This document shows positions 1-64,000 of a stretch of 64,000 nt of DNA, one piece after another. Source of the stretch: a virus (lineage: Duplodnaviria > Caudoviricetes). The stretch lies in the IMG/VR virus record IMGVR_UViG_3300033074_001631, positions 831-64,830 of that record; one strand, given 5' to 3'. The notes below the pieces were generated by a model. That model was not told where the DNA came from and did no database searches. It worked only from the letters and a program-made list of their open reading frames with translations. How positions within the stretch are numbered: the first letter of the stretch is position 1; every line of letters begins with the position of its first letter. The position numbers were made by a program, and so were the translations under genes.

Positions 1-455
1 TTTTTAGAATAAGTTTTTTCAAATATTCCATAATTTATAGGAGAATTAGCATCTAATTTATTTGAAATGTTTCTTAATTTTTCTATACTATTTCTTCTCA
101 ATGTAATAATAGGACTCATTATAGCACCCTTATTATCTCTATAATATCCATCTTTTTGATATGATTTCCATTTTTCTGGGGAACTATATATTATAGGTAC
201 AGAAACATTTTCATTATTTTGAACAACATAAGGCTTAATTGTATTTTCAAAATAATACAATATAGCTGAATCTAGATCATATATACCTATATTAAAAGGT
301 TTAGTTTTATCCCCTTTAAAAGAAACATTATTCCCTCTATTAGTTTTGGATTGATATGTATTGTTTGGGTTACCTACCTGAGGATCATAAGAGGAATGTT
401 GACTAACAGATATTTCTCTTTGAGTTTTAGGTATAGGTTTTCTATATTCTGTCAT
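1..455 (-). CDS. Tail terminator / sheath stabiliser, T4 gp15-like (partial, runs off the window start; not in ORF track)
   Basis: Hand translation from ATG at 455: MTEYRKPIPKTQRE...VPIIYSSPEKWKSYQKDGYYRD..., open to the window edge. VPIIYxSPEKW resembles gp15. ATGA overlap with the upstream neck gene. Confidence 0.6.
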   Translation of the reverse strand, partial: MTEYRKPIPKTQREISVSQHSSYDPQVGNPNNTYQSKTNRGNNVSFKGDKTKPFNIGIYDLDSAILYYFENTIKPYVVQNNENVSVPIIYSSPEKWKSYQKDGYYRDNKGAIMSPIITLRRNSIEKLRNISNKLDANSPINYGIFEKTYSK

Positions 456-964
456 AATCTAGAAATAGCTATATTTAATTTATCTTTGGGTACATATACT
501 GTTTTACATATTATAGAAACATTCCACCCAAATTTACCTAAACCTGGATTTAAGGGGTTTATTTCATTAGGATAATCTGGATCTTTACCTATAAATAATT
601 GATTATTTATTACATTATTTACTTCAAAATAACCTTCTTCATACATTATCACATCTCCAACTTCAGGAAATACTTGAGCTTCTTTTAAATCATCCATTAA
701 AAAAGCAACATTTATTCCCCAATTAAATTCTACTCCTCTTTCACTAACAGGATTTTCTTGTTCATATCTTTCTATTAGACAATTAAAAAGTACAGGAGGA
801 TTAAAAAATTTACCTCCTGAAGATTCTCCATATATGTTGGTTTTTGTTTTTTCCAAAACATATTTATAATAAGCTACTTGTTGGTTAATAATATCTCCCA
901 TCAATTCTCGATTAATATATCTAAATACAGAAATATCTCTTATACTACCAAAAAGTGCACACAT
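452..964 (-). CDS. Neck / head-closure protein (gp14-like)
   Basis: 170 aa with a PEVGDVIMYEEGYFEV beta-rich motif; lies between gp13-like and gp15-like genes. Confidence 0.55.
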   Translation of the reverse strand: MCALFGSIRDISVFRYINRELMGDIINQQVAYYKYVLEKTKTNIYGESSGGKFFNPPVLFNCLIERYEQENPVSERGVEFNWGINVAFLMDDLKEAQVFPEVGDVIMYEEGYFEVNNVINNQLFIGKDPDYPNEINPLNPGLGKFGWNVSIICKTVYVPKDKLNIAISRL

Positions 965-966
965 TT

Positions 967-2121
967 TTATCCTATATATATAGTTAAAGGTATTTTATTT
1001 AATTCTTCTGTTCTAAAATTACTTTCGTCTTTTCTTCTTTCTAATAAAGCCTTTTGAGAAGTTGAATCAAAGTATTCTCTTAAATTTTCTATTAATTTAG
1101 TTTTTTCATCTTTTGCATCCCCCCCTAAAGTTGTAGAATTCAATATTACAGAATCATTAGGGATAGGTATTTTATCATATTTTCCTCTTATATATCCCAA
1201 CATTTCTTTACATACTGCCAAAGTATACTCAAATATCCAAGATCTTCCTATAGAATTTATTTGAGAATATATAGGATTTGTATAAGGAACATTAGAAACA
1301 TTAGTTATACCATTTCCTGAAGGGTAAGTTATAGAATTTAATAATCTATCTTCAGTTTTTATATATCTAAACCATAATTTTTTAAAATTTTGAGGAATAG
1401 GAAATATTTTTAATTGATTGTTTATTAATTCAAAAGTATAATTAGATAATCTGACATCTGAGCTTATTTCTAGTTGCTGTAATACCTGTAAGTCATAACT
1501 AACAGGGGCCATTACAAAATTTAAAGAAGGACTAAATGAGCCAAAACCAAAAGAATTTATAGCATTAGCTACCCCAAAACTAGAACCTAAACCAGCATAA
1601 GGATCATAAAATTTAGTTAAAGCAGGGGAATCTTGGTAATAAATTAATTTTATTTCTATTGAACTAGATATATTTTGAGAAAGAGCCCACTTATTTAAAT
1701 CATAATTTTGAATACCAGGAGTTAAATCCAAAGAACCAGAATACCAAGTTACATTACCTCCAGAACCTGCTTCTGAACCATATTGCTCTGATATTCTTAT
1801 TATATTAGCTAAATTTGGGGTTATCAAAGCATCATTCAATGAAATAATATTATTTGTAGGTAATCCTTCTAAAGTTAAAATGTTATCCCTTACTTTATAC
1901 GCATATAGTTCATTCCCATAAACAGTAACAGCAGTTTCAAAAGCTGTATAAAAGTTTAGATCCTGTAATTCAACTTCCATTATAGGATATCCTAACCTAT
2001 TAGCACAAAACTCTGCTACTTTATCTGCATCTAACTGGAATTGAATGTCATTATCATAAAACCCAAAAGGAGTTGATCCCATAGAAAAAGAACTTGAACC
2101 AGGCCATATAGGTTTATTCAT
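967..2121 (-). CDS. Neck protein (gp13-like)
   Basis: 384 aa. LGYPIMEVEL near the N-terminus and WIFEYTLAVCKEMLGYIRGKY near the C-terminus match the gp13 pattern; synteny agrees. Confidence 0.65.
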   Translation of the reverse strand: MNKPIWPGSSSFSMGSTPFGFYDNDIQFQLDADKVAEFCANRLGYPIMEVELQDLNFYTAFETAVTVYGNELYAYKVRDNILTLEGLPTNNIISLNDALITPNLANIIRISEQYGSEAGSGGNVTWYSGSLDLTPGIQNYDLNKWALSQNISSSIEIKLIYYQDSPALTKFYDPYAGLGSSFGVANAINSFGFGSFSPSLNFVMAPVSYDLQVLQQLEISSDVRLSNYTFELINNQLKIFPIPQNFKKLWFRYIKTEDRLLNSITYPSGNGITNVSNVPYTNPIYSQINSIGRSWIFEYTLAVCKEMLGYIRGKYDKIPIPNDSVILNSTTLGGDAKDEKTKLIENLREYFDSTSQKALLERRKDESNFRTEELNKIPLTIYIG

Positions 2122-2152
2122 ATTTTGTTATAAATATTAAAAAAGGATAAAA

Positions 2153-2173
2153 AAACCTGCATAAAGCAGGTTT
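2153..2173 (-). terminator. Rho-independent terminator
   Basis: AAACCTGC-ATAAA-GCAGGTTT hairpin followed by a T-run on the minus strand, downstream of 2197..2724. Confidence 0.55.
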
Positions 2174-2196
2174 AACAAGCCTATAACATAAATGTT

Positions 2197-2724
2197 CTAA
2201 AAAATAATAGATTTTATAATATTTATTCTTTCTTCTGTATTTCCTTTTAGTTCATGTAAGTTTTTAATCAAAAATTTATATTTTGTTAAATACTCTTTTA
2301 TAATATTATCTATTTTAGTTCTATATTCTTTATCTAAAACTCTAACACCATTATCTTCTAAATCAATTCCTTCAGGAGAAATATAAAATATATAATCATA
2401 TTGGTTTATAAAATTTAAAGCATAGTTTTCAAAACTTATCTTATCGGTTTCGAATATAGATTTAGAAGTTTTAGTAAAAGCCATAACATCAATTGTGGTT
2501 CTATCAGTAATAATGTTTTCTTTTATTAATTCAGAACAACGTTCAGCTAAAAATATAGTTTGACCACATAAAGTACTATCTGTATTTAAAGGGATTCCTA
2601 AATCTCTTAAATATTTACTACGTTCAGTTGCAAAATGATAATTTGTAAATTCAGGTAATTTAGATAATTCTTTTACTAATGTACTTTTACCTACACTTTG
2701 AGTTCCACAGAAACCTATACGCAT
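2197..2724 (-). CDS. P-loop nucleotide kinase / AAA_28-type ATPase
   Basis: Walker A GTQSVGKST, ITDRT motif and LEDNGVR lid. Confidence 0.7.
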   Translation of the reverse strand: MRIGFCGTQSVGKSTLVKELSKLPEFTNYHFATERSKYLRDLGIPLNTDSTLCGQTIFLAERCSELIKENIITDRTTIDVMAFTKTSKSIFETDKISFENYALNFINQYDYIFYISPEGIDLEDNGVRVLDKEYRTKIDNIIKEYLTKYKFLIKNLHELKGNTEERINIIKSIIF

Positions 2725-2727
2725 ATT

Positions 2728-2916
2728 TTATTTTTTAAACAAAATGAAAAACAATAATATTAATAAAGAAAGGGGAATTATAAATATAGTTAATATTACT
2801 TTACAAAATACATTCCAAAACTTATTAGTTATATATTCATTAATGTATAAAAAAAGTTTTATATATCCAAAACATACCCCGAGTAAAGCTAATATTAATA
2901 GTATAAAAACCCACAT
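2728..2916 (-). CDS. Small membrane protein
   Basis: 62 aa with two hydrophobic segments; tightly packed between neighbours. Confidence 0.5.
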   Translation of the reverse strand: MWVFILLILALLGVCFGYIKLFLYINEYITNKFWNVFCKVILTIFIIPLSLLILLFFILFKK

Positions 2917-2924
2917 GTATATCT

Positions 2925-3164
2925 TTAAAATCTAGCTTTGGCAGAACCTGATTTATAATAAGGAAGACCTTCTCTTGATTTTAGTCTATCCTTAAATTCC
3001 TTTTCGGAATACTTTATTCCATATAAGTACCATTCTTTATTACCTTCGGGATAAATAATGGCTGGTCCCTCCCAATTATGGATTTTACCATCCCAAATAA
3101 AAACTTTGGTACCATCAGATTTAGTTACTTTTTTAGATTGGGGAAAAGGGGTTTTAATATCCAT
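2925..3164 (-). CDS. Hypothetical phage protein
   Basis: 79 aa; HNWEGPAIIYPEGNKEWYLYG repeat-like motif; upstream CGTATATTTA promoter-like element near 3185. Confidence 0.65.
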   Translation of the reverse strand: MDIKTPFPQSKKVTKSDGTKVFIWDGKIHNWEGPAIIYPEGNKEWYLYGIKYSEKEFKDRLKSREGLPYYKSGSAKARF

Positions 3165-3241
3165 GTTTTTTAAATTTATAAGATAAATATACGAAAGATT
3201 TTTTTAATAACCTCGCTTATAAATTAAAATTTTATGAAATT

Positions 3242-3526
3242 TTACACAAGACTAGCAGAAACCCAAGATCCACTCAAATAAGCATATATATAATTTGCCG
3301 AAGCCGATGAAAATAATTTTATAGTTCCATTAGGAGGAGTGTCTGAAGGAATTGAATCCAATACAGGTAATATAAAATATGAACCACTTATACTAGAAGC
3401 TTGAATACTAGAAGATACTATCAAAGATCCTGTTATAGAATGAGACCCAGTAAAATACTCAAAATTAGCATCTAATTCTTCAATGGTTAATGCTGATCCT
3501 TTAGTTTGTCTATATGTAATTGCCAT
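3242..3526 (-). CDS. Probable virion structural protein (fibre-like N-terminus)
   Basis: MAITYRQTKGSALTIEELDANF start; Ser/Gly-rich; late-type motif just upstream. Confidence 0.5.
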   Translation of the reverse strand: MAITYRQTKGSALTIEELDANFEYFTGSHSITGSLIVSSSIQASSISGSYFILPVLDSIPSDTPPNGTIKLFSSASANYIYAYLSGSWVSASLV

Positions 3527-3550
3527 TTTTTTATTATAAATATTAATTTT

Positions 3551-4036
3551 TTACAAAGAAGCAACTATATATTCTAGACTTACATTTGAACCTGAGGCTT
3601 TTGCTTTTATTGTATCATAAAAATTAAAACTAGAATAATATTCTTGATCTACATAATTTTCAACAACATAGTCGTTTGTTGAAGAAACATTAAAATCAGC
3701 ATTTCCTAACATTAATGATTTTCCTGGGGATAAATTAAATATTGAACTTTCATTTTCAGTCGAAATTAAATATAAATCACATGAACCCGAATCAGATAGA
3801 TTAGTTATTCTAATATATTTTACTTGATCTTTTACAAACGAACCAGCCGTTTGTTGGGCTTCACTATCTACAAATTTAATGATTTCTATACCAGAACCAC
3901 TGAAATTTGTAGTTATTGTATCTATTCTTTTTATTATCTGATTTATTCCAGGGATTGTTATAGTATTTACAGAAGTTTCAATATTCCTATTAGGTAATGT
4001 TATTTGTTCTGAGATTGTTATTTTTAGGTCAGACAT
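3551..4036 (-). CDS. Hypothetical, probably structural protein
   Basis: 161 aa, beta-rich ORF in an operon-like arrangement. Confidence 0.55.
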   Translation of the reverse strand: MSDLKITISEQITLPNRNIETSVNTITIPGINQIIKRIDTITTNFSGSGIEIIKFVDSEAQQTAGSFVKDQVKYIRITNLSDSGSCDLYLISTENESSIFNLSPGKSLMLGNADFNVSSTNDYVVENYVDQEYYSSFNFYDTIKAKASGSNVSLEYIVASL

Positions 4037-4725
4037 TATAAATTATTTTTTAAATATGTTATTATTTTATCAACTACAGGATGTCTATGATTATTTATTA
4101 ATTTTATATAAGATATATCATCAATATTTTTTGATAGTTCTATTAGTAAATTCATCCCAGAATCTATTTTATTTTTTAAATCACATTGTAGTTTATCTCC
4201 ACAAAATATTAATTTACTGTTATTTCCTAATCTTCCTAAAATCAATTCTGTTTGAAGTTTGGTACAATTCTGGGCTTCATCTATTATTATTATATTATTA
4301 GAAAAAGTAAAACCTCTCAAAAACCCCAAAGGCATTACTTTTATTGATCCTTCTTGAATAAGTTTAGTAGATTTTTCTTTATTACCTACTAAACTATCCA
4401 TTATTTCATATATAGGAGAAGTTAAATATTCTAATTTAGAATCAACCCCTCCAGGAAGATATCCAATATCTTCCCCAGCAGTAATGAAAGGACGTGCTAT
4501 TATTATTTTATCTATTTCTTTATTAAATAATAAATCTAAAGCAATTTGGGTAGCTAAAGTTGTTTTACCCGTACCAGCAGAACCATCAATAACAGATATA
4601 GGATTATATAATATTTTACTTTTTGCTATTTTTTGTTCTTCATTTAAAGGTACTTTAAAATTTATTGGGTTTTTAGGTCTTTTTTTATCTTTGAAAACAT
4701 CATCTTCGTGGTGATTACTGCTCAT
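4036..4725 (-). CDS. phoH: PhoH-family ATPase
   Basis: GSAGTGKT, GYLPG, RGFTF, IIIDEAQN, LGRLG and GDKLQCD motifs. Confidence 0.92.
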   Translation of the reverse strand: MSSNHHEDDVFKDKKRPKNPINFKVPLNEEQKIAKSKILYNPISVIDGSAGTGKTTLATQIALDLLFNKEIDKIIIARPFITAGEDIGYLPGGVDSKLEYLTSPIYEIMDSLVGNKEKSTKLIQEGSIKVMPLGFLRGFTFSNNIIIIDEAQNCTKLQTELILGRLGNNSKLIFCGDKLQCDLKNKIDSGMNLLIELSKNIDDISYIKLINNHRHPVVDKIITYLKNNL

Positions 4726-4748
4726 ATCCTAATATTTTATTATAAATA

Positions 4749-5471
4749 TCATTTGTGGATAATTTTTACTAAGGGATCTATACCAGCTTCAACATGCATA
4801 TGATCAGGTAAACATAATTCAAAACCAAAACGTGAATCTAAAGGTAATACTAAATCAGTTTGAGAACCCCATCTAATTAAAGAAAATCTACTATTTTGGT
4901 TAAATCCTTCATTTTGGTCTATTGTAAAAGGAACTATAACATCTACATCTTCATCTGCTATTTGTATCATATAATATGAATATCTTAAAGAAGGAGAATA
5001 AACTTTATTCCACATTCTTTCATTATTTTTTACATAAGGAATCACATGTTTAGGGTTTACTATTCCTTTTAATAAATTCTTTTCAACAGCTAACATAGGT
5101 AAATTATTTGATTCAATAGAATCAAGTTGTTTATACTGTAATATTCCTGGAAAAGGAATCCTATTTATATGAACATCATAAAAAGACATAAATATTCCTA
5201 TAACTAAAGAAGGACTATTATATGTTTTATCCATCATCAAATCCTGAAGAGAATAATTCATTCCCTTTACTTCTACCATAGATTTAGTTGGATCTTTAAC
5301 CAATTTTTGATACAAAATTATACCATCAGCTGGGGAGTAAAAATATTCATTGTTTATATATGTAGGTCTCATAGGATCTCTGAAGAAGAAAGTATTACCT
5401 AATTCTACTAAAGATAATTTTTCTAATTCAGCTACATCAGTATCTAGCCATTCGTCAATAGTTTTAGCCAT
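4749..5471 (-). CDS. psd: Phosphatidylserine decarboxylase-like pyruvoyl enzyme
   Basis: FFRDPMR, SPADG, DVHINRIP and the WGSQT self-cleavage site; no N-terminal membrane anchor. Confidence 0.85.
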   Translation of the reverse strand: MAKTIDEWLDTDVAELEKLSLVELGNTFFFRDPMRPTYINNEYFYSPADGIILYQKLVKDPTKSMVEVKGMNYSLQDLMMDKTYNSPSLVIGIFMSFYDVHINRIPFPGILQYKQLDSIESNNLPMLAVEKNLLKGIVNPKHVIPYVKNNERMWNKVYSPSLRYSYYMIQIADEDVDVIVPFTIDQNEGFNQNSRFSLIRWGSQTDLVLPLDSRFGFELCLPDHMHVEAGIDPLVKIIHK

Positions 5472-5473
5472 CT

Positions 5474-6388
5474 TTATACTAAATCTTTATAATAATCAAT
5501 ATAATTTAAATTCATAACACAACATGAAAGTAAAGCCCCACTTTTAGTAAACTCAGATAAATTAAAAAACACAGGCTCCATTCCCTCTTTAGCACAAATA
5601 GCTTCTAATGAATTTATTTTATGTTTTTCATAATTATAATCTTCATCAGTTTTATTTAATTCAGATATATTAGAAGAACATAATATTAAATTACCCAAAC
5701 GTACTGAATTGGTTATACCCCCGAATGCATCGTCCTCATCAACGTCTATAATTTCGGTATAACGTTCTATATCGCGGATCTCCTCTTCATCGAACATCGC
5801 CGTACAAACCAAAGTTTTATTTTTACTAAGAGGGAAAATGGAACAATCTAAATGATATAAATATTCATCTACCATTTCTACTTCAATAATATTCATATTA
5901 AAATTTTCTTGCATCCATTCATAAGTTTGATAATCTGTTCTTATGCCAGACCCTCCTATATAATTATTATCTCCTATAAATTTTAAATCAGCTTCTCCTT
6001 CCCATTTATAAGGACACATATGGGTATTATACCCCATAAGTTTAAAAAAGGCTTCTCCTACTTTTTCTTCACCTATTCTAGGTTCTGAAGTATAATTTGA
6101 TAATATTATGTTATTTGAGTCTTTTATGTGGGGTAAATATATACCTAAATTAGCAACATATACTTGATCTTGAAAATTTCCAAATGAAGGTAATAGATAA
6201 ACCAAACTATCTCCAGACATGAAATTGTATAAATCCATCCATTGTCTGTAGGCCTTTGTTTTATTTATTTTTGAAGATTCAGGAGATAGTTCTTTTATCC
6301 AAATATTATTTGGGTTTTTATTATCTAATGTAAAAGGAAAATTCATTAAATAACTAGGAATACTTAATTGAGAAGGTGTTTCTTTCAT
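5474..6388 (-). CDS. Amidinotransferase / pentein-family enzyme (arginine dihydrolase- or DDAH-like)
   Basis: DQVYVANLG, RIGEE, WEGEAD, YHLDC and terminal SEFTKSGALLSC (catalytic Cys) follow pentein catalytic spacing. Confidence 0.85.
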   Translation of the reverse strand: MKETPSQLSIPSYLMNFPFTLDNKNPNNIWIKELSPESSKINKTKAYRQWMDLYNFMSGDSLVYLLPSFGNFQDQVYVANLGIYLPHIKDSNNIILSNYTSEPRIGEEKVGEAFFKLMGYNTHMCPYKWEGEADLKFIGDNNYIGGSGIRTDYQTYEWMQENFNMNIIEVEMVDEYLYHLDCSIFPLSKNKTLVCTAMFDEEEIRDIERYTEIIDVDEDDAFGGITNSVRLGNLILCSSNISELNKTDEDYNYEKHKINSLEAICAKEGMEPVFFNLSEFTKSGALLSCCVMNLNYIDYYKDLV

Positions 6389-6407
6389 ATGAATTATTAT
6401 TTATACA

Positions 6408-6440
6408 TAAATATACAAAAATTAGTTAAAAAATCAAACT
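6408..6440 (-). promoter_or_regulatory. Bacteroidota-type promoter for the amidinotransferase-psd genes
   Basis: Minus strand GTTTGATTTTTTAACTAATTTTTGTATATTTA (TTTG, then TATATTTA). The TTTG overlaps the integrase stop codon. Confidence 0.5.
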
Positions 6441-7228
6441 AAAAAAGGAATATTTTTAAAATTATTTGCTAATTTAGTATAAATTTGAGTAGATTTTATA
6501 TTATTATGACCTAATAATTTTTGAATTTTGTTTAAATCTACTTTTTGTTCATACAAATGGGTAGCGTAACAATGTCTTAACAAATGAGGATGAAAATCTT
6601 TTCCAAAATATTTCTTAATTATTTTTTGGATAGATCCTCCTGAATATTGAGGTTTGCTTTGACCTTCAAAAAGATAAATCTTAGGAGAACATGTGATATA
6701 ATATTCTCTCAACAGCTTTAAAAGAGGTTCACTTATAGGAACAAATCTATCTTTTGATCCTTTCCCTTGAACTATTTTTATAAGATTTTGTCCCTTTAAA
6801 ATATGTTCAATCTTTAAATTTATTACTTCACTTAATCTTAACCCACAACCATACATTAAATTACATATAGCTTTATGTTTTATATTAGGTATAGAACTTA
6901 AAATATCTTTAATTGTATTATGAGAAACCAATGTAGGAAGGTATTCTCTTTTTTTAGCCCTAACAAACTTATATTTAAATTCTTTTCTCCCTAAAACTTT
7001 TATATATAAAAATCTTAAAGCCGCTATAACTTGATTTTGTTTAGAACGAGAAGAATTTTCAAAGTTATTAAGATATAATTGTATATCTCCCATATTTATT
7101 TTATACGGATTTCTATCTCCTAAAAATTTAATTATTTCTTTTAGATAAATATCGGATGTTTTTAATGAATTGTAGGATTTTGTTAAAATTATTTCCACGT
7201 TTTTAACAAAATTATTATTTAGTCCCAT
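6434..7228 (-). CDS. Tyrosine recombinase, integron-integrase-like N-domain, lacks the IntI I2 insertion
   Basis: Catalytic set intact: GLRLSE, GKGSKDR, HLLRH, LGH, TQIYT. N-terminal SRSKQNQVIAALRFLYIKVL resembles the IntI N-terminal domain. Confidence 0.92.
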   Translation of the reverse strand: MGLNNNFVKNVEIILTKSYNSLKTSDIYLKEIIKFLGDRNPYKINMGDIQLYLNNFENSSRSKQNQVIAALRFLYIKVLGRKEFKYKFVRAKKREYLPTLVSHNTIKDILSSIPNIKHKAICNLMYGCGLRLSEVINLKIEHILKGQNLIKIVQGKGSKDRFVPISEPLLKLLREYYITCSPKIYLFEGQSKPQYSGGSIQKIIKKYFGKDFHPHLLRHCYATHLYEQKVDLNKIQKLLGHNNIKSTQIYTKLANNFKNIPFLV

Positions 7229-7264
7229 ATAACCGTTGATTTTATTGCAGAAGATTTTGGTGAC

Positions 7265-7283
7265 ATCTAACCCCCCGTTATAT
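7265..7283 (+). other. attI-like simple recombination site
   Basis: ATCTAAC-CCCCC-GTTATAT (7-5-7), 37 nt upstream of the integrase start; no long hairpin arms; first GTTA of the array at 7277. Confidence 0.6.
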
Positions 7284-7336
7284 GCAATGCTACATTTCTA
7301 CTTTGTATTAAATTTCGTGGTTATAATCTTTTTGTT

Positions 7337-7963
7337 TTATTTTTTTCCTACGCTCTTTAAAAATGTTGATAATTTAACATCACTTTCGATTAAATTTAGG
7401 TTTTTATCATAAATATCCCAAACCCATTCTTTTGTATTATTCGCATCAATTTTTACATTTACAACACAAGCCACATCAATATTTTTAGTAACATTAAATA
7501 CCACTTGAAATTGTTTATCTCCAGTATTATATACTTTACAAGCATCACTTGACTTAAAAACAATTCCCCAACCACCATATAAAAAATCTTTTTGGTATCT
7601 ACTATCAATTTTCTTGTTAGTTAAATCAAAAGCAAACCCAAAATTACCATCAACAATTTGTTCTTTACTTTTTCTTGTTTTTGTGAATGATGAATAATAT
7701 GCACCAACGCCACGAAATCCATTTTGTAAAATAGAAGTTATATTTTCTTTGGTAGTTGAATGGAATAATAATGTATTTGTTGGTAATTTTATTGCTGAAT
7801 TTGGTTTGTATGAAAAACCTCTTTGTGGTGTATTTTCTAAATTATTAACAACATTGATAAAATCATCAATTGTATTTATTGTTGTAATATCTTTTTTTGA
7901 AACACTCTCCTTTAACATTTTTTCTCTAAATGTATCAATATATTTCCTCATTTCTTGACTCAT
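7337..7963 (-). CDS. Cassette 1 ORF: putative ADP-ribosyltransferase-fold protein (start re-called to MSQEM)
   Basis: LFHSTTKENITSILQNGF H-x-T motif; N-terminal MSQEMRKYIDTFREKMLKE; AATATTTATA late-type motif just upstream of ATG 7963. Confidence 0.6.
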   Translation of the reverse strand: MSQEMRKYIDTFREKMLKESVSKKDITTINTIDDFINVVNNLENTPQRGFSYKPNSAIKLPTNTLLFHSTTKENITSILQNGFRGVGAYYSSFTKTRKSKEQIVDGNFGFAFDLTNKKIDSRYQKDFLYGGWGIVFKSSDACKVYNTGDKQFQVVFNVTKNIDVACVVNVKIDANNTKEWVWDIYDKNLNLIESDVKLSTFLKSVGKK

Positions 7964-8070
7964 AATTTTCTTTATATATAAATATTCAAATTTTAAATTT
8001 TCAACCCACAAAAAATAAAACAAAAAGGTTCATCTCTCGTATTAACTTTTCTACAACATATCCGCACTGC

Positions 8071-8163
8071 ATATAACAAGGTGTATAAGAAAGTTTGCTA
8101 TAAAGTTCAGTGGTAATTGAAAGTTCGTCTAAGCAAACCTTCTCATACACCAAATCGTTATGT
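8071..8163 (+). repeat. attC-like site 1 (93 bp)
   Basis: ATATAAC-AA-GGTGTATAAGAAAGTTTGCT ... AGCAAACCTTCTCATACACC-AAATC-GTTATGT; arms match 18/20. Confidence 0.85.
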
Positions 8164-8174
8164 ACAATACTACC

Positions 8175-8429
8175 TTAGTACCCATAATGACGTTTTTTGT
8201 AATCTTCAAACGCATCCCATATAGTATCTCCTATCCCATAACATTGTGGTGATACATTTTCTTCCATCCATTTATTCAATCTATAATGTGGTTCTTCCCC
8301 AAGTTGTATTTCGTGAATATTAGTATTATCACTTTCAGAATTGAAGATTACTATTTTACCACCGTATCTCATTGTTACTATTGTCAATGGATAAATATCT
8401 TCAATCTTTTCAATTTTGTCTTTTTTCAT
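8175..8429 (-). CDS. Cassette 2 ORF, hypothetical
   Basis: 84 aa, between GTTATGTACA (8157) and TGTACATAAC (8461). Confidence 0.7.
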   Translation of the reverse strand: MKKDKIEKIEDIYPLTIVTMRYGGKIVIFNSESDNTNIHEIQLGEEPHYRLNKWMEENVSPQCYGIGDTIWDAFEDYKKRHYGY

Positions 8430-8463
8430 CTTTTTAAATTTATTTGTTAATAATCCGTACTGT

Positions 8464-8557
8464 ACATAACAAGGTGTATAAAATATAACCTATTATAGTT
8501 CAGTTGTTATTTAAAAGTTTGTGGTTAGGTTACATTTCATACACCCAACCGTTATAA
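8464..8557 (+). repeat. attC-like site 2 (94 bp)
   Basis: ACATAAC-AA-GGTGTATAAAATATAACCT ... AGGTTACATTTCATACACC-CAACC-GTTATAA; arms match 17/19. Confidence 0.85.
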
Positions 8558-8571
8558 GTAATAAAAATATG

Positions 8572-8781
8572 TTACATATCATAGTCTTTCAAACTTTCCA
8601 AAAGATTTTCAATACCTTCTTTGATAAGTCCGTTATATAACCCAACTTTATTCAAGTTATATTTATTTTGTAGTAAATCTTTTTTCAGTTTTTCCAACCA
8701 CATATTTTTACTACTTATAACATCAGATATATTCAATTCTGATGTCTTTTCTTCAAATGTTTTCATGTTTTTAAGTTTCAT
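8572..8781 (-). CDS. Cassette 3 ORF, hypothetical; starts inside attC3
   Basis: 69 aa, MKLKNMKTFEEKTSELNISDVISS; the ISDVISS segment is encoded by the attC3 left arm. Confidence 0.65.
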   Translation of the reverse strand: MKLKNMKTFEEKTSELNISDVISSKNMWLEKLKKDLLQNKYNLNKVGLYNGLIKEGIENLLESLKDYDM

Positions 8782-8846
8782 ATTGTTAAATTAATTTTAT
8801 ACTATATATTAAAAATCAGAACTAAATATATCTGTAACCGTTATCG
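8715..8846 (+). repeat. attC-like site 3 (132 bp)
   Basis: CTTATAAC-AT-CAGATATAT ... ATATATCTG-TAACC-GTTATCG. Confidence 0.75.
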
Positions 8847-8847
8847 G

Positions 8848-9180
8848 TCATGCTAAGAGACGTGCTAACCAATCGACAGTTTTTTGAATTTTACGACCTA
8901 AAAAAGTTTTCGCAAAAGTGTTTTTAAAATCTTTTTTCGCTAAATCTAAATCGTGACTGAGAAACTCGCTTGTGTTTGACAGTTTCCAAATATCTTCATT
9001 ACTAAGTTCTGTCCATTCTCGCATATCAGGTGTTTTATAATGATTTTCGTAAAACAGTTTTAGTTTTTGAAATTTATCAAAACTTATAGTTTTGGGTTTT
9101 TCAAGCCTTTCAATGCGTTTGAATAGGTGAAAGACAACTAAGCAGTTAATGATTAGTGAAATTGAAATTAAGTGTTCCAT
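8848..9180 (-). CDS. Cassette 4 ORF, N-terminally anchored protein
   Basis: 110 aa with a hydrophobic N-terminus; TGA stop overlaps the GTTATCGGTCA cassette start. Confidence 0.7.
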   Translation of the reverse strand: MEHLISISLIINCLVVFHLFKRIERLEKPKTISFDKFQKLKLFYENHYKTPDMREWTELSNEDIWKLSNTSEFLSHDLDLAKKDFKNTFAKTFLGRKIQKTVDWLARLLA

Positions 9181-9218
9181 TTGATTAAATTTTATTTGTT
9201 TGACAATGAAGCACGAAC

Positions 9219-9350
9219 CGATAACAGCACCTACCCAAAAGCGGGGGTGATGTGGTTAAATCGGGTTTTGTGCTTCTATTTAAGTTCATTGTTTATTGAC
9301 AGTTTTCGTTTTCAAAATCCCCGCCTTCGGGTAGCTGCAAACCGTTATAC
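9219..9350 (+). repeat. attC-like site 4 (132 bp)
   Basis: CGATAAC-A-GCACCTACCCAAAAGCGGGG ... CCCCGCCTTCGGGTAGCTGC-AAACC-GTTATAC; arms match 17/20. Confidence 0.85.
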
Positions 9351-9536
9351 ACAATATTTTTTCACTTTTTCACTTCTCTCAATGAAGAAATCTACTCTCT
9401 TTTCTAATTCATCAGAAGTTGCCATCGGTTTAAACTTAATACCGTGGGTATCTACCCAAGTTTTAACATCACAAGCACCATAAGCTTCTTCTTTTAGAAG
9501 TTCTATCAAAATTTCTTTAAGTTTATTTGTTTCCAT
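9345..9536 (-). CDS. Cassette 5 ORF b, hypothetical
   Basis: 63 aa; its TAA stop is the TTA of the cassette-start GTTA (9344). Confidence 0.65.
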   Translation of the reverse strand: METNKLKEILIELLKEEAYGACDVKTWVDTHGIKFKPMATSDELEKRVDFFIERSEKVKKYCV

Positions 9537-9789
9537 TTTTTCTTTGTTTAAGTTTGTTTTCTAATTCCTGAACAGCATTTTTCTTTTCTTCCAATTCTCT
9601 TTCGGATTTCTCAACTTCTTTTTTCAGCTCTTGATGATACTTTTCCATTTTTTTCCATTTAAGAACTGGATTTATTTCTGAATAAATATCATCAAATAAA
9701 TCCTTAATAGTTTTACCAAAAAGTATTTTACTCCAACTTACTTCTTCATTTAGAAAACTTTCCCATTTCTTAATCTTTATATCTTTCAT
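9523..9789 (-). CDS. Cassette 5 ORF a, coiled-coil protein with a head-protein-like leader
   Basis: 88 aa, MKDIKIKKWESFLNEE; C-terminal coiled coil. Confidence 0.65.
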   Translation of the reverse strand: MKDIKIKKWESFLNEEVSWSKILFGKTIKDLFDDIYSEINPVLKWKKMEKYHQELKKEVEKSERELEEKKNAVQELENKLKQRKNGNK

Positions 9790-9844
9790 ATTTAATTGAT
9801 TTATTTTTATTATATATTCTTAAATCAAAGTGAAAAAATACTTT

Positions 9845-9898
9845 GTATAACAAATGATAAACAACATTAAAACGATTGTTTATCATCGGACGTTAGCG
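9845..9898 (+). repeat. attC-like site 5 (54 bp, shortest)
   Basis: GTATAAC-AA-ATGATAAACAA-CATTAAAACGA-TTGTTTATCAT-CGGAC-GTTAGCG; perfect 11-bp arms. Confidence 0.85.
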
Positions 9899-10168
9899 GC
9901 AATCTTGAATGACGTTCACGCTACTAATTTCATCCCATTTTCCGAGAACTCTAACATACATTACTTTTCCGCAGGTGTCTATTACTACATATCTATACTC
10001 TTTGTCTGGTAAGGCGTAAACTTTTGCCTTTGGATACGCTTTTTCAACTGTTTCCATACACCTGCTATTATCAAGTGATTTATTTACGTCACTACAAGAA
10101 GTAAAGACTGCCGCTAACATCGCATATACGGCAATAGCGGCTACTGTGCTAATTTTAAAGTTTTTCAT
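9893..10168 (-). CDS. Cassette 6 ORF, putative lipoprotein
   Basis: Signal peptide ending FTSC. The signal peptide is encoded within attC6, and the stop is the TTA of GTTA 9892. Confidence 0.7.
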   Translation of the reverse strand: MKNFKISTVAAIAVYAMLAAVFTSCSDVNKSLDNSRCMETVEKAYPKAKVYALPDKEYRYVVIDTCGKVMYVRVLGKWDEISSVNVIQDCR

Positions 10169-10245
10169 TTCTATTTTACTTTTGTGGTTAATTCAACTTT
10201 TGTGCCTTGAAGCCCGCACGAACGGCAAGCCACAAAACGTTAGCG
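10112..10245 (+). repeat. attC-like site 6 (134 bp, poorly matched arms)
   Basis: CGCTAAC-AT... ...CAAAAC-GTTAGCG. The ends are intact but the inner arms barely pair. Confidence 0.6.
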
Positions 10246-10467
10246 AGCATAACAGATACAACTACCTTCACTATATCCTTTACATCGTTCACAGTAAGTC
10301 CAACTATCTTTAAACTCTTCCCAATCAACCCAATCATATTCATCTTGCCAAGCAAATAACTTCTCCAAATAATATTCAGAGTTACGCTCGCTAACATCAA
10401 GTAAACGCAAGTTTTCTTCCGTTATCTTTGATGTTAGTTTTTCAATTTTACTTTTGAATATATTCAT
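10240..10467 (-). CDS. Cassette 7 ORF, small protein with a C-terminal Cys cluster
   Basis: 75 aa, ends CERCKGYSEGSCICYAR; starts inside attC7; stop lies in GTTA 10239. Confidence 0.65.
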   Translation of the reverse strand: MNIFKSKIEKLTSKITEENLRLLDVSERNSEYYLEKLFAWQDEYDWVDWEEFKDSWTYCERCKGYSEGSCICYAR

Positions 10468-10521
10468 AATGTTGTTCCTTAAATTAAGTGAAAACCTGCG
10501 TTTACTTGCGGTACGTTAGGT
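10389..10521 (+). repeat. attC-like site 7 (133 bp)
   Basis: CGCTAAC-AT-CAAGTAAACGCA ... TGCGTTTACTTG-CGGTAC-GTTAGGT; perfect 12-bp arms. Confidence 0.85.
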
Positions 10522-10527
10522 GCAATG

Positions 10528-10785
10528 CTATTCGACACCATCACGATAAAATTTCTTATTCAAATTATGACAAGCAATCATTACATCTTCATAAGCACCT
10601 TTATATCGTGTCTTATTTTCGTTGTGAGTATCTATCACTTCCCATTTGTTATTTACACAAATCTTTTGAAATCTTCTTTCGGTGCTTATACTTGGCATTT
10701 TTACTTGTTCTTTAATTATTTCAATCATCTTTTCAAGTTTTGTGAGAAGCACTGCACCTAACAGCAAGTAAGCAATAGTTGCCAA
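10528..10785 (-). CDS. Cassette 8 ORF, hypothetical; starts inside attC8
   Basis: 85 aa; MATIAYLLLGAVL is encoded by the attC8 left arm. Confidence 0.55.
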   Translation of the reverse strand: MATIAYLLLGAVLLTKLEKMIEIIKEQVKMPSISTERRFQKICVNNKWEVIDTHNENKTRYKGAYEDVMIACHNLNKKFYRDGVE

Positions 10786-10849
10786 TAACTTCTCGGTTAA
10801 TAATTAAGTTCATCGTAGGCAACCATCGCCTACTTGCGAATCGTTAGCA
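10756..10849 (+). repeat. attC-like site 8 (94 bp)
   Basis: ACCTAAC-A-GCAAGTAAGCAATAGTTGCC ... GGCAACCATCGCCTACTTGC-GAATC-GTTAGCA; arms match 17/20. Confidence 0.85.
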
Positions 10850-10864
10850 CCAATAGCTACCTTA

Positions 10865-11152
10865 CTACTTCTTCTTTGGCTTAACATTTTTTACTTCACC
10901 AGTTGTTGTGTTTTTTAACTGAATATTTTTCAATTCATTTTTGCCATCATCAATCCAAATAAATTTAACTTTAGCAATATCAGAGTTCATTTTACCCTTA
11001 TATTCTTCACGCTCTTTTATTTTGGCAAAAGTTTGATTTACTTGATTAAGCCAAAGAAGAAAATCAATTGACAATCTTTCAAAATTTTCAGGCGTAGTTA
11101 CATTAACCAATTGCTCTAATGTTTCAATTTCGTATTTTTTTACTTTACTCAT
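10865..11152 (-). CDS. Cassette 9 ORF, hypothetical
   Basis: 95 aa, between GTTAGCACCA (10843) and TGTTGCTAAC (11185). Confidence 0.7.
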   Translation of the reverse strand: MSKVKKYEIETLEQLVNVTTPENFERLSIDFLLWLNQVNQTFAKIKEREEYKGKMNSDIAKVKFIWIDDGKNELKNIQLKNTTTGEVKNVKPKKK

Positions 11153-11187
11153 TCTATTTATGTTTTTATGTTAATAATCCGTACTGT

Positions 11188-11281
11188 TGCTAACAAGGTA
11201 TATATGCAATACCCTACTAAGGTTTATACTAAATTTTAAAGTTTCGGCTTCGGGTACTGCATATATGCCCAGCCGTTAGTT
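11188..11281 (+). repeat. attC-like site 9 (94 bp, last in the array)
   Basis: TGCTAAC-AA-GGTATATATGCAATACCC ... GGGTACTGCATATATGCC-CAGCC-GTTAGTT; arms match 16/18. Confidence 0.85.
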
Positions 11282-11282
11282 G

Positions 11283-11456
11283 CTATCTGTTTTTGTTCTT
11301 TTTTGTCCCACGCACTTTGGTTTTTTCAAAACCATTAGATTTTGATTCTCGTTCCAAAATATCCTGTGCCAAGTTTTTAAAATCTGTGTTCTCATCAATG
11401 GCTCTTTTGCTCAATGATTTTACACATTCATCTGATAGGTCAAGTAGTTTTTTCAT
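11283..11456 (-). CDS. 57-aa ribbon-helix-helix-like DNA-binding protein (not in ORF track)
   Basis: Hand translation MKKLLDLSDECVKSLSKRAIDENTDFKNLAQDILERE...; beta-helix-helix pattern; ATGA-type overlap with 11453..11758. Confidence 0.5.
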   Translation of the reverse strand: MKKLLDLSDECVKSLSKRAIDENTDFKNLAQDILERESKSNGFEKTKVRGTKKNKNR

Positions 11457-11758
11457 TTTATTATTATTTTTTGCGCTTTAAAACCTTCTCTTTTAATATA
11501 AAAAGGCGGTGATACTATGTATGCTTTTTTCAAATTTTCTTCCCCTATTTTTATTGCTTCTCCAATAGTTAAATCTTTAACCCATTCCCCGCTTGGTAAA
11601 ATATGAGCAATATAATGGGATGATGCTTTTTCATTCAATCTGCCCTCTTTTTCTAATAAAGAAAAAATAAATGAGTTTTGTTTATCAGATAACCAAGCCT
11701 GTTTGCCATTCGCAAGGGCTTTATCATAAATTGATTTTGCTAATTCTATTGAGTTCAT
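11453..11758 (-). CDS. Hypothetical protein
   Basis: 101-aa ORF with a promoter-like GTATATTTA near 11780. Confidence 0.6.
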   Translation of the reverse strand: MNSIELAKSIYDKALANGKQAWLSDKQNSFIFSLLEKEGRLNEKASSHYIAHILPSGEWVKDLTIGEAIKIGEENLKKAYIVSPPFYIKREGFKAQKIIIK

Positions 11759-11809
11759 ATTGTTCTAATTTTCTATAAATATACACCATATATACGCTAT
11801 TTCCCATAG

Positions 11810-12388
11810 TTAAATTTTGTTTATTTCAAACCCCATCCAAACGGAACGATATAACCCATGAATATTCTCATATGTGTCTCCATATAATTTCCCGTTTATT
11901 ACTGCAACAGCATGTCCTTGAAGTAGTAACACAAATCGACCAATTGGATTATTTTCCATAAATGATTTCAAAGTATAACCTGTGGGGTTTTTGTATTTTT
12001 TGTTTATAAGTGTTTTGTTTAAACCGATTTTAACACTGAAATGTTCTTTTGAAGGGTGGTAACCTAAATAATTTATTTTATAACCATTCTCAATTGTATT
12101 AATAATATTTTTGCAATAAAAATATAATAAAGTACCTCTTCTATTTACACGATTCAGTTTTGTTTTGACCCAAATATGAGATTGTTCATATGAGAGATCC
12201 AAGGCTATCATAAAAGACCTTACAACGCAATCATTAGATTCATGTCTAGCTAACCAACTTTGTTTACATACTAGATCTATAGTATCAACATATAAACCAG
12301 GTCTTAAAATTTCAACCTCTTTACCACGCCAAAGTATTTTTTCAGTAATTTGCATAACTTTTTTTAAATTATTCCGGCAAAAGACCAT
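11810..12388 (-). CDS. Hypothetical, possible papain-like Cys/His enzyme (likely start 12355)
   Basis: NDCVVRS and GHAVAV motifs. Confidence 0.45.
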   Translation of the reverse strand: MVFCRNNLKKVMQITEKILWRGKEVEILRPGLYVDTIDLVCKQSWLARHESNDCVVRSFMIALDLSYEQSHIWVKTKLNRVNRRGTLLYFYCKNIINTIENGYKINYLGYHPSKEHFSVKIGLNKTLINKKYKNPTGYTLKSFMENNPIGRFVLLLQGHAVAVINGKLYGDTYENIHGLYRSVWMGFEINKI

Positions 12389-12596
12389 TATTTTCTAAAG
12401 CCATCCATAAACGCTCTTTCCAAGTCTCATTTTTAACTCCTTCGATAAGATCTTTATCATTAGAACCGTTAAGGGTAGCTTGACCTACTAAAACAAGAGC
12501 TTTTTCAATACATTCTTGAAAGTTTTCAATTTTGCCTTCTTTCAAAAATATTTTTGATGATTCCCAGAGTTGAGTGATTGGACCGTTGATTTTCAT
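12369..12596 (-). CDS. Hypothetical protein
   Basis: 75 aa, directly downstream of a promoter-like element. Confidence 0.6.
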   Translation of the reverse strand: MKINGPITQLWESSKIFLKEGKIENFQECIEKALVLVGQATLNGSNDKDLIEGVKNETWKERLWMALENNGLLPE

Positions 12597-12618
12597 AACT
12601 TTTTGTTTTTTTGTAGAT

Positions 12619-12650
12619 TAAATATACGAAAAAATTTTCGAAAATCCAAA
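12619..12650 (-). promoter_or_regulatory. Bacteroidota-type promoter
   Basis: Minus strand TTTGGATTTTCGAAAATTTTTTCGTATATTTA. Similar elements occur near 28876-28907, 30412-30442, 43249-43279 and 61508-61537. Confidence 0.6.
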
Positions 12651-12667
12651 TTTTTCGCATGAAAAAG

Positions 12668-14149
12668 TTATGAAAAATTTTTCACAAATTTAGTGGTTCC
12701 ACAATCCCATATTTTAGTATAACCCAATTCTTCCATGATTTCAAATTCGGTTTTATTAACATCACAACCCATTTTTTTTAATATTTTTTTATTAAAATTA
12801 AATCTATGATATCTTTTTAAATAATCTTTAGTATAAAAATAATTAGGAGAAGATTCTTTTTCTTTTTTAAATCCAATTTTTAAATACATATTATTATTAG
12901 GATCTGTCCATCTGTTATCTGAATATGAATATATTTTAGTAGGATTAAAATTTTTTATAAAAAAATTTAATAACTTTGAAGCTCCTCCTATTACATTATA
13001 TTTAGTAGCATATCTTGATAATTCATATATTTTTTTATCATTTTTATTTCCCCCCAAAGCAATTCTAGGATGAGAAAAAGTCATCACAGCCACTAATTCT
13101 TCTTTTAAAAATAAACCCAATTTTATTGAACTTCTATCAGATCCTTGTATATGGTAATTATCTAAAAATTGGTTTTTTTCTTTAAACAATATTTCTTTTA
13201 TAGAACATTTTCTAGCATATATTTTTGTTTCTGTAATATTTAATACAGAACGTAATTTATTTTTAACTATGTTTTTTTTATTTAACCATTCATCTGAAAA
13301 TATTTGTATTAATCTAATGTTATTATCGATAGCTTGTTTATATTTATTAAAATGATAATCTTTAAATCTATTAGCTTTTTCTGAATGCCAATATAGTCCA
13401 TTATATTCTATTCCTATATTTAGTTCGGGTAAATATATATCTATTTCATTTTTAGGAAAAAGTCTAACATTTGTTTTAATTTCTCCTTTATATATATTTT
13501 TTATAAATTCTAATAATTCTAATTCTTCCTTAGATTGTTTACCTATGTTAGAAAATACTTCCCAATCCCAGTGCCCTTTTATATAATCTCTATGATATGT
13601 TTCTTTACCTAAATCACAATTTTTACCATTTTCTAGTATAGAAACAGGTTCTCCACAACCACATTTACATGCAGGTATTTTGTTATCTAATACATATTTT
13701 ATTATATATTCAGATTTAGATATATTAGAATGTTTTTTTGTTATATGGTACATTAAATGTTGATTACTTTTAACCTTTTCACCACATATATTACATTTGA
13801 ATAAAGATTGTTCTTTTAATTTATTTTCTTTAATATTTTTAGGTCTAAATTCTCCATATTTAATAATATATTCTTCAGTTTTAATATTATGGGCCCACTT
13901 CAAATGCATTGCCATAGATCTTACTGATTCAGAAGAATTACATATTTTACATAAAACTTCATTTCTTTTGTCTCTGGTTGATTTTAATGAAAAATTTTCA
14001 TGTTCAAATCTCCAAACATACCCCCCAGCAGTTTTATATTTTCCTTCACAACACCTTAAAATAGAATCTCTATTAGAAATTTTTACATCTTTTATATCAT
14101 TATATAACTTTACTAAATGTCCTTCTAAAGAATATTGTTTTATTTTCAT
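12668..14149 (-). CDS. Composite homing endonuclease-like protein (NUMOD1, zinc fingers, Vsr/Hef-like nuclease, GNAT-like C-terminus)
   Basis: CCEGKYKTAGGYVWRF (NUMOD1); CxxC...HxxxxH fingers; EIDIYLPELNIGIEYNGLYWH; YELSRY...GGASKL...YSDNRW. Confidence 0.7.
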   Translation of the reverse strand: MKIKQYSLEGHLVKLYNDIKDVKISNRDSILRCCEGKYKTAGGYVWRFEHENFSLKSTRDKRNEVLCKICNSSESVRSMAMHLKWAHNIKTEEYIIKYGEFRPKNIKENKLKEQSLFKCNICGEKVKSNQHLMYHITKKHSNISKSEYIIKYVLDNKIPACKCGCGEPVSILENGKNCDLGKETYHRDYIKGHWDWEVFSNIGKQSKEELELLEFIKNIYKGEIKTNVRLFPKNEIDIYLPELNIGIEYNGLYWHSEKANRFKDYHFNKYKQAIDNNIRLIQIFSDEWLNKKNIVKNKLRSVLNITETKIYARKCSIKEILFKEKNQFLDNYHIQGSDRSSIKLGLFLKEELVAVMTFSHPRIALGGNKNDKKIYELSRYATKYNVIGGASKLLNFFIKNFNPTKIYSYSDNRWTDPNNNMYLKIGFKKEKESSPNYFYTKDYLKRYHRFNFNKKILKKMGCDVNKTEFEIMEELGYTKIWDCGTTKFVKNFS

Positions 14150-14183
14150 AATATTTTTTTAACGTATCGTGGATAATATATAA

Positions 14184-14211
14184 AAAGAGGGTTGAAAAAT
14201 CAACCCTCTTT
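14184..14211 (-). terminator. Terminator downstream of the major capsid gene
   Basis: AAAGAGGGTTGA-AAAA-TCAACCCTCTTT, perfect 12-bp stem. Confidence 0.75.
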
Positions 14212-14233
14212 AGTTAGTTACTAATTTTTATTA

Positions 14234-15835
14234 TTATATGGTATTTAAACCACTAACATAAATTTTAGCATAAAATTCTGGTCTTAACATTTTCTTTGCA
14301 TATCTTGTTAATAGACCTTTTCTTGGTGTAAAGGTATCAGGATCGTACACTAACGGAGTCATCACTAACGGAATATAAGGAGCAAATACAGCACCGGCTT
14401 CCAAAAACTGACTACCTCTAAATCCTAATAGAATAGTATTCTCAGTCATATAAGGGTTTTTATAGATGTTATATCTACTATTTAAAGAACCTACTTTTTG
14501 TACACCAAAAGCATATTGCATTTGAGCAGCATCTCCATTTGAATTAGCAGCAAACCCAGGAATTGATTCAAAGATAGTTGCTACTGTAGGAGAACATACT
14601 AAGAAATTAGCTCCACCTCTTAAAGTTAATTGGTGAATTTTATTACTCAATTTTTGTACTTTAGTACCAAGAGTTTGGAACCATCCTCCTTGAGTATTGT
14701 AATATCCTGAAGATAATGTTTCAAATGCAGTCCCACCACTGTTAATAACAGTATTGTTTACAGCTGACCAATATTCAGTTCCAGCAGCTGCATCTTGAAT
14801 TAACATATCTAATATTTCAAGGTCAATCTCCATAGAAATATATTCAGACATTATGTTTGTTAATTCTGCTTCTGCATCGATGTTTTGGTATGCACTTAAG
14901 TCTTGTGCATATTCAGGAGTCCAAACAGCCTTTAATTTACGTGTTTTAGCCACAATTGCTTGTGATTGCATTTTCACATTAATCTCAGGTATTGAAATAG
15001 GATTATTATCTGCATTTAATTGAGTGTTACCATCTTCGAAGTCACCTCTTTTATTATCAGCAGTAGCTAATGAATGAGATACTAAAATAGTAGGAGCAGC
15101 AGCTATTACTGTTGAACCAGTAACTACGAAAGTTACAGCAGATCCATTAGTTGAAGTAAATGCAGGCAAATAATCTAATTGAGCACTTCCTGAATAAGGA
15201 ACAAAGCTTCTAACAGCTTCAAAATCAGTTGATGAAGGTAATGTAACTGTTAAAGTTTTATATTGACCAAAAGAAGATGAATAATTTGAGTCAAAATTAA
15301 ATGTTGCCCAAGTAGTTGACCCTGAAGCAGCTGCTGCTGTTGAAGAAGTAGTATTTATTGTATAACTAAATCTTCCAGCTCCATACAAACCACCTGCGGC
15401 TGAAGGAGTAGCAAAAGGATAATTACTTCCTGTATTTCCATATAATGAAGAACCTGCACTAAAAGGGGCTTTATTAGTTCCATATTGGAAATCTAAATAA
15501 AATACTAGTCCTGAAGGTAAGTTCATTGGTTGAACAGAAACAAATTCCTTAGCTACAATTTGACCAAATACTTTACGTACTAAAGGAAGAGCAATACCTG
15601 CCCAGTTTTCACCTGTTCCTACTGTAAAAGTGTTATTTACTGTAGAAGTAGTGGAATTTTCTGTTACCAATTGTTTAGCTTGGTTTTCCAACATGATAGC
15701 CATGTTATTTGAATCAGTTTCACCTAATCCCTCTAAAAGTCCTGTTTTAGCCCATTTTGCTGCTAATCTTTTAGCATCACTTTGAACTGACTTCCAAGGA
15801 TTAGAAGATTCTAATAATGATTGAATAGTGTCCAT
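14234..15835 (-). CDS. Major capsid protein (T4 gp23-like)
   Basis: VQPMNLPSGLVFY, VAKTRKLKAVWTPEYAQDL, FAPYIPL and TRYA motifs. Confidence 0.95.
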   Translation of the reverse strand: MDTIQSLLESSNPWKSVQSDAKRLAAKWAKTGLLEGLGETDSNNMAIMLENQAKQLVTENSTTSTVNNTFTVGTGENWAGIALPLVRKVFGQIVAKEFVSVQPMNLPSGLVFYLDFQYGTNKAPFSAGSSLYGNTGSNYPFATPSAAGGLYGAGRFSYTINTTSSTAAAASGSTTWATFNFDSNYSSSFGQYKTLTVTLPSSTDFEAVRSFVPYSGSAQLDYLPAFTSTNGSAVTFVVTGSTVIAAAPTILVSHSLATADNKRGDFEDGNTQLNADNNPISIPEINVKMQSQAIVAKTRKLKAVWTPEYAQDLSAYQNIDAEAELTNIMSEYISMEIDLEILDMLIQDAAAGTEYWSAVNNTVINSGGTAFETLSSGYYNTQGGWFQTLGTKVQKLSNKIHQLTLRGGANFLVCSPTVATIFESIPGFAANSNGDAAQMQYAFGVQKVGSLNSRYNIYKNPYMTENTILLGFRGSQFLEAGAVFAPYIPLVMTPLVYDPDTFTPRKGLLTRYAKKMLRPEFYAKIYVSGLNTI

Positions 15836-15866
15836 TTTTTGTTATTAGTTTTTTTAATGTTTTTTA

Positions 15867-16808
15867 TTATTTTGTTAAACCAGCAAGTTTTTTCATTCTT
15901 TCAAAAACCAAATTAGATTCTATAATAGGACTTTTACTTGACTGAGATATAGTTTTAGAAGCTGAACCTAGATGTTCTTTAATATGTAATTTTTTAGATT
16001 TTTTATCAATATTACTTACTAAAGTTTCATATATTAATTTGGCTTCTTTAGTAGTTGAAGCTTTATCAAAGGCTTCAACAATTTTTGTTTTTTCGGAATC
16101 GTTTAATGATTTTGCTTTGAATATTTTGTTGATGTAAATAAGTTTTGAATTTAAAAGATTAACTTCATTGATTGATTGTCTTAAAACTTTTATAGTTTTA
16201 TAAGCTTCTTCTAATTCTTGAGGTTCTTCTTTTTTAAATTCTTTTAAAGAGGCACAAGCAGGATGTTCAGGATGGTCAGCACAATATAATTTTTTAAATT
16301 CTTCTTCATCATGTTCAGAATATTCATTTATTTCTTGTTCTTCTTCCATTTCTTCGGCTTCTTCCATAGTAGTTTCTTCTTGTTCTTCAGAAATTTCAGT
16401 TTCTTCGGTTTCAGATGAAGGAACTCCTTCTATTTCACCAGCATCTACCATACTTTGGATAACATCTGTTACAAAATTTTTCAAATCTTCTTCAGACATA
16501 TCTTCAATATCAAACTCTTCTTCAGTTTCAACTTCTTCTTCTTCTTCTTCCTCTGTTACAGTTTCTTCTGTTACATTTTCTTCTTCAGAATCAAGTTCAG
16601 CCAAAAGTTCATCTAAATTAATTTCTTCTTCTTCCTCTGTTATAGTTTCTTCTTCAGAATCCATTTCAGAAATTTTTGAAGCTAATTTTTCTTTAAGAAA
16701 AGGTGTAAATGCTTCTTCTAAAGCCATCTTTGCTTGTTCTAATGCTACTTCTTTTACTTTTTTAGCATCAGCAATTGCTTCTTTAAGCAATTCTCTGTTT
16801 GTTTCCAT
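15867..16808 (-). CDS. Prohead scaffold / core protein (gp22-like)
   Basis: Highly acidic and coiled-coil; lies between the protease and MCP genes; ends ERMKKLAGLTK. Confidence 0.75.
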   Translation of the reverse strand: METNRELLKEAIADAKKVKEVALEQAKMALEEAFTPFLKEKLASKISEMDSEEETITEEEEEINLDELLAELDSEEENVTEETVTEEEEEEEVETEEEFDIEDMSEEDLKNFVTDVIQSMVDAGEIEGVPSSETEETEISEEQEETTMEEAEEMEEEQEINEYSEHDEEEFKKLYCADHPEHPACASLKEFKKEEPQELEEAYKTIKVLRQSINEVNLLNSKLIYINKIFKAKSLNDSEKTKIVEAFDKASTTKEAKLIYETLVSNIDKKSKKLHIKEHLGSASKTISQSSKSPIIESNLVFERMKKLAGLTK

Positions 16809-16957
16809 GTTTTTGTTCTCAAATTTTTTTGGGAAAATATGCCTATTTAAAAAAGCATAATAAAAATAAACTAATTAGGTGTTATATAATTAATAACACA
16901 TTCAATTATAAATACCGCAAAATTTTTTAAAAAATGCTCATGTATAAAAAAATTTTT

Positions 16958-17608
16958 TTAAATATCTATTAAACAACTTCCATTAGAACACAAGATTTCA
17001 GTAATAATTTTATTTATTCTATCATTTTTGTTTATCTTAGTTAAATCTAAACCTTCATTTATTTGGGTTGATTTCATCCAAGAACCAGGATTTGAAGGAT
17101 TTGATACAGCATCCCATGTTAATAAATCAAAATCATCTTGTACTTCCATTATCTCTCCTTTTTGTTCTAATGAACCCAACCCACGAGAGGAAATACCAAA
17201 TAATAATTTATTTTTAACATAAGCTCCTAAAATTCTTCCAGAAATAGTTCCATATTCTCCAGGATCAGAAAATATTTCTAATATCCCTTTTATTAAATCC
17301 CCTTCCCACCAAATTTTTCTTATAGCATGAGAACCATTCTTTAAGTTTATTATTGTTGAAGATGGATGATCTAATTCACCTATAGTTTCAGTAGTACCAG
17401 CATCTATTTTCTTTTGAAACTTAGATAATTCTCTTTCCCACAATTCTCTAGAGTAATATCGACCATTTCCATTTTTAACTTCTACAGTAGCCAAAACCCC
17501 CTCAACAAATAAATTTTTATTTGAAGAAATATTGTTTAATCCTTCTATTAATTTTACAGGAGCAGAAGTATATTGAAAAGGGTGGGTTTCTACTAATAAT
17601 TCTTTCAT
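16958..17608 (-). CDS. Prohead protease (T4 gp21-like)
   Basis: NGNGRYY, GELDHP, GISSRGLGS and WDAVSNPS motifs. Confidence 0.93.
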   Translation of the reverse strand: MKELLVETHPFQYTSAPVKLIEGLNNISSNKNLFVEGVLATVEVKNGNGRYYSRELWERELSKFQKKIDAGTTETIGELDHPSSTIINLKNGSHAIRKIWWEGDLIKGILEIFSDPGEYGTISGRILGAYVKNKLLFGISSRGLGSLEQKGEIMEVQDDFDLLTWDAVSNPSNPGSWMKSTQINEGLDLTKINKNDRINKIITEILCSNGSCLIDI

Positions 17609-19971
17609 ATAAAATCTTCTAAGTTTTTATTTGATTTTATTTCTTTAACTATATTAGATAAAGATAAAGATTTATTTTCTCTAACAGGAACACAATTAGG
17701 AACCTGTTTTCCGTTTTTAGATTTTATCCCTATTTGTTTATATCCTTTCCAGCAGGCTTCATCTTCGGAAATAGTAGATTTTACTATTTTTAGATTTTTT
17801 TTATTAGCATATTTTTTAGCTTGTTCTGGTGTATCAAAAAACATATCTATTTGTTTTGAACCATCTGGTTTTTCCAAAACATAAACAGGATTTTTTTTAG
17901 GTCCTGATTTAGATATCATGTATGTGTTTTCTTTATTCCAAGCTGTTGAACCTATTTCAGGTTTATATGATGGGTTGGATTCATTGAATTGACTCTCAAA
18001 TCTAACTGTAATTCCCCTTTGATTAAATTCTGATTCTAATTCTGATTCTAAAGAATCTAATGTTTCTTCATCTTCAGGAAAAAACCAATATCCCTCACGG
18101 GGATTCCATACCCCATAATAATCAGTTTCACCCAACATGTCTTTTATGGCATTATTATCTATTGGGGTTCTGCCTTTTACTATTAACCCCGAACCATCAT
18201 AATCCCCCATCATACCTGAAGATTCATCTAGTGCGGAATAAACAGTATTATCACTATCATACCAATCTTCTACTACATATTTATCATCTCTGATTTTATT
18301 AACATGTACAGCATATTGTCCTTCTCCATATTTATCTGCATATTTTTTTGCATCTTCTAAATTGTCAAAATATGCTGGGGTTGTTGGTTCTTTTTGGGTT
18401 TCTTTTAATTTATTGTTCTTAAAATAAACTAAAGCTAATTGTTTTTTAGTGTCGGGATGTAATCTTAAATATTCTTCATATGATATGCCTGAATGCTTTG
18501 CTATTGGTTTTCCTTCAACATGTTTCAAATAATCTAAATCTAGATTTTCATGCTCATTTACTATTTGATTTCCTTGGATTCTTCTTAAAACTATTCCATA
18601 AACATCCCCGTTTCCAAAATCAACATTGACCATATCATCCATTACTTTTACAACTTTTCCCTTTTTTCCATTCTTTATAAGAGTGTCACCTATTTTTGGT
18701 TTATATTTATCTTTTTGTTCTTCTAAAGATTCATTAGTTTTAGCCTTTTTTAAATCTTGAGCTTTAACCCAAACTTCTGGTCTTCCACCAAATTTAATTG
18801 ATTTGATATAAATTCTTCCATCATCAGCAATACGTGTTACTTTATGTTTGATTCCTTTATATAAGACAACATCATCAGATTCAAATTCATTTTCAGAAGG
18901 TTTAACCATAGAACCTATTGAGCGGGCTTCTAATTCATTTATGGGTTTAGTAGAAAAATTGCCCCACTCTCCTCTTATTGTTCTTATTTCATTATCGTTT
19001 TTATCATATACTGTAACTATGTAAATAGCATTCATGTTATAGTTACGAGCAGGAGTATAGTCTTCTATTATTCCATAGTATCCTTGAGATGATGGGTATA
19101 TTTCACCTACATCTCCTCTAAAATAAACTTTGTCACCAATATCACTACCTGATCCTTCTTTTATTGGATTTTTTCTATCTTGTAAAATTTTCTCAATAGA
19201 AGAAGGATTAACACCTTTTTCTTTCAAAAATAATTCTAATTCTTCATCCGGTAAAGTATCTATCTGAAATTTGTATTTTCTTTTTGCTGAGTTGTAAGAG
19301 TATTCAACAGCATTATATCCCCCATCTTCAGGGGTTTTTATATTAGTTTGTGGATTATCAGTAATTCTTCCAAACATAGGGTGAGTATAAATATTTTCTT
19401 TTAAAATATCAGGAGCTTTTTCATATCCACTAGCTTTATATTTACCTTTTACTTCTTTAGTAGGAGTGGATTCTTTATACCCCAACCCTTTAACACCAAA
19501 CTGACCTTCTTTGGTATAATACATTATATCTTTAGCTAAATTTTTAGCTACAATCTGTTTTAATTCTTCTACTGTTTTTTCAGAATTTTTGGGGTCTTTC
19601 ATTTCAGCATAATAACCGGTAAGAAACTGAGGTCCATAGATGTTATCAATATTTTTAACATCTTTATAATCATAACCACGAGTAGTCATGTCCGTTGCTT
19701 CTTTAGTGGTTTCTTTTTCTTCAGCTTTAGCTGCTTCCGAAATATTTTCTTTAAAAATAGAAAACCAATCAGGTTGTTTTTTTGAACCAGTTACTAACCC
19801 CCCAATAAATCTTTCAGATATTATGGATTTATTTTTTAAAATTGTAACAGCGTTTTCAAAGGTAGTATATTGATTTATATATTGAGGAAAAATTCTTTTT
19901 ATTGATTTCATAAAAAAATCTTTATTTCCTTTTCCTTCTAAAATTAAATCATATTGTGTTTGTAAATCCAT
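17605..19971 (-). CDS. Modular head-associated polyprotein
   Basis: 788 aa of unrelated 50-90-aa modules separated by (L/I/V/F)xE; adjacent to the prohead protease gene. Confidence 0.6.
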   Translation of the reverse strand: MDLQTQYDLILEGKGNKDFFMKSIKRIFPQYINQYTTFENAVTILKNKSIISERFIGGLVTGSKKQPDWFSIFKENISEAAKAEEKETTKEATDMTTRGYDYKDVKNIDNIYGPQFLTGYYAEMKDPKNSEKTVEELKQIVAKNLAKDIMYYTKEGQFGVKGLGYKESTPTKEVKGKYKASGYEKAPDILKENIYTHPMFGRITDNPQTNIKTPEDGGYNAVEYSYNSAKRKYKFQIDTLPDEELELFLKEKGVNPSSIEKILQDRKNPIKEGSGSDIGDKVYFRGDVGEIYPSSQGYYGIIEDYTPARNYNMNAIYIVTVYDKNDNEIRTIRGEWGNFSTKPINELEARSIGSMVKPSENEFESDDVVLYKGIKHKVTRIADDGRIYIKSIKFGGRPEVWVKAQDLKKAKTNESLEEQKDKYKPKIGDTLIKNGKKGKVVKVMDDMVNVDFGNGDVYGIVLRRIQGNQIVNEHENLDLDYLKHVEGKPIAKHSGISYEEYLRLHPDTKKQLALVYFKNNKLKETQKEPTTPAYFDNLEDAKKYADKYGEGQYAVHVNKIRDDKYVVEDWYDSDNTVYSALDESSGMMGDYDGSGLIVKGRTPIDNNAIKDMLGETDYYGVWNPREGYWFFPEDEETLDSLESELESEFNQRGITVRFESQFNESNPSYKPEIGSTAWNKENTYMISKSGPKKNPVYVLEKPDGSKQIDMFFDTPEQAKKYANKKNLKIVKSTISEDEACWKGYKQIGIKSKNGKQVPNCVPVRENKSLSLSNIVKEIKSNKNLEDFI

Positions 19972-19976
19972 TTTTA

Positions 19977-20438
19977 TTAATTATCTTTAAATAATGTTAT
20001 TAAATCGTCTATATAAGATTCAGCTATATCAGTACTATATAAAACATCAAAATCTGGTTTTTGTTTGTATTTTTCTATAACTTTATATTTAGCTGATTTT
20101 AATAAAGGTAATAGTTGATTTATTTTGTTTTCTATTGAATCAAAAGTTAATATTCTTTTAAAAATAAATTTTTTTAATTTAGGATCTTTTATTTTTAAAG
20201 AATTGACATATGTTTCAATGTCAAATTTTTCTTCATTCAATTTTGGTTTCCACAAATCTTTATGATCTATTCCTTTAGCTTGTTTATGTAATTTATTAAC
20301 ATCTGCTGGTTTATAGCCTAATTTATAATAATATATATTTTTAGTCCCTTTAGCATTTTTATCAGGATTAAAAGCATAAGGAGTAAGATACCCAAATTCT
20401 TTTAATTTAGTTTTTACTATTGAATTTAATAAGTCCAT
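19977..20438 (-). CDS. Hypothetical head-module protein
   Basis: 153-aa ORF within the portal-protease operon. Confidence 0.6.
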   Translation of the reverse strand: MDLLNSIVKTKLKEFGYLTPYAFNPDKNAKGTKNIYYYKLGYKPADVNKLHKQAKGIDHKDLWKPKLNEEKFDIETYVNSLKIKDPKLKKFIFKRILTFDSIENKINQLLPLLKSAKYKVIEKYKQKPDFDVLYSTDIAESYIDDLITLFKDN

Positions 20439-21280
20439 TAATAGTTTTTTAGTTCTTCTATTAGATTATAATATTGTAATAGATTAATTAAATCCTCATC
20501 TGATAATTTTATTGGTTCTTTTAAAGAATTAGTAATTTCAGATATTTTTATCTTTAATACATTGTCTGTTATTTTTTTGTTTAAAATAGATAAACTATTT
20601 TTTATTTCAAATATTCTCTTATTATATATTTCTTTTAGTTTATCAAAATTATCAGAAGAATCTATAAATTCTTTTAATAACAGTCTTTGATCAGAATTCA
20701 AGTTTTTATATTTTTCATTAAATTTATCTAATAAAAATTTATATGCTAAAATTCTAGTATCTTTGTCTTGAGATTTAAATTCTAAAATTATATCTTTTTG
20801 AACTTTTTCTTTATCTATATTAGAAGAAACTAGATATTCTAATACAGTTAATTTATTATCTAATACATGTTTTGTATTTAAATTTAAATTTTCTGAAGAA
20901 TAAAGTTCAAATAAATTATATAAAGAAGCTTGGGCTTTGTAATTAGGAAGTTTAGTTTTAAAAAACTCATCTAAATCAAAATTTTCTTTTATTTCTTTTA
21001 TTAGATTATATTTTTGGCGTTTTAATAATGATTTATTTAATCCTTTAGAAGCCTCAATTATAGTGTTTAATATAGATTCTGCTTTTCCTTCATTTATGTT
21101 TTTATATGAAAATAAGGTTTCATATAATTTATATTCTTTACCTAATTCTGTTTTTACAAAATACTTTTTTAAAATAGGTAAAGCTTTAGAATCTTTTCCT
21201 AATAAAGAATCAGAAGTAATTTTCCTTACTAAAAGTTCAAATATGATACCCGTGTTTCTTAATTTATTATGTTTATACAT
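20438..21280 (-). CDS. Hypothetical helical protein next to the portal gene
   Basis: 280-aa ORF; late-type motif upstream. Confidence 0.65.
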   Translation of the reverse strand: MYKHNKLRNTGIIFELLVRKITSDSLLGKDSKALPILKKYFVKTELGKEYKLYETLFSYKNINEGKAESILNTIIEASKGLNKSLLKRQKYNLIKEIKENFDLDEFFKTKLPNYKAQASLYNLFELYSSENLNLNTKHVLDNKLTVLEYLVSSNIDKEKVQKDIILEFKSQDKDTRILAYKFLLDKFNEKYKNLNSDQRLLLKEFIDSSDNFDKLKEIYNKRIFEIKNSLSILNKKITDNVLKIKISEITNSLKEPIKLSDEDLINLLQYYNLIEELKNY

Positions 21281-21313
21281 TAAAGTATTTTATTATAAAT
21301 ATTAAAAAAATTT

Positions 21314-23191
21314 TTATTCGTCCTCTAATATTTGGGATTCATCTAGTAAACTTAATTTTTTCCCCAAACTTTCTAACAAAGATTTGTTTTTATTAAAATT
21401 AATATTTGCTTCCTTTAATGACATAGGAGAACCTCCTTTATAATTAGGAACACCATATTCAGGTTGATCATCTATCTTCATAGCTTTTTTACCTAATCTA
21501 TCTTTTCCTAATGAGTTTTGTTGAGTATCTATATTTGTTACTTTTTCTTTAGGTCTACCTAAAGGTATACTTTCATCATATCCTGAGGGAAGGTTGTCTG
21601 GGGCTGAACCCATTCTTCCTTTACCATATAGATAAGCTAAATCATGAGGGGTTCCATAAGATTTACCTGTTTCTAAAGGATCATTACCTTCTTTTTCTAT
21701 TTGTGTATATCTAAATGTACGTTTTTGATCTTCTGCTATTAAATCTCTAAATTCGTTATATTGGTCCTCACTTAGATGATATATGTTATCATATATCCAA
21801 TCTGTGGGTAATATTTTTGTTTCCATTATAGATTTAGCTAGTTCAACTTTTTCTTTCATCAAGTTGATTCTTTCTTGATCATATATTATAGAAGGAGTGG
21901 TTAAAGATAATTCAAAATTAGTTAATCCTTCATCTTTATATCCTTGAGAATATAAATGTACTAACGCTATTTTATATAATTCAGAAAGAATAATTCTTTG
22001 AATTCTATCAATAGTACGAGCAAATCTTATATCTTCAGCAGCTAAAGTTGCTTTTCCTTGAAGATCTTTATCATATCCTAAAAAAGCTTTAGGAACTTTA
22101 AGAGCAGCAAACAATTTATCTCTTAAATATTCAACATCTTTTATACCATCATACTCTAATCCTTTAGTAGTATCGATTTTTGTTGCAGTATCGTTTCCTC
22201 TAACAGGTATATAAAAATCTTCCAACATATTTTGCATGTTGTATTTTAAATTATAATTACCTGTTTCAGGATCAAATAAAGGAACTCTCTTCATAGAAGA
22301 TATGGTTTTTTGCATAAAACCTTCTACTTCTTGGGGAGGTATTCCTCCTACATTAACATAAAATATTCTTTTTTCTGGAGCTCTAACTATTCTATGTATT
22401 AACATAGAGTCTTCCATTAGAGTATACTGTTTAAATATTTTTCTTGCTGGTTCTATAAAAGATCTTCCATAAGGAAGAAAATTCATATCAGTTAACAACC
22501 TGAAATGTATTACTTCATAATTATCAAAAGTTACTAAATGAGTACTTTTTGTATTAGCTTGTCCAGGCAATGAATAATATCCTGAATTTCCACTATAAAA
22601 TCCATCTGGTGAATATATAAATCTTACAGCATTGGGATGTTCTCTATCATAATGTTCCTCTCTAGTTATATGATATGCAGAATAAGGAATAACATTGTAT
22701 ACCCCATATTTTTCTGCTATTTCCAATTTTAAGAAAAAATCCCCATACTTACACATTTGTCTTATCCAAGACCATAAATTAAATTCAATGTTTAAAACAT
22801 CATAAAACAAATTATATAATATTTTTTGTATATCTTCATTTGAGCTTCTTATTTGTAACACTTCCCCTAAGTCATTTTTTAAGGTACATTCATCTGCTAT
22901 AATGTCTAAACTAGAAGCTATTATAGCATCTGAATCCATAACATCATAGTCAGAATATATTTGGGGTCTTAAATATTGATAATTTATATTTAATTGATTC
23001 CCATATAAAGAAGTGGTAGCGGGGGAATATATTCTTGTAAACCTATCTAATAAAGAATTAGTAATTACATCACCAGAAGTTTGGATAGAATCAGTATCCA
23101 TTACTTTTAGTTGATGTCTTCCTACGTTTCTTAAAACAACATCAGTTGAAAATAATTTTTGTAATCTCGAAAATAAATTTTTATCTGCCAT
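21314..23191 (-). CDS. Portal protein (T4 gp20-like)
   Basis: LMEDSMLIHRIVRAPEKRIFYVNVG, MLEDFYIP and LFAALKVP motifs. Confidence 0.95.
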   Translation of the reverse strand: MADKNLFSRLQKLFSTDVVLRNVGRHQLKVMDTDSIQTSGDVITNSLLDRFTRIYSPATTSLYGNQLNINYQYLRPQIYSDYDVMDSDAIIASSLDIIADECTLKNDLGEVLQIRSSNEDIQKILYNLFYDVLNIEFNLWSWIRQMCKYGDFFLKLEIAEKYGVYNVIPYSAYHITREEHYDREHPNAVRFIYSPDGFYSGNSGYYSLPGQANTKSTHLVTFDNYEVIHFRLLTDMNFLPYGRSFIEPARKIFKQYTLMEDSMLIHRIVRAPEKRIFYVNVGGIPPQEVEGFMQKTISSMKRVPLFDPETGNYNLKYNMQNMLEDFYIPVRGNDTATKIDTTKGLEYDGIKDVEYLRDKLFAALKVPKAFLGYDKDLQGKATLAAEDIRFARTIDRIQRIILSELYKIALVHLYSQGYKDEGLTNFELSLTTPSIIYDQERINLMKEKVELAKSIMETKILPTDWIYDNIYHLSEDQYNEFRDLIAEDQKRTFRYTQIEKEGNDPLETGKSYGTPHDLAYLYGKGRMGSAPDNLPSGYDESIPLGRPKEKVTNIDTQQNSLGKDRLGKKAMKIDDQPEYGVPNYKGGSPMSLKEANINFNKNKSLLESLGKKLSLLDESQILEDE

Positions 23192-23214
23192 ATATTATAT
23201 TATACTATTCCTTT

Positions 23215-24795
23215 TTATAAAAGCCAAGTTAAATTTTCTTTTCTACCATTTATTTCTAATTGATAAGGGTTTATAACTTTATTTGAATTAACAGTATTAT
23301 GCATTGTGGGAAATGATTGTCTATTTACTGACATATTAGATAATGCTGCTCTAGCTAAGTCTTGATTTTGACTTTTATATTTTAATGAAGTATCTCTTAA
23401 ATACATTCCTAAAGCAAAAGCCATAATTAAATCATCATTATATCCTACCCTAGCTTCGGCTCTACCGTTTTTCCATATAAAAACTTTCATTTCTTCTATT
23501 AATCTCTGAGATTTTATAGAAACACTTCTATCCCCTATATATTCTCTTAGTTTATTTATAGCTAAAGGTCTGGTTTTTAAAGACATACTAAATCCAGGAG
23601 TTAGATTAGATTCTTCCTGATAATACCCTGATGAATAACTTTCTAAATTAAAATTATCACTTTTAGAAGAAAAATATAAGTTTTTATATCCTCTTTCTAA
23701 AACAGATTCTACAGTTGACCACCCTATATTTGAGTTTTCTATAACTAATAAAGCATTATTGTATTCAGTTGATATACTTATTAAAAGTAAAGCAAATTCT
23801 TTAGGAGCTAATTGGCCTTTATATTCAGCTACTTGAGCATTAGTTTCTATATCAAAAACATGAAATGTAGAATAATCTTTTCCATCTCCACGAGCAACAT
23901 CTGCCGTAACCATATAGTTTCTACTATAATCAACATATTCCCAAATCCATAAATTATTATCTTGACCCCTAGTTTCTAGTGGTTTTAGAACCATTGATTC
24001 ATAATATGCTATTATTTCATTATGGAATACTGTATCACCAGAAACAGAAAAAGTGCAATCACATTCTTGGGCTGCTAATCTTGGATCTCCTAAATCTTCA
24101 TCTTGTTTTTTTCTCCAAGCTTCATTTCTTTCTGGGTGTACAAACCAAGGAAGTTTTATAGGTATAAAATTGTTTTCTTTTTCTTCAGCCTTTACCCACA
24201 TTTTATGGAACCAATTTCCTGTTCCATTAGGAGTAGAAATTATTATAGCTGAACCCCCAGTTCCTAAGGTTTGTTGGGCTGAAGCCCACAATTCTTCAAT
24301 CCCTTCAATAAAGGCTGCTTCATCTATTATTAATAAAGAAACAGCTTCTGATCTACCAGAATCGGAAGCAGCTGATACCGCTTTTATTTGAGAACCATTT
24401 TTTAATCTTAAACTTAATTTATTATCTTCTTCTGCTTCGGTTCTTAACCATGAAGGTAAGTTATTATACATAAACTTAACCTTAGTAACCATATTTTTAG
24501 CGGTATCTGTTTTTGTAGCAATACATAAAACATTTTTATCTTTATTAAAAAGCATCAACCACAAAGAATATCCTGCTACTAAAGTTGAAACACCTAATTG
24601 TCTTGATTTTAATACTACTGAATTAGGGTTTTCAACCCATATTTTTAAAATTTTTTCTTGAAATATAAATAAATTAAAATTCATTCTCCCACGATTTGGG
24701 TGCTGAATCATACAGTATTTTTTTATAAAATATGCTGGATCTTTAAAGCATTTTATATATTCTTCTTTTATTATGTCTTTTAAATTTGCACTCAT
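23215..24795 (-). CDS. Terminase large subunit (gp17-like)
   Basis: KSRQLGVST, LLIIDEAAF, STPNG, ADVARGDGKDYS and NDDLIMA motifs. Confidence 0.95.
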   Translation of the reverse strand: MSANLKDIIKEEYIKCFKDPAYFIKKYCMIQHPNRGRMNFNLFIFQEKILKIWVENPNSVVLKSRQLGVSTLVAGYSLWLMLFNKDKNVLCIATKTDTAKNMVTKVKFMYNNLPSWLRTEAEEDNKLSLRLKNGSQIKAVSAASDSGRSEAVSLLIIDEAAFIEGIEELWASAQQTLGTGGSAIIISTPNGTGNWFHKMWVKAEEKENNFIPIKLPWFVHPERNEAWRKKQDEDLGDPRLAAQECDCTFSVSGDTVFHNEIIAYYESMVLKPLETRGQDNNLWIWEYVDYSRNYMVTADVARGDGKDYSTFHVFDIETNAQVAEYKGQLAPKEFALLLISISTEYNNALLVIENSNIGWSTVESVLERGYKNLYFSSKSDNFNLESYSSGYYQEESNLTPGFSMSLKTRPLAINKLREYIGDRSVSIKSQRLIEEMKVFIWKNGRAEARVGYNDDLIMAFALGMYLRDTSLKYKSQNQDLARAALSNMSVNRQSFPTMHNTVNSNKVINPYQLEINGRKENLTWLL

Positions 24796-25208
24796 ATTAT
24801 CGAAGCTATTAAAGCCGCTAGAAGACCAATATTTATTATTGTTAAAATTTTTCTTTCTTTTTTGGTAGATTCTAAATCATTTTCTAATCTTTGGATTTTT
24901 TTAGTCCTAACACTTTCTATCATCTTATATTGATTTATTTCATCTAAATAAAGAAACTCTTTTTTTTCCAATGTCTTAATATTTTCCTTAAGAAAATAAA
25001 TTTTTTTATTCAATAATGAAGTATCTTCTTTCAACAAAATATTTTCTTCTTTATTAAAATCGCCTGTTTCTAAATCTATAATTATGTTTTTAGCAACTTT
25101 TATAGGAAAACATATTGTTGTATCATTATTTGATACCGTAACGTTTTGTGAAATAAGAGGCAATGTCGTTAGAATAAAACTTATTAATAGAATTAATATT
25201 TTTTTCAT
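24792..25208 (-). CDS. Secreted / membrane coiled-coil protein, possible spanin component
   Basis: Signal-like N-terminus, coiled coil and hydrophobic C-terminus; overlaps 25126..25458. Confidence 0.4.
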   Translation of the reverse strand: MKKILILLISFILTTLPLISQNVTVSNNDTTICFPIKVAKNIIIDLETGDFNKEENILLKEDTSLLNKKIYFLKENIKTLEKKEFLYLDEINQYKMIESVRTKKIQRLENDLESTKKERKILTIINIGLLAALIASII

Positions 25209-25458
25209 ATTTTTTATTTAGGTTAGTAAGTTTTATATTATTTTCCTTTAATTTATGTTCTATCAAAAACAATGAATCTTTTATATTATTTATATTTATG
25301 TTTAAAGAATCTATTTTATTGTTAGTTGTATTTATTGAAGTTATTAAACTATCTAACTTATTATCATAATTAGATACTTTTGGTGAAGGCAATAAATATA
25401 AAAAAATAATTATTAATATTGATATACTAAAAGCTATAAAAAATCCATTCCAGTTCAT
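25126..25458 (-). CDS. Membrane-anchored coiled-coil protein, possible i-spanin
   Basis: N-terminal TM helix followed by a heptad-rich region. Confidence 0.4.
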   Translation of the reverse strand: MNWNGFFIAFSISILIIIFLYLLPSPKVSNYDNKLDSLITSINTTNNKIDSLNININNIKDSLFLIEHKLKENNIKLTNLNKKYEKNINSINKFYSNDIASYFTKRYGIK

Positions 25459-25751
25459 AATGATTTTTTTGATTGTTCTAAAGAATTTATTTTATCATTT
25501 AAATTTTCTTTTTGTTTATATAAAGACTTAAGTTCTTTATTTATTATATTTAATTTGGAATTAGTTTCTTTTAATTTTTTTCCAGAAGTATCAACAGCTG
25601 ATTTTATATCAGAATCACCAGAAATATCAGAGGAAGTTAAATTATTGCTAACATATGTTTGTTTTCCAGATTTATCTGTAATAATAGTTCCTTCTTCTAA
25701 AAATTCAAAAATGGATTCTTTGATAAATGATACTAAATCTGATCTTTTCAT
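25455..25751 (-). CDS. Hypothetical protein with a head-protein-like leader
   Basis: MKRSDLVSFIKESIFEFLEE; late-type motif upstream. Confidence 0.55.
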   Translation of the reverse strand: MKRSDLVSFIKESIFEFLEEGTIITDKSGKQTYVSNNLTSSDISGDSDIKSAVDTSGKKLKETNSKLNIINKELKSLYKQKENLNDKINSLEQSKKSL

Positions 25752-25785
25752 AGTATTTTGTTATAAATATTAAAAAAGATAAAAA

Positions 25786-25805
25786 AAGCTCGCAAAAGCG
25801 AGCTT
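25786..25805 (-). terminator. Rho-independent terminator
   Basis: AAGCTCGC-AAAA-GCGAGCTT with an adjacent T-run on the minus strand. Confidence 0.6.
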
Positions 25806-25906
25806 ACTTTTTGTGATAAAGATTTTTATTTAAATTATATTAGATATTTTCTCTTTAATAATTTGTTTTAATTCTTATAAATTTTATATTTTTATTCATA
25901 AATATA

Positions 25907-28363
25907 TTAGTTTTTTAAAATAGATTCTGCAACATAAATTCCACTACAAGCTGCAATCCATATTCCTCTTGACATTCCATTATCTCCTTGAATATGAACA
26001 TCTGGATGATCTATTAATGAAAAATTTGGATTGTTAAACGATATTGTATTAGAAATATATTTAACTTCTGGGAGATATAGAATATAGTTATTATTTATAT
26101 TAAATACTTTATTTAGATCCTCTATAAATTCTAATATATTATTTGCATATTTTCCATATCCTTTTTTGAATTTTTCTAAGGTAATAGGAAAACAAGGCAT
26201 TTCATTACCTTCATCTGTTTTTGATGGTTGTCTATTAGTTGGTGAATATGATGACATTTTTCCTTTTTTGTTAAAAAATTTAACTAAGTCTTGTTTAAAT
26301 TTAAAAGGATCATCTATTTCATCTTTAATTTCAAGCATTATCCCAAAATTAGTTAATCCATTATATTTATTAGGATCTTTATAGGCGTGTCCATTAGCTG
26401 TAATAAAACCATATGTTTGTTCAGGAGCTACAAATGCTGCATAATTATTAACACAATTATGTATTATTATCGGTGTTGTTCCTGCTATAAAATTGTGATT
26501 AATATCAGTTTCTATATCATATACAGTTCCTTCAAATTTATTTGATATTAAAGATTTAATTTTTTCATAATTTTTTCTATCTTGGTTTTTTATATTTAGA
26601 GATAAACTTTCTTGTAGTAAATTATGTTTTTTGTTATTTTGAAGATTTAATTTATTAGCTAAGAATTTAACATAATTTAAATTTTGTATCCTTAATATAT
26701 AATTTTTTGTTTTTTTTCCTTTAGTAAAATTCGTTTCTAAATATTGAAATCTGGTTTTAGACATTATACCTAAATGAAGAAACAAATACGATAAATCTCT
26801 AATTAATTTATTTGAGCTAGTATAATATTCCAATGAAATAGAGTATTCTTTTTTAATTCTTCCATCTCCATCTATCATACCTGATAGAAATGAGAATATT
26901 TCTTCTTCAGACCAATTAAATATTGATTTAGGTAATCCTCTTTGTTTACCTTTTTTAAAACAATTCTCATCTACTAGAAACTTTTTTAATATAGGTGATG
27001 TAAAATTTAGAACAGAATAATTATCATATTGTTTTTTAGAAGATGAGTTTTCATTTTGATTTGTTAATACATTTATAAATTTATCTAAAATATAATCTTC
27101 ATTGGTTAAATTAAATCCATTACAATTCCATTTAGAGTTATATTGTCCGCTACCATCTGCAAACCATAAACCAAAAGCCCATAATTGCTCATTAGAATAT
27201 TTAGTAAATCTAGGTTTGATGTCTCTTTTGAAACCTATAGGAGTAACTAAATTATCTCCTAGTTTTAGATCTTTGGCTTTAACTTCTTTAATTTTATTTA
27301 ATTTTAAAGCATCATCGTTATGTTTTCTATTTGGGTTTTGTTCTTTAGTATATTCCTTTTTTATCTTTTCTTTTTCCCAAACAAAAAATATATGATCTTC
27401 AGTAGTAGTTAAATGTTCATTTACTGTTATTAAATCTCCTTTATATTCTCTTTTAAATATATTTGTAGGATTAACCCAATTGGTTTCTTTTTTTTCAAAA
27501 TTATAAACCAACACTTTGTCTTCTAAAGATACATTTTTAATAGATTTATATATTATTTCTCCATTTGTATTTAAAATTTGGATTTCCTCTGTTTCTGGTA
27601 GGCAGAAACTTCTTCCAGAGATATTATCCCATTTTTTATATAATTTAAAATCATACGCAAATTTAGTTAATTTATCAAAATAATGGCCATCAGTTTCATA
27701 TCTTACTCCTAACTGAGCTGCTCTGGGTTTTGTTTTCAAATTATATTTTTTTATAATTTTATCAAGAAAATCTACTCCTGATTTCCCTCCTGCTAAAATT
27801 ACTTTATCATAATTAAACAAATAATCATTTCCAAATCCTTCTAATAAATTCGTAGCTTTTATTATTTTTTTATCAAAATCTATATCTTTAACTTCATGGT
27901 TATAATATTGTTCTACACCCATTTTATCAAAATATTCGAATATATTTTGAACTTGTTGGCGACCGTAATCAGTCCCTAAATGCATACATGGAGCTTGTTT
28001 TAAATCAAAAGGAGAATCTTTTAACCATTGTGGGATTTCTTCTGGTTGAGTATACATCACTTTAGATTTATCTGGATGGTATTCTAAGATATAATCTATT
28101 AATTGTTGTCCTAACCTATCAGCAGTTTGTTGGTCTACATATTCAGGAGTAAATATTCCTCCTTGAGTCCAACTTTGAAGAACCTTAAAATCACTATAAG
28201 TACCTGCTCCCCCAGCTCCGCTCATAACATTATGAGATTTTCTATCATATATAGAATCTCCTTTTTCTATTATAATTATATTTTTAGGATTAAATCCATT
28301 TTTTAATAAATGAAGTACTCCATACTGAGTACTTACTCCCGCTCCAATGTAAATTACTTTCAT
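25907..28363 (-). CDS. FAD-dependent oxidoreductase (COG2509-like) interrupted by an intein
   Basis: N-terminal IGAGVS Rossmann motif and GAGGAGTYSD; extein junction GRSF|CVNN; extein about 435 aa. Confidence 0.8.
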   Translation of the reverse strand: MKVIYIGAGVSTQYGVLHLLKNGFNPKNIIIIEKGDSIYDRKSHNVMSGAGGAGTYSDFKVLQSWTQGGIFTPEYVDQQTADRLGQQLIDYILEYHPDKSKVMYTQPEEIPQWLKDSPFDLKQAPCMHLGTDYGRQQVQNIFEYFDKMGVEQYYNHEVKDIDFDKKIIKATNLLEGFGNDYLFNYDKVILAGGKSGVDFLDKIIKKYNLKTKPRAAQLGVRYETDGHYFDKLTKFAYDFKLYKKWDNISGRSFCLPETEEIQILNTNGEIIYKSIKNVSLEDKVLVYNFEKKETNWVNPTNIFKREYKGDLITVNEHLTTTEDHIFFVWEKEKIKKEYTKEQNPNRKHNDDALKLNKIKEVKAKDLKLGDNLVTPIGFKRDIKPRFTKYSNEQLWAFGLWFADGSGQYNSKWNCNGFNLTNEDYILDKFINVLTNQNENSSSKKQYDNYSVLNFTSPILKKFLVDENCFKKGKQRGLPKSIFNWSEEEIFSFLSGMIDGDGRIKKEYSISLEYYTSSNKLIRDLSYLFLHLGIMSKTRFQYLETNFTKGKKTKNYILRIQNLNYVKFLANKLNLQNNKKHNLLQESLSLNIKNQDRKNYEKIKSLISNKFEGTVYDIETDINHNFIAGTTPIIIHNCVNNYAAFVAPEQTYGFITANGHAYKDPNKYNGLTNFGIMLEIKDEIDDPFKFKQDLVKFFNKKGKMSSYSPTNRQPSKTDEGNEMPCFPITLEKFKKGYGKYANNILEFIEDLNKVFNINNNYILYLPEVKYISNTISFNNPNFSLIDHPDVHIQGDNGMSRGIWIAACSGIYVAESILKN
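26456..27604 (-). mobile_element. Intein with LAGLIDADG homing endonuclease (383 aa)
   Basis: Starts CLPETEE and ends VYDIET...IIHN, followed by Cys(+1). LAGLIDADG motifs FGLWFADGS and LSGMIDGDG. Confidence 0.93.
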
Positions 28364-28533
28364 TATTTATATTTAAATTTTTTAACATTACCCCTCACAG
28401 GTTTATTTAGTTTTACTATTCTTCCTTGATATTTGGTTTCTTCTAATATATTTTTAGTATCTCCAATACATTTTTTTAGTTCTTATATAAATTCTTTTAT
28501 TTTATAGTCATCAATAGTATATTCTTCCATCAT
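28363..28533 (-). pseudogene. Degraded small head-protein-like gene
   Basis: MMEEYTIDDYKIKEFI*ELKK...EETKYQGRIVKLNKPVRGNVKKFKYK*: in-frame TAA at 28483-28485; start and stop overlap both neighbours. Confidence 0.4.
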
Positions 28534-28871
28534 ATTTTTACAATTTTATAAGGTTTATTATATTTTTCACACAGAGATAAACTATGTGCTGTTCCTTTGC
28601 TCATACCATCCCAAAAAGCAATAACTCCATCACAATTTTTGATTATATCTTCATTGCGAATAAAACCAGCACGTTTACCATGTTTTTCCCAATCCGCAGG
28701 GAATATTAATATTTCAATATTATTTTCGATTGCCCATTTTTCCCCCAAAGAATCTGCTCCTTTGGCTGCCCCACTAACAACTAATGTAATTTTTGGTTTG
28801 TATTGTTTTAAAGATTCAACTAAAAAATTATAATCATTAAAAGTTCTGCTTCCTATAATGGCTAATTTCAT
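28530..28871 (-). CDS. SLOG-family protein (YspA/DUF2493-like)
   Basis: AIIGSR, VSGAAKGAD, AGFIRN and FWDGMSKGT motifs. Confidence 0.85.
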   Translation of the reverse strand: MKLAIIGSRTFNDYNFLVESLKQYKPKITLVVSGAAKGADSLGEKWAIENNIEILIFPADWEKHGKRAGFIRNEDIIKNCDGVIAFWDGMSKGTAHSLSLCEKYNKPYKIVKI

Positions 28872-28988
28872 ATATTTTAATATACAAAAAAAAGAGCATC
28901 AATCCAAAAAGAATTGATGCCACAGCTATCATATTTTATATTTTTTGAACGACCAGCTATGAATTGGTCTTAATATTTGGAATGTTTT

Positions 28989-29282
28989 TCAGACATTTTC
29001 ATTCAAACTCAACATATGTTTATAATCTTCATAAACACTATAATCTTTTAAAACATTTACAAGAGCTTTGAAGTTTTTATCAAATATAGCTTGTTCTGCT
29101 TCATAATATAAATCATTGTTCCCATGATCTTGTCCTATTTTATATAATAGTTCTTCATAAGGAACTATAAAACTATTATCTCCTATACTAACATCTAATT
29201 TAGTTCCTAAGGTATTTTCATCTAAAATACCAGCAAGTTTTTGCATCCTCTTGAATTCTTCAGAAATAAGTTGTTTTTTCAT
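28989..29282 (-). CDS. Small protein with an RMQKLAG leader (start re-called to 29282)
   Basis: MKKQLISEEFKRMQKLAGILDE; late-type motif at 29291-29298. Confidence 0.65.
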   Translation of the reverse strand: MKKQLISEEFKRMQKLAGILDENTLGTKLDVSIGDNSFIVPYEELLYKIGQDHGNNDLYYEAEQAIFDKNFKALVNVLKDYSVYEDYKHMLSLNENV

Positions 29283-29298
29283 GTTTTTATTATAAATA

Positions 29299-29941
29299 TC
29301 AAGGAACCCATGAAGGTTTTCGGTTTGGTATTTTTTTCCAAATAAATCCACCACATTCTTTTTGTCTTCCTGTAAGGCATGCGCTGATACCACCATTCCA
29401 AAGGTTTAATTCTATTTCAGCTTGTTTAATTTTTTCCCAAATATTTAATAAATTTCCATTCATATCATATTGGCCTACTTTTTTTCTATTTTTTAAATTT
29501 TCCTTTCCTTTTTTGGATTCAGATATTTTTTGTTTATGTTCTTCAGTTTTAGGTTTTTTCATTTTTTGTTTTGATTCATCTGAATATTTTTTTTCTAGTT
29601 TAACATTACGCATTTTTTTCAATGGTATCTAAACTATGTTTGCCTCCTTTTTTATCTTTTAATCGGAAAAAAAGAGCATTATCCCAGCCATTTTCATTTA
29701 TAAATTCTTTTTTCCAAAAATATTCTTTTTCATCCAATTGTTCTAAATCACATTCTTCAAGTATTTCCATTTTATGATTCTCATAACCATATTTTTTTAA
29801 GGAATTTAAAAATTTAGGACCTACAGAATCACTATTTAATTGTTTATACATTTGATGCCTTCGTTCTATATCAACTGCTTGCCCTATATATGATTTTCCT
29901 TTAGGATTTGTGAATTTGTATATTCCTGTTCTAATACCCAT
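29299..29941 (-). pseudogene. Frameshifted GIY-YIG/NUMOD homing endonuclease
   Basis: The GIYKF...YIGQ half (29606..29941) and NUMOD3/NUMOD1 half (29299..29622) join if one A is removed from the A7 run at 29613-29619. Confidence 0.75.
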
Positions 29942-30399
29942 TCTGGTTTATTGTTTAATTTTTTCCAATTTAATTTTTTTATTTTAACTTTATCTTCAAT
30001 ATAAAATTTTCTATAGGATTCTATTACATCATTTGTTTTATATATCTCAGGCATACACATTGGAGGAGTTTTAAACCCATTGTTAGATATATTAGGTTTA
30101 TTATCTCGAAGCCATTCAAGCACATCCTTTGTTTTATGTTTTTTACCATATCTTTTTTCAAATTCATTGCATATTTCTAACCCATGTTCCACTAACCATA
30201 AATATTGAGGGAGAGATTCTCTTGCCCACTTTGTTGAAGGATGATTAACATGAGCACGTTTATAAGGAGCAGATGAACCTGTTTCCCAATGTGCTGTACA
30301 ACACATTTGTGCGCTTTCTATTTGCATTTTACGGATATGATCATCTGCTAATTCACGAGCCGCAACAATTGGATCTTCATTGATGTAAAATATATTCAT
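29884..30399 (-). CDS. Pyrimidine-dimer DNA glycosylase-like protein
   Basis: MNIF, DDHIRKMQIESAQM, HVNHPSTKW, PPMCMP and YRKFY motifs. Confidence 0.8.
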   Translation of the reverse strand: MNIFYINEDPIVAARELADDHIRKMQIESAQMCCTAHWETGSSAPYKRAHVNHPSTKWARESLPQYLWLVEHGLEICNEFEKRYGKKHKTKDVLEWLRDNKPNISNNGFKTPPMCMPEIYKTNDVIESYRKFYIEDKVKIKKLNWKKLNNKPEWVLEQEYTNSQILKENHI

Positions 30400-30443
30400 A
30401 ACTTTTTTTATAAAAATACAAAAACTTTTTTATATAACCAAAC

Positions 30444-31331
30444 TTATATTTGAGGAAGAGATAATTCTTTTGCTCTTTTTTTCCAAATGTCTAAAATACT
30501 TTTTCTATCTTCAGGTTTCAATTTGACTTTATCAAAATAATCATTTATTACTTGTGTAAAAGGAACTTTAGATTTTTTAGCTTTTAAATACATGCCCTGA
30601 AGCATAGCGTCTACTTCTTGAGATAATTTAAAATATTCAGATTTAGGTAATAGTTTAGCTTTTATTAAATTTCTTAATAAAGTATCATCTTCCATTTTTT
30701 TAGAGGGAATCACATTTGAACCTTCTTGAGTTAAATGTTCTACCTCATGTCTAATAACATCTGTCAAATCATTATATATAACTTCCCATTTTTTAGGCAA
30801 ATCTCTAGGATCTACTTGAAATCTAACTTCTAAATAAGCTGGGGTTCCTTGAGGATCTGCTCCTCCATCTACTTTATATATTTTATTTGTTGTTTCTTTT
30901 AGTTTTAATATAGCTGAAAGTTCAAATTCGTAAGTTTTTTGTTTTGAATCAGTAAATTCATAAATTTCTTCAAATTCTAAAGTATTAGAAATTTTATCTT
31001 CATATTGTTCTTTCCAATTATTTAATATATCTTTAACTACTTTTCGAGTTAAAGAATCATAACGACCCTCTAAAAGTAAAACTTCAACAATTTTATCATG
31101 CATTTTTAATAAATTATCAACATCTTCTTTAGGAATTAATTTTCCATTAACTCTTTCTAAATTTTTTGTATGTTTATTATATATCGTAGATTCAGCTGTT
31201 GTTTTACAAAACATTCCTTTTCCATTAGGATTAAATTTTTCAAAATAATACACCTTAGGGTCATTTTTAAATTTTAAAGAAGAACCTTTACCTATATTAT
31301 ATTTTATTATAGTTTTATTAAAAGGATGCAT
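30444..31331 (-). CDS. Hypothetical protein with a C-terminal HExxH zincin-like module
   Basis: VIRHEVEH...EVDA motif after an LLEG junction. Confidence 0.55.
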   Translation of the reverse strand: MHPFNKTIIKYNIGKGSSLKFKNDPKVYYFEKFNPNGKGMFCKTTAESTIYNKHTKNLERVNGKLIPKEDVDNLLKMHDKIVEVLLLEGRYDSLTRKVVKDILNNWKEQYEDKISNTLEFEEIYEFTDSKQKTYEFELSAILKLKETTNKIYKVDGGADPQGTPAYLEVRFQVDPRDLPKKWEVIYNDLTDVIRHEVEHLTQEGSNVIPSKKMEDDTLLRNLIKAKLLPKSEYFKLSQEVDAMLQGMYLKAKKSKVPFTQVINDYFDKVKLKPEDRKSILDIWKKRAKELSLPQI

Positions 31332-31759
31332 TATTTTTTAAATAAATTATTTAATAGTTCTTGTAAACCAAAATGTTTATCTGGTAGTTCTAATAGTTCC
31401 TTTTTAGATAACCATTTATATTCTGTGTTTTCGGATTTATCCAATTTAGGAATAAATTCTTTAGGAACAACTCCTATAAAATTATGAAATTCTAATTCTG
31501 GTTTGTTATATATGTAAACTTCTTTAACTTTCATATTTCCCTTAAAACCAGTTTCTTCTTTAAATTCACGTAAGGCAGTATCTTTCCAATTTTTATCAGA
31601 TTCTTCTACTTTTCCTCCAGCACTACACCAAGTGTTAGGTTCTGGAGAGCCTTCTGCTCTTTTTACTACTAAAAAATTTTTAGTATCTTCAGAAACACAC
31701 AAAATTCCTGCTGCTTTTACTTTTTTAGCATTTTCTTTTATTAAATTAATTAATTTCAT
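31331..31759 (-). CDS. NUDIX hydrolase
   Basis: GGKVEESDKNWKDTALREFKEETG Nudix box. Confidence 0.9.
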   Translation of the reverse strand: MKLINLIKENAKKVKAAGILCVSEDTKNFLVVKRAEGSPEPNTWCSAGGKVEESDKNWKDTALREFKEETGFKGNMKVKEVYIYNKPELEFHNFIGVVPKEFIPKLDKSENTEYKWLSKKELLELPDKHFGLQELLNNLFKK

Positions 31760-32342
31760 TATATGTTCCTGGTTTTAGTTTTTTATTAAATATTAAAGAA
31801 CCTGCCCCAAAATCATCATATGAAGTTCCTATAAAATTTATTCCATCATATTTGTATAATAATCTATTAGATAATAGATCTCCATCTTTTTTATTTAATA
31901 TATCATCTATATAATTGTAAAATATTTTTTTAGTTTCTTGTTTGTTCAAAGATAAATATTCTGAAAATACATCTATAGCATCTTCTATATATTCTTGGGT
32001 TTCATTTGATTTTAGGTCTTCTTTTTTTAATCCGTTTAAATAATAAGTTATAGCTTTAATATTTTCATAAAAATTTTCAGGATCAGAAGGAGAATATAAA
32101 TTGTATTTAGACAAATCTATTTTAGATAAAACACCATAGTTGAGATCAGATTTTAATTTTTTGGCTTTATCTAAATCCCCCATAAAATAATATCCAGTTC
32201 CTAATAACCCTGTTTTAGATTTAGCTAAACCAAATCCTCTATCTTTCAAGGTTTCTGCAGGAGATAATGGTTCAAATTTCCCAGCACGATACCCAATATT
32301 TTCATTTAGAATTTTGTTTAATATAGGTTTTAATTTTAACAT
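31746..32342 (-). CDS. Hypothetical, possible ART-fold protein
   Basis: GYRAG...GLLGTGYYF pattern after an ILNE leader. Confidence 0.4.
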   Translation of the reverse strand: MLKLKPILNKILNENIGYRAGKFEPLSPAETLKDRGFGLAKSKTGLLGTGYYFMGDLDKAKKLKSDLNYGVLSKIDLSKYNLYSPSDPENFYENIKAITYYLNGLKKEDLKSNETQEYIEDAIDVFSEYLSLNKQETKKIFYNYIDDILNKKDGDLLSNRLLYKYDGINFIGTSYDDFGAGSLIFNKKLKPGTYNEIN

Positions 32343-33322
32343 ATATCTTTAAAGTCTATTTCTATTGCATTTCCTATTAATTGATCTTTTTTATATAAAA
32401 AATTTTTAGAAAATGATCTTAATTCTATTCCGTTAGTTTTGTGTATATGATGGGAAAAAGCAAAAATTGGTTCATCATCTGTATTATAAATATCTTCTAA
32501 AGTTTCATAAATTTGATAACAATCTAAAATTAATATCCCTTTATTAAAAGTGTGTTTATTATATATTTCAAAATCCTGTTTTATAACTATAGTTTTAGGA
32601 TTATCTTTTCCAAATACTACTTCTTCTTCTAAATATTTTGGGGTATTTTTTATTATTATTTTAGATAATATCGTGTTATTTTTAGAATCAAATAATTTAA
32701 ATTTATTAGAAGTTCCTTCAATAGGGATTAGTCTAATATTTTTAATCAAACCTTTTTTACTTTTTTCTATAAAATTATTAAATTCTTTTTCAAATCTTTT
32801 TTTAGAACTTTCCCACCTGATTGCATTTTCTTTTTTTAAAGAAATATTAGAAATAATTTTTTTGTCAGACATTAAACATATGTCTGATTTATAATAAGAT
32901 AAAGCCCCCAAAAAAGAAGAATCTTTACATTCTGTTATATTTTTGAAAATTAATTCTTTTTTCGTATTTTTAAAAATAACAGTTATGGGTTTATTAAATT
33001 CTTTAATTTTATCATTAATTAAATTTAATAAACACCTTTCATTTTGTTTACCAGAAGAATTATTTCCTTGATTATGTAAAAATTTTATGTAAATATTTAT
33101 TATATTTTTATATTTAAGTCTTCCTATTGAAGAACCTAAACCTTTTGAATTTTTATCAAAAACAAAAAATGGAAAAGTTTTTAATTTTTCCATGAATTCA
33201 ATTCTAGATAAAGGAAATTCTTTAGGTAACAATATTTTTAATGTTTTAGAAGAAACTTTTTTAAAATGTTTGTCTTCTAAAGGATAGTGTGTCCTTATTA
33301 AAGAAATAACTTCATTAATCAT
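32336..33322 (-). CDS. Possible PD-(D/E)xK / restriction-like nuclease
   Basis: SGKQNE...KSDI...ISLKK spacing. Confidence 0.4.
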   Translation of the reverse strand: MINEVISLIRTHYPLEDKHFKKVSSKTLKILLPKEFPLSRIEFMEKLKTFPFFVFDKNSKGLGSSIGRLKYKNIINIYIKFLHNQGNNSSGKQNERCLLNLINDKIKEFNKPITVIFKNTKKELIFKNITECKDSSFLGALSYYKSDICLMSDKKIISNISLKKENAIRWESSKKRFEKEFNNFIEKSKKGLIKNIRLIPIEGTSNKFKLFDSKNNTILSKIIIKNTPKYLEEEVVFGKDNPKTIVIKQDFEIYNKHTFNKGILILDCYQIYETLEDIYNTDDEPIFAFSHHIHKTNGIELRSFSKNFLYKKDQLIGNAIEIDFKDIC

Positions 33323-33334
33323 AAAAAATTTATA

Positions 33335-34015
33335 TTAAAAAAATTTAATTGTTTGTTTAGATAATTCTATTATACCTTTAAAATATTTTATTTTATCATC
33401 CTTACTCCAAGAATTTTCTATTTTATTTAACATCTTTTTTATCATTTCTATATTGTTTTCTATTTGAGAAGCAACAGAATCATGATAATTTTCGGTTAAT
33501 TCTAGTTTAGGAAGATCTTTTACAACATTATTAAAATTTTTAATAGAATAAAATAAATTTTTAAATTTGGATAAAATATAATTAATCCCTTTATTTAAAA
33601 TATTGTTTTCTTTTATATCAGAAATTTTAAATTCAGGTTTAGTTTCTTTTCTTTTAGTATCCAAATGAGCAGACTCAAATTGTTTTAATATCTTTTGAGT
33701 AGCTAAATTTAATTTTGACATAGCTTCCAACCAAAGGTCTTTATATGAAGCACTAGGGTATTTGTATTTTGGAACAGTTTCCAAAGTAGCTACCCATTCA
33801 TCGGCCTCAACCTTTGTTACATCAAAGTTTTGCATGTATTGAACAATAGATTTCAAACGATTTTCTTCTTCTTTACTTTTCAAAGAGATAGAATCTAAGG
33901 TTTCTTTAATAGATTTTTGAAGTTTTTCTATTTCTGAGGAGTTCTTTTTGTAAGATTCTATTTCTTTTTTTAATTCTTCTTCAGAAGATATTTCTTCAAT
34001 CATTACTTTTTCCAT
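33335..34015 (-). CDS. Hypothetical coiled-coil protein
   Basis: 226-aa ORF in a packed operon. Confidence 0.6.
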   Translation of the reverse strand: MEKVMIEEISSEEELKKEIESYKKNSSEIEKLQKSIKETLDSISLKSKEEENRLKSIVQYMQNFDVTKVEADEWVATLETVPKYKYPSASYKDLWLEAMSKLNLATQKILKQFESAHLDTKRKETKPEFKISDIKENNILNKGINYILSKFKNLFYSIKNFNNVVKDLPKLELTENYHDSVASQIENNIEMIKKMLNKIENSWSKDDKIKYFKGIIELSKQTIKFF

Positions 34016-34017
34016 AA

Positions 34018-34479
34018 TTAGTTTTCAGGTTCTTCTATAGGTTTTTCTTCTTTTTCTGAAGAAATTGTTTCTTTTTTGGGTTGTTCTGGGGCTGAATATA
34101 ATAATAATCTAGATAAAGAAATTGTTGCTTTCTCTAATTCATCTATATTTAGTAAATAATATTCTTTTCCTTCGATTTTTGCTATCCAACTTCTATCAGT
34201 AAATATTAAATAAAATTTTTGTCCATTTTTTAAATCTATTCTAAAAGTTGTGGGTTTAGGAGCCATCCATAATACATCATCAACAAATAAATTAAAACTA
34301 TCTGTTAACAAATCAACAATTACATTTTTTAATTCAGGAAATCTAACTAATATAGGTAAAGTATCAACATCAAGAGATATTTTAGAAAACCCAGGCATAT
34401 CAAAATCTACTGGTTTATTTTTTCCTAATACTTGTTTGATTATTGATCTTATCTTTTCTTTTAATTCTGATTTAGTCAT
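34018..34479 (-). CDS. Hypothetical protein
   Basis: 153-aa ORF, MTKSELKEKIRSII leader. Confidence 0.6.
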   Translation of the reverse strand: MTKSELKEKIRSIIKQVLGKNKPVDFDMPGFSKISLDVDTLPILVRFPELKNVIVDLLTDSFNLFVDDVLWMAPKPTTFRIDLKNGQKFYLIFTDRSWIAKIEGKEYYLLNIDELEKATISLSRLLLYSAPEQPKKETISSEKEEKPIEEPEN

Positions 34480-34724
34480 ATCCCTTTATAAGGAGTTTGT
34501 AAAGAAGTTTTTATAATTTCTTTAAGTTTTTCTTTAAATTTTTTATCTACAGTACTTTTAGCTCTATTTATAGCCGCTCCTCTAGCTATCTTTTCAGCAT
34601 TTTTTCCATATTTTTTAACTAAAGAACGTTTATTGTACAGCATTGATTTCAAATAATCTGTAGCTAATTCTTCAGTTTCTGAAGATAGTATTTCAATTAA
34701 AGATTTATTAAGCCATTTCTTCAT
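34476..34724 (-). CDS. Hypothetical protein
   Basis: 82-aa ORF overlapping its neighbours. Confidence 0.55.
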   Translation of the reverse strand: MKKWLNKSLIEILSSETEELATDYLKSMLYNKRSLVKKYGKNAEKIARGAAINRAKSTVDKKFKEKLKEIIKTSLQTPYKGI

Positions 34725-35628
34725 CTGAAGATATTTGGGTTCTTGTAAAATATGTTAAAGCATTACCTATTTGTCTAACTAATTTTTTATCACCTAATTT
34801 TTTAGAGGCTTCTAGGGCTTGCATAAGTTCTTTTTGAACTTCTTGGGGTGTTGTTAATGTCCCTTCATCTGAAGTTTCAATTTCTGTTTCTTCAGTTTCA
34901 GTTTCTTCTTCTGGTTCTTCTTTTTTAGCTTCATCTACTGTTAACATATCTATAAGATCTTTAGCTGTCTCTACAGAAATGTCTAATACTTGAGCCAATT
35001 CTTCAGGAGTAGTATCTCCTTCAGAAGCAACATATTCAGAAGCTTTATTTAATAAATCTCCCACCTCAGGATCAGACCCTACCCCATATTCTATTTTTCT
35101 TGATTCTCTTTCATAATCTTCTATTTCTTTTAAAACCATTTCTTTTATTTTAGATTTTAAAGAAGATTTGGTATAAATATTTGATTCTTTTAAATTTAAT
35201 TCTTTTTTAACACTTGCTTTTAAATAACCCTTCTTAATAATGTTATCAATTCCTCTTACTAAAGGTAGATTGGGGTCATTTGGCTCATATTCATATTCAT
35301 TTTCTTTAAAAGTTAACTCACCATCAACCAACACATATATACTACTCACATCAATATTTTTATTATCATCATCTGTTGATTCTTTTATTATTAATCCTTT
35401 CTTTTTAGCATATTTTTTTGCTTGTTCTTCATTGTCAAAAAACATATCTAATTGTTCTGAACCATCAGGTTTTTCTAAAACATATGTTGGGTTATCTTTT
35501 GAACCAGATTTAGATATTATATATTCTTCCCCTTTAGTTCCCATAGAGGATGTTCTGAATTGCCATTCATTAATCCCAGCCAATTTTTGCATTCTTTGGA
35601 ATTCTTCGGTTAGTTGTTGTTTTTTCAT
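34708..35628 (-). CDS. Modular acidic protein with an RMQKLAG leader
   Basis: MKKQQLTEEFQRMQKLAGINE; contains a 42-aa module shared with 17605..19971. Confidence 0.65.
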   Translation of the reverse strand: MKKQQLTEEFQRMQKLAGINEWQFRTSSMGTKGEEYIISKSGSKDNPTYVLEKPDGSEQLDMFFDNEEQAKKYAKKKGLIIKESTDDDNKNIDVSSIYVLVDGELTFKENEYEYEPNDPNLPLVRGIDNIIKKGYLKASVKKELNLKESNIYTKSSLKSKIKEMVLKEIEDYERESRKIEYGVGSDPEVGDLLNKASEYVASEGDTTPEELAQVLDISVETAKDLIDMLTVDEAKKEEPEEETETEETEIETSDEGTLTTPQEVQKELMQALEASKKLGDKKLVRQIGNALTYFTRTQISSDEEMA

Positions 35629-35648
35629 AGTTTTTTTGTATAAATATA

Positions 35649-36218
35649 TTATTTTTTTAAACCCTTTAAATAATTAATAGTTTTTTCTTTATCTTCTAAT
35701 AATTTTTGTTTAGCAGAACCTATCCACCTTTCTATATCTCCAGATTCAGTAATATATGAACTGTTAGATTCACCAACTATATCATCCATCCAAAATTCAA
35801 AATCTTTTATCACATTTTCTAAATCAGTATTTATTATGTTTCTTTCGTATTCTTCCCACAAACCCAATCTTCTTATTTCTGTTTCAAAATTTATTTGACA
35901 AGAATAACATCTCTTATACTGATAATAAAAAGATTTATCATATTTATGATTCATTAACGTACTACAATTAGGACAAAATAAAGGAAAATTAGCTAAATGT
36001 TTAAAAGAATCTAATTTAGTTACATTTTGTTTTAAACCATCTTTTATGGTCCAAGTACGACCATTTTCTTCCCAAATATCTCCTTCTTCATAAGTTTTAG
36101 TTTTTTTGGTATAACCTACTCCTATAGTAGATCGTAAAGAATATTTACCTTGGATTAAATTTCGTAAACGTTGAATATCTTTTTTTTCAAAAGGTTTATT
36201 TAATATAGATTCAGACAT
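35649..36218 (-). CDS. Hypothetical zinc-finger protein
   Basis: CPNC...CYSC motifs. Confidence 0.65.
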   Translation of the reverse strand: MSESILNKPFEKKDIQRLRNLIQGKYSLRSTIGVGYTKKTKTYEEGDIWEENGRTWTIKDGLKQNVTKLDSFKHLANFPLFCPNCSTLMNHKYDKSFYYQYKRCYSCQINFETEIRRLGLWEEYERNIINTDLENVIKDFEFWMDDIVGESNSSYITESGDIERWIGSAKQKLLEDKEKTINYLKGLKK

Positions 36219-37081
36219 TATTTTTTAGATACAGAAGTTTCTCCTTTTAATTGACTAATTTTTTCTTTAGCTATTTTAGCTTTTTCAGATGCTTCTTTTT
36301 TGGTACTTCTATATGCTTCCATTTCCTTTTCTAACTCATTTAGTTGAGTTTCAAAATCTTTCAACAATTGAGTAGCAGTTCTGTTGGCTTCTGAACGGTT
36401 TTTGTATATACCGTGAGTTTCATCTTTTTTTATTTCATCAAATACAGTTACCTCACAAACCATATCTTCTTTAGTTAATCCCATTTTAGGTCTTTTAACT
36501 TGATATACTTTACCCACATCATCATAAACTTCATATTGAGGTTCAGTTTCTTGAACTTGGATATCATTTATTACTTCTAAAATAATTTTCTTAACTTCAG
36601 ATTTTTTCATATTTTTTAAATTTTCATTTTGAGTTTCTTTTTCTCTTAAATCATAAGATAATCCTGCATTTCCTAAAACTGTTTGAACAACTTTTTTAGT
36701 GAATTCTTTATTAGGATTTTTTTCTTTAGGAAAAATTATTGAATTTTTTTGAGGGACATAAAATAATAAAGAAGGATCAGAAGTAAATTTTTTTATAAAA
36801 TCATCTACTGCTTGTTTAGTTTTTACTGGAAAAGATGATCCTCTTTGTTTTTCTAAACTTTTACGTTTAACAGGCAAAGAAGGACCAAAATAATCTTCCA
36901 AAGCTTTTTGTAAAGAAACTTTGTCAGTTCTTATATTAGAAACATATTTTCCATAATTATCTATATTTTCTAAAGCCTGTAGTATAGATTTTATATCAGA
37001 ACCTTCTGTTGGGGTTAGTATTAAATCAAAATTAGCTCTTAATTTAGGATTTAAATAATCATCTTCTTCTCTTAAATTCAT
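36218..37081 (-). CDS. Hypothetical protein
   Basis: 287-aa ORF. Confidence 0.6.
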   Translation of the reverse strand: MNLREEDDYLNPKLRANFDLILTPTEGSDIKSILQALENIDNYGKYVSNIRTDKVSLQKALEDYFGPSLPVKRKSLEKQRGSSFPVKTKQAVDDFIKKFTSDPSLLFYVPQKNSIIFPKEKNPNKEFTKKVVQTVLGNAGLSYDLREKETQNENLKNMKKSEVKKIILEVINDIQVQETEPQYEVYDDVGKVYQVKRPKMGLTKEDMVCEVTVFDEIKKDETHGIYKNRSEANRTATQLLKDFETQLNELEKEMEAYRSTKKEASEKAKIAKEKISQLKGETSVSKK

Positions 37082-37593
37082 ATTCCCAATTGTTTTAATT
37101 CATTTATTGTTTGTTTAGTATTTTCAAATAAAATTCCTATTCCTCCTTTACTATTCCATTCTTCTATATTATCATGTCTGTCATCTATAAGTATTGAATT
37201 TTCTTGAGAATAATTTTGTTTTTCTTCTCTAAACGCCAATATCATACTTGCCCCAGGAATGTTATTATGTTTCCATCTTGTTTTACCTTGTCTAGAAGTT
37301 ATATCTAAAGAAGGAGCAGACAATATTATAGGAGAATATTTTTCTATATAATCCCACAATTCTCTACCTTCTGGCATCCAAGACATTTCTTCCCAAAATT
37401 CTATTCCTGCTTTGTTTATTAAATCCCAAAATTTAGCTTTTCCATAATTATTTTCAAATTCTCTAGGAGGTATTCCTCCATATTTTAAAAATTGATTATC
37501 AAAATCTACCAAGACCCCATCTAAATCACAATATATTTTGTATGTTTTTTTCATTATACAATAAATTAAATATTTCTGGATTTTCTCTTCCAA
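37078..37593 (-). CDS. HAD-family 5'(3')-nucleotidase / phosphatase
   Basis: CDLDGVLVDF, ILSAP, GK and ILIDDR motifs. Confidence 0.85.
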   Translation of the reverse strand: MEEKIQKYLIYCIMKKTYKIYCDLDGVLVDFDNQFLKYGGIPPREFENNYGKAKFWDLINKAGIEFWEEMSWMPEGRELWDYIEKYSPIILSAPSLDITSRQGKTRWKHNNIPGASMILAFREEKQNYSQENSILIDDRHDNIEEWNSKGGIGILFENTKQTINELKQLGI

Positions 37594-40500
37594 ACTTTCT
37601 CATGATCATTCCTGCATAACTTTGGGCATCATTTTCTATCGGATCTCCATCTTTTCCATCTCCAGGTTTAATCATGTTATTTTTATTTTGCCAACAATGT
37701 CTTAATTCATGAACTAAAGTAACACAACTATCTCTAAGGTTTCTTCCCTCAATTACTATATATATTTCATTATTTTCAGGATTATATCCTCCAAAACTTT
37801 TATTTTCTTGAGCGTAATCCTTATTTTTTATTATTATTTTTGGCTTTTCAATTTTTAAATCTTTACAAACATATTCAACTAATTTATTTATATATAATAT
37901 ATGTTTTTTAAATTTTTTATTTTTGTTTTCTTTAATAAAATCATTAGATTTTTTTAGTACTACCATTTTTCCAGTATTTCCTTGGTAAACAAAAGGTAAA
38001 TTAGCTGTTTTTTTAAAATATCCAGGTAAATTGTTGTTTTGAATTAAATTGTTGTATATATTATGATAATTTTTAGTTTCATTATTATCCATTGAAGATA
38101 TTGCTATATAATCTGGTTTTTCTTTATAAACAAAATCTACTATTATTTTATACATGGTAGATAATATCTTAATATATTCTTTTCCTGTTATGTTTTTTGT
38201 AGGGATATCAGTAACTATTCCTTTAGGATGAAATTGAATGTTATAAAACAATCCTAAATCTTTATAAGGATTAGGCATATTTTTTATTGAATATTCATAT
38301 TCTATATCCCCTACTTTAAAATATCCTCCAAATATGTCTCCTTCTATTTTAACTGCATTATTAGTTGATAATTTTATTTCACACAAAGATTCATATAATA
38401 TATTGTAAAAACTTTTAATATAATTATGTTTAGGAATATTTATTTCTAATATATTTTTATCTATTGGTTGTTTTTTTATATTCTTTAAATGAAAAACTAA
38501 ATAATCAATTCTATTTTCTTCAGGTAATATAACTCCATCATGCCCCATATTTATTAATTCTCCTACAGAATATTTTTCATATTCTTCCCAAGTTGCTGGG
38601 TTTTCTAATGTTATATATCTCGTCAAAATATTTTTATTTCCTAAGGCTCCTGTTTCTCCTTTTTTTATACTGTCTTTATTATCAGTAAACCATATTCCAT
38701 CCCATACATAATCAAGATCAAATTCATCAAATTCTGAATTAGTCCCATGATATACTTTAAGATTTTTTATTTTGGTTTCTTTTAATAATTCTTTATCTAT
38801 TTCTTTTGTTTTTAAATTAACTAATTTTTCTATATATTTTGAATTCCTTAATTCTTTAAAAACTAAATTTTCAATAGAATATTCTCCTTCTTTTTCTAAT
38901 CCTGATTTTCGCATATTTTTTATGTAATCATACAATTTTTGAACTTTATTTAATTCAGGATTTTGAATCAAATTATCTATTTCTTGTTTGATTATGTTTG
39001 CTTTATCATTTATTTGTTTGTCAGGAATTAATATTTGTTCATATTTAGGTTTTTTTATCCATTTATCTTGAATCAACGAATATACTCCTTGGGCAGCATT
39101 GGGTTCATTTGTGTCTTGAACATAAACCTCTATGTAATTATTTTTTATTTTTAAATCGTGGGTTTTATTCCATGAATTCTTGGCTTCAGTAAAATATTTA
39201 CTTGTAATTTCTGGATCTTTGAATTTTTTTAAATCAACCAAAATATGAACATCTATATCTGAATATTGGTTCCAATTGTAGTTTGCAGAACTTCCTAATA
39301 ATATAATATCTTCATATGGAACATCCAAATCTAATGAATTCCAAAAATGTTCTGCTATTTTTAGTAAAACTTTTTTTACTTTAGGTTTAATATTATCTCC
39401 ATCAAAAATTACAGGATTAAGTTTCTTTTGATTTTCATATTCATTAACTAATTCTTCTTCATATTCTAATTCATTGTCTGGGTCAGCATGTATTAATGTA
39501 TCTTCAAATTCTTCTTTTGATATTTCTTTTTCTTTAGTAAAAAATTTAAATTTAGGATTATTTATGTTTGTTAATAAAAAATCTTTAGTTACAGACCAAT
39601 TGCTTCCAAAATAATTTTTTGTTATATTATCTAATAGAAAATCATAAGACATTACATAATTATCTAAATCCTCTACTTCTGGTTTGTCGTAATTCTTATC
39701 AAAAGGAATTCTTTCTTCTCTTTCGTCAGTTGAATGTTCTTTATTTTTTGTTTTTTGATTAAAATAATTAAAAGGTTCTATTCTATATTTATTAGAAAGT
39801 TTATCTCCATCTATTACTATTCTGACATCAGGAGGAAAAATAAGTTGAGTAAAACCTTTCCAAAAATCTTTATTTCTCGTAAAAGATATTGATATAACAT
39901 CTTTTTGGTTATTTCTAGGGTTTCTTTCTAGTTTCCCGCTGGACATTAATTTATTAGATTCAAAAATAGAAGGAAAATTATCCATGCTAGTAAAATGATA
40001 AATAATTCCTACTTGTTTAGCCTCATCTACTTTTTCAATTTTAGATAATTTATCATAATATTTAGGATCTTCATATAAATGATCCATAGCTATTTCTCTT
40101 GCTATGGATTTACTATTTGTATGCTCTAATTCAACTTTAATTCCTTTTTTTAGTTGAGATCTTAAATCAGGTAATAAATTTTTATAATCATAATAATCCC
40201 CAGCATGTTTTTTTGCTATATTATACAAACTCATTCCTTTAGATAATCCTCCAGGAATTTTTTCTCCTTCAGGTATTAATCTATAAAAATCTTCTAAAAT
40301 ATAACCTTCAGGAAGAGATTTATATAATATTTCTTTGTTTCCTTCTTTTAAAGCAACTCTTATTTGAGAAGAACTTATATTTTCTACATCCCCCCCATCA
40401 AAAACTACAGCATTAGAATAATTTTTTATTAAAGATTTAAATCTACTACTATCTTTTTTTCCAAATACCGCCAAATAATTATTATTTTCATTATTTTTTA

Positions 40501-40801
40501 TTATGTTATAAACTTCTTTAACAGGAGAATACGCTTCAGCTATATATATTTTTACTTTTTCAGAATTAGAACCAAACAAAGGTTTATATGATTCCCATAT
40601 TTTTAATGATGTTTGGGAAGATATTTTATCCCTACTGTTTGAAGATATAATTATTATAGCTTCATCCACATTATCAAGACATTTTTTTACAACTTCAAAA
40701 TGTCCCTTATGGGGGGGTTTAAAAGCCCCAGGATATAACAATATATTTTTTGGTTTGTCTTCTAATATTAATGAAGTTAAATATTTAGATAAATTATCCA
40801 T
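37526..40801 (-). CDS. Multi-enzyme polyprotein: HxGH nucleotidyltransferase, two ART-like modules, Pol-beta-like NTase, zincin
   Basis: GAFKPPHKGH/ISSSQIR; KGIKVELEH...AMDHLYEDP; IYHFTS...SFTR; GSSANY...SDIDVH; KVYHGT...GIWFT; HELRH. Confidence 0.7.
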   Translation of the reverse strand: MDNLSKYLTSLILEDKPKNILLYPGAFKPPHKGHFEVVKKCLDNVDEAIIIISSNSRDKISSQTSLKIWESYKPLFGSNSEKVKIYIAEAYSPVKEVYNIIKNNENNNYLAVFGKKDSSRFKSLIKNYSNAVVFDGGDVENISSSQIRVALKEGNKEILYKSLPEGYILEDFYRLIPEGEKIPGGLSKGMSLYNIAKKHAGDYYDYKNLLPDLRSQLKKGIKVELEHTNSKSIAREIAMDHLYEDPKYYDKLSKIEKVDEAKQVGIIYHFTSMDNFPSIFESNKLMSSGKLERNPRNNQKDVISISFTRNKDFWKGFTQLIFPPDVRIVIDGDKLSNKYRIEPFNYFNQKTKNKEHSTDEREERIPFDKNYDKPEVEDLDNYVMSYDFLLDNITKNYFGSNWSVTKDFLLTNINNPKFKFFTKEKEISKEEFEDTLIHADPDNELEYEEELVNEYENQKKLNPVIFDGDNIKPKVKKVLLKIAEHFWNSLDLDVPYEDIILLGSSANYNWNQYSDIDVHILVDLKKFKDPEITSKYFTEAKNSWNKTHDLKIKNNYIEVYVQDTNEPNAAQGVYSLIQDKWIKKPKYEQILIPDKQINDKANIIKQEIDNLIQNPELNKVQKLYDYIKNMRKSGLEKEGEYSIENLVFKELRNSKYIEKLVNLKTKEIDKELLKETKIKNLKVYHGTNSEFDEFDLDYVWDGIWFTDNKDSIKKGETGALGNKNILTRYITLENPATWEEYEKYSVGELINMGHDGVILPEENRIDYLVFHLKNIKKQPIDKNILEINIPKHNYIKSFYNILYESLCEIKLSTNNAVKIEGDIFGGYFKVGDIEYEYSIKNMPNPYKDLGLFYNIQFHPKGIVTDIPTKNITGKEYIKILSTMYKIIVDFVYKEKPDYIAISSMDNNETKNYHNIYNNLIQNNNLPGYFKKTANLPFVYQGNTGKMVVLKKSNDFIKENKNKKFKKHILYINKLVEYVCKDLKIEKPKIIIKNKDYAQENKSFGGYNPENNEIYIVIEGRNLRDSCVTLVHELRHCWQNKNNMIKPGDGKDGDPIENDAQSYAGMIMRKFGRENPEIFNLLYNEKNIQNIL

Positions 40802-41528
40802 TATTATTTATAAAATTTAATAACTTTTTTTGAAAAGTTTCTAATGAATCAAAATTTTTAGGTTTTTTTAATATATTCTCAATATCTATATTTATTTGAT
40901 GTTTTTTATCTATAGATTTTTGTATGTATTCTTGAGTTTTTGGTTTAGTTTTAACCTTATAAGGATCTATATATGTTTTTTTTATATACTCATAATTAAA
41001 AGGAATCTTACTAGATTTATTTTCATTATTCACAAACAAAAAATTAGGAAAGAATTCATTCATATATGTTTTTATATTCGCATATACGTCTCTCCAAGTC
41101 CTAAGCACCATGTCCGCCGAAAGGGTACGATTTCGCATTATATTGCGTTCTATAGACGTTATAGGCGAAGCATACACCATTATCATTAAAGTATCATAAT
41201 CTAACAACTTTAATTTTTTGTTTTTATCTAATATACTTGAAGATGAAGCTCCTACTGTATCTATTATTATATTTTTTCTTTTAGATATTAAATCTTCAAA
41301 CAATTTATCTATATTTTTTCGAGTATCAGCCATTATCTTTGCTGCTAAAGATAATTTTTCTGAATCAAAAGTGTTTATTTTTGTTCCTAATCCTTTTTTT
41401 TGTAGTTCAGTCTCATAACTATCATCTAAATTTATTTTATTAAAATTATATTTGTTAAAAACATTAGATAAATAAGTTTTTCCTGAACCTGAGGCTCCAC
41501 ATATAAATATTGCTTTAGGTTTTTTCAT
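40794..41528 (-). CDS. P-loop kinase (AAA_33/zeta/Pnk-like)
   Basis: GASGSGKT, INLDD, IIIDTVG and ERNIMR motifs. Confidence 0.75.
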   Translation of the reverse strand: MKKPKAIFICGASGSGKTYLSNVFNKYNFNKINLDDSYETELQKKGLGTKINTFDSEKLSLAAKIMADTRKNIDKLFEDLISKRKNIIIDTVGASSSSILDKNKKLKLLDYDTLMIMVYASPITSIERNIMRNRTLSADMVLRTWRDVYANIKTYMNEFFPNFLFVNNENKSSKIPFNYEYIKKTYIDPYKVKTKPKTQEYIQKSIDKKHQINIDIENILKKPKNFDSLETFQKKLLNFINNNG

Positions 41529-42301
41529 TTATTTAATTTTACTGATGTGGGATATTTGTTAAAAATAGGTTTATCATATGGATTTTCTAATTTAAATAAT
41601 TCATAAATATTTAAAAATAAATTAAAATTATGATCTATATCTCTAGGAGATTCATATAATTCCCATCCTTTTCCTTGAATTTTTTTTCCACTTGAATCAG
41701 AAGAACGTTTTGAAGATTTTAACCAAAGTATTCCTGTTTTGTGGATTTTTTTACCAAAACATTCTTCAAAACATTTAGCATAAGCTGCTGTTTGCAAATC
41801 GTATGATGTATGAAGATTATTTGAAGATTTAATATCTAATATCCATAATTTATCATCTATTTCTACTACTAAATCACAAGTTCCTGCTATTTTATATTTT
41901 TCTGAAAATACTAGTATTTCAGAATGAACTAATTTTGGATTAACGGTTTCCCAAAATTCAGTAAATTTTAATAGCATATTCCATACAGACATAGAATATC
42001 TAGCATTCCCTTTGTTATCTAACCAAAATATTTCTTTTCCTTGAAGATATTCTTCTATCAATGAATGAATTTGGGTTCCTTCATAAGCAGAATTTTTAAC
42101 AATGTGTTCAGAATTATATCCTACATCTTTCAACCAATCTTCAAAAAATTTTCCTTTAGGAAAATACTGTAATATATATGTTATTGAAGGAAAATATTCT
42201 TCTTTATATTTATAAAATCTTTGGTCTAAAAAATTTATTTGTTTTAAATCTTCTTCCAAATATAGATGTTTGTGTTTATTTATATTATCTCCTTTATTCA
42301 T
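41525..42301 (-). CDS. PD-(D/E)xK exonuclease (phage Cas4/RecB-like)
   Basis: PSIT, GTQIH, AGTCD, ILDIKSS and QTAAY motifs. Confidence 0.8.
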   Translation of the reverse strand: MNKGDNINKHKHLYLEEDLKQINFLDQRFYKYKEEYFPSITYILQYFPKGKFFEDWLKDVGYNSEHIVKNSAYEGTQIHSLIEEYLQGKEIFWLDNKGNARYSMSVWNMLLKFTEFWETVNPKLVHSEILVFSEKYKIAGTCDLVVEIDDKLWILDIKSSNNLHTSYDLQTAAYAKCFEECFGKKIHKTGILWLKSSKRSSDSSGKKIQGKGWELYESPRDIDHNFNLFLNIYELFKLENPYDKPIFNKYPTSVKLNK

Positions 42302-43242
42302 ATTTCAAGTTTTTTTTCTAATAAATCAGAAAAGGTTAAAGGTTTTACAGAATGAATTATTTTAGTAAATTTATCAAAACCTAAATAATTAGGATCTTTT
42401 CCATCTATTTCAACCAAATATACTTCTTTTCCCTCGTTCATTAAAGTTTCACAGAACAATATAGCTTTTTTTAAAGCATCTCTATCTAAAGCAATATATA
42501 TTTTTTTAACTTGAGATGTTACTATTTTAGACATTAACTTGGGTCTTATAATTTGACCTAATAAAGGAATAGCATTTCTCCTTATAGTTATAGCATCCAT
42601 AGTTCCTTCACATATAATTAAGGGAATATTCCAATTTATAAAAAATTCAAAAGGTATTATATCTTTAGAAACATCTGGGTTGGAGTATGTTTTTGAAGAA
42701 GATTTATCAAAATTGCGTGCAGTATAATAATTTAAAACTCCGTCTTTATCATATGAAGGAATTATTATATGATTACAATATTTTCCTTTATCACAATAAC
42801 CTATATTATATCTTATTATATCTTCTTCAAATATCTTTCTAGATTTTAAATAAAATAAAGCATGTTTTCCTATTATATCATATTCAGAAACATTAATTAA
42901 AGATTTAAATTCTTTAGGAAGAAAAACCTTAGTAGATTTTTCATCTGGTTTATAATCTTTAGGAATGGAGATGGATTTAGTTAAAAGTTTTAACTTTTGC
43001 AAAACATCATAATTAACTTCTAATTTTTTAAAAAGAGAAAACAATGTTTTTCCTTTAAAAGAACATACCCAACAATTGTAATTTTGATAATGAGTAGAAG
43101 TTTCATCAAAATTTATTTCTAATTTAGGTTTATGATGATATTTACATTCAGGGCAATAAAAAACATAATTTCCTTTAGAAGTTGGTTTTTCTTTTCCTAA
43201 AACAGAAACAGTCAAATTTAATAGTAAATGGTTTATCCCCAT
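42298..43242 (-). CDS. DNA primase
   Basis: CPEC...H...CWVC zinc finger; Toprim CEGTMD and LDRD. Confidence 0.88.
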   Translation of the reverse strand: MGINHLLLNLTVSVLGKEKPTSKGNYVFYCPECKYHHKPKLEINFDETSTHYQNYNCWVCSFKGKTLFSLFKKLEVNYDVLQKLKLLTKSISIPKDYKPDEKSTKVFLPKEFKSLINVSEYDIIGKHALFYLKSRKIFEEDIIRYNIGYCDKGKYCNHIIIPSYDKDGVLNYYTARNFDKSSSKTYSNPDVSKDIIPFEFFINWNIPLIICEGTMDAITIRRNAIPLLGQIIRPKLMSKIVTSQVKKIYIALDRDALKKAILFCETLMNEGKEVYLVEIDGKDPNYLGFDKFTKIIHSVKPLTFSDLLEKKLEI

Positions 43243-43279
43243 GTTACATAATATATAAAAAATTTTTTATATATCCAAA

Positions 43280-43723
43280 TTAAATTTTTATAAAATCTTT
43301 TTTAAAATACCTACCAGATATGTTATCATTGTAAGAATTTACAAACAAAACGTCTTCTTTAAATTGATATGAGGTCTCCCAATAATTTAATTCTTTGGAA
43401 GAATAACAAATTTTTAAAATAATTCTCTCAAAATTATCTTTTCCTAATTTATTTATATCTTCTTTTAAAGAAGAAGAAGAACCATAATAAGTTTTCCAAT
43501 CTGATTCTTTAGTTACATATTCATAATCTTTCCAAATATTCAAAAGTTTATTTTTAGCTTTTTGTTCTTTACCTATTTTTTTCTTAGAAGTATGGAATAA
43601 ATGTTTTTTTCCTATATAAAACTTACCATTATCTTTATTTATAATTTTATAAACAAAACCAAATATAGAAGGGTGTTCAAAATCTTCTATTTTTTCTATC
43701 AATTTATTTTCAAACAACCACAT
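43280..43723 (-). CDS. GIY-YIG family nuclease (Seg-like)
   Basis: GFVY...YIGKK, YYGSS and YNDNI motifs. Confidence 0.8.
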   Translation of the reverse strand: MWLFENKLIEKIEDFEHPSIFGFVYKIINKDNGKFYIGKKHLFHTSKKKIGKEQKAKNKLLNIWKDYEYVTKESDWKTYYGSSSSLKEDINKLGKDNFERIILKICYSSKELNYWETSYQFKEDVLFVNSYNDNISGRYFKKDFIKI

Positions 43724-43725
43724 TA

Positions 43726-45099
43726 TTATTTATCTATTCTTATTATTATGTTAGTATCTGTTGTTCTACTAGAAGGTAAAGGTTGAGATAATTTAGCTAC
43801 AGCTAATAAGTCCTGATTTTCATTATATAAACCTACTGATGTTATGTAAGGATCAAAATATGAAGAAGTAACATATCCATAAACTTCTCCATTACTACCT
43901 GATATTGTTGTGGGGTTTTGAGAAAAATTAAATTCATTTTCTCTGATATTACATTTATATTGAGTTTCATATAAAGTTAAACTACTAGAAAAGGAGCATG
44001 ATGCCTGTGAACAGGATATAAAATTAGGCAAATCCCAAAAACTTGAAGAGGTTAGGATAACTAATCCATGACCATATATTATATTACCACATTTATTATC
44101 AGAACTATCTAAAACATTCCCGTTTCCATCATCATAAACATAAACTGAAGAAGATTTATATATAAATGATTTAGGTTTTATATATTCTCCATATATTATA
44201 GAAGGAATATTTATAACTCCTATCTGAGATTGAGAGCTTGTAGGAAAATACCTTTCATCTAAATTTAAAGATTGTAAAAAGTTATCAAATTGTTTATAGG
44301 TTTCTGATCCTGTATAATCTAAAGGGTAAGGATAAGGATTACCTATATAATTAGTATAATACAGTTGTTTAACCGAGTTGTAGATTAGTCTTTGATATTG
44401 AGTATTATTTATTCCAGTAAAGGGTTCAGAAGAAGATGGAGCTAATGATTGAGAAACTATATCTAATGAAACATTATATGTTTTAAAAGAAGTAGGTATA
44501 GGTTGAATTAATAAAGGAAGAATTCCAGTAGATGTTAACACACTAGATCCTATGTAATAGGTTTTTCCTACTTCAGGAACCCAATTAAAACTCAAATTAA
44601 ATGATGAACTCAACAATAATCCAGAAATATTAGATGATTGAGTTTGGTATGTGTAATTAGATATGGGAATTGGATTTCCTAATTCATAAAAAGAAGTTAA
44701 TACTATGTAAGTATCAACTAAAGAATCTGAATAAAAAGAAAAACTACCGGAAAATTCTGATTGTAAAGATATATTATGGGAATTTTGGGGTACAGTTATA
44801 TATCCTGTACTATTATCCAACATATTTAGATTATCTATATTCACAACATATGAATTAATAGTTCCTACATTTGGAACATTAGGAATAAATATATTAGATT
44901 GAGACTTATATATACTAAAAGAATAATCTAAAATATCTCCTCCTGTATTTGGATCAAAATTACCTTCTAAATTTACTCCAATAAATTTATCTAATCCTCC
45001 AGAAATAAAAGATTCATTTCCATAAAAAGAAAAACTTTTATTTACAACAAAAGGACTAATAATAATGTCTCTTGCATCAAATGATTTAAAGGCTCCCAT
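43726..45099 (-). CDS. Baseplate / tail structural protein
   Basis: C-terminal YITSVGLYNENQDLLAVAKLSQPL tail-collar-like motif. Confidence 0.55.
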   Translation of the reverse strand: MGAFKSFDARDIIISPFVVNKSFSFYGNESFISGGLDKFIGVNLEGNFDPNTGGDILDYSFSIYKSQSNIFIPNVPNVGTINSYVVNIDNLNMLDNSTGYITVPQNSHNISLQSEFSGSFSFYSDSLVDTYIVLTSFYELGNPIPISNYTYQTQSSNISGLLLSSSFNLSFNWVPEVGKTYYIGSSVLTSTGILPLLIQPIPTSFKTYNVSLDIVSQSLAPSSSEPFTGINNTQYQRLIYNSVKQLYYTNYIGNPYPYPLDYTGSETYKQFDNFLQSLNLDERYFPTSSQSQIGVINIPSIIYGEYIKPKSFIYKSSSVYVYDDGNGNVLDSSDNKCGNIIYGHGLVILTSSSFWDLPNFISCSQASCSFSSSLTLYETQYKCNIRENEFNFSQNPTTISGSNGEVYGYVTSSYFDPYITSVGLYNENQDLLAVAKLSQPLPSSRTTDTNIIIRIDK

Positions 45100-45111
45100 T
45101 AAATTTGTTTA

Positions 45112-46140
45112 TCAAAAATCGAGTTTTACTCTGACAAGAGATTCCTTAGTAAAATCTTTTAATAAAGGTCTTGACAATTTAGCAACGGCTAATAGTTCAT
45201 TTGAATCATTATATAAACCTATAGTTGTTATATAAGTTTGGGGAGAATTAATAAATGAATCATATAAAACAGACCCATTACTTCCTGAAATAAAACTAGG
45301 ATTAGTAGAATAATTAAATTCTGAATTTCTTGATCTAACAAATATGAAATCTGAAGATATATTTTCTTGACTATTTAAAGCAAAATTTGCTCCTAAAACA
45401 ATGGAATCAAACAAGCTTTGAGGGTTTTGCCCATCAACATTGGGGGAAGTATTTACTGATAAAGATATTCCTCCACTAACATAAGGTAAAGCTAAAGCTC
45501 TAGGATTAAGTAATATAATCCCTATATCTGGTAATAACCACCCATAAGAACCTGAAGGAGTATATCCAGCTGAAACCCCAGCAAAAGGAGAAGAAGTTAT
45601 AGCACTACCGTTACTTCCACTAACTAAATCAAAAACTCGTCCTGAATCTAAAAATGTTTGAGTAGTAACATTGTTACTGTTATCTGTTATTTGGATTTCT
45701 CCAGCTGAACTAGATAGTATTAAATTTAAAGATCCTGGAAATATGGATTCTTTATATCTAGATCTTTCTAGTGATATAGCATAAAAATCATAAGAAGTAG
45801 TACCTCCAAAAACAAAAGATGTATTTTCATCTCCTAATACTAAAGATCTATATTGACCATATATGGTTTTTGAGGGAGAATAACCTGGAATTAAAGGGTT
45901 ATAATATTCACTTCCGCTCCCATATTCATTTCCATAAGCAATAGCAAATTGTATCTCTGCATTAGGGTCCGTAGATGAAGTTTGATATACATTAATATAA
46001 TAATTTCCAGAAGAACCCGCTGTTTGGGTAGAAGAAGTATAGAAGCTAGTCAAATTAGGTAAAAACCCTGTCCAACAAGTAGCTGTTATAGAATCAGAAC
46101 TTACAACTATATCTTCAGGGTCTAATCTTTTAAAACTCAT
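45112..46140 (-). CDS. Baseplate / tail structural protein, paralogous C-terminus to 43726..45099
   Basis: YITTIGLYNDSNELLAVAKLSRPL motif. Confidence 0.55.
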   Translation of the reverse strand: MSFKRLDPEDIVVSSDSITATCWTGFLPNLTSFYTSSTQTAGSSGNYYINVYQTSSTDPNAEIQFAIAYGNEYGSGSEYYNPLIPGYSPSKTIYGQYRSLVLGDENTSFVFGGTTSYDFYAISLERSRYKESIFPGSLNLILSSSAGEIQITDNSNNVTTQTFLDSGRVFDLVSGSNGSAITSSPFAGVSAGYTPSGSYGWLLPDIGIILLNPRALALPYVSGGISLSVNTSPNVDGQNPQSLFDSIVLGANFALNSQENISSDFIFVRSRNSEFNYSTNPSFISGSNGSVLYDSFINSPQTYITTIGLYNDSNELLAVAKLSRPLLKDFTKESLVRVKLDF

Positions 46141-46158
46141 TTTTTTATATATTTTTTG

Positions 46159-46818
46159 TTAAGAATTTGTTTTAGTTATAGTTATGGGAACTGTTATTCT
46201 AGCTCCAGAATCACGACCGGTTACTGTTAAAGTAGCTTGGAGAGTATTATTTGAACCAAATAATGTATTAACTGTAGTAGCTCTTAAATTAATCGTTGTT
46301 CCTATTACTGTTTTAGATACATTAGTTCCTAAAGTTTGTAAGGCATTTAGTGCTTCAGTATCGATATTAGTTATCCCAGTTCCTTCAAAAGTACTCATAG
46401 TTCTAACATCTGATATAGTAGCATTATATCCAGAAGTCTCAAATATAGTAGTATTACCTAAATAATTTAAAGTTTGAGGGGTAATAGCTAAAGAAGCTCC
46501 TTGTTTTAAAACTATAGAAACATAACCCAAATCTAATACAGGCATTTTAGACGTACCCCTAGGTAACGTAGCTAATTTATATTTCATTATTTGTGTTTCT
46601 TCAGGAAAAGCCTCTAATAAAGGAAGTCCTTCAATAGCTTCACCATAATAAGCAGAACCTGAAGGATGGTTTGGGTTATATAATGTGTAATCTATCTCAT
46701 CATCAGATAAAGCAAATTGTGTTATCTTAAAAGAACCATCATTTCTAGCTAATAATTCTCTTCCTTTAGTGGTTAAAATAGCATCTACCACAACTACATT
46801 AGAATTTAAATATCCCAT
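46159..46818 (-). CDS. Baseplate / tail structural protein
   Basis: DAILTTKGRELLA...ITQFALSD N-terminus. Confidence 0.55.
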   Translation of the reverse strand: MGYLNSNVVVVDAILTTKGRELLARNDGSFKITQFALSDDEIDYTLYNPNHPSGSAYYGEAIEGLPLLEAFPEETQIMKYKLATLPRGTSKMPVLDLGYVSIVLKQGASLAITPQTLNYLGNTTIFETSGYNATISDVRTMSTFEGTGITNIDTEALNALQTLGTNVSKTVIGTTINLRATTVNTLFGSNNTLQATLTVTGRDSGARITVPITITKTNS

Positions 46819-46841
46819 TTTTTTATTTTTTATTATAAATA

Positions 46842-49800
46842 TTATTGAATTAAATTTTTATCAGTTAATTCTTTTATAATTTCTGGTATTTTATTTTCTA
46901 TACCTTTTGTTATATATTCTGGTTTTATTATTCCTTTTCCTAATCCATTAGGAGGATCACCGGCTTCCAAATATATAAACCCTGCTCTAGGTATCCAACG
47001 TCTAATTAAAAAAGATTGCCTTTTTAACGATCCTATAGGTAATGATGTTGTTGGATTAAAATTAGATGGAATACCCACCCTCATTGTTAAAGAATAACTA
47101 TCAGTAAATGGATTAATTTTTATCTTTAATATAGGAAATACCAAATTTTCATCAGCGTTAAATCTTATTTCATACCCATTATCAACATCTATAAAAGGAG
47201 TACCTGAAGTTGTATAGTTTGCTTCAAAAGGAGTTATTTCAAAAGGATAAATAGTAGAATCATAACCTGAATTGGGTACTTGAGGATAAAATTCCCCATA
47301 TACTCTTGTAAAATCGGGGGCAAACGTTATATCCATAAAAGTATTTCCTATAAAATAATTAGTTATGTCTGTTATGTAAGGAAATAAAGAAGAATAAGAT
47401 ATTATAGATGTAGGGTCAGGATTATTTGTATCAGTAAACACTAATGAGTTTAAAAATCCTGGAGCTATACTTCCCGTTTGAGAATATAATATTGGGGTAG
47501 CATACTCCCCTGAACGATATATTTTGTATTTTTGGTTTCCGGCAAATTGTTGACCTATTGAATTTTTGTCAGGATCTAGATATATATATGAATCTCTTTC
47601 AAATAACTGCATTTGGTTATATATAGTAAAATCACTTAATGCAGGGACTTGTACTTGTATATTTTCATCTATTATATAATCTAAATTAACAATAGTTTTC
47701 CCTATTGCTTCTGGAGTAGATCCCCCTTTATTATTATAATAACCTATAAATGGTTTTGGATTTCTAGCAACTGTTTCTTTTCCAAATCCTGAATTTCCTT
47801 CATTATATTGATTAAAATCAGGAGATGTTGTTTTAGTTCCTTCATATCTTGGTAGAGTATGTCTTTTTATGTTATAATAGTAATCTTGAATTGGGGCCTT
47901 TATTGCAATTCTTTTAATTATTTGATCAAAATTTATAGGTTTTAATGAAGAACCATATGTTGGGCTATCAGAATAATCAACATCCATATAATATTTACTA
48001 ATTCTAGAATCAGAAACATTATTTATTAATGGATTATAATTACTATTATTAAATTTTTGACTAAAATAAGGTTCTATTATTATTAAATCTGGGGTGTTAG
48101 TCTGTCCTGGAGTTATATAATCTATTTCAAAATTTGTTATATCTAATCCTTTTATAGAAGCTCCGGGTGAAATTATAACAGCTACTAATATTTCCTCTCC
48201 TTCTACAGGAACATCATTATCTATTAGTGTAGCAGATAAATTAAAGGAATATGGATAAATAGAAGTAGAACCACTATCTAATATACTTATTGAAGTATTA
48301 AGTAAGTTTAATGTTTGGTTTGGTTTCCTTCTTATCAAATATATTGCAGAAGGACCATTTGCTGAATTTATTGTTCCTTGAACTGATACTTGTACATCAT
48401 CTGTATTGAATGTTTTTCCTATTATATAAGAAAAACTGGAGGTATTAAACCATCCTAAAGGATCAATTATATTAGATATGTTAAAGGAGATAGGGACTCC
48501 TAAAGGGATCATATTAAATAATCCTGGATTTGCTGGTATAAACCCAAAAGAGGCAGCAACAGAAACATCAGCATTTAATATTATATTATCATTAACTATT
48601 ATATTAGGAGACAATAATGGAGCTTCTTGTTTTAACTCATTTAAATTATAACCTAATCCAGAAGCATTAATTATATTTTTAGTAAATATTTCATATAAAT
48701 AATAAGTAGGATATTCAGATATATTTTTTATTCCAAAACTTACATTAGAAGTTCCTGTTCCATTTTTAAAAGAAATAATTATTTTAGTAGCTTGCCCTAA
48801 ATAAATAGAATTATTTTCTCCTAAAGAATTAAATTTACTTATTTTTATAAATTTAGTAAAATATTGATCAGCATTGTAAACATAAGGAATAGTTCCTATC
48901 GAATTATCTACAGCTATGTTATATAAATATACTTCTCCAGAATCAGGCTCTGTTTCAAATTCTAAAAATTTAGATTCTAAAAGTATATTATCATATATAC
49001 CAAAATAATTGACTCCAAATTTAGTAATTAAGAATCTATATCTATCTCCAGCATATTGAGTTATTGTATATAAATTTTCTTTAGTATCTATTTTACTAAA
49101 AGGATTTATATGTTCAGTATAAACATTTATATTTGAACCACTAAATTCTCCATTATAGAATTCATATTGATAAGTATTGGATTGAGTAACTAATCCTAAA
49201 GGAGTAGAATTATAACTATCCCAGCTTTGGGTGAAATCAGGTATAAAATTTCTTATAAAAGGGGTTTCTCCTCCAAATTCTTTAAACCCTCCAGCTATAC
49301 TTCCGGTAATAAAAGCAGTATCTATTGAACCGGATTTGTCTAAAGTTTCCCAATCAACGGAAGGAAACTTATATCTACTTCTTTCTAAATAATGAGGTTT
49401 TATAACTAACCCTGATACTAAATTTGTTCTTGAAGGAACAAAATCTTTTACCAATTTAAATAGAGAATTATCAAAATATTTTATTAATCTTATATAATCA
49501 TTTAAATTATAAGGCTTAATATATTTACAGAAATAATAATTTCTTAATAAATCTAAATTTTCATAAGAAGTATTTGAATTAAATCTATCTCTGGGGTCTC
49601 CTATGTATTCTCCTATATTAAAATATCCCAAAGCTTCTGATATATCATCATTTATTTCATTTTGAGGAGAAAAAGCAACTTCTAAATAATTGTTGTCCGG
49701 AGAATAACTTTGTGAAAATATATAATTTTGTTGAATTGAAGATAAATTAGAAAGAACATTTCCATAATTATTTTCATCAACATCTTTTATTTTATTAGAA

Positions 49801-52706
49801 TTAGGAGTTAATATTCCTACAGAAGGAGTATCTACATAATATACTTCTGTTTGTGATATTGAATGTATAGATCCTGTATTGTGGTATAAAACATCAAAAT
49901 AACTATGAGAATCTGCTATAATAAAATAATCATTTCCGTCATCTCCATAAAGATAAAATATTGAACCAGAGGCATAAGAAGCAGTATTATAGTAAGAACC
50001 AGATTTTGGTAATATAGAACCAGAAAACCAAAAAGATTCTGTTATACATGAACCTGTTATAGCAGGGTGTAATGATTCATAGGTTATGTAAGGGAAATTA
50101 GAAGAAAAATATTTGGTTTCTAATAAATTTCCTAGGGGAGCTCTAAAATTTACTATATCTTTCGAAGAACCAGAAAATATATTTGTGTTTCCCTCTATAG
50201 ATTTAGGATTCATTACTAAATCATCAAAGGATAATTCATTTAATGGGTTTCCATAATATCTGAATTCAGAAAAAGAACCAGAAAATATATTACTTGCTGA
50301 TACTAGATTTGTTATCCCTCCTATATACCCCCCAACATAAATTCCAAAAGGAACATAAGAAGAAGAATAAAAAGAAAAATTATTCCAAGATTCATTGTAT
50401 GAACCACTAACTGTTATTGAACTAGAACCTTGAAATCCTAACTTATATCCATCAATTCCCTCATATATTTTGTTTTTAACAAACAGATCGTAATTTACAT
50501 TTTGGTTATTTTCCCCACTAGAAGAAATATGGTTGTTTCTTCTCAACATTAATGTCCACCAATCCCCATCAAAAAAAGGCAAATAAATGTTGGAAGAAGA
50601 AATGTATCCGTTAGAACCAGATATTACAAAATTTAAATTTCCATATTCTTTATATTCATTAGGTATAGAACCAGAATATGAAGAACTAGTATAACCTGAC
50701 CCAGTATAGTTAAGAAATATTCCAAAATCAAATTCAGTCCCAGGATTATTTATTTTTTTAACTAGAATACTTTGACTATATTGGGAAGAATTAGGTATTC
50801 CTGTAGTTTTGAATCTTAGAGTTATAGTATCAGGAAGTATTACTTTATTTTCAGCATAATAGTTTCTTAATAAAGGTAACCAAGGTATTAAAGGTTGGGC
50901 TTCTTGATGGGTTTTAAATTCATATGAATAATAATTATACCAATAATCCCAATCATTGATGTTTTGTTTATCTTTTCCTCCAAATTCTGATATTCTTAAT
51001 ATGGTATCAGGAATACCATATGAGTTAACAAGTAATCTTAACCCATCTATAGTACCTTTTTTCTTTAATAATAAAGGTAAATTATGGTATAATCTTTTAT
51101 AAATTCTTTTATTTAAATCATTTAATGGAAATAAAGAACCAGTATTAGAAGAGGTTACAAATGTATTTATATATTCTAATCCTTCAGGTGTAGGAATAGA
51201 ATTATAAGCATTACTTATATTATATAAACTTCCCGAAGGAGTTATTCCTAATAAAGATGAATATAAATCGTTAGTTGAAAAATTGTTTTGGTAAATTTTA
51301 ATACCAAAATCTCTCAACACATCTGCTACTAAATCTTTAGACACCCCATAATCTATTCTATTATCTGCATTGTATTTGTTTGTTATATCTTTTATATATA
51401 ACCAAATATTGTCAAAATGCTGTCCTAGCATTTCAACAAATAATTGCATTTTATAATTGTTTGGGTCTTCAGTTAAATAACTAGGTATAGAATTTAATAA
51501 ATAATCTTTATTAAATCTATCATATTCTTCTGCTACCAAAGATTGAGAATTAAACCAAGATATTGCGTTGGAGTCTGTTGTTACATAATTTTGGTATGGG
51601 TATTGAGAATTAATTTTAGGCCAACACGTGCTCCCTGAGGAATAATATAGATAATATTCGTATCCATCAAATTCTTTTATTATTTCGTTTATTTTATTTA
51701 AATAAACATTTTGGCTTTGAGAAACATATGAATCAAGAGATCCTGAACCTAGGTTTCCTTGAACTTGATATTGTTCTATTAGTCTTAATTTTAAAACAAA
51801 ATTTTCTAACCTAGTTTTAGCAGAAGAAAAATGTATAAAATCAAGATATGAAGAATAATCTATATTTATATTTGTTCCTTTTTGAGATAATAAATTTTCT
51901 AATTGATATTTGGTGCTTCCTGTTCCTAATAAAGAAATATTATTTAATAAACTGTTATAATTAGTATATTCAGTAGAATTATTTATAATATCATTTATGA
52001 ATAAATTTAGATTAGGACCTTTTAATTTAATTATGTTTTCTTCTTGAGAAAAAATTTTTGTTATATCTATTTGATAAACTGTAGGATTAGATAATTGTTC
52101 TACTATCCATAATTCATCTTTTTCATTAAATTCTAATGGTAAAGGTTCATATAATTTTATTAAAACTGTAGGAGAGGTTTCATCTTCATTTTCTAATAAT
52201 ATGTTAGTAGCTATTAATAATTTATCCATACCAAAATTTAAATAAAAATCTATATATCTTTTATTAGATAAAGATTTTAAATTTATGAATTCTGATGTGG
52301 TTTTTATTATTTCATTAGAAGAAATTGTTGTGCTATTTAATCTAATTTCAGTTCTGTCAGAACTTATATTTTGTATATAATATTTTTTATTATATGAAGA
52401 TCCTAATAAATTAGTAAGTATGTTATATTTAGTTATGTATTGTCCTTCATCATACCCATAAAAATATAAATTGTCTTCGGGGAATAATTTTATTTTATTG
52501 TCTATTATATTGTATCCATTATATTCTGGATCATATAACATTATGTTGTTGTTTATATCTGATATTATGTATTCTATATAATCTTTAGAAGAATCAAAAA
52601 CTGTATCCCCTTCAAAACTTAATATTAGATTTTGATCAGATTCCGAATATTTTTGGTATTCAAAAGTATCAGGATTTAAAACTTGTATATTAATTATTTT
52701 ATCCAT
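46842..52706 (-). CDS. Large baseplate wedge-like protein (1954 aa)
   Basis: VEMLGQHFD...LLKKKGTIDGLRLLVNSYG wedge-type motif; sits in the baseplate cluster. Confidence 0.6.
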   Translation of the reverse strand: MDKIINIQVLNPDTFEYQKYSESDQNLILSFEGDTVFDSSKDYIEYIISDINNNIMLYDPEYNGYNIIDNKIKLFPEDNLYFYGYDEGQYITKYNILTNLLGSSYNKKYYIQNISSDRTEIRLNSTTISSNEIIKTTSEFINLKSLSNKRYIDFYLNFGMDKLLIATNILLENEDETSPTVLIKLYEPLPLEFNEKDELWIVEQLSNPTVYQIDITKIFSQEENIIKLKGPNLNLFINDIINNSTEYTNYNSLLNNISLLGTGSTKYQLENLLSQKGTNINIDYSSYLDFIHFSSAKTRLENFVLKLRLIEQYQVQGNLGSGSLDSYVSQSQNVYLNKINEIIKEFDGYEYYLYYSSGSTCWPKINSQYPYQNYVTTDSNAISWFNSQSLVAEEYDRFNKDYLLNSIPSYLTEDPNNYKMQLFVEMLGQHFDNIWLYIKDITNKYNADNRIDYGVSKDLVADVLRDFGIKIYQNNFSTNDLYSSLLGITPSGSLYNISNAYNSIPTPEGLEYINTFVTSSNTGSLFPLNDLNKRIYKRLYHNLPLLLKKKGTIDGLRLLVNSYGIPDTILRISEFGGKDKQNINDWDYWYNYYSYEFKTHQEAQPLIPWLPLLRNYYAENKVILPDTITLRFKTTGIPNSSQYSQSILVKKINNPGTEFDFGIFLNYTGSGYTSSSYSGSIPNEYKEYGNLNFVISGSNGYISSSNIYLPFFDGDWWTLMLRRNNHISSSGENNQNVNYDLFVKNKIYEGIDGYKLGFQGSSSITVSGSYNESWNNFSFYSSSYVPFGIYVGGYIGGITNLVSASNIFSGSFSEFRYYGNPLNELSFDDLVMNPKSIEGNTNIFSGSSKDIVNFRAPLGNLLETKYFSSNFPYITYESLHPAITGSCITESFWFSGSILPKSGSYYNTASYASGSIFYLYGDDGNDYFIIADSHSYFDVLYHNTGSIHSISQTEVYYVDTPSVGILTPNSNKIKDVDENNYGNVLSNLSSIQQNYIFSQSYSPDNNYLEVAFSPQNEINDDISEALGYFNIGEYIGDPRDRFNSNTSYENLDLLRNYYFCKYIKPYNLNDYIRLIKYFDNSLFKLVKDFVPSRTNLVSGLVIKPHYLERSRYKFPSVDWETLDKSGSIDTAFITGSIAGGFKEFGGETPFIRNFIPDFTQSWDSYNSTPLGLVTQSNTYQYEFYNGEFSGSNINVYTEHINPFSKIDTKENLYTITQYAGDRYRFLITKFGVNYFGIYDNILLESKFLEFETEPDSGEVYLYNIAVDNSIGTIPYVYNADQYFTKFIKISKFNSLGENNSIYLGQATKIIISFKNGTGTSNVSFGIKNISEYPTYYLYEIFTKNIINASGLGYNLNELKQEAPLLSPNIIVNDNIILNADVSVAASFGFIPANPGLFNMIPLGVPISFNISNIIDPLGWFNTSSFSYIIGKTFNTDDVQVSVQGTINSANGPSAIYLIRRKPNQTLNLLNTSISILDSGSTSIYPYSFNLSATLIDNDVPVEGEEILVAVIISPGASIKGLDITNFEIDYITPGQTNTPDLIIIEPYFSQKFNNSNYNPLINNVSDSRISKYYMDVDYSDSPTYGSSLKPINFDQIIKRIAIKAPIQDYYYNIKRHTLPRYEGTKTTSPDFNQYNEGNSGFGKETVARNPKPFIGYYNNKGGSTPEAIGKTIVNLDYIIDENIQVQVPALSDFTIYNQMQLFERDSYIYLDPDKNSIGQQFAGNQKYKIYRSGEYATPILYSQTGSIAPGFLNSLVFTDTNNPDPTSIISYSSLFPYITDITNYFIGNTFMDITFAPDFTRVYGEFYPQVPNSGYDSTIYPFEITPFEANYTTSGTPFIDVDNGYEIRFNADENLVFPILKIKINPFTDSYSLTMRVGIPSNFNPTTSLPIGSLKRQSFLIRRWIPRAGFIYLEAGDPPNGLGKGIIKPEYITKGIENKIPEIIKELTDKNLIQ

Positions 52707-53058
52707 TAATGGAACTACTAATTTGTAGTGTTATAATTTGTTTGTTTAATTCTAAATTTTCTTGTTTTAAAGAAGTTATTTCATTTATTAAGGCTTGGAG
52801 TTCTTCATTCTGTGATTCTGTTGTTCCTATATAAGCAGAACTGTTATTTACAATATATTCATGAGAATTTATTTCTCCAAATTTAGGTATACTATAAAAT
52901 AAAGATTGATAATATTGAAAAAACTGATCAATGGATATTGATGGAGTTTCTTCTAAAGATGAAGTATCCTGAACTAACTGAGAAAAGTTAGTATCTATAA
53001 CCTTTTCATATTGGTTTTTATTATAAAATTTTTTAGATAAATTTATTATATTATCCAT
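52699..53058 (-). CDS. Hypothetical baseplate-cluster protein
   Basis: 119-aa ORF overlapping its neighbours. Confidence 0.55.
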   Translation of the reverse strand: MDNIINLSKKFYNKNQYEKVIDTNFSQLVQDTSSLEETPSISIDQFFQYYQSLFYSIPKFGEINSHEYIVNNSSAYIGTTESQNEELQALINEITSLKQENLELNKQIITLQISSSING

Positions 53059-54175
53059 TTACTACTTTGAAGAAATAATTATCAGAAAATATTAATGAAT
53101 TCCCATTTATTATAGTTTTTATCATTATTTCATAATATCTTTCAGGCTGTAAACCATTCATATATAAAGTAAAATAAGAACTTTGTTCATCTGCACTTAG
53201 TTTTGTGTAATTTTCATCAAAATCTATTATAAATTCATTAGTATCTAAATCTTTTATAGCATAATATGAAGACGAAGGTAAATAATAATTATCCAAATAC
53301 ACAGAAGAAGTTTGAAAAGTTCTATTAGGATAAGTAGGTCTACAATTTATTCTAAATTTATTTATGCTACCCACATAAAAAATTCCTGGGTTTTCTGATA
53401 GCGACAAAGTAATATTTGGATTAGAAATTATGTTGTGACTAGAAGAACCAGTATTAAATACATAGTCATCCCATCTGAATTCTAAACAAGGGGGGTATAT
53501 AGTATGAGTATCTACAGAAAAATATTTTAAACTAGGTTGAACTTCTAAACTATTTATAAATTCATTTTTTTGTTTTAATATGAATCCATTATTATTTATT
53601 ATATTGTTGTTCCAAACCTTTATTGTATTAGTAACATTTAAACTTAAATCTTTTTCAGAAAGAAAATTAAATTCTTGAGATGAACTTATTGAAGAAGTAA
53701 AGTTACTTGAAGATAAATCAAAATACCAAGTTCCTCCTCCCATATTATCTTGGTTAAAAGAAGCTGTTACTCCTGTAGGATATGAACCTGTTAACCAAGC
53801 ATTGCTTCCTGAATATGATCTATATATCCAACTAACCCCATTGTTTATATTGGGGGAATCTAAGTATCTACCTGTACCCATATTCCATTCTCCATATATA
53901 GGATATGATTCTATAGTAGTATCTAAATTTAAACCTTCTACATTAGCGGCAAAACATTTTAAAAAACCTTCCCAATTAGATGAACTTATTTTATTATTGA
54001 TAATTTCTGTTATTTCATCTAAACTAAATTGAATTAAAAATCTACTAGTTTGGGGGTGTTCTAAATTAGATACTTTTAAAGACGTTTCTAATATTTCATC
54101 TAAACCTGTATTTTTTATAGGATATTGTGAATATATAGTTGCATCTTTTATAGGAAAAATTCTATAAAAAGCCAT
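53051..54175 (-). CDS. Virion structural protein
   Basis: 374 aa, beta-rich; IFPIKDATIYS start; late-type motif upstream. Confidence 0.55.
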   Translation of the reverse strand: MAFYRIFPIKDATIYSQYPIKNTGLDEILETSLKVSNLEHPQTSRFLIQFSLDEITEIINNKISSSNWEGFLKCFAANVEGLNLDTTIESYPIYGEWNMGTGRYLDSPNINNGVSWIYRSYSGSNAWLTGSYPTGVTASFNQDNMGGGTWYFDLSSSNFTSSISSSQEFNFLSEKDLSLNVTNTIKVWNNNIINNNGFILKQKNEFINSLEVQPSLKYFSVDTHTIYPPCLEFRWDDYVFNTGSSSHNIISNPNITLSLSENPGIFYVGSINKFRINCRPTYPNRTFQTSSVYLDNYYLPSSSYYAIKDLDTNEFIIDFDENYTKLSADEQSSYFTLYMNGLQPERYYEIMIKTIINGNSLIFSDNYFFKVVNG

Positions 54176-54195
54176 TTTATTATAAATATATTATT

Positions 54196-56049
54196 TTAAA
54201 AATTTACAACACGTCCAAAAATATCTACATCAGGATATTTTATTTCAAATATTGAAGGATCTAAGGAAGGATATATTATATTATTAATAGTAGCTCCTAA
54301 TACATCATATGAATATGGAGAATATCCTAGAGATTCTCCTGCTTTATTATATATTGAAATAGATTTCACTGTTTGAACTCCTTGTATTTTATCTAATAAT
54401 ATGTATATATCTCTTAGTATTATAGGTTGATTTATCTGCCATTTATTTATATTAAAAAAATTCTTTAACTCTATTAAACACCTAGATAATATTTCATTAT
54501 TGTTATAGTTTGGTAAAATTATTATATCAAAATCTAGTCCTATATTTATTATATAAGCATCTTTTATATTAACAGAATCATTACTTATTTTATATTTATA
54601 TAAATAAGTTATTAAATTTTGTTTTAAGGTTTCAGAACTAGTTGTTAAATGATTGTTTTGATCCTGAGATAGTATATATAAATCTAATACTGAAGGAGAA
54701 TAGTTAGTTTCAGTATTTATAAATTTTGTTGGTTCTATATATCCTTTAGATATAGTTCCATATTTTGAAGGTAAACTTAAGGTTCTTACTAACCAATCAT
54801 CTGGAGTTATGTTTCTAAGTTGAGAAGAAAAATTTGATATAGTATTTTGTCTTATTTGTTCTGTGGTATCACCATCTCCTCCTCCATTTGCCGCATCGGG
54901 GTTGTTTATAGCCAATGAATCAAATACTTCTTGGGACAAAGAATTATTTATATTACTATTTAAAAATTTAACATCTCCTATTAAATTAGTTAAAGTATTA
55001 GGAAACACATTTGATTCTATTCCACCACCGGTTAAATATCTAAAAGTAATAGTAGTATTGGAAGGAGCTATTCCATACGTTCTAGTAAAAATAAAATTAT
55101 TAGGTGAATATGCCGTAGTTAATTTAGATCTTTCAAAAGGTAAACCCAAACCAATATTGTCTGAATTTGGGATTATTTCTTCATCATAATCATAAACTGT
55201 TCCTGCCCCAAATTGTATTTGTAAAGAACCAGAATTTAAAAATCTAGTAGCAAATCTTCTTTGAACTTTTTTTAATTTTAATAAAAAAGGAGTATTATTT
55301 TTATCAACACTAAAATTAGGATCATTAGTATTGGTATTTTTTATAGAATCAAATATTGTGTCTTGGGCTAAATGATCTACTTCATACCATTGGTTTCCTT
55401 CTGAATCAAATGCATCTAAAATTCCCACGATTTTATCAGCAGATAATAATACGGTAGAAAATTCCTCAGGTTGCGTAAAAGAATAAGAAACAGTATTTAT
55501 TTTAGAAGAAATAGCTGGTCTTTGTTTTTTGAGAAGAAAATATACTGGGTTTCCAGAAGAATCTACTTCATATACTGTTACTTCTGTTGGGTCTTCAGAA
55601 CTAGAAAATGAAAAATCAACAGAATCTCCTATTAAAAAAGAAGTTTTATTTATATCTGTAGACTGAGCTATTGAGTTTTCTGATATAAACATACTATAAT
55701 CAAAATCAGGAACATATGTACTTCCTGAGATTTTTGATGGTACTATTTGAAAAAAGTCAATATTGGTTGAAGCAACACTAGTTACATTAGGTTTATAACC
55801 AAACATATATGATAATTCATATAAATTGTTGGTTTGTCTTGCAAATTGTAAAAAAGTTTCTTGAAATTGATTGTCTTGATAAAATGATAAAACATCTCCT
55901 ACATATGATGCTTGTTCCATGAATAACATCCCTGGAGACGAAAGACTAAAATCATTATATGTAGTAGAAAAATATGTTTTAGCATAATTTATTAATGCTT
56001 TTCTATATTCACTAAAATCTTTATTTATATAAGATATATTTCTATTCAT
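54196..56049 (-). CDS. Baseplate wedge protein (gp6 / baseplate J-like)
   Basis: YINKDF...SYVGDVLSFY, YLTGGG, ANGGGDGDT...QLRNIT motifs. Confidence 0.85.
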   Translation of the reverse strand: MNRNISYINKDFSEYRKALINYAKTYFSTTYNDFSLSSPGMLFMEQASYVGDVLSFYQDNQFQETFLQFARQTNNLYELSYMFGYKPNVTSVASTNIDFFQIVPSKISGSTYVPDFDYSMFISENSIAQSTDINKTSFLIGDSVDFSFSSSEDPTEVTVYEVDSSGNPVYFLLKKQRPAISSKINTVSYSFTQPEEFSTVLLSADKIVGILDAFDSEGNQWYEVDHLAQDTIFDSIKNTNTNDPNFSVDKNNTPFLLKLKKVQRRFATRFLNSGSLQIQFGAGTVYDYDEEIIPNSDNIGLGLPFERSKLTTAYSPNNFIFTRTYGIAPSNTTITFRYLTGGGIESNVFPNTLTNLIGDVKFLNSNINNSLSQEVFDSLAINNPDAANGGGDGDTTEQIRQNTISNFSSQLRNITPDDWLVRTLSLPSKYGTISKGYIEPTKFINTETNYSPSVLDLYILSQDQNNHLTTSSETLKQNLITYLYKYKISNDSVNIKDAYIINIGLDFDIIILPNYNNNEILSRCLIELKNFFNINKWQINQPIILRDIYILLDKIQGVQTVKSISIYNKAGESLGYSPYSYDVLGATINNIIYPSLDPSIFEIKYPDVDIFGRVVNF

Positions 56050-56456
56050 TGTTTAAACGATATTGAAAATTCATCTGTTATTCCTGTATCTTTTATTGAA
56101 TAAGACAAGGTTACATAAACTTGATTTAAATCATTGTCAGAAAATACATCCAAAGAATTAACTATAATATTTGGAAAATTAGAAGATAATTTACTTTGAA
56201 TATCTTCTTTCAAAAAATCTAAATTATTAGCTTGTATTTGTTCAAATATAAAAGCTCTTATTCCAGCTCCAAACAATACATTTAAGTATCTTTCTCCTGG
56301 ATTAGTCAAGAAAAAATTTATTAGATTATTTCTAATAGCGTCTTTAGTAATATAAGTAGAGTTAAAAACTGCGGTTCCATTAAAAGGAATACTTACCCCT
56401 ATCCCTATACTAGGTTTTGTATCTAAAGGAAATATTTTTTTTGGAGAAAAAGCCAT
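56046..56456 (-). CDS. Baseplate wedge subunit (gp25-like)
   Basis: IRNNLINFFLTNPGERY...FGAGI motif. Confidence 0.88.
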   Translation of the reverse strand: MAFSPKKIFPLDTKPSIGIGVSIPFNGTAVFNSTYITKDAIRNNLINFFLTNPGERYLNVLFGAGIRAFIFEQIQANNLDFLKEDIQSKLSSNFPNIIVNSLDVFSDNDLNQVYVTLSYSIKDTGITDEFSISFKQ

Positions 56457-56782
56457 TATCTATTCATCAATCCTGCTATTTGATCTAAACTTACTTCTCC
56501 TTCAGGTAAAGACCCATTTATTACGTCAACCGGGACTGGTTTAAAGGGGGATATATGAGAAGTATTTATAGTTTTACCTGAATTTATTTCTCCTATAATA
56601 TCACCAAATATTTGTTTTCTTTCCTCAGAAGTTAATAATTTTTTAGAAGATTTATTACTTTCTACCAAAGAAGTATTATTATTTGGGGTTTTTATAGCTT
56701 CCAAAATTATTTCTTTTAATTCTTCACTAATAGCTTCTTTTACAGCGGATTTTATTAATTGTTTTAATTGTTTTAATTCCAT
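56456..56782 (-). CDS. Hypothetical protein
   Basis: 108 aa; LIKSAVKEAISEE leader. Confidence 0.6.
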   Translation of the reverse strand: MELKQLKQLIKSAVKEAISEELKEIILEAIKTPNNNTSLVESNKSSKKLLTSEERKQIFGDIIGEINSGKTINTSHISPFKPVPVDVINGSLPEGEVSLDQIAGLMNR

Positions 56783-56802
56783 ATTTATAAATATTAAAAA
56801 GT

Positions 56803-57591
56803 TTAAAATGCTATTAAATTATTTTTATCTATATTAAATTTTAATTCTTCTATCAATATTTCTGGAGAAGAAGTAAAAGAAGGATTGGTTTTTAACAAAA
56901 TTATTCCTTGAGAATTTTTGGCGACAGCAAATTTTCTTTTTATAGATAAATTACTGTTTTCTTCTATTATTTCAAAAATAAAACCTTTATAATATAAATC
57001 TAAAATATTTTGTTTTAATTTTTTTATTTCCTCTAATTGAGATAAAAATTCTGAGTCTATTTTGTTTAGATCATTTATTAAACCAATATTATTTGGGGTT
57101 TCTTTTTTACATTTATTTATTAAAAAATCTAACAATTTTATTTGATTTAATATAGTATCAGAGGAAGAAACCATGTAATCTAAAACTATATCAAAAGAAT
57201 CTATTTGTTTTTCTGTTTGTTTTAAAATAGACTGTATACTAGATAACCCATCTCCTGCTGATAATATGACCCCCATAGGAATACCTACACCTGGGGGGAC
57301 AGAACTAGGAATGGGTAATATTTTTAATAAATTTATAGCTACATTTATCGGAGGTATTATATTATCTAAAGGATCTATTACAGAATTTAAAGTTTTTATA
57401 ACCTGTTTTAATGAAGTTAAAGAATCAACAATTTGATTTCTATTTGTTATTATTTTATTTAAACTATTTGTGTCTTTTGGACATTTATTTTTTATTTCAT
57501 TTATATTAATAATTAAGTTGGATATTATCCTATCTTTTAATAAAGATGTTTTTTTTACTAATATTTGAGATAAAGAAGCTAACCCCATCAA
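56803..57591 (-). CDS. Hypothetical baseplate-cluster protein
   Basis: 262-aa helical ORF. Confidence 0.55.
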   Translation of the reverse strand: MMGLASLSQILVKKTSLLKDRIISNLIININEIKNKCPKDTNSLNKIITNRNQIVDSLTSLKQVIKTLNSVIDPLDNIIPPINVAINLLKILPIPSSVPPGVGIPMGVILSAGDGLSSIQSILKQTEKQIDSFDIVLDYMVSSSDTILNQIKLLDFLINKCKKETPNNIGLINDLNKIDSEFLSQLEEIKKLKQNILDLYYKGFIFEIIEENSNLSIKRKFAVAKNSQGIILLKTNPSFTSSPEILIEELKFNIDKNNLIAF

Positions 57592-58862
57592 CTATTTATT
57601 ATATTATTTATAGTATTTTCATCTATAGGTTCATTCATAGATATTTTTATTCCATTGTCTTTAATAAAAATCTCTTTAGATAATAATGAATTTAAATCCC
57701 CCAACAATTTATTTATATTAACCGTTAACTCACTAGAAGCTATATTAACTTGAGCTTGAGGAACTTGTGGTAATATTTCTGAAATAGTGCTCAATGATAT
57801 AGCTACTTTATTTAGGGATTTTAACAAAGATGATAAAAAATCAATAGTTTTATTTCCTAATAAAGCAGCTTGATTAGCGTTTTTATCACCTAAATATATT
57901 TTATTTTTACAAGATAATATTATATTGTTGGAATATATATTAGAATCTTCAATAGAATTTAAATCAATTCCTTTATTAGAACTTAATAAAATATGATCTG
58001 TTTTTGAATTAAATAATAATCTCCCAGAAGCAATAATTATTTGATTTTTATTGTATTCTTTAGGATTTTCTGGGAATGGAGATTTGTAATTAGAATAATT
58101 TGAAGAAGCTGGAATTATAGGAATTTTTTGGGTTGAGGTTAAATATATAGATGATTCATCTTTATTAATATCTTCTAACACAGGAACCCAACCTTCATTA
58201 TTTTGTGAACCTTGTCCGTTTTTCAATATTATTATAGGATCTCCATTTTTACCACTATTTGACCAAAAATTATTCTTCAATACTGTACTCCCAAATCTTA
58301 AACTATTTCCCCACCTTCCTTCATATATTACATCCCCTTCAAAAGGTAATAAGGGATGAATGTTTGATTTTTCTTCAAAAGTATTTCCTAATTTTATTTC
58401 AGTAGGATTATTATTAGTTTTTTTATTATTTCCTATCTGTGTTTGGTTATAGTTTTGATTTTGTGATAATGGGTTTTCATTAGGATATTCAGGATATCCA
58501 TTATGATGAGGATGATTCCATATTCCTATAATATTTAAATAATAGACTTGTGAAGAATTAGTTGAATCACTTAAACCATAATCAGGTAAAGACATAACAT
58601 AAACTATCTCATTTATCAATGGATAATTTTTAATGTTGGGAAGCAAAGGTTTAGCAATTGGAAAATTTTGTTTTCCAGAAGAAGGGGCCTGTACAGAATC
58701 ATATTCTATACTTCCTAATGAATTCCATTCCCCCAATTCTTTGAATCTAGGGTGATTTTGATTTAATATAATGCTTTTTACTCTTACAGCATTTATTAAT
58801 TTATTGTTTAATAAAGATGAAATTTGTTCATTAGAAAATTGATCTTTTAATATAGATAACAT
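57588..58862 (-). CDS. Baseplate hub / central spike protein (gp5-like, no lysozyme domain seen)
   Basis: OB-like N-terminus YPLINEIV; EGRWGNSLRFG; beta-helix-type C-terminus. Confidence 0.6.
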   Translation of the reverse strand: MLSILKDQFSNEQISSLLNNKLINAVRVKSIILNQNHPRFKELGEWNSLGSIEYDSVQAPSSGKQNFPIAKPLLPNIKNYPLINEIVYVMSLPDYGLSDSTNSSQVYYLNIIGIWNHPHHNGYPEYPNENPLSQNQNYNQTQIGNNKKTNNNPTEIKLGNTFEEKSNIHPLLPFEGDVIYEGRWGNSLRFGSTVLKNNFWSNSGKNGDPIIILKNGQGSQNNEGWVPVLEDINKDESSIYLTSTQKIPIIPASSNYSNYKSPFPENPKEYNKNQIIIASGRLLFNSKTDHILLSSNKGIDLNSIEDSNIYSNNIILSCKNKIYLGDKNANQAALLGNKTIDFLSSLLKSLNKVAISLSTISEILPQVPQAQVNIASSELTVNINKLLGDLNSLLSKEIFIKDNGIKISMNEPIDENTINNIINS

Positions 58863-59209
58863 TATCTTTTATTTTTTTCTATATTTTCTATTTCATCTAA
58901 TAATTTTTGTTTTTCTTCTTCAGACATATTATAATCGTTACCCCCTTCTGATGATGAAGAACTTTGTATAGCTTTTTGAATAATATTAGCCATCTTTATT
59001 AATTGTTCATCATTTTTTACTCCTACATCTAAATATTCTTTTATCAAAGGAACTAATAATGTAGCATCTCCTATATCATTTATCAAAGGTTTTAATTCAC
59101 TTATTAAAGAAGAAATTTGGGTTTCTTTCTTTTTTTGATTATTATATATTTCTTTTAAAATATCTGAAAATTTTTTTTGTCCAAATATTAATTTATCTAA
59201 TGCAGACAT
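58862..59209 (-). CDS. Hypothetical helical protein
   Basis: 115 aa; late-type motif upstream. Confidence 0.6.
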   Translation of the reverse strand: MSALDKLIFGQKKFSDILKEIYNNQKKKETQISSLISELKPLINDIGDATLLVPLIKEYLDVGVKNDEQLIKMANIIQKAIQSSSSSEGGNDYNMSEEEKQKLLDEIENIEKNKR

Positions 59210-59227
59210 GTTTTTATTATAAATACA

Positions 59228-60115
59228 TTAATGGTCAAAATCTATATAGCCATTTTCCAAATAAAATGAATAATTCTTTTTAAAAATATCTTTTAATTTA
59301 GCAGCTACTTTAGTAATTTTAGGGGTTTTTACATCTACCATTTCTCTAATATATATGTATAGGGCTTTTTTATTAAATACATCTATGTTTTCTCTTTTTC
59401 TGAATATTTCTAATATAGCATCTGCTATTTTAGAAGATTCATCTGCAGGAATTATGTATCTTTCTGGAGGGAAAAGGGTATATATATTTTTAGTACAATA
59501 TTCTACATAAGAATCAACAAATTTCGACAACTTGTCTCCTTTGTATTTTTGATCTTCTAATGAATAAGAATAAGATTCACTAGATTTTAAATCTTCTAAA
59601 GATGATTTTTCTAATAATTTTTTATAATTTTTTTCATTATATATTATAAGCCAGTTTTTTACTATAGTTCCAAAATAAGAATAGGCTTTAGGGTAATTAA
59701 TTTTATTCTTAATATTCCAAGTATCTAAAGTTTTAATATAATTTTCTATGTCAGTTTGATCAAAAAATATTTTATCTTTTACAAAATTCAAAAATCCATC
59801 ATTATATTTTTCCCCCAAATATTCTCTAAATTTATTATTTACAGAAATCTTTGGTTTATACATATGAAGTTTTTCTTCTATTAAAACAGTAATTATCTCA
59901 TGTTTTAAGTCATCTAGATTTTCAACTTCTGTATAATAAAACTTAAAAGTATGGATTAAATTTTCTGCTAATTTATATAAAGCATAATATATTTTTTCTT
60001 CAAAAAGTTTACTTTTTTCTTTAAAATCTGAAGAATTATTATATAATATTATAGCATTTTCTGTATCTTTAGTAAAATAATTTTTATTTTGAGCTTTAGT
60101 TTTTACATCATTCAT
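59228..60115 (-). CDS. Phage sigma factor (T4 gp55-like late sigma)
   Basis: NYFTK...LAENLIHTFKF...DLKHEII...LHMY...KAYSYFGTIVKN parallels sigma region 2 of gp55. Confidence 0.6.
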   Translation of the reverse strand: MNDVKTKAQNKNYFTKDTENAIILYNNSSDFKEKSKLFEEKIYYALYKLAENLIHTFKFYYTEVENLDDLKHEIITVLIEEKLHMYKPKISVNNKFREYLGEKYNDGFLNFVKDKIFFDQTDIENYIKTLDTWNIKNKINYPKAYSYFGTIVKNWLIIYNEKNYKKLLEKSSLEDLKSSESYSYSLEDQKYKGDKLSKFVDSYVEYCTKNIYTLFPPERYIIPADESSKIADAILEIFRKRENIDVFNKKALYIYIREMVDVKTPKITKVAAKLKDIFKKNYSFYLENGYIDFDH

Positions 60116-60384
60116 ATTTTTATTAAAAGTTTTTTGATTTCACTATGCAAAAACTTTATATAATTAAAAAACCAACCTATTTCATCATCTGAACTAAATC
60201 TTTGATGCATGTCTAATTCATGTAGTTTTTTTTCAGATTGAATAAATAATTTGTTTAAATTATTCAAAACTTCTATATTATTAGTTATAATATCTTCTCT
60301 ATTTTCTAGTTTTCTTAAAGTATTAAAAGTAGTAAAAATAAAAACACCTAATAATATAGATAAAATAATAATCGTTAATATCAT
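60112..60384 (-). CDS. Small membrane-anchored protein
   Basis: N-terminal TM helix; SDDEIGWFF motif. Confidence 0.6.
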   Translation of the reverse strand: MILTIIILSILLGVFIFTTFNTLRKLENREDIITNNIEVLNNLNKLFIQSEKKLHELDMHQRFSSDDEIGWFFNYIKFLHSEIKKLLIKI

Positions 60385-61142
60385 AAGTCTTCCATTAAAG
60401 ATTTTAAATTGTTACTGCCTACAGATTTTAAAGCCTTTTGATTAAGAGAAGGTTTTGTTTCTGGTTTAATCTTGGTTTTGGTTTCTGAGGAATTAAATTT
60501 AGGTAACCATTCCCTCTCAAATTCTATTCTTGCAGCCATCAAATCAGCTTGATGTAATATATAAGGCAAACTATTTCTGGGTTTTTGTTCAGGTTGAAAC
60601 CCCATTAAATATTTTTTATTTCCTTCATCATATATCCCATCATGTGTTTGGATAGCAATCATTTCATTAAATGTATAGTTAATTCCATTTGACTGAAGTA
60701 AAAACAGTCCTCTATCTGGGACTGAAGCAAAAGGTAAAAATGTATTAAAAGTATAATCTTCTCCTAATTTTTCTTTTCTCCAAGAATCAGTCTGAGGTAT
60801 ATATGATTCGTTGGTTTCATCCCCCATTTTTCCTAAATCATGATTTAATGCTGAGAATATTAATTCTTCTTGAGTAAAAAGAGTAACATCAGAACCCATT
60901 TTTTCCCATAATTTATATAAAGAAATAGAACATTCTATTACTCTTAAAACATGCTCAACATACCCTCCAGGAAAAGCATTATGGTATTCTTTTTTATGAG
61001 AGGCGGGCATTAACATTAGTCTTTCTTCATACTTTTTATAAAATTCTAAAAGTTTAGTTTTTCTTGGTTCTGAGATTGTTTCTTTTATTATATCTAATAA
61101 TTTTACCCAATTTTGACTAATTTGTTCTGCTGTCAATTTCAT
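60381..61142 (-). CDS. HD-domain phosphohydrolase (YhaM-like)
   Basis: HNAFPGGYVEH, NHDLGK, HDG and LHQAD motifs. Confidence 0.85.
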   Translation of the reverse strand: MKLTAEQISQNWVKLLDIIKETISEPRKTKLLEFYKKYEERLMLMPASHKKEYHNAFPGGYVEHVLRVIECSISLYKLWEKMGSDVTLFTQEELIFSALNHDLGKMGDETNESYIPQTDSWRKEKLGEDYTFNTFLPFASVPDRGLFLLQSNGINYTFNEMIAIQTHDGIYDEGNKKYLMGFQPEQKPRNSLPYILHQADLMAARIEFEREWLPKFNSSETKTKIKPETKPSLNQKALKSVGSNNLKSLMEDL

Positions 61143-61336
61143 AATTTATTTATTTCTTCTGGTGAAAAGGGCTGAGTGTGTACAAATGATTTAAGTTCTT
61201 CTATTAAATCCATAGTTTCAGAAAGTGTTTTTGTAAATTCTTCTACTGGAGTTTGTCTGTTGACCATAAAGTTTAATTTGTTAACCTTTGATTCTAGGTT
61301 ATCCATTTTATTCAAAATTAATTCTCTGTTTCTCAT
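61139..61336 (-). CDS. Hypothetical protein
   Basis: 65-aa ORF at the head of the operon. Confidence 0.6.
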   Translation of the reverse strand: MRNRELILNKMDNLESKVNKLNFMVNRQTPVEEFTKTLSETMDLIEELKSFVHTQPFSPEEINKL

Positions 61337-61408
61337 AATATTGTTATTTTAATATAGTTTATCATATAATTATTTATATGTAGTTATTAAATAGTATATT
61401 ATGTAGTC

Positions 61409-61500
61409 TAACCCATAATACCTTACACCCCTGTAGTATCTTACACCCCTCTGTAACCCAACCCATATACCTACCCTGTTGTTACCCTTACCCCCCCTGT
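61409..61500. repeat. C-tract (G-tract on minus strand) low-complexity island with CTTACACCCCT direct repeat
   Basis: Eight runs of 3 or more C in about 90 bp; CTTACACCCCT at 61422 and 61440. Confidence 0.8.
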
Positions 61501-61576
61501 GGGATGTATTATAATAAAAAATTTTCAAAAATCCAAGCTAAGTTAAAAAGATTTTTTTAATATTTATTATAAAAAG

Positions 61577-62047
61577 ATGAAGGATTCACTATTAATTGTT
61601 TTATTATTGTTAATTTCAGGAATAATAATGATGACTCCTAATGATAACACGCTCTATAAAAATCAAAACCCTTTAATATTAAGTAATGATTCTGTTTTTA
61701 ATATACAAAACATTAAAGTAGAATCCAACAATTATTTAAAATTATATTATAAAGATAATATATCTTCAAAAATTTACCCTAAATCAGGCCCTCCTATTGA
61801 TTCTTATTGTACTGATTCTACTTTAATAACTTTTGTTTTTAAAAATTCAGTAGAACCTAATCTAAAAATTTGGAGTACCAAAAAAATGAGTTGTTTAATA
61901 TCTGCTGTTTTTTATTTAGATTATAATAACAGTTCAAAATTGAAAACTATTCCTATAGATTCGATATATGTTTTTAACCAAATAACATACAACGAATATA
62001 AATTTAAAGTTAAACAACCGTATTATTTTCGTGCAATAGAATTATAA
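61577..62047 (+). CDS. Secreted / membrane-anchored hypothetical protein (only convincing plus-strand gene)
   Basis: 156 aa, hydrophobic N-terminus; fills an otherwise empty gap. Confidence 0.7.
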   Translation: MKDSLLIVLLLLISGIIMMTPNDNTLYKNQNPLILSNDSVFNIQNIKVESNNYLKLYYKDNISSKIYPKSGPPIDSYCTDSTLITFVFKNSVEPNLKIWSTKKMSCLISAVFYLDYNNSSKLKTIPIDSIYVFNQITYNEYKFKVKQPYYFRAIEL

Positions 62048-62137
62048 TCGTTTATAACTTTTATATATTTTCATATATGAATTTTCTAACCAAATTCAAT
62101 ACCTGATGCGATCTTTTGTATATTAATTTAATATACG

Positions 62138-62548
62138 TTATATAGCGCTTAAGATATTGGTTAAAAAAGCACATTTTTCGTATTCTTCTCTTAGTTCAAA
62201 ATGTTTTATTGATTTATTTATACATTCTTTTAATAGTGAATCTCCAAATGCTTTTATTATTTCTTTAATTTTAGAATCTTTTATATCTATTTCAAACAAA
62301 TAACTATAAGCTTTGTTGTATAAAATTTTTTCTCCTAATAAAAGAATGGTTTCTTTATCTAGATCAGGATTTTGTTCTTGTAGCGTTGTATGTAAATTAA
62401 AATTATAATTTTTTATATTTGATATTATTTTTTTAAATTTACCTATATTAAACAAAGGATGATTATATATATCTATAAAGTTATCTTCTTCGGGAGAATC
62501 AGGATTTAAAAATAAATCAAATATTTGATCTGTATTCATTTTTTCCAA
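62138..62548 (-). CDS. Hypothetical protein with a UvrB/C-like C-terminal motif
   Basis: FELREEYEKCA motif. Confidence 0.6.
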   Translation of the reverse strand: MEKMNTDQIFDLFLNPDSPEEDNFIDIYNHPLFNIGKFKKIISNIKNYNFNLHTTLQEQNPDLDKETILLLGEKILYNKAYSYLFEIDIKDSKIKEIIKAFGDSLLKECINKSIKHFELREEYEKCAFLTNILSAI

Positions 62549-62619
62549 TAAATATGGGTATGTCTAAGAAAAAAATATTTTTCCTAAACATACCCATTTT
62601 ATTTATTTTGTTAAAAAAA

Positions 62620-63078
62620 CTATCTACATTGATAATCAGCTGCTCTTGTTGCTATTTGGTCTTCAAACTTAATGTTTACTCTATAACCAGAAGATTTAGC
62701 CCATCCTTTAGAAGCAGATATCAATTTGTGAGAAGGAGCAGATTCTTCTGGGTTAAAATCCATATCTATAGTTATTTTTAAACTAGGGATGTTTTTAGAC
62801 AATAAATCTGCTATTTCCATACTAAGTTCAGTTTCTTTCCATAACCTAGTCCATATGTCGTTTATTCTAGGGATTAGGGTTTTTTTGTATATGTAATGAA
62901 CCCCATTATTAGGAAATCTAAAAGCTATAACAGTTGCATAACTTATAAATCTACCTTTTACTTGAGAATCAGTACCTATATAAACCTGAACAAAAGGATT
63001 TTCTTTTATAGTTTTGATTGTATGCGAAACAGGAAGTACTTTTTTTCCTTCCAAAGTTTTAAAAAAGAGATTTTCCAT
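62620..63078 (-). CDS. RNase H-fold protein (YkuK/DUF458-like)
   Basis: YIGTDSQ, RLWKETELS, IDMDFN and AAD motifs. Confidence 0.8.
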   Translation of the reverse strand: MENLFFKTLEGKKVLPVSHTIKTIKENPFVQVYIGTDSQVKGRFISYATVIAFRFPNNGVHYIYKKTLIPRINDIWTRLWKETELSMEIADLLSKNIPSLKITIDMDFNPEESAPSHKLISASKGWAKSSGYRVNIKFEDQIATRAADYQCR

Positions 63079-63294
63079 TTAGTCTTTTTTAGGTCCAACA
63101 TATATTACTTTGGTATATTCATGACTTGATAAGTAATAATGTCCTTTTTTTTCATAAACTGTTACCCCCCCACCTTCATTATATACTTCCCAAGCTTTAA
63201 CTTGATTGCCGTCTTTCATATATATTACATATTTATATGTTGGATAATTACAACCAAACAGTAAAACAATTAATGATAAAAATATTTTTTTCAT
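63079..63294 (-). CDS. Small lipoprotein (start re-called to 63294)
   Basis: MKKIFLSLIVLLFGC lipobox; the longer track ORF would overlap the tRNA. Confidence 0.6.
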   Translation of the reverse strand: MKKIFLSLIVLLFGCNYPTYKYVIYMKDGNQVKAWEVYNEGGGVTVYEKKGHYYLSSHEYTKVIYVGPKKD

Positions 63295-63309
63295 AGTAGA
63301 TAATATATG

Positions 63310-63383
63310 TACTTTTGGTAGGATTCGAACCCACATTTTCTGATCCGTAGTCAGAGGTTTTTATCCAGTTAAACTACAAAAGT
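63310..63383 (-). tRNA. tRNA-Arg (anticodon ACG)
   Basis: Acceptor ACTTTTG/CAAAAGT, D-stem GTTT/AAAC, anticodon arm TCTGA-CTACGGA-TCAGA, T-arm GTGGG-TTCGAAT-CCTAC; no encoded CCA. Confidence 0.88.
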
Positions 63384-63391
63384 ATACTTTG

Positions 63392-63478
63392 CGGAAGGTA
63401 GAGGGATCGAACCTCATTTTATATTTCAAAACATCACGCTTAGCAGGCGGATCCTATCTCCGTTTAGGTTTACCTTCC
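63392..63478 (-). tRNA. tRNA-Ser (anticodon GCT), long variable arm
   Basis: Acceptor GGAAGGT/ACCTTCC, discriminator G, loop CTGCTAA, T-loop TTCGATC; anticodon and T stems have mismatches. Confidence 0.75.
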
Positions 63479-63511
63479 TTTAAAAAAGGGGACTGTTAAT
63501 CCCCTTAGTAA

Positions 63512-64000
63512 TTAGATATTTATTAATTCTATCTCTTTCAACAATATTGAAACATCAATTTCTGCTTTTTTTATCATCTCATAAATATCAGCAGAATACC
63601 CAAACAATTGAATCAATTTTTTTCCAGGTTTAAACATTGTAGTTCCGTAACCTTGAATATCTATAGTGTAGATAAAAGGTTCACCATATTTAGTTTTATA
63701 GGTTTGATAAGAACTATTTGAAATTATACTATCTCCACCTTGTAAGTCAGAAATAATAAAAATTCTATCATACTGTCCATCTAGCGCTCTGAATATAGAA
63801 TCAAAAGAAGTTCCATGTCCTACTTTTCCTGTTTGGTTTAATCCTATGTTTTTAATAGTATTTATACTATCTCCTGGATTATATTTTATTTGAGCACAAG
63901 TTGAAGCAAACTGATATAAATCAGCTCCTATTCCTTTAGCTAAAGTAGCACCAATTAATGCGGCTTTTTCAATTGGAGATTTATTGATTTTTTTACCATT
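63512..64000 (-). CDS. TROVE/Ro60-like protein, C-terminal vWA part (partial; not in ORF track)
   Basis: Open frame from the window end: ...GHGTSFDSIF...RIFIISDLQG...IDIQGYGTTMF...QLFGYSADIY...*. Confidence 0.6.
   Translation of the reverse strand, partial: NGKKINKSPIEKAALIGATLAKGIGADLYQFASTCAQIKYNPGDSINTIKNIGLNQTGKVGHGTSFDSIFRALDGQYDRIFIISDLQGGDSIISNSSYQTYKTKYGEPFIYTIDIQGYGTTMFKPGKKLIQLFGYSADIYEMIKKAEIDVSILLKEIELINI

Follow-up and report, generated by a model that had tools for sequence, protein, structure and literature searches.

Can a phage carry its own platform for capturing and exchanging gene cassettes, as integrons do for bacteria? This question is raised by a locus in the 64-kb stretch of phage DNA analyzed here (hereafter the window), where a recombinase gene adjoins a row of small, hairpin-bounded genes. 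An earlier note had read the locus as an integron-like platform inside a phage, comprising a recombinase, an attI-like site, and cassettes opened at G|TTA. That reading is supported by unit-wise turnover among relatives, an empty site in the cultured phage Freya_1, and the absence of a phage/host chimera. We consider a phage-owned, integron-like gene-cassette platform quite probable, with catalysis by the recombinase, a single-stranded substrate, and circular intermediates being inferred. It would mean that a phage recombinase manages without a protein domain thought to be essential to integron recombination.

Architecture of the cassette array

The unit-bounded array of nine cassettes that had been noticed in the window is confirmed. 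In total, 10 G|TTA sites across 7277-11275 form the borders of nine units, and the last of these, at 11275, ends the array as had been claimed. All 18 strings quoted in the earlier note occur once each, at the positions given there, with its unit ‘end’ coordinates denoting the first base of the end repeat. Likewise, the tails at the start and end of a unit are reverse complements, except in C9, where they differ by one base. Among the 27 copies of CGTTA in the 64-kb window, 12 lie within 7200-11300, including the 10 that mark unit borders; of the 11 copies of TAACG in the window, none falls in the array region. The array shares its GC content and strand with the phage. The features are listed below, with scores for R1, a covariance model built from 15 junction elements.

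6434-7228, minus strand: tyrosine recombinase gene, 264 aa, Xer/IntI-like, without the IntI-specific insertion
7259-7286, no strand assigned: attI-like core, consisting of a left arm, a 5-nt spacer, and G|TTA plus the cassette 1 tail
7278-8157, minus strand: cassette C1, ORF 7337-8023 (228 aa, weak PARP-like match), attC-like J1 8068-8160 (R1 98 bits)
8158-8551, minus strand: cassette C2, ORF 8175-8429 (84 aa), attC-like J2 8461-8554 (R1 98 bits)
8552-8840, minus strand: cassette C3, ORF 8572-8781 (69 aa), attC-like J3 8712-8843 (R1 36.5 bits)
8841-9344, minus strand: cassette C4, ORF 8848-9180 (110 aa), attC-like J4 9217-9347 (R1 46.4 bits)
9345-9892, minus strand: cassette C5, two ORFs (9345-9536 and 9523-9789), attC-like J5 9844-9895 (short, 48-nt)
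9893-10239, minus strand: cassette C6, ORF 9893-10168 (91 aa), atypical junction J6 10109-10242
10240-10515, minus strand: cassette C7, ORF 10240-10467 (75 aa), attC-like J7 10386-10518 (R1 46 bits)
10516-10843, minus strand: cassette C8, ORF 10528-10785, attC-like J8 10753-10846 (R1 76 bits)
10844-11275, minus strand: cassette C9, ORF 10865-11152 (95 aa), attC-like J9 11185-11278 (R1 101 bits)

The ORFs of C3 and C7 start within the loops of their own junctions, J3 and J7, while the loop of J4 contains a 34-aa leader ORF (9185-9289). The ORF of C8 probably starts at an internal ATG. Judged by eye, the C6 product has a lipoprotein-like N-terminus. The array end and the next ORF (11283-11456) recur in G001, where they close a second array that lies 10 kb from the recombinase gene.

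Hairpin junctions and tail logic

Eight of the nine window junctions are attC-like imperfect hairpins with strong covariation. The claim that a hairpin follows each unit end stands for these eight, while J6 is atypical, with perfectly matching R-box ends and no L-box stem. A geometric scan of the window, for TAAC and GTTA enclosing a looped stem of 11 or more pairs that is set off by 1-3 nt from TAAC and by 4-6 nt from GTTA, returned seven sites, all within the array and in a single orientation, and none elsewhere in the 64 kb. In 200 composition-preserving shuffles, the same scan found no site in 189 and one site in 11. A custom covariance model had been proposed as a check, and R1 recovers seven of the nine junctions without any further match in the window; it misses J6 and the 48-nt short form J5, the latter being recovered by the geometric scan. 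The consensus fold of the elements displays compensatory changes in 18 of 26 pairs.

The variable tails beside the core are more telling than the hairpins themselves. In 47 consecutive cassettes from eight arrays, the five variable bases next to the core find their partners across the ORF at a mean of 4.38 of 5 positions (perfectly in 33 cassettes), as opposed to 1.69 of 5 inside one hairpin and 1.79 at random. The earlier observation that tails pair within a cassette better than across a junction is thereby upheld, and this tail logic is the trace that crossovers between different sites leave when they fall at the core.

The genes point towards attI, with a hairpin upstream of each of them. 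In 21 of 56 cassettes the ORF starts within this upstream hairpin and reads through its GTTA core; none of the 56 cassettes has an ORF crossing the other core, and many ORFs stop inside it. In 67 of 71 elements the gene-sense strand has the more stable fold, owing to G.U-type pairs. In a chromosomal array of Catalinimonas with classical gene polarity, on the other hand, the antisense strand is the more stable one in 9 of 11 elements, indicating that the bias tracks the polarity of the site and not the mRNA.

The recombinase and the attI-like site

The recombinase matches PF00589 (3e-35) and PF13495 in Pfam, and its closest solved structure is XerA (4a8e, 8e-33). It scores 168.9 bits against the NCBIfam model XerA_Arch (cut-off 220) and falls below the cut-offs of the XerA, XerC, and XerD models. 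Against the integron integrase model TIGR02249 it reaches 151.8 bits (cut-off 265), in two pieces covering profile positions 5-179 and 256-303. When aligned with VchIntIA (2a3v), its residues 207/212 correspond to 209/264, so the IntI-specific insertion is absent, whereas the catalytic residues R131, K156, H215, R218, H241, and Y250 are invariant in A1. Of the integrase said to adjoin the cassettes, what remains is a Xer/IntI-like tyrosine recombinase and no IntI. A search of one genome per species revealed no relatives of the enzyme. As a separate observation, the 48-nt hairpin turned up in the search of species-representative genomes in only one 1.4-kb contig, assigned to a MAG.

The attI-like core is found upstream of the recombinase gene, 48 nt from the start codon, and resembles the L'-spacer-R' half of the attC elements as well as a dif-type core. 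The same layout (TAAC, G, 5 nt, imperfect inverted arm) is present at an equal distance from the start codon in L003, L005, L008, and L009.

Cassette turnover among related phages

The same system is found in many distinct large phage genomes. In all related contig loci examined with R1 or the geometric scan, the observed linkage to the recombinase is constant: arrays lie at the 5' side of its gene in one orientation, with L012 yielding one R1 match only. Phage P12002L contains elements of the family without a recombinase gene.

Unit-wise gain and loss between conserved flanks, which the earlier note had asked of related phages, is observed between L005 and L008. These have flanking genes in common on both sides (62-85% and 75% amino-acid identity), with 4 versus 19 cassettes in between and no array ORF in common. 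Homology between the window and L003 extends from the recombinase over attI to J1, C1 included, and breaks off exactly at the next G|TTA. A contig from a wastewater metagenome of another study (X1, record 2) equals the window over 6880-7281 and continues with 63 nt that are unlike it. As far as sequence can tell, it thus holds that an identical recombinase-attI stretch is joined to a different first cassette in another metagenome. In other metagenome contigs, the match to the window starts or stops precisely at a core, namely that of C5, C6, or C8: in the X3 contigs the match sets in exactly at 9343 (C5), in record 28 at 9891 (C6), and record 30 matches only 10514-10763 (the C8 region), with unlike DNA on either side.

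Cultured phages tell the same story. The Polaribacter phages Freya_1 and Freya_10, whose recombinase is 34% identical to that of the window, match at 100% identity over flanks of 1,200 nt and 2,000 nt and differ by exactly 4,942 bp with 12 small ORFs. In Freya_10 this DNA is inserted after AAC, 50 nt upstream of the recombinase gene, which is the equivalent attI-like core; Freya_1 thus provides the empty site that had been predicted. A chimeric assembly of phage and host can be set aside, as phage genes lie on both sides and contigs from the sample bridge both array ends.

Two findings qualify this picture. The core of J5 is 100% identical to an L008 element with unrelated flanks on both sides, and unrelated ORFs have common end ‘frames’ of 19-25 nt, such as those common to C8 and an unrelated L008 cassette, which means that the arrays are also shaped by homologous recombination or some other process. 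Moreover, L007 and L008, from two metagenomes, have an identical array order, so turnover is not very fast.

Proposed mechanism and alternative explanations

In the mechanism that we propose, the small Xer/IntI-like recombinase (6434-7228) would recombine the attI-like core (7259-7286) with attC-like hairpins, crossing over at G|TTA as read on the plus strand. Cassettes could thus be inserted beside the recombinase, excised, and swapped with a pool common to related phages. Each consists of one attC-like element followed, in gene sense, by one or two small ORFs ending at or just before the crossover. In contrast to the genes of classical integron cassettes, all ORFs run in the direction of phage transcription, towards attI and the recombinase. 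By inference, the likeliest substrate is the gene-sense (window minus) strand in its folded form, in which R-box and L-box helices would be parted by a one-sided bulge of 4-5 nt, with G.T pairs in the stems. A single strand exchange may then be resolved by replication, like in integrons and CTX-phi.

Critically speaking, three points count against the platform in addition to those named above (J6 without its L-box, identical hairpin cores between unrelated flanks, the end frames around unrelated ORFs, and the shared array order of L007 and L008). No recombination product, circle, or cleavage has been directly observed. The recombinase lacks the insertion reported to be necessary for IntI activity (Messier and Roy 2001, as cited in PMC4792948). 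Finally, P12002L_attC1 (Qi et al. 2023), a member of the hairpin family modelled here and its sole tested one, was the only one of six phage sites that IntI1 did not recombine (PMC9892861); this fits a different enzyme specificity and equally fits an inactive site.

The alternative that survives best, though improbable, holds that the hairpins are regulatory or structural elements of mRNA or genome in the style of T4 hyperplastic regions, exchanged by homologous recombination without involvement of the recombinase. The better fold of the gene-sense strand through G.U-type pairs, the start codons in loops of long hairpins, the hairpin families up to 100% alike between unrelated flanks, and the common end frames around unrelated ORFs all speak for it. 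However, homologous exchange inside hairpins does not predict tails that pair across the ORF instead of the hairpin, and the breakpoints fall exactly at the 4-nt core. The hairpins also have no terminator-like sites, no excess of promoter-like sites, and no Rfam match; they keep one orientation and one place with respect to the recombinase gene throughout the related loci, and the stable strand of the bacterial relative is antisense to its genes.

We give still less credence to the recombinase being a lysogeny integrase or genome-dimer resolvase beside a relic CALIN that is serviced, if at all, by an integron integrase of the host. Isolators of flavobacterial phages did interpret genes of this kind as pointing to a temperate lifestyle (PMC8776804), and both the recombinase-less P12002L and the distant second array of G001 agree with it. 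Against it stand the resemblance of the core next to the gene to one half of the attC elements and the Freya_10 insertion exactly there. Moreover, Bacteroidetes very rarely have IntI-type integrons (PMC9024848), the tested family member was not recombined by IntI1 (PMC9892861), and the species-level searches gave no enzyme relative and the 48-nt hairpin only in the MAG-assigned contig.

An ordinary IntI-type integron acquired from a host chromosome or plasmid is very unlikely. Its layout of recombinase, attI, attC-bounded cassettes, and AAC/GTT cores agrees, and temperate phages with such captured pieces are known (PMC9892861), but it is already contradicted by the missing insertion, and the score below the curated cut-off, the reversed gene polarity, the phage-like GC content and strand, and the presence of the system in many distinct large phage genomes also speak against it. 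Equally remote are miniature inverted-repeat transposable elements landed between phage genes, as near-identical copies with unrelated flanks and terminal inverted repeats on each element are outweighed by absent target-site duplications, tails that mismatch around one element and match across each gene, a single orientation, the presence of just one element at each gene border and invariably next to the recombinase, and the lack of copies outside the array in the 64-kb window by either search.

Comparison with known systems

The T4-type hyperplastic regions hold mobile regulatory cassettes of promoters and stem-loops that spread by homologous exchange without a recombinase. They resemble the present array in having small accessory phage genes between repeated stem-loops and modular content between relatives; unlike them, the array has no promoter or terminator signal, obeys the tail logic, and has breakpoints that coincide exactly with the core. 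The pdif modules of Acinetobacter plasmids are gene modules bounded by inversely oriented Xer-type sites and found in different contexts, using plain 28-bp duplex sites and the host XerC/D. The phage sites, in contrast, are hairpins with cassette-specific tails, and their spacer is only 2 nt on one side, leaving no workable duplex core.

Xer itself acts at dif, and folded single-stranded CTX-phi DNA integrates Xer-dependently. The phage system shares with these a simple Xer-type enzyme and, by inference, a folded single strand with an unpaired centre as the substrate, and its attI-like core, like dif, has a 7-nt centre flanked by a pair of imperfect inverted arms with TAA/TTA ends. A discussion of CTX-phi is given in PMC4792948. 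Unlike Xer/dif, with one site per replicon, the phage has arrays of many gene-bounding sites and encodes its own enzyme, which stays below the Xer cut-offs.

The closest likeness is to integrons, especially to sedentary chromosomal ones whose attC sites are homogeneous, for example the Vibrio cholerae array. In both, a tyrosine recombinase gene adjoins attI, and small, mostly unannotated ORFs lie between imperfect palindromes with R/L boxes, AAC/GTT-type cores, and variable loops of 48-140 nt. Both also have homogeneous site families within an array, cassette content that turns over between relatives, and mutually complementary cassette ends resulting from crossover at G|TT. The phage enzyme differs in its missing insertion and its score below the IntI cut-off; attC lies upstream of the ORF, which reads towards attI instead of leading away from a Pc promoter; the unpaired spacer bulges out on one side only, by 4-5 nt, and G.T pairs replace the classical extrahelical bases; and the core is GTTA/TAAC, in a large phage genome.

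The earlier note's remark that integrons are hardly described from phages is roughly right, but ‘never’ would be wrong, since a 2023 study had already reported pieces of integrons, as well as attC clusters that lack an integrase, from phage genomes (Qi et al. 2023, PMC9892861). With its IntI-based detection, that study could see no more than clusters without the integrase or, in temperate phages, IntI integrons of host origin, and we found no description of a recombinase-linked phage cassette system in the literature. Its CALINs resemble the present array in that phage-borne attC-type sites bound small genes, several of theirs being DNA methyltransferases (PMC9892861). Features of the present system that go undescribed there are a phage-encoded, array-linked recombinase, an attI, and reversed gene polarity.

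Genomic Setting

The cassette locus belongs to a large genome, since the 64.8-kb source record (26% G+C), of which the window is nearly the whole, is estimated to be only 40% complete. The minus strand holds nearly all window ORFs of at least 120 aa. To the left of the locus lie PhoH, a phosphatidylserine-decarboxylase-like gene, and an amidinotransferase-like gene, and to the right of the array lie an HNH endonuclease, the major head protein, the portal, and the large terminase. The features referred to here are the following.

4749-6388: phosphatidylserine-decarboxylase-like and dimethylargininase/amidinotransferase-like genes, directly downstream of the recombinase
6434-7228, minus strand: tyrosine recombinase gene, 264 aa
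7259-7286: attI-like core
7277-11275: nine cassettes (C1 to C9) with attC-like junctions J1 to J9 and ten G|TTA borders
12668-14149: HNH homing-endonuclease-like gene, 493 aa, immediately adjoining the major head gene
14234-15835: major head gene
63309-63383, minus strand: tRNA-Arg (ACG), a single gene

The two genes at 4749-6388 look like auxiliary metabolic genes. The earlier note had allowed for a chimeric assembly of phage and host DNA; no sign of this was seen, and contigs probably derived from the source sample span the flanks into both array ends.

Hairpins, Borders, and the attI-Like Core

Every sequence string quoted in the earlier note is present once, at the position it gave. All ten cassette borders read C-GTTA on the plus strand, and CGTTA is concentrated in the array region (12 of its 27 window copies), from which the reverse complement is absent. 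Between the units lie imperfect hairpins of one geometry: TAAC, 2 nt, stem, loop, stem, 5 nt, GTTA. A geometric scan requiring at least 11 stem pairs returned seven window sites, all inside the array and in a single orientation; 200 shuffles under the same scan gave none in 189 cases and one in 11.

A covariance model (R1) was built from fifteen aligned elements of ~88 nt each, drawn from three related contigs as well as the window. Compensatory changes occur at 18 of the 26 pairs in their consensus fold. Within the window, R1 matched J1, J2, J3, J4, J7, J8, and J9 and nothing else; J5 is a 48-nt short form of the same geometry, and J6 is atypical (its R-box ends match perfectly, and the L-box stem is missing). 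With the exception of J6, the traits of attC sites are present, namely R''-L''...L'-R' boxes, AAC/GTT cores, and variable sequence, at lengths of 48-140 nt. Among related loci, R1 found 19 elements in L008, further arrays in L003, L005, L007, L009, L011, L013, L019, L023, and L024/25, a lone element in L012, and a second array in contig G001. The latter (L014 14159-17135 and 24113-24234) has at least six elements in the same orientation, ~10 kb from the recombinase, and its last site and following ORF match window 11187-11305 and the ORF at 11283-11456.

Rfam gave no match to the hairpins; no terminator-like sites were found, and promoter-like sites occur at shuffle level. In GTDB, the 48-nt hairpin was found solely in one 1.4-kb contig assigned to a MAG, which we take as a stray phage fragment. 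A 34-aa ORF (9185-9289) lies wholly within the J4 loop, its stop 2 nt ahead of the C4 start codon, and may be a leader or coupling ORF.

The array starts at the attI-like core next to the recombinase gene. In the window and in L003, L005, L008, and L009, 48 nt separate this core from the recombinase start codon downstream of it. Its components are, in order, the first-cassette tail, TAAC, G, five bases, and an imperfect inverted arm, an arrangement similar to the L'-spacer-R' half of the hairpins and, as we read it, to a dif-type site with a 7-nt centre; the function of the core as attI is inferred. A site adjoining the integrase at the head of the array, as expected of an attI, is present, given the conserved core, the start of the array, and an exact insertion in a cultured phage, Freya_10.

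Own-Tail Complementarity

The decisive regularity lies in the cassette tails. The five variable bases beside the core pair with the other end of their own cassette at 4.38 of 5 positions (47 consecutive cassettes from eight arrays), and perfectly so in 33 of the 47. Most low values fall where about 500-1,800 nt separate the elements found, so that a missed element is probable. Pairing of the tail with the other half of the same hairpin reaches only 1.69 of 5, the random level being 1.79. Because the tails pair across the ORF and not within the hairpin, each array hairpin is a hybrid of two cassettes. Judged by sequence, such hybrids have the appearance of integron attC sites after putative G|TT crossovers. 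A crossover at G|TT had already been claimed, and the own-tail pairing supports it together with the homology breaks at the core.

Polarity, Strand, and Cargo

The recombinase gene diverges from the array, which is the classical layout relative to attI and site asymmetry. A classical integron cassette, however, consists of a promoterless ORF followed by attC and is read away from attI/Pc, and the window cassettes fail this description: their genes lie on the opposite strand, so that in gene sense the hairpin comes first and the ORF second. Of 56 cassettes, 21 have an ORF whose start lies 40-70 nt within the loop of the hairpin and whose reading frame continues across the GTTA core, whereas no ORF among the 56 crosses the other core; the TAA of TAAC serves as the ORF stop in 14 cases. 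Since ORFs cross the GTTA core and never the other, the crossover (the G|TTA of the earlier note) must lie at the gene 3' end, and the hairpin is part of the same cassette as the gene that follows it.

Recurrent A.C mismatches in the plus-strand stems become G.T pairs on the minus strand, and the minus strand (the sense of recombinase and genes) is the more stable fold in 67 of 71 elements. In classical attC sites, extrahelical bases set the strand choice, whereas here we find a one-sided 4-5-nt bulge and the recurrent G.T positions.

The cassette ORFs are small (median 79 aa) and mostly without a family match, PHROGs and Pfam returning nothing for most of them. Named matches are an MT-A70 methyltransferase, an N6/N4 methyltransferase, and an ART-PolyVal ADP-ribosyltransferase domain, and C1 has a weak PARP-like match. 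A counter-defence role of this cargo is plausible, its function being untested. The proteins at L003:2641-3333 and L011:3691-4251 share the same 17-residue N-terminus and then differ, one of them carrying the ART-PolyVal domain; C1 begins with a motif similar to this N-terminus.

Turnover Among Relatives

Loci L005 and L008 have their array-flanking genes in common, at 62-85% and 75% amino-acid identity on the two sides. Between these conserved flanks L005 holds 4 cassettes and L008 holds 19, with zero ORFs in common, which is the unit-wise gain and loss that had been predicted for relatives. Homology between the window and L003 covers the recombinase, attI, the ends of cassette 1, and J1, and breaks off precisely at the G|TTA that follows. 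Another study's wastewater run contains a contig that matches 6880-7281 with no differences, after which come 63 nt unlike the window. A second wastewater study yielded contigs matching C5, C6, and C8, each from the exact CGTTA; the one matching C8 also ends at the TAAC of that cassette, with DNA unlike the window on both sides.

Other signals are weaker. Four joints (7280 to 9341, 9362 to 9835, 7345 to 7971, and 7988 to 11173) have a shorter side of 20-26 nt, too short to count; among them may be a joining of attI to a C5-type unit, as well as cassette 'frames' that carry different cargo or none. Differences in depth between cassettes and backbone in metagenome runs X1 and X3 (available as contigs only; uncovered parts unused) are merely a hint.

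Some hairpin cores are identical although the DNA on either side of them is unrelated. The enzymes of L013 and the window share only 46% identity, yet one L013 hairpin matches J1 at 92%. The first cassettes of the window and L003 have common ends and different ORFs. Between C8 (10490-10860) and L008:6760-7190, the 19 bases after CGTTA and the 25 before TAAC are identical, and the ORFs and hairpins are unrelated despite these common ends. One-sided crossovers do not explain shared end 'frames' of 19-25 nt with exchangeable cargo. To judge from these frames and the identical cores, some additional process, perhaps cassette genesis or gene conversion, acts on the arrays.

Cultured Phages

Ten isolates of Polaribacter phage Freya from one host have seven genome lengths, from 43,978 to 48,920 bp, and carry a recombinase 34% identical to that of the window. 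R1 gave only weak matches on Freya_10 and on a second cultured Polaribacter phage, Leef_1; their sites are too diverged for the model, and the genomes were therefore compared directly. Around one point, which lies 50 nt upstream of the recombinase gene, Freya_1 and Freya_10 show 100% identity (1,200 nt on the left, 2,000 nt on the right); at this point Freya_10 has exactly 4,942 additional bp with twelve small ORFs. This insert follows an R-box-like AAC, ends in another, and sits exactly at the equivalent attI core. The whole 4,942-bp difference between these two isolates thus falls at the recombinase-adjacent site, and because the extra DNA is present only in Freya_10, Freya_1 is a natural empty site. 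An empty site had been predicted for the window's own locus as well; that form, attI joined to 11275, is not among the joints listed.

Leef_1 has small ORFs immediately upstream of its integrase (L017 5529-5736 and 5743-5904) that are flanked by inverted repeats of 19-20 nt, perhaps a diverged version of this cassette logic.

A further Polaribacter phage, P12002L (L032), lacks the recombinase gene and has five R1 matches among methyltransferase and Mom-like genes.

30000-30064, gene sense: attC-like element
32215-32289, gene sense: attC-like element
38027-38098, gene sense: attC-like element
38871-38944, gene sense: attC-like element
39114-39253, gene sense: attC-like element

One of these is P12002L_attC1 of Qi et al., called by HattCI and the sole one of six phage sites that was not recombined by IntI1 (PMC9892861).

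A Chromosomal Array

The chromosome of Catalinimonas alkaloidigena encodes a 280-aa relative of the recombinase (49% identical), also without the IntI insertion. Eleven ORFs follow it in an array (L026 10001-20843) with classical polarity and own-tail complementarity; a group II intron reverse transcriptase marks its far end, and the recombinase gene is preceded by phage-like genes. At 9 of 11 junctions the stabler strand is antisense to the genes, so that strand bias tracks the polarity of recombination and not the transcript, which argues for a role of the fold at the DNA level.

The Recombinase

The 264-aa enzyme has a SAM-like N-domain (PF13495) and a catalytic domain (PF00589), as in simple tyrosine recombinases. 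The RKHRHY catalytic set is present, its residues being invariant in an alignment of relatives (A1), and the best solved relative is XerA (4a8e). The additional domain specific to IntI (the I2 region, inside the catalytic domain) is absent from the window recombinase. We infer this from the match to TIGR02249, which is split into two pieces (profile 5-179 and 256-303, ~45 residues missing), and from the alignment with solved VchIntIA, which jumps from 209 to 264 at query residues 207/212. The insertion is also missing from all close relatives tested, the longer ones being extended at the N-terminus instead. According to Messier and Roy (2001, cited in PMC4792948), IntI needs the insertion for its activity, and PMC8138268 describes it as essential to integron function.

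XerA-type and integron-integrase models score the enzyme about equally, and it misses every curated cut-off: 151.8 bits against 265 for the integron integrase, 168.9 against 220 for XerA_Arch, 144.7 against 329.6 for XerD, and 140.8 against 335 for XerC. Its relatives reach 163-241 bits on the integron-integrase model, all under the cut-off of 265. Xer enzymes act at one dif site per replicon for dimer resolution, whereas the window has ten sites in an array.

Metagenomes hold more than 40 recombinase clusters at ≥56% identity, some on contigs of 126-261 kb, which are annotated as XerD only. A metagenome scan added just one close locus (L019), and no relative of the recombinase emerged from a pattern scan of GTDB limited to a single genome per species, a weak negative in view of the narrow patterns.

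Proposed Mechanism and Alternative Explanations

In the mechanism that we propose, the recombinase would bind attI as duplex DNA together with a hairpin formed by folding of the gene-sense strand, and phage replication would supply the single strands. Cleavage after TAA in that strand (plus-strand G|TTA) would exchange one strand, and replication would resolve the product, as in integrons and CTX-phi. Transcripts through the array would express the cassette genes and then the recombinase. Only sequence-level consequences have been shown; the chemistry, including excision of circles and insertion at attI, is inferred.

The hairpins could instead be regulatory elements and the units shuffled by homologous recombination. 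Alternatively, the enzyme could be a lysogeny integrase or a resolvase beside an unrelated relic array; in the paper describing Freya, the recombinase gene is taken merely to suggest that lysogeny may occur (PMC8776804). The locus could also be a captured IntI integron. Each of these explanations is contradicted by the own-tail pairing, the precision of the breakpoints, the unvarying linkage to the recombinase, or the absent I2 domain. The same holds for a reading of the hairpins as MITEs, which would be dispersed copies with terminal inverted repeats and target-site duplications; in the window no copies lie outside the array, and the flanks of a single element do not match each other.

A more far-reaching reading is that a lineage of short Xer/IntI-like recombinases without I2 performs true integron-type recombination of folded single-stranded attC with attI in Bacteroidota phages and in some Bacteroidota chromosomes (there with classical polarity), a claim for which we judge belief and doubt to be evenly balanced.

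Comparison with Known Integrons

Integrons are defined by IntI, whose extra domain is regarded as necessary for acting on folded attC sites, and searches based on IntI find them almost only in bacteria. The cassette logic here is apparently run by a plain Xer-like enzyme in phage genomes, with the cassettes reversed to suit phage transcription. IntegronFinder/HattCI would probably file the window as a CALIN (an attC cluster without IntI). IntegronFinder 2.0 reported almost no integrons in Bacteroidetes (PMC9024848), and Qi et al. (2023) described host-derived IntI integrons in temperate phages together with 17 integrase-less phage attC clusters (PMC9892861). In the literature on integrons in phages and Bacteroidetes we found no arrays linked to an insertion-less Xer-like recombinase (the search was incomplete and is no proof), and the Freya description paper gives no account of recombinase-linked arrays.

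The Freya isolates offer a cultured test bed for the cassette system. Should the enzyme be shown to act as proposed, the Xer-type origin of integrons (PMC4792948) would become directly testable, phages would have a way to trade small accessory genes singly, and current integron finders would have missed a whole class. Under the more far-reaching reading, phages would hold an exchangeable library of accessory and counter-defence genes, e.g., methyltransferases and ADP-ribosyltransferases. If that reading is true, integrons can function without the I2 domain, and systems lacking it either preserve the ancestral condition or arose as integrons independently.

Follow-up and report, generated by a model that had tools for sequence, protein, structure and literature searches.

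Does the tyrosine recombinase encoded at positions 6434-7228 (minus strand) of this viral DNA serve the row of small genes and repeated palindromes that adjoins it, in the manner of an integron integrase, or is it an ordinary phage recombinase that happens to lie beside them? The window analyzed here comprises 64,000 nt of the 64,830-nt record IMGVR_UViG_3300033074_001631, the completeness of which is estimated at 40%. The window is AT-rich (approximately 25% GC), and nearly all genes in its first 40 kb are carried on the minus strand. Its backbone is T4-like, that of a virulent-type large Flavobacterium-type phage, and the nearest cultured phage is the T4-like Flavobacterium phage immuto (160 kb), with which it shares a capsid protein at 60% identity. 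No lysogeny genes were seen besides the recombinase, which is the only one on the contig. The capsid and PhoH genes of immuto lie approximately 2 kb apart, with neither a recombinase homologue nor an array module between them, and no recombinase homologue is present in that phage; in the window, the gap between the same two genes measures approximately 9.5 kb and includes both the array and the recombinase. Because immuto lacks the module between these two genes, the platform can be regarded as an accessory module within a conserved structural region.

The genes immediately past the recombinase encode PhoH and a phosphatidylserine decarboxylase homologue (4036-5471, minus strand), both auxiliary metabolic genes, and the neighboring ORF at 5474-6388 (304 aa) falls in phrog_12759, a group of unknown function. 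Elsewhere in the window, a 150-nt direct repeat with 77% identity between its copies is found at 17774-17923 and 35375-35524, 17.6 kb apart; the two copies probably lie inside paralogous genes.

The recombinase ORF encodes a 264-aa, Xer-like protein that matches the Pfam models Phage_integrase (3e-35) and Phage_int_SAM_4, and in which a Pfam search did not find an arm-binding domain. Its catalytic residues (R131, K156, H215-x-x-R218, H241 and Y250) are invariant or nearly so in 99 relatives. Among NCBIfam models, the best score is obtained with archaeal XerA (NF040815; 168.9 bits, below the cut-off of 220). The cut-offs are likewise not reached for the IntI models TIGR02249 (151.8 bits; cut-off 265) and NF011946 (84.5 bits; cut-off 435), the XerD model TIGR02225 (144.7 bits; cut-off 330) or the XerC model TIGR02224 (140.8 bits; cut-off 335).

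Integron integrases are recognized by their I2 insert, and several comparisons indicate that the window enzyme does not possess it. TIGR02249 aligns to the protein in two pieces (model positions 5-179 and 256-303), skipping approximately 76 positions (180-255). In the alignment to VchIntIA (PDB ID: 2a3v), query residues 207-212 stand opposite chain residues 209-264, leaving approximately 50 chain residues unmatched. The spacing between the lysine motif (KGxK) and HxLRH is 59 residues in the window recombinase, 59-63 in the phage family, 59-70 in Bacteroidota relatives and 68-72 in E. coli XerC/D, compared to 106-107 in two IntI proteins. The AlphaFold model (pLDDT 89.8) contains just a short strand and a loop between helices 167-180 and 197-208, with no extra helix where I2 would sit; its closest structural match is VchIntIA (TMq 0.78), with XerA second. 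A sequence-only reading of this DNA had described an ORF of this length with the full catalytic set, the I2 segment missing between the lysine motif and HxLRH, and an IntI-like N-terminal domain. The first two of these are confirmed; the third does not hold, since the N-terminal domain is the general SAM_4 core-binding domain and is therefore not specific to IntI.

Ten plus-strand sites ending in C-GTTA-N4-CAAT or a near variant, one attI-like and nine attC-like, occupy the interval from 7.2 to 11.3 kb. The exact GTTA-N4-CAAT motif occurs seven times on both strands of the 64-kb window, and six of these occurrences fall in this interval, all on the plus strand. The attI-like core site (7261-7288, plus strand) is composed of a left arm (7261-7271), a 5-nt C spacer (7272-7276) and a right arm with the sequence GTTA-N4-CAAT (7277-7288), the two arms forming inverted repeats as in a classical core site. 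The recombinase start codon is 49 nt from this site, where we infer crossover to take place between G7277 and T7278. The nine attC-like sites are imperfect palindromes of 64-144 nt, in which the outer boxes are ACTG-N4-TAAC on the left, at the very start of each site, and C-GTTA-N4-CAAT on the right.

These sites delimit nine cassettes spanning 7278-11275. Every cassette ORF lies on the minus strand, opposite to the polarity of the sites and co-oriented with the recombinase gene. Cassette 1 (7278-8157) carries ORF 7337-8023 (228 aa) and the attC-like site 8066-8168; cassette 2 (8158-8551) carries ORF 8175-8429 (84 aa) and site 8459-8562; cassette 3 (8552-8840) carries ORF 8572-8781 (69 aa), which starts within its site, 8710-8851; and cassette 4 (8841-9344) carries ORF 8848-9180 (110 aa) and site 9214-9355. 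Cassette 5 (9345-9892) encodes two ORFs (9345-9536 and 9523-9789) and ends in a short site of the 64-nt class (9840-9903), while cassette 6 (9893-10239) contains ORF 9893-10168 (91 aa, 38% GC), the stop codon of which is the TTA of the core, and site 10107-10250, the least canonical in its fold. The remaining cassettes are cassette 7 (10240-10515), with ORF 10240-10467 (75 aa) and site 10384-10526; cassette 8 (10516-10843), with ORF 10528-10785 (85 aa) and site 10751-10854; and the last, cassette 9 (10844-11275), with ORF 10865-11152 (95 aa) and site 11183-11286. The cassettes are tightly packed, and in four of them the start codon lies inside the palindrome. Read on the minus strand, the core TTA supplies a TAA stop codon in three cassettes (9892-9895, 10239-10242 and 9344-9347), so that the reading frame terminates at the first bases of the cassette.

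The GC content of the cassettes (0.24-0.38) contrasts with that of the recombinase gene and the backbone (0.22-0.25). Sequence searches of Pfam, PHROGs, PADLOC and the PDB returned nothing usable for the cassette ORFs. The product of cassette 1 has a weak, sub-threshold match to a PARP catalytic domain (E 0.0036, residues 70-104) and may be an ADP-ribosyltransferase-like accessory protein. Past the last attC-like site, four ORFs (11283-12596, minus strand) have a cassette-like GC content of 0.29-0.33 and no flanking sites; they may be old cassettes with decayed sites. Between the array and the capsid gene, the 493-aa ORF at 12668-14149 (minus strand) yields weak matches to a C2H2 zinc finger and a PvuRts1I-like N-terminal domain, and may be a homing-endonuclease-like gene.

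The outer boxes of the attC-like sites reveal how the array may have been assembled. It is the right-box tail of the preceding site, and not the right box of its own site, that the N4 of each left box complements. Complementarity between the box of one site and the tail of the site before it was detected by script at eight of the nine junctions, and the same pattern is seen in seven related phage loci; the ninth junction (8840 to 9214) falls just over the mismatch limit of the script, and its complementarity was read by eye. This shifted complementarity is the pattern that would be left by circular cassettes, each with one complete site, inserted singly at G|TT. No partner box for the right-box tail of cassette 9 is found within 3 kb to its right, and the only match further on, at approximately 14672 inside the capsid gene, was taken as a chance occurrence.

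The organization of the window recurs in related loci. Approximately 40 metagenomic proteins are 56-72% identical to the recombinase. In every phage locus that was fetched, on contigs of up to 180 kb encoding a family-B DNA polymerase and GroES/GroEL, 4-20 small genes without Pfam hits lie upstream of the recombinase gene, in rows that carry the same type of site as the window. In at least eight related loci (including L003, L005, L006, L008 and L106-L110), a distance of 40-50 nt separates the first site from the start codon of the recombinase gene, and the left half of attI is only partly conserved among relatives. We scored the association in a set of 80 IMG/VR loci encoding relatives 40-71% identical to the recombinase, 49 of which have at least 3 kb of upstream sequence and 74 of which served for downstream counts. 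A chain detector that does not require the C before GTT has a background of up to 5 in AT-rich DNA and is strand-symmetric, and the orientation-specific counts therefore use CGTT. Chains with a length of at least three in the polarity of the window were detected upstream of the recombinase in 32 of 49 viral loci, compared to none of 49 upstream in the opposite polarity and none of 74 downstream in either polarity.

What these loci have in common is only the recombinase gene and the families of attC-like sites; the contents of the arrays are wholly different despite recombinases that are approximately 70% identical, and no cassette gene common to the window and any fetched locus was found. Site 9840-9903 is 95-97% identical to two sites in loci L006 and L007, and site 10751-10854 is 88% identical to a site in L008. 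A Bacteroidales genome (L080) contains a site that matches site 9214-9355 (stretch 9203-9346) at 75% identity across 144 nt. The array of L006/L007 includes an N6/N4 DNA methyltransferase cassette and a small protein with an FtsK-gamma domain (5485-6273 and 8228-8443).

Genomic relatives of the recombinase, at 37-49% identity, belong almost entirely to the Bacteroidota. Several of them are followed by arrays downstream of the recombinase gene, in the classical order of gene and then attC, with 10 chain links in Catalinimonas alkaloidigena (L012), 8-9 in Chryseolinea (L076) and 5-6 in Flavobacterium palustre (L069). About two dozen of 80 Bacteroidota contigs (L016-L095) end less than 270 nt downstream of the recombinase stop codon, which suggests that a repeat, either an array or a multi-copy element, breaks the assemblies at this point. 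Many Bacteroidota relatives (L029, L033, L060, L069 and others) are 344-380 aa long, being extended at the N-terminus by 80-100 residues and carrying a conserved SPFDDL tail at the C-terminus; neither feature occurs in the phage enzymes.

Natural variants provide a second line of evidence. The cultured Polaribacter phages Freya_1 to Freya_10 carry a relative that is 34% identical to the recombinase, and their records vary in length by cassette-sized steps. The flanks of Freya_1, Freya_9 and Freya_10 are 100% identical. Freya_1 and Freya_10 differ by a 4.9-kb block of 12 small genes located between the last common cassette and the left half of attI, and Freya_9 and Freya_10 differ by a single 307-nt segment with one 81-aa gene, at the same insertion point and ending exactly at the conserved AAC. 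As in integrons, these breakpoints locate the crossover to the right box next to attI. Comparison of the Freya genomes also shows recent gain or loss of cassettes in the wider phage clade.

Taken together, these data make it likely that the ORF encodes the site-specific recombinase of a phage-borne, integron-like gene-capture platform, the link between enzyme and sites being drawn from their association and from the natural variants. An ordinary lysogeny integrase, or a Xer/Cre-like multimer resolvase, that adjoins the array incidentally while a host enzyme or homologous recombination moves the cassettes is an unlikely explanation. It has precedents, in that the Freya authors read the integrase gene as a sign of a temperate lifestyle, the relatives in Freya, Leef and Ingeline being published as 'integrase, hence potentially temperate' (PMC8776804), and simple Xer-like recombinases drive phage integration elsewhere (PMC8138268). 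Furthermore, arrays without a recombinase exist: Polaribacter phage P12002L has sites of the window's class and no recombinase gene, which means that another enzyme or homologous recombination could also move cassettes, and the attC families common to different arrays would permit homologous exchange. An incidental neighbor would not, however, be expected to keep the same position and polarity relative to the array in 32 of 49 viral loci with controls at zero, nor a spacing of 40-50 nt to the attI-like site across differing neighborhoods. The Freya indels, moreover, end at the AAC/GTT triplet beside attI and not within shared hairpin sequence, and IntI is nearly absent from the host phylum, in which IntegronFinder 2.0 reports a complete integron in only one Bacteroidetes genome (PMC9024848). 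Finally, the T4-like backbone, with its single recombinase and no other lysogeny gene seen, also speaks against this explanation.

To place the recombinase among its relatives, we inferred two trees that include two IntI and two E. coli Xer proteins as the only references and for which no root was inferred. In a quick tree of 103 rows, the two IntI form a clade (support 96), the 99 insert-less proteins are grouped with a support of 98 and the family of the window with a support of 100. In a more careful tree of 32 rows, the corresponding values are 100/96 for IntI, 82/88 for the insert-less group and 100/99 for the family of the window; a clade rich in phages, to which Freya belongs, is recovered at 98/98, with the Freya integrase on a long branch. 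Neither tree places the recombinase within the clade formed by the two IntI, and the branch that separates them has a support of 98 in the first tree and 82/88 in the second. A likely chromosomal Xer adjoining aroQ (L013) falls within the insert-less group. The best description of the family is Xer-related and distinct from IntI.

That the enzyme is instead a true member of the IntI lineage which has secondarily lost I2, and not part of a separate family, is a reading to which we assign little probability. The IntI model scores close to the best model (151.8 and 168.9 bits) despite its 76 skipped positions, VchIntIA is the best structural match, and Smyshlyaev et al. (2021) note that integrons require the insert in order to function, but that it is 'not fully conserved' in their integron-like subgroup (PMC8138268). 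Loss of I2 within IntI is nevertheless difficult to reconcile with trees in which the two IntI form a clade of their own apart from 28 to 99 insert-less proteins, albeit with only 82/88 support in the careful tree, and in which the insert-less group takes in the likely chromosomal Xer L013.

The sequence-only reading had proposed a distinct cassette-integrase family whose members would be missed or mislabeled as XerD by standard tools. The missing I2, the fixed attI-like site with its array and the recurrence of both in phages and Bacteroidota support a family of this kind, which the trees recover with strong support as a clade separate from the two sampled IntI, and many homologue flanks contain arrays of the same type. 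As for the tools, JGI names several of the metagenomic relatives XerD and the IntI cut-offs are failed; because the family stands outside the two sampled IntI and is named in this way, tools that require the insert would miss it.

We then considered the folding of the sites. In six of the nine window sites, the bottom strand is predicted to adopt a canonical fold that opens with an R helix of 6 bp, formed between TAACGR and YTGTTA. Next come a bulge of 3-4 nt on the 5' side, beside the R box, a stem of approximately 20 bp interrupted by no more than one 1x1 internal loop, and a variable loop. No single-base extrahelical bulges were seen in these six minimum-energy folds. In the structure of VchIntIA bound to attC, such bulged bases are what I2 contacts. 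Folding z-scores of the window sites range from -1.9 to -4.5, and the minimum-energy structure is non-canonical at sites 10107-10250 and 10384-10526. In a set of 51 sites drawn from seven phage loci, an arm pairs with its cognate partner at 12.8 of 14 positions and with non-cognate arms at 9.2 of 14, even as the same 51 sites contain 43 distinct arm sequences, indicating that it is the pairing that is conserved and not the sequence. Three length classes of attC-like sites (approximately 64, 104 and 142 nt) occur in the window and in loci L001-L008, and the loop of the 64-nt class is nearly invariant, with the same 10 nt in the window and in P12002L.

The two strands of these sites are not equivalent. 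Bottom-strand G.T wobbles number 108, compared to 18 for the top strand. Stability also favors the bottom strand, in 47 of 52 phage sites and in 43 of 51 script-detected sites of Bacteroidota arrays, the latter list containing a small number of duplicate or doubtful entries. This strand is mRNA-sense in the phages and antisense to the genes in the Bacteroidota arrays. The same bias despite reversed gene orientation means that it tracks the polarity of the sites and not mRNA sense, which argues for a single-stranded DNA substrate over an RNA element. At the same time, the duplex half of the site (L'-spacer-R') resembles a core site, and its anatomy is thus also compatible with double-strand recombination. 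Regulatory intergenic hairpins (terminators, processing signals or promoter-stem-loops) among ordinary small phage genes are a most improbable account of the repeats and 'cassettes': hairpins do lie between nearly all the small genes, and with an mRNA-sense bottom strand in the phages G.U-compatible hairpins would form in RNA too, but the bias persists where the bottom strand is antisense, neither RNA hairpins nor the promoter-stem-loop shuffling of T4-type phages would produce the shifted complementarity between outer boxes and tails, and the attI half-site and the exact cassette-sized Freya indels are left unexplained.

Among known systems, the closest to the gene-capture platform proposed here are integrons, especially sedentary chromosomal ones. 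Both have a recombinase gene beside a fixed insertion site, followed by single-gene, promoter-poor cassettes that end in imperfect palindromes of variable length (approximately 64, 104 or 142 nt in this case), with conserved AAC/GTT core triplets, crossover at G|TT and a favored bottom strand. In both, furthermore, the recombinase gene is divergent from the polarity of the sites, and the complementarity of the boxes is shifted by one cassette. In contrast with IntI, the window enzyme has no I2, lies outside the two sampled IntI and scores below the IntI cut-offs. In place of extrahelical bulges of a single base, the window stems carry a 3-4-nt bulge beside the R box, and each outer box measures 12 nt and contains a conserved position that is C.A on the top strand and G.T on the bottom strand. 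The cassette genes run against the polarity of the sites, pointing toward the recombinase and in the direction of the phage's own transcription, and the platform resides in the genome of a virulent-type phage.

Clusters of attC sites without an integrase (CALINs) were reported in virulent phages, including P12002L, by Qi et al. (2023), who viewed the phage sites as stray integron parts (PMC9892861). The P12002L sites are of the same class as those of the window, and P12002L_attC1, the sole site of six that IntI1 failed to recombine (PMC9892861), belongs to the 64-nt class of site 9840-9903. Unlike CALINs, the window and many of its relatives have a dedicated insert-less recombinase at the end of the array. 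One further CALIN phage from that study, MW202573 ('Myoviridae'), was considered as a relative and discarded, as it is an unrelated 35-kb P22-like genome.

With the Xer recombinases (XerC/D and archaeal XerA), the window enzyme shares its size and a two-domain architecture with no arm-binding or I2 domain, and a likely chromosomal Xer from Marinimicrobia is 46% identical to it. It differs from them in being phage-borne, in adjoining a cassette array and in scoring below all Xer model cut-offs; instead of dif-like duplexes of 28-30 bp, its sites are long folded palindromes whose inner arms vary. The insert-less arrays of the Bacteroidota share with the window the recombinase superfamily (37-49% identity), the logic of the boxes, the bottom-strand bias and some attC families, and differ from it in the location of the array downstream of the recombinase, in the classical orientation of their genes and in the N-terminal extension of many of their enzymes. 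A search of the full-text literature, covering journals other than subscription titles, found no description of an insert-less cassette recombinase, Bacteroidota arrays included; published relatives have been read as lysogeny integrases or as integrase-less CALINs.

By analogy with integrons, the recombinase would bind double-stranded attI and the folded bottom strand of attC. One strand would then be exchanged at the conserved AAC/GTT triplet, the product would be resolved by replication, and new cassettes would enter beside the recombinase gene. Along the same lines, we infer that the window enzyme catalyzes these exchanges and that the folded bottom strand is what it uses. The sequence-only reading had also suggested a different mechanism of site recognition, which is plausible in view of stems that have no single-base bulges and of a P12002L_attC1 refractory to IntI1.

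If the platform operates without I2, the requirement for this insert is not a general one. A functional platform of this kind would also explain the 'orphan' attC clusters of virulent phages, and would bring to light, in Bacteroidota and in the phages of this phylum, a large class of elements for gene capture currently labeled XerD or 'integrase'. In flavobacterial phages, a temperate lifestyle could no longer be safely deduced from an integrase gene, and the variable accessory-gene regions would gain a defined mechanism. A broader proposition, which we hold to be evenly balanced, is that integron-type capture needs no I2 and that a separate, Xer-derived lineage runs such platforms in Bacteroidota chromosomes and in phages. 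Were this the case, the attC families shared by both would let cassettes pass between host and virus, and the lineage would either have arisen independently or preserve an ancestral form of the integron.

Follow-up and report, generated by a model that had tools for sequence, protein, structure and literature searches.

The window, a stretch of 64,000 nt of phage DNA, carries at positions 7277-11281 an array in which nine hairpin sites with cores of TAAC/GTTA, together with an attI-like junction, delimit nine cassettes with ten ORFs. All ten cassette ORFs (span 7337-11152) are on the minus strand and read toward a tyrosine recombinase gene of the Xer type (264 aa; 6434..7228, minus strand; Pfam Phage_integrase, 3.2e-35), in the same direction as the phage's own genes. 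This confirms the sequence-only reading of the locus, which had described the cassette ORFs as inverted relative to the polarity of the sites, opposite to the arrangement in canonical integrons. Phage genes, and no host DNA, are found on both flanks of the array. The GC content of the array (30-34%) exceeds that of the backbone (~25%), which suggests a foreign origin of the array.

The core coordinates of the sites on the plus strand are 8074-8160 (A1), 8467-8554 (A2; 88 nt, covariance model score 93.9 bits), 8718-8843 (A3; 126 nt), 9222-9347 (A4), 9848-9895 (A5; short, 48 nt), 10115-10242 (A6; a hybrid with the 5' arm unpaired with the 3' arm), 10392-10518 (A7), 10759-10846 (A8) and 11191-11278 (A9; the integrase-distal array end). 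All cassettes are read on the minus strand. Cassette C1 (7278..8157) comprises an ORF (7337-7963), a conserved promoter-like 5' module (~7964-8060) that lies outside the hairpin, between it and the ORF, and site A1; C2 (8158..8551) comprises ORF 8175-8429 and site A2; C3 (8552..8840) has ORF 8572-8781, which starts in the loop of A3, and terminal inverted repeats of 22 nt (8551-8572 and 8700-8721). C4 (8841..9344) consists of ORF 8848-9180 and site A4, and C5 (9345..9892) of two ORFs (9345-9536 and 9523-9789) and site A5, with terminal inverted repeats of 25 nt (9344-9368 and 9827-9851). The lipoprotein-like ORF of C6 (9893..10239; ORF 9893-10168) starts in the loop of A6, and that of C7 (10240..10515; ORF 10240-10467; inverted repeat I18) inside A7. 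C8 (10516..10843) has ORF 10528-10785 (TTG start) or 10528-10728 (ATG start) with site A8, and C9 (10844..11275) has ORF 10865-11152 with site A9. The cassette proteins have no match in PHROG and only weak, sub-threshold matches in Pfam, of which a PARP/ADP-ribosyltransferase match of the C1 ORF is the sole one of possible interest; exact-protein look-ups for C6 and C7 returned the source contigs only, or nothing.

Domain matches within the 264 aa of the recombinase are to a SAM-like core-binding domain and a catalytic domain only. An alignment to VchIntIA (2a3v) shows the full catalytic set of R, K, HxxR, H and Y but not the IntI-specific insert, which IntI employs on hairpin substrates; the alignment skips chain residues ~210-263, with a jump from 209 to 264. 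The IntI model TIGR02249 matches below threshold and in two stretches (151.8 bits vs. a cut-off of 265), there is no equivalog-level match to XerA_Arch of NCBIfam (168.9 vs. 220), and the scores for XerD (144.7 vs. 329.6) and XerC (140.8 vs. 335) are also below their cut-offs. The attI-like junction (7229..7280, minus strand; GTTA at 7277-7280), where the last cassette ends in ...GCATTGCATATAAC| and non-hairpin DNA follows, is 48 nt from the recombinase start. Its layout is the same in loci L002, L004, L018, L057 and L068, with both the position and the motif of attI conserved. In 11 further loci, too, the recombinase gene follows the array immediately and shares its strand, and the array-attI-recombinase layout is conserved in 13 loci at 44-71% protein identity, with differing cassettes.

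Read on the minus strand, a site consists of 5'-TAAC-G, a bulge of 3-4 nt, a stem of ~20 bp, a variable loop, the returning stem and T-GTTA-3'. Covariation supports 17 of the 20 stem pairs in the site alignment, where 96% of the cells are paired, and the AAC/GTT (TAAC/GTTA) core is invariant in the site family. A G.T pair is found in the R box in 20/20 sites and at another stem position in 19/20, so that the minus strand has two to three conserved G.T pairs, and the plus strand has none. With the base adjoining the core invariant and the G.T pair on one strand only in all 20 sites, the earlier claim that TAACA on the left and CGTTA on the right mark polarity is borne out. The AAC/GTT triplets themselves are palindromic, and the polarity signal sits in the base next to the core. 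The minus strand is ahead in folding stability in eight of the nine sites and scores ~90 bits with the covariance model, vs. ~29 for the plus strand. This model, trained on the present site family, detects seven of the nine sites on the minus strand; its only other matches in the 64-kb window are weak and correspond to two of these sites seen on the reverse strand. A cruder fold scan yielded only an unrelated palindrome at 12596-12670. An Rfam search gave no family at E<=1.

The bottom strands of attC sites are marked by G:T enrichment and higher stability (PMC5027507), and both are properties of the minus strand here. The sites have a hairpin, R''/L''-L'/R' boxes and a conserved AAC/GTT core, as attC-type sites do, and are confined to the array. 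Extrahelical bases opposite the AAC triplet, another attC criterion (PMC5027507), are absent, as the stems are continuous, and the sole unpaired stem feature, the bulge of 3-4 nt, is on the AAC arm; one canonical criterion of polarity is therefore inapplicable or points the opposite way. With neither the IntI-specific insert in its recombinase nor extrahelical bases in its sites, the system is integron-like and not an integron. IntegronFinder calls a CALIN where at least two attC sites lie farther than 4 kb from any IntI, and the array would probably fall in this class, since its recombinase is not an IntI. The G.T bias might also reflect selection on mRNA structure, because the putative folding strand is at the same time the coding strand.

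The site family comprises 286 sites in 67 viral loci, and one site subtype by itself occurs in 71 viral stretches. Neighbouring ORFs are on the folding strand in 243 cases and on the other strand in 9, and the reversed orientation is the rule across the family in these 67 loci. Each cassette opens with 14-25 nt that are reverse-complementary to the 14-25 nt at its own end. Arrays begin with a hairpin in 23/33 cases and with an ORF unit before the first detected hairpin in 10/33, and they end with a hairpin-less ORF unit closing in ...TAAC in 22/29. Of 180 ORFs compared with their cores, 30 use the TAA of the core as stop, 103 stop at most 30 nt before it and 2 run past it, in agreement with ORFs that finish at the core or close before it. 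Homologous cassettes, compared in three independent pairs, have retained the hairpin upstream better than the one downstream. C6 and its relative in L093 (91% identical) have loop, 3' arm and ORF in common and diverge exactly at TAAC. Close relatives vary in cassette content, with breaks at the cores; breaks in contigs of other runs fall at 9343, 10513/4 and 11277, C8 has alternative neighbours (breaks at 10513/10514 and 10763), and the cassette pool is common to many phages. Two joints in contigs of the source run, 7280>9341 and 9362>9835, were left out of the evidence because their sides measure only 22 nt.

Among cultured isolates, phage Freya_10 differs from Freya_1 by an extra block of 4.9 kb with 12 co-oriented genes, inserted exactly after ..AAC|, ~65 nt ahead of the integrase gene, at the position that corresponds to the attI junction; the block ends in ..TAAC|, and a hairpin is missing from its 3' side. 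Searches of Freya and Leef, both cultured Polaribacter phages, with the covariance model detected no member of the present site family, and a crude scan gave one short candidate site in Leef; the sites of these phages are of another type. Several tests thus agree that the coding (minus) strand would be the folding and cleaved 'bottom' strand, namely the invariant G.T wobbles, the array ends, the confinement of ORFs by TAA|C, the co-travel of hairpins with their downstream ORFs and the insertion in the cultured phage. From this strand assignment the predicted cassette follows as a hairpin and then an ORF, in the opposite order to the cassettes of canonical integrons.

Coding sequence and site overlap at both ends. 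The ORFs of C5, C6 and C7 end at 9345, 9893 and 10240, and their stops are the TTA of the GTTA cores at 9344-47, 9892-95 and 10239-42, as the sequence-only reading had stated. It had also placed the starts of C3, C6, C7 and C8 inside the sites. This is correct for C3 (ATG 8781), C6 (ATG 10168) and C7 (ATG 10467) and only conditional for C8, whose start is inside the site with TTG 10785 but outside it with the first ATG (10728). The N-terminal peptides that it quoted are all encoded by the 3' arm or the core: the 3' arm of A3 encodes ..ELNISDVISS of the C3 protein, and that of A6 the C6 signal peptide. The notion of the site as translation start and coding sequence extends to the whole family, where 42 of 80 long hairpins contain the start codon together with N-terminal codons.

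A sigma-70 scan gave 45 matches where 38 +/- 6.6 were expected, which is no enrichment, and the Bacteroidota -7 box (TAnnTTTG) does not occur on the coding strand of the array. The inference of the sequence-only reading that the att site doubles as promoter, with a promoter inside the hairpin, finds no support in these scans. The only conserved promoter-like module, that of the C1 type, is placed between hairpin and ORF. In the backbone upstream of the array a promoter-like TATATTTA box (11776..11783, minus strand) is a candidate source of read-through, and the same box is found 10-25 nt ahead of other backbone genes (12626, 6415, 3191, 25906, 35648 and 54190). No terminators are predicted and no T-tracts follow the stems, which, together with the box at 11783, allows plain read-through. 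The array is most likely transcribed by read-through from a backbone promoter, with cassette-borne promoters contributing in some cassettes, e.g. C1. Expression of the integrase by read-through is also possible, and there is a weak promoter-like match between attI and the integrase start. As a tentative proposal, rather doubtful at present, the site may serve as an expression adaptor. Roughly every second long site would supply a start codon along with a common N-terminal leader (type ..LNISDV.., with the GTT of the core read as Val), and perhaps a promoter as well. A captured coding segment would in that case be expressed on its own wherever it is inserted, and folding in DNA or mRNA would couple recombination and translation.

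We regard it as probable that the phage carries an integron-like platform for gene cassettes, operated by a short tyrosine recombinase of the Xer type, with the minus strand folding. The hairpin would form from the single-stranded minus strand and the recombinase, by analogy with integrons, would cut at TAA^C on the 5' arm. The sequence comparisons show the structure of the sites and their strand, the extent of the cassettes, the rule of orientation, the overlaps of ORFs with sites and the common cassette pool, whereas both the cleavage chemistry and the strand used are inferred. A cassette would then be ordered as hairpin, 14-25 nt able to pair with its own end, ORF, and end at TAA. Long hairpins (~126 nt) have the start codon in the loop and the first codons in the 3' arm. 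New cassettes are expected to enter the present phage at the attI-like junction upstream of the recombinase gene. That all ORFs face attI and the recombinase follows from the identity of folding strand and coding strand.

The same array could be read in the canonical orientation, as ORFs each followed by its own attC, with the coding strand crossing over at TG|TTA, the recombinase at the far end and the G.T bias a matter of mRNA folding, not of the DNA substrate. The related chromosomal array of Catalinimonas does have the ORF before the attC, in some arrays an ORF unit precedes the first hairpin, and C8-like units occur with a different upstream hairpin. Nevertheless, ORFs hardly ever enter the downstream hairpin, whereas start codons are common in the long ones; the unit adjoining the recombinase at the array end lacks a hairpin, as does the end of the Freya insertion block; and the downstream hairpin is not conserved among homologous cassettes. 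Since the canonical order would also need cleavage of the poorly folding strand, we consider it unlikely. It is quite unlikely, too, that the locus is a decaying relic, in which a captured array stands beside an ordinary lysogeny or Xer-type enzyme inactive on its sites. The hybrid A6, the minimal A5 and the missing IntI insert would fit such a relic, and the integrases of cultured relatives have been interpreted as lysogeny genes (PMC8776804). Against it are the intact catalytic residues, the retention of one layout at the protein identities given above while cassettes differ, phage genes on both flanks in place of host DNA, the cassette differences among close relatives with breaks at cores, and the Freya isolates that differ by a block inserted at the junction.

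It is very improbable that the hairpins act at the level of the transcript, as terminators, stabilisers or translational switches spread by duplication, instead of serving as recombination sites. Their stems are G.U-compatible on the coding strand and their loops may hold start codons, but the absence of T-tracts, predicted terminators and a matching Rfam family is at odds with this view, as are the invariant AAC/GTT cores, the homology breaks exactly at these cores and the linkage of the sites to a tyrosine recombinase. The terminal repeats of the cassettes, moreover, are sensible only for excised circles. The cassette platform with a folding minus strand remains our preferred reading.

Integrons are the textbook bacterial gene-capture system, in which an IntI-specific domain reads the extrahelical bases and thereby fixes the orientation of cassettes toward one promoter. 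The phage array resembles them in having a tyrosine recombinase beside a junction site, with its gene directed away from the junction, a one-way array of small cassettes, imperfect hairpin sites with AAC/GTT cores and variable loops, one strand that is more stable and richer in G:T pairs, and cassette starts complementary to their own sites. In contrast to integrons, it has neither the IntI insert nor extrahelical bases, its cassette ends are complementary over 14-25 nt or more vs. 7 nt, and start codons are within long sites. Its ORFs are on the folding (bottom) strand and directed toward attI and the recombinase, whereas integron ORFs are on the top strand and read from Pc in the direction leading away from intI, and no Pc-type promoter position is able to serve the phage cassettes.

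The chromosomal array of Catalinimonas alkaloidigena (L087), a member of the Bacteroidota, is of the 'inverted integrase' layout and has a short insert-less recombinase of similar length and 49% identity to that of the phage, cassette ends on the same GTTATGTGC.../...GCACATAAC logic, and recombinase and ORFs that are co-directed. There, however, the recombinase is upstream of the array, while in the phage the array is upstream of the recombinase and the polarity is flipped: in L087 polarity is canonical, the ORFs occupy the top strand, the coding strand reads TAACA..CGTT and the antisense strand is the more stable one. The folding of a hairpin from one DNA strand as substrate for a Xer-type enzyme is known from CTX phage attP and XerCD, which, unlike the present phage, perform a single integration into dif and have no cassette arrays and no attI. 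Clusters of attC sites without integrase (CALINs) in phages were described by Qi et al. 2023 (PMC9892861) and tested with the bacterial IntI1; like the present array they have attC-type sites interspersed with small genes of the phage, and their carriers include phages of marine Bacteroidota. That work does not describe a phage recombinase of the Xer type, an attI junction, a rule of reversed cassettes or coding hairpins, and on orientation it notes only 'divergent directions' in one Polaribacter phage. In the literature no paper describing the present family was found.

A large phage family thus appears to run a gene-capture platform without the IntI domain, with genes oppositely oriented and partly written into the recombination sites. 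If confirmed, this would mean that cassette recombination at hairpin sites is older or more flexible than the IntI model permits, and that an important channel through which phages exchange genes escapes standard surveys, which are based on IntI and the attC model. It would also be a natural case of a recombination site that supplies translation signals, and the 'integrase' genes of Bacteroidota phages, now taken as evidence of lysogeny, would need rereading.

A recombinase homologue in Marinimicrobia (L089) was set aside as an array recombinase; it is probably a true Xer, because it lies amid housekeeping genes and has no array. The linkage between hairpin and ORF is imperfect in places: C8-like units in two wastewater runs bear another hairpin, the 5' arm of A6 is unlike that of its relative in L093, which has retained a proper one, and a C5-like unit in L092 carries a degenerate site.

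The IMG/VR record behind the window is 64.8 kb long, with an estimated completeness of 40% and a GC content of about 26%, and nearly all genes in the first 44 kb of the window lie on the minus strand; a search of the cultured-phage collection found no near relative. The cassette array (7277-11281; 30-34% GC, higher than the backbone) begins with an attI-like GTTA core at 7277-7280, 48 bases from the start codon of a minus-strand tyrosine recombinase of 264 aa (6434-7228) that combines a SAM-like core-binding domain with a catalytic one. Nine further sites (A1-A9, belonging to cassettes C1-C9, numbered outward from the recombinase) follow up to 11278, each running from TAAC to GTTA on the plus strand. 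Their lengths fall into three classes (about 88, about 126 and 48 nt), and all ten ORFs between them are on the minus strand. A same-strand recombinase also lies directly downstream of the array in three close relatives (71% identity) and at 11 more loci (44-50% identity), with a shared junction motif (TAAC|.AGAyTTATATAT). In one of the close relatives (locus L013, G001 11000-24000) about nine further cassettes (sites at G001 13572-17283) form a second array, about 10 kb downstream of the recombinase gene and with no recombinase of its own alongside; the upstream flank of this array is homologous to window 11281-11330.

An alignment of twenty diverse sites from the window and other viral contigs showed 96% pairing and compensatory changes at 17 of 20 stem pairs, and neither shuffled alignments nor slid registers came near these values. 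A G.T pair in the R box (TAAC-G with T-GTTA) is present in all twenty sites, a second G.T pair at one stem position in 19, and a third is frequent; on the opposite strand the conserved positions become C.A mismatches. The TAACA and CGTTA ends, taken as a polarity marker in the sequence-only reading, are thus borne out as the sequence face of the invariant R-box pair. The minus strand is the stabler one in eight of the nine window sites, by 0.6-6.7 kcal/mol, and with a covariance model built for the site family the scores are about 90 bits (minus strand) vs. about 29 bits (plus strand). The model recovers seven of the nine window sites, missing A5 because it is too short and A6 because it is a hybrid, and its search of the 64 kb found no site beyond those of the array. 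The 88-nt sites have an unpaired loop motif, GAACTTTCAAATTACCAC (e.g. 8103-8125, minus strand), that is conserved in more than 40 viral contigs. In canonical integrons the bottom strand of attC is the stabler strand and is enriched in G:T, and the integrase cuts AAC on its 5' arm (Nivina et al. 2016, PMC5027507). Given the same stability and G:T enrichment, the minus strand is, by the criteria of that study, the predicted bottom strand of the window sites.

If the minus strand is taken as the bottom strand, then recombinase, sites and the attI junction beside the recombinase are arranged relative to each other as in canonical integrons. The cassette ORFs are not: they occupy the bottom strand and are read in the direction of the recombinase. 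This inversion relative to site polarity, noticed earlier in the window, is confirmed there (10 of 10 ORFs on the folding strand) and extends to a family-wide rule: at 67 viral loci the ORF adjoining a site is on the folding strand in 243 cases vs. 9, with one site polarity in every locus. The chromosome of Catalinimonas alkaloidigena (698391-719233) encodes a related recombinase (280 aa, 49% identical) that also lacks the insert specific to IntI. At least 11 cassettes form an array downstream of this recombinase; the array adjoins a prophage-like block, and its end is marked by a group II intron reverse transcriptase encoded on the other strand. The coding strand of the sites reads TAACA..CGTT there, i.e. 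the canonical polarity, and the antisense strand is stabler in 8 of 11 sites. The reversal is therefore a property of the phage family and not general to insert-less recombinases.

By analogy, the window array appears to work like an integron, from which it differs in the reversed orientation of its cassettes and in two defining features. The IntI-specific insert (chain residues about 210-263 of the Vibrio integron integrase, 2a3v) is missing from the phage recombinase in an alignment to the 2a3v structure, in which the catalytic motifs are retained, and extrahelical bases are absent from the sites, whose sole unpaired feature besides the loop is a bulge of 3-4 nt on the AAC arm. The top NCBIfam models for the recombinase, archaeal XerA / 'integron integrase' and IntI, both score below cut-off. 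Clusters of attC sites in phages have been assayed with IntI1 (Qi et al. 2023, PMC9892861), and flavobacterial phage integrases of this sort have been taken as lysogeny markers (PMC8776804). In full-text literature searches, no account of a phage platform of Xer type with reversed cassettes turned up.

Each hairpin could form one cassette with the ORF that follows it in the reading direction (crossover at TAA^C) or, as in canonical integrons, with the ORF that precedes it. The two models were compared on 286 sites in the 67 loci, which came from one pattern scan (71 stretches matched), the recombinase relatives and the window. On the plus strand, a stretch of 14-25 nt just after each GTTA recurs in reverse complement immediately before the next TAAC (e.g. 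8551-8572 pairing to 95% with 8700-8721, and 9344-9368 to 92% with 9827-9851). These terminal inverted repeats frame each ORF and are able to pair only in the excised circle, which places the crossover inside the 4-nt core. Eight lines of evidence fit the pairing of a hairpin with its downstream ORF, one of them being the position of the recombinase. Arrays end with a complete ORF unit and TAAC, without a hairpin, in 22 of 29 resolvable cases, and start with a hairpin that has no upstream partner in 23 of 33. Among 180 non-redundant ORFs, 30 use the core TAA as stop, 103 stop within 30 nt before the core and only 2 pass it, although the next hairpin stays open in two frames. Of 80 long hairpins, 42 contain the first ATG of the ORF, vs. 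2 of 75 in the 88-nt class; nine of the 42 have no later in-frame ATG, and for most of the others a start at the next one would cut away much of the ORF. Homologous ORFs with unrelated neighbours were compared in three independent pairs, and the upstream hairpin was the better conserved one each time (upstream vs. downstream: 0.92 vs. 0.49, 0.91 vs. 0.68 and 0.57 vs. 0.39). C6 and its counterpart at locus L093 (91% identical) have loop, 3' arm and ORF in common and diverge exactly at the TAAC core. Contigs with homology to C5 and C8, taken from other sequencing runs, break at 9343 and at 10513/10514, and different DNA follows an A9-type hairpin from 11277 on. Finally, two cultured isolates, the Polaribacter phages Freya_10 and Freya_1, differ by a 4.9-kb block of 12 co-oriented genes present in Freya_10, whose insertion point is exactly behind ..ACAAC|, about 65 nt ahead of the integrase gene. 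The block ends in ..GCTAAC|, its last stop codon lies 11 nt earlier, and there is no hairpin at the 3' end. In the cultured phages Freya_10 and Leef_1 (loci L014 and L015), a repeated element of another kind, GCTAACACGTGTARCAAAGGG with a short hairpin, stands upstream of the integrase; Leef_1 also has a single short TAACG...TGTTA hairpin (L015 2392-2444).

The linkage of hairpin and downstream ORF has exceptions. Two wastewater runs contain C8-like units with another hairpin after the TAACA core, locus L092 has a C5-like unit with a degenerate site, and an ORF unit precedes the first detected hairpin in 10 of 33 arrays. The 5' arm of A6 (10115-10242) forms a small hairpin of its own and is unpaired with the 3' arm, while the 5' arm in L093 matches; A6 resembles two sites fused together, perhaps via the conserved loop motif. 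Such cases could be explained by occasional exchange at the other core or by homologous recombination between conserved loops. A contig of the source run apparently joins the attI flank to the C5 terminal inverted repeats (7280/9341, 9362/9835), with both C5 ORFs absent and matching sides of just 22 nt.

The sequence-only reading had also proposed that ORFs are built into the sites, and both this and its orientation reading are supported, the overlap by the family-wide start and stop counts. Cassettes C5, C6 and C7 each end in an ORF whose stop codon is the core TAA. Starts inside the sites hold for C3, C6 and C7 (ATG in the loop), and for C8 only if a TTG start is used. The 3' arm of C6 codes for the hydrophobic core of a lipoprotein-type signal peptide (..AAIAVYAMLAAVFTSC), retained in L093 with conservative changes. 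Across the family, 29 of the 42 starts inside hairpins have the core GTT in frame as a Val codon, and in none does it stand in a TAG-capable frame; this reading as Val accounts for the recurrence of ..LNISDV.. type leaders, which had been spotted in the window.

Regarding expression, the searches did not bear out a promoter inside the hairpins, as proposed in the sequence-only reading: sigma-70-like matches numbered 45 vs. 38 +/- 6.6 expected from shuffles, the Bacteroidota -7 motif was absent from the coding strand of the array, and a terminator search of the array found none. A TATATTTA box, probably a phage or host promoter -7/-10 element, lies 10-25 nt before backbone start codons on the minus strand (3191, 6415, 11783, 12626, 25906, 35648 and 54190), the copy at 11783 being upstream of the array and that at 6415 after the recombinase. 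Another is in the 5' arm of A3, 49 nt before the C3 start, and the stretch from attI to the recombinase start contains a weak promoter-like match (ATGTCA-16-TAAAAT). A near-perfect 75-nt palindrome between two backbone genes (TCATAACTTTTT...AAAAAGTTATGA; 12596-12670), outside the cassette-site family, includes a TATATTTA promoter-like box. The simplest model from these sequence features would be read-through across the entire array and recombinase. In the large cassette class to which C1 belongs, a conserved module (..TTTGAATATTTATATATAAAG.., 10-30 nt, ATG) stands between hairpin and ORF, and this module recurs in wastewater contigs at high depth. Some cassettes therefore probably carry their own promoter, located outside the hairpin. 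C1-type cassettes share hairpin, 5' module, a 21-nt internal inverted repeat (window 7325-7345 and 8010-8030; comparison locus L004 2594-2613 and 3344-3365) and 3' tail. The enclosed ORF is not the same in the window and in G001, and seems to have been swapped within the conserved frame.

The assembly of the probable source run is broken at six of the sites, and read depth in that run is 28.6 left of attI, 42-89 inside the array and 70.7 right of it. Wastewater runs of other studies contain C5-C8 and their hairpins at 100-4600x, with the recombinase and the C1 and C2 ORFs near zero, so that the cassette pool is much wider than the window phage.
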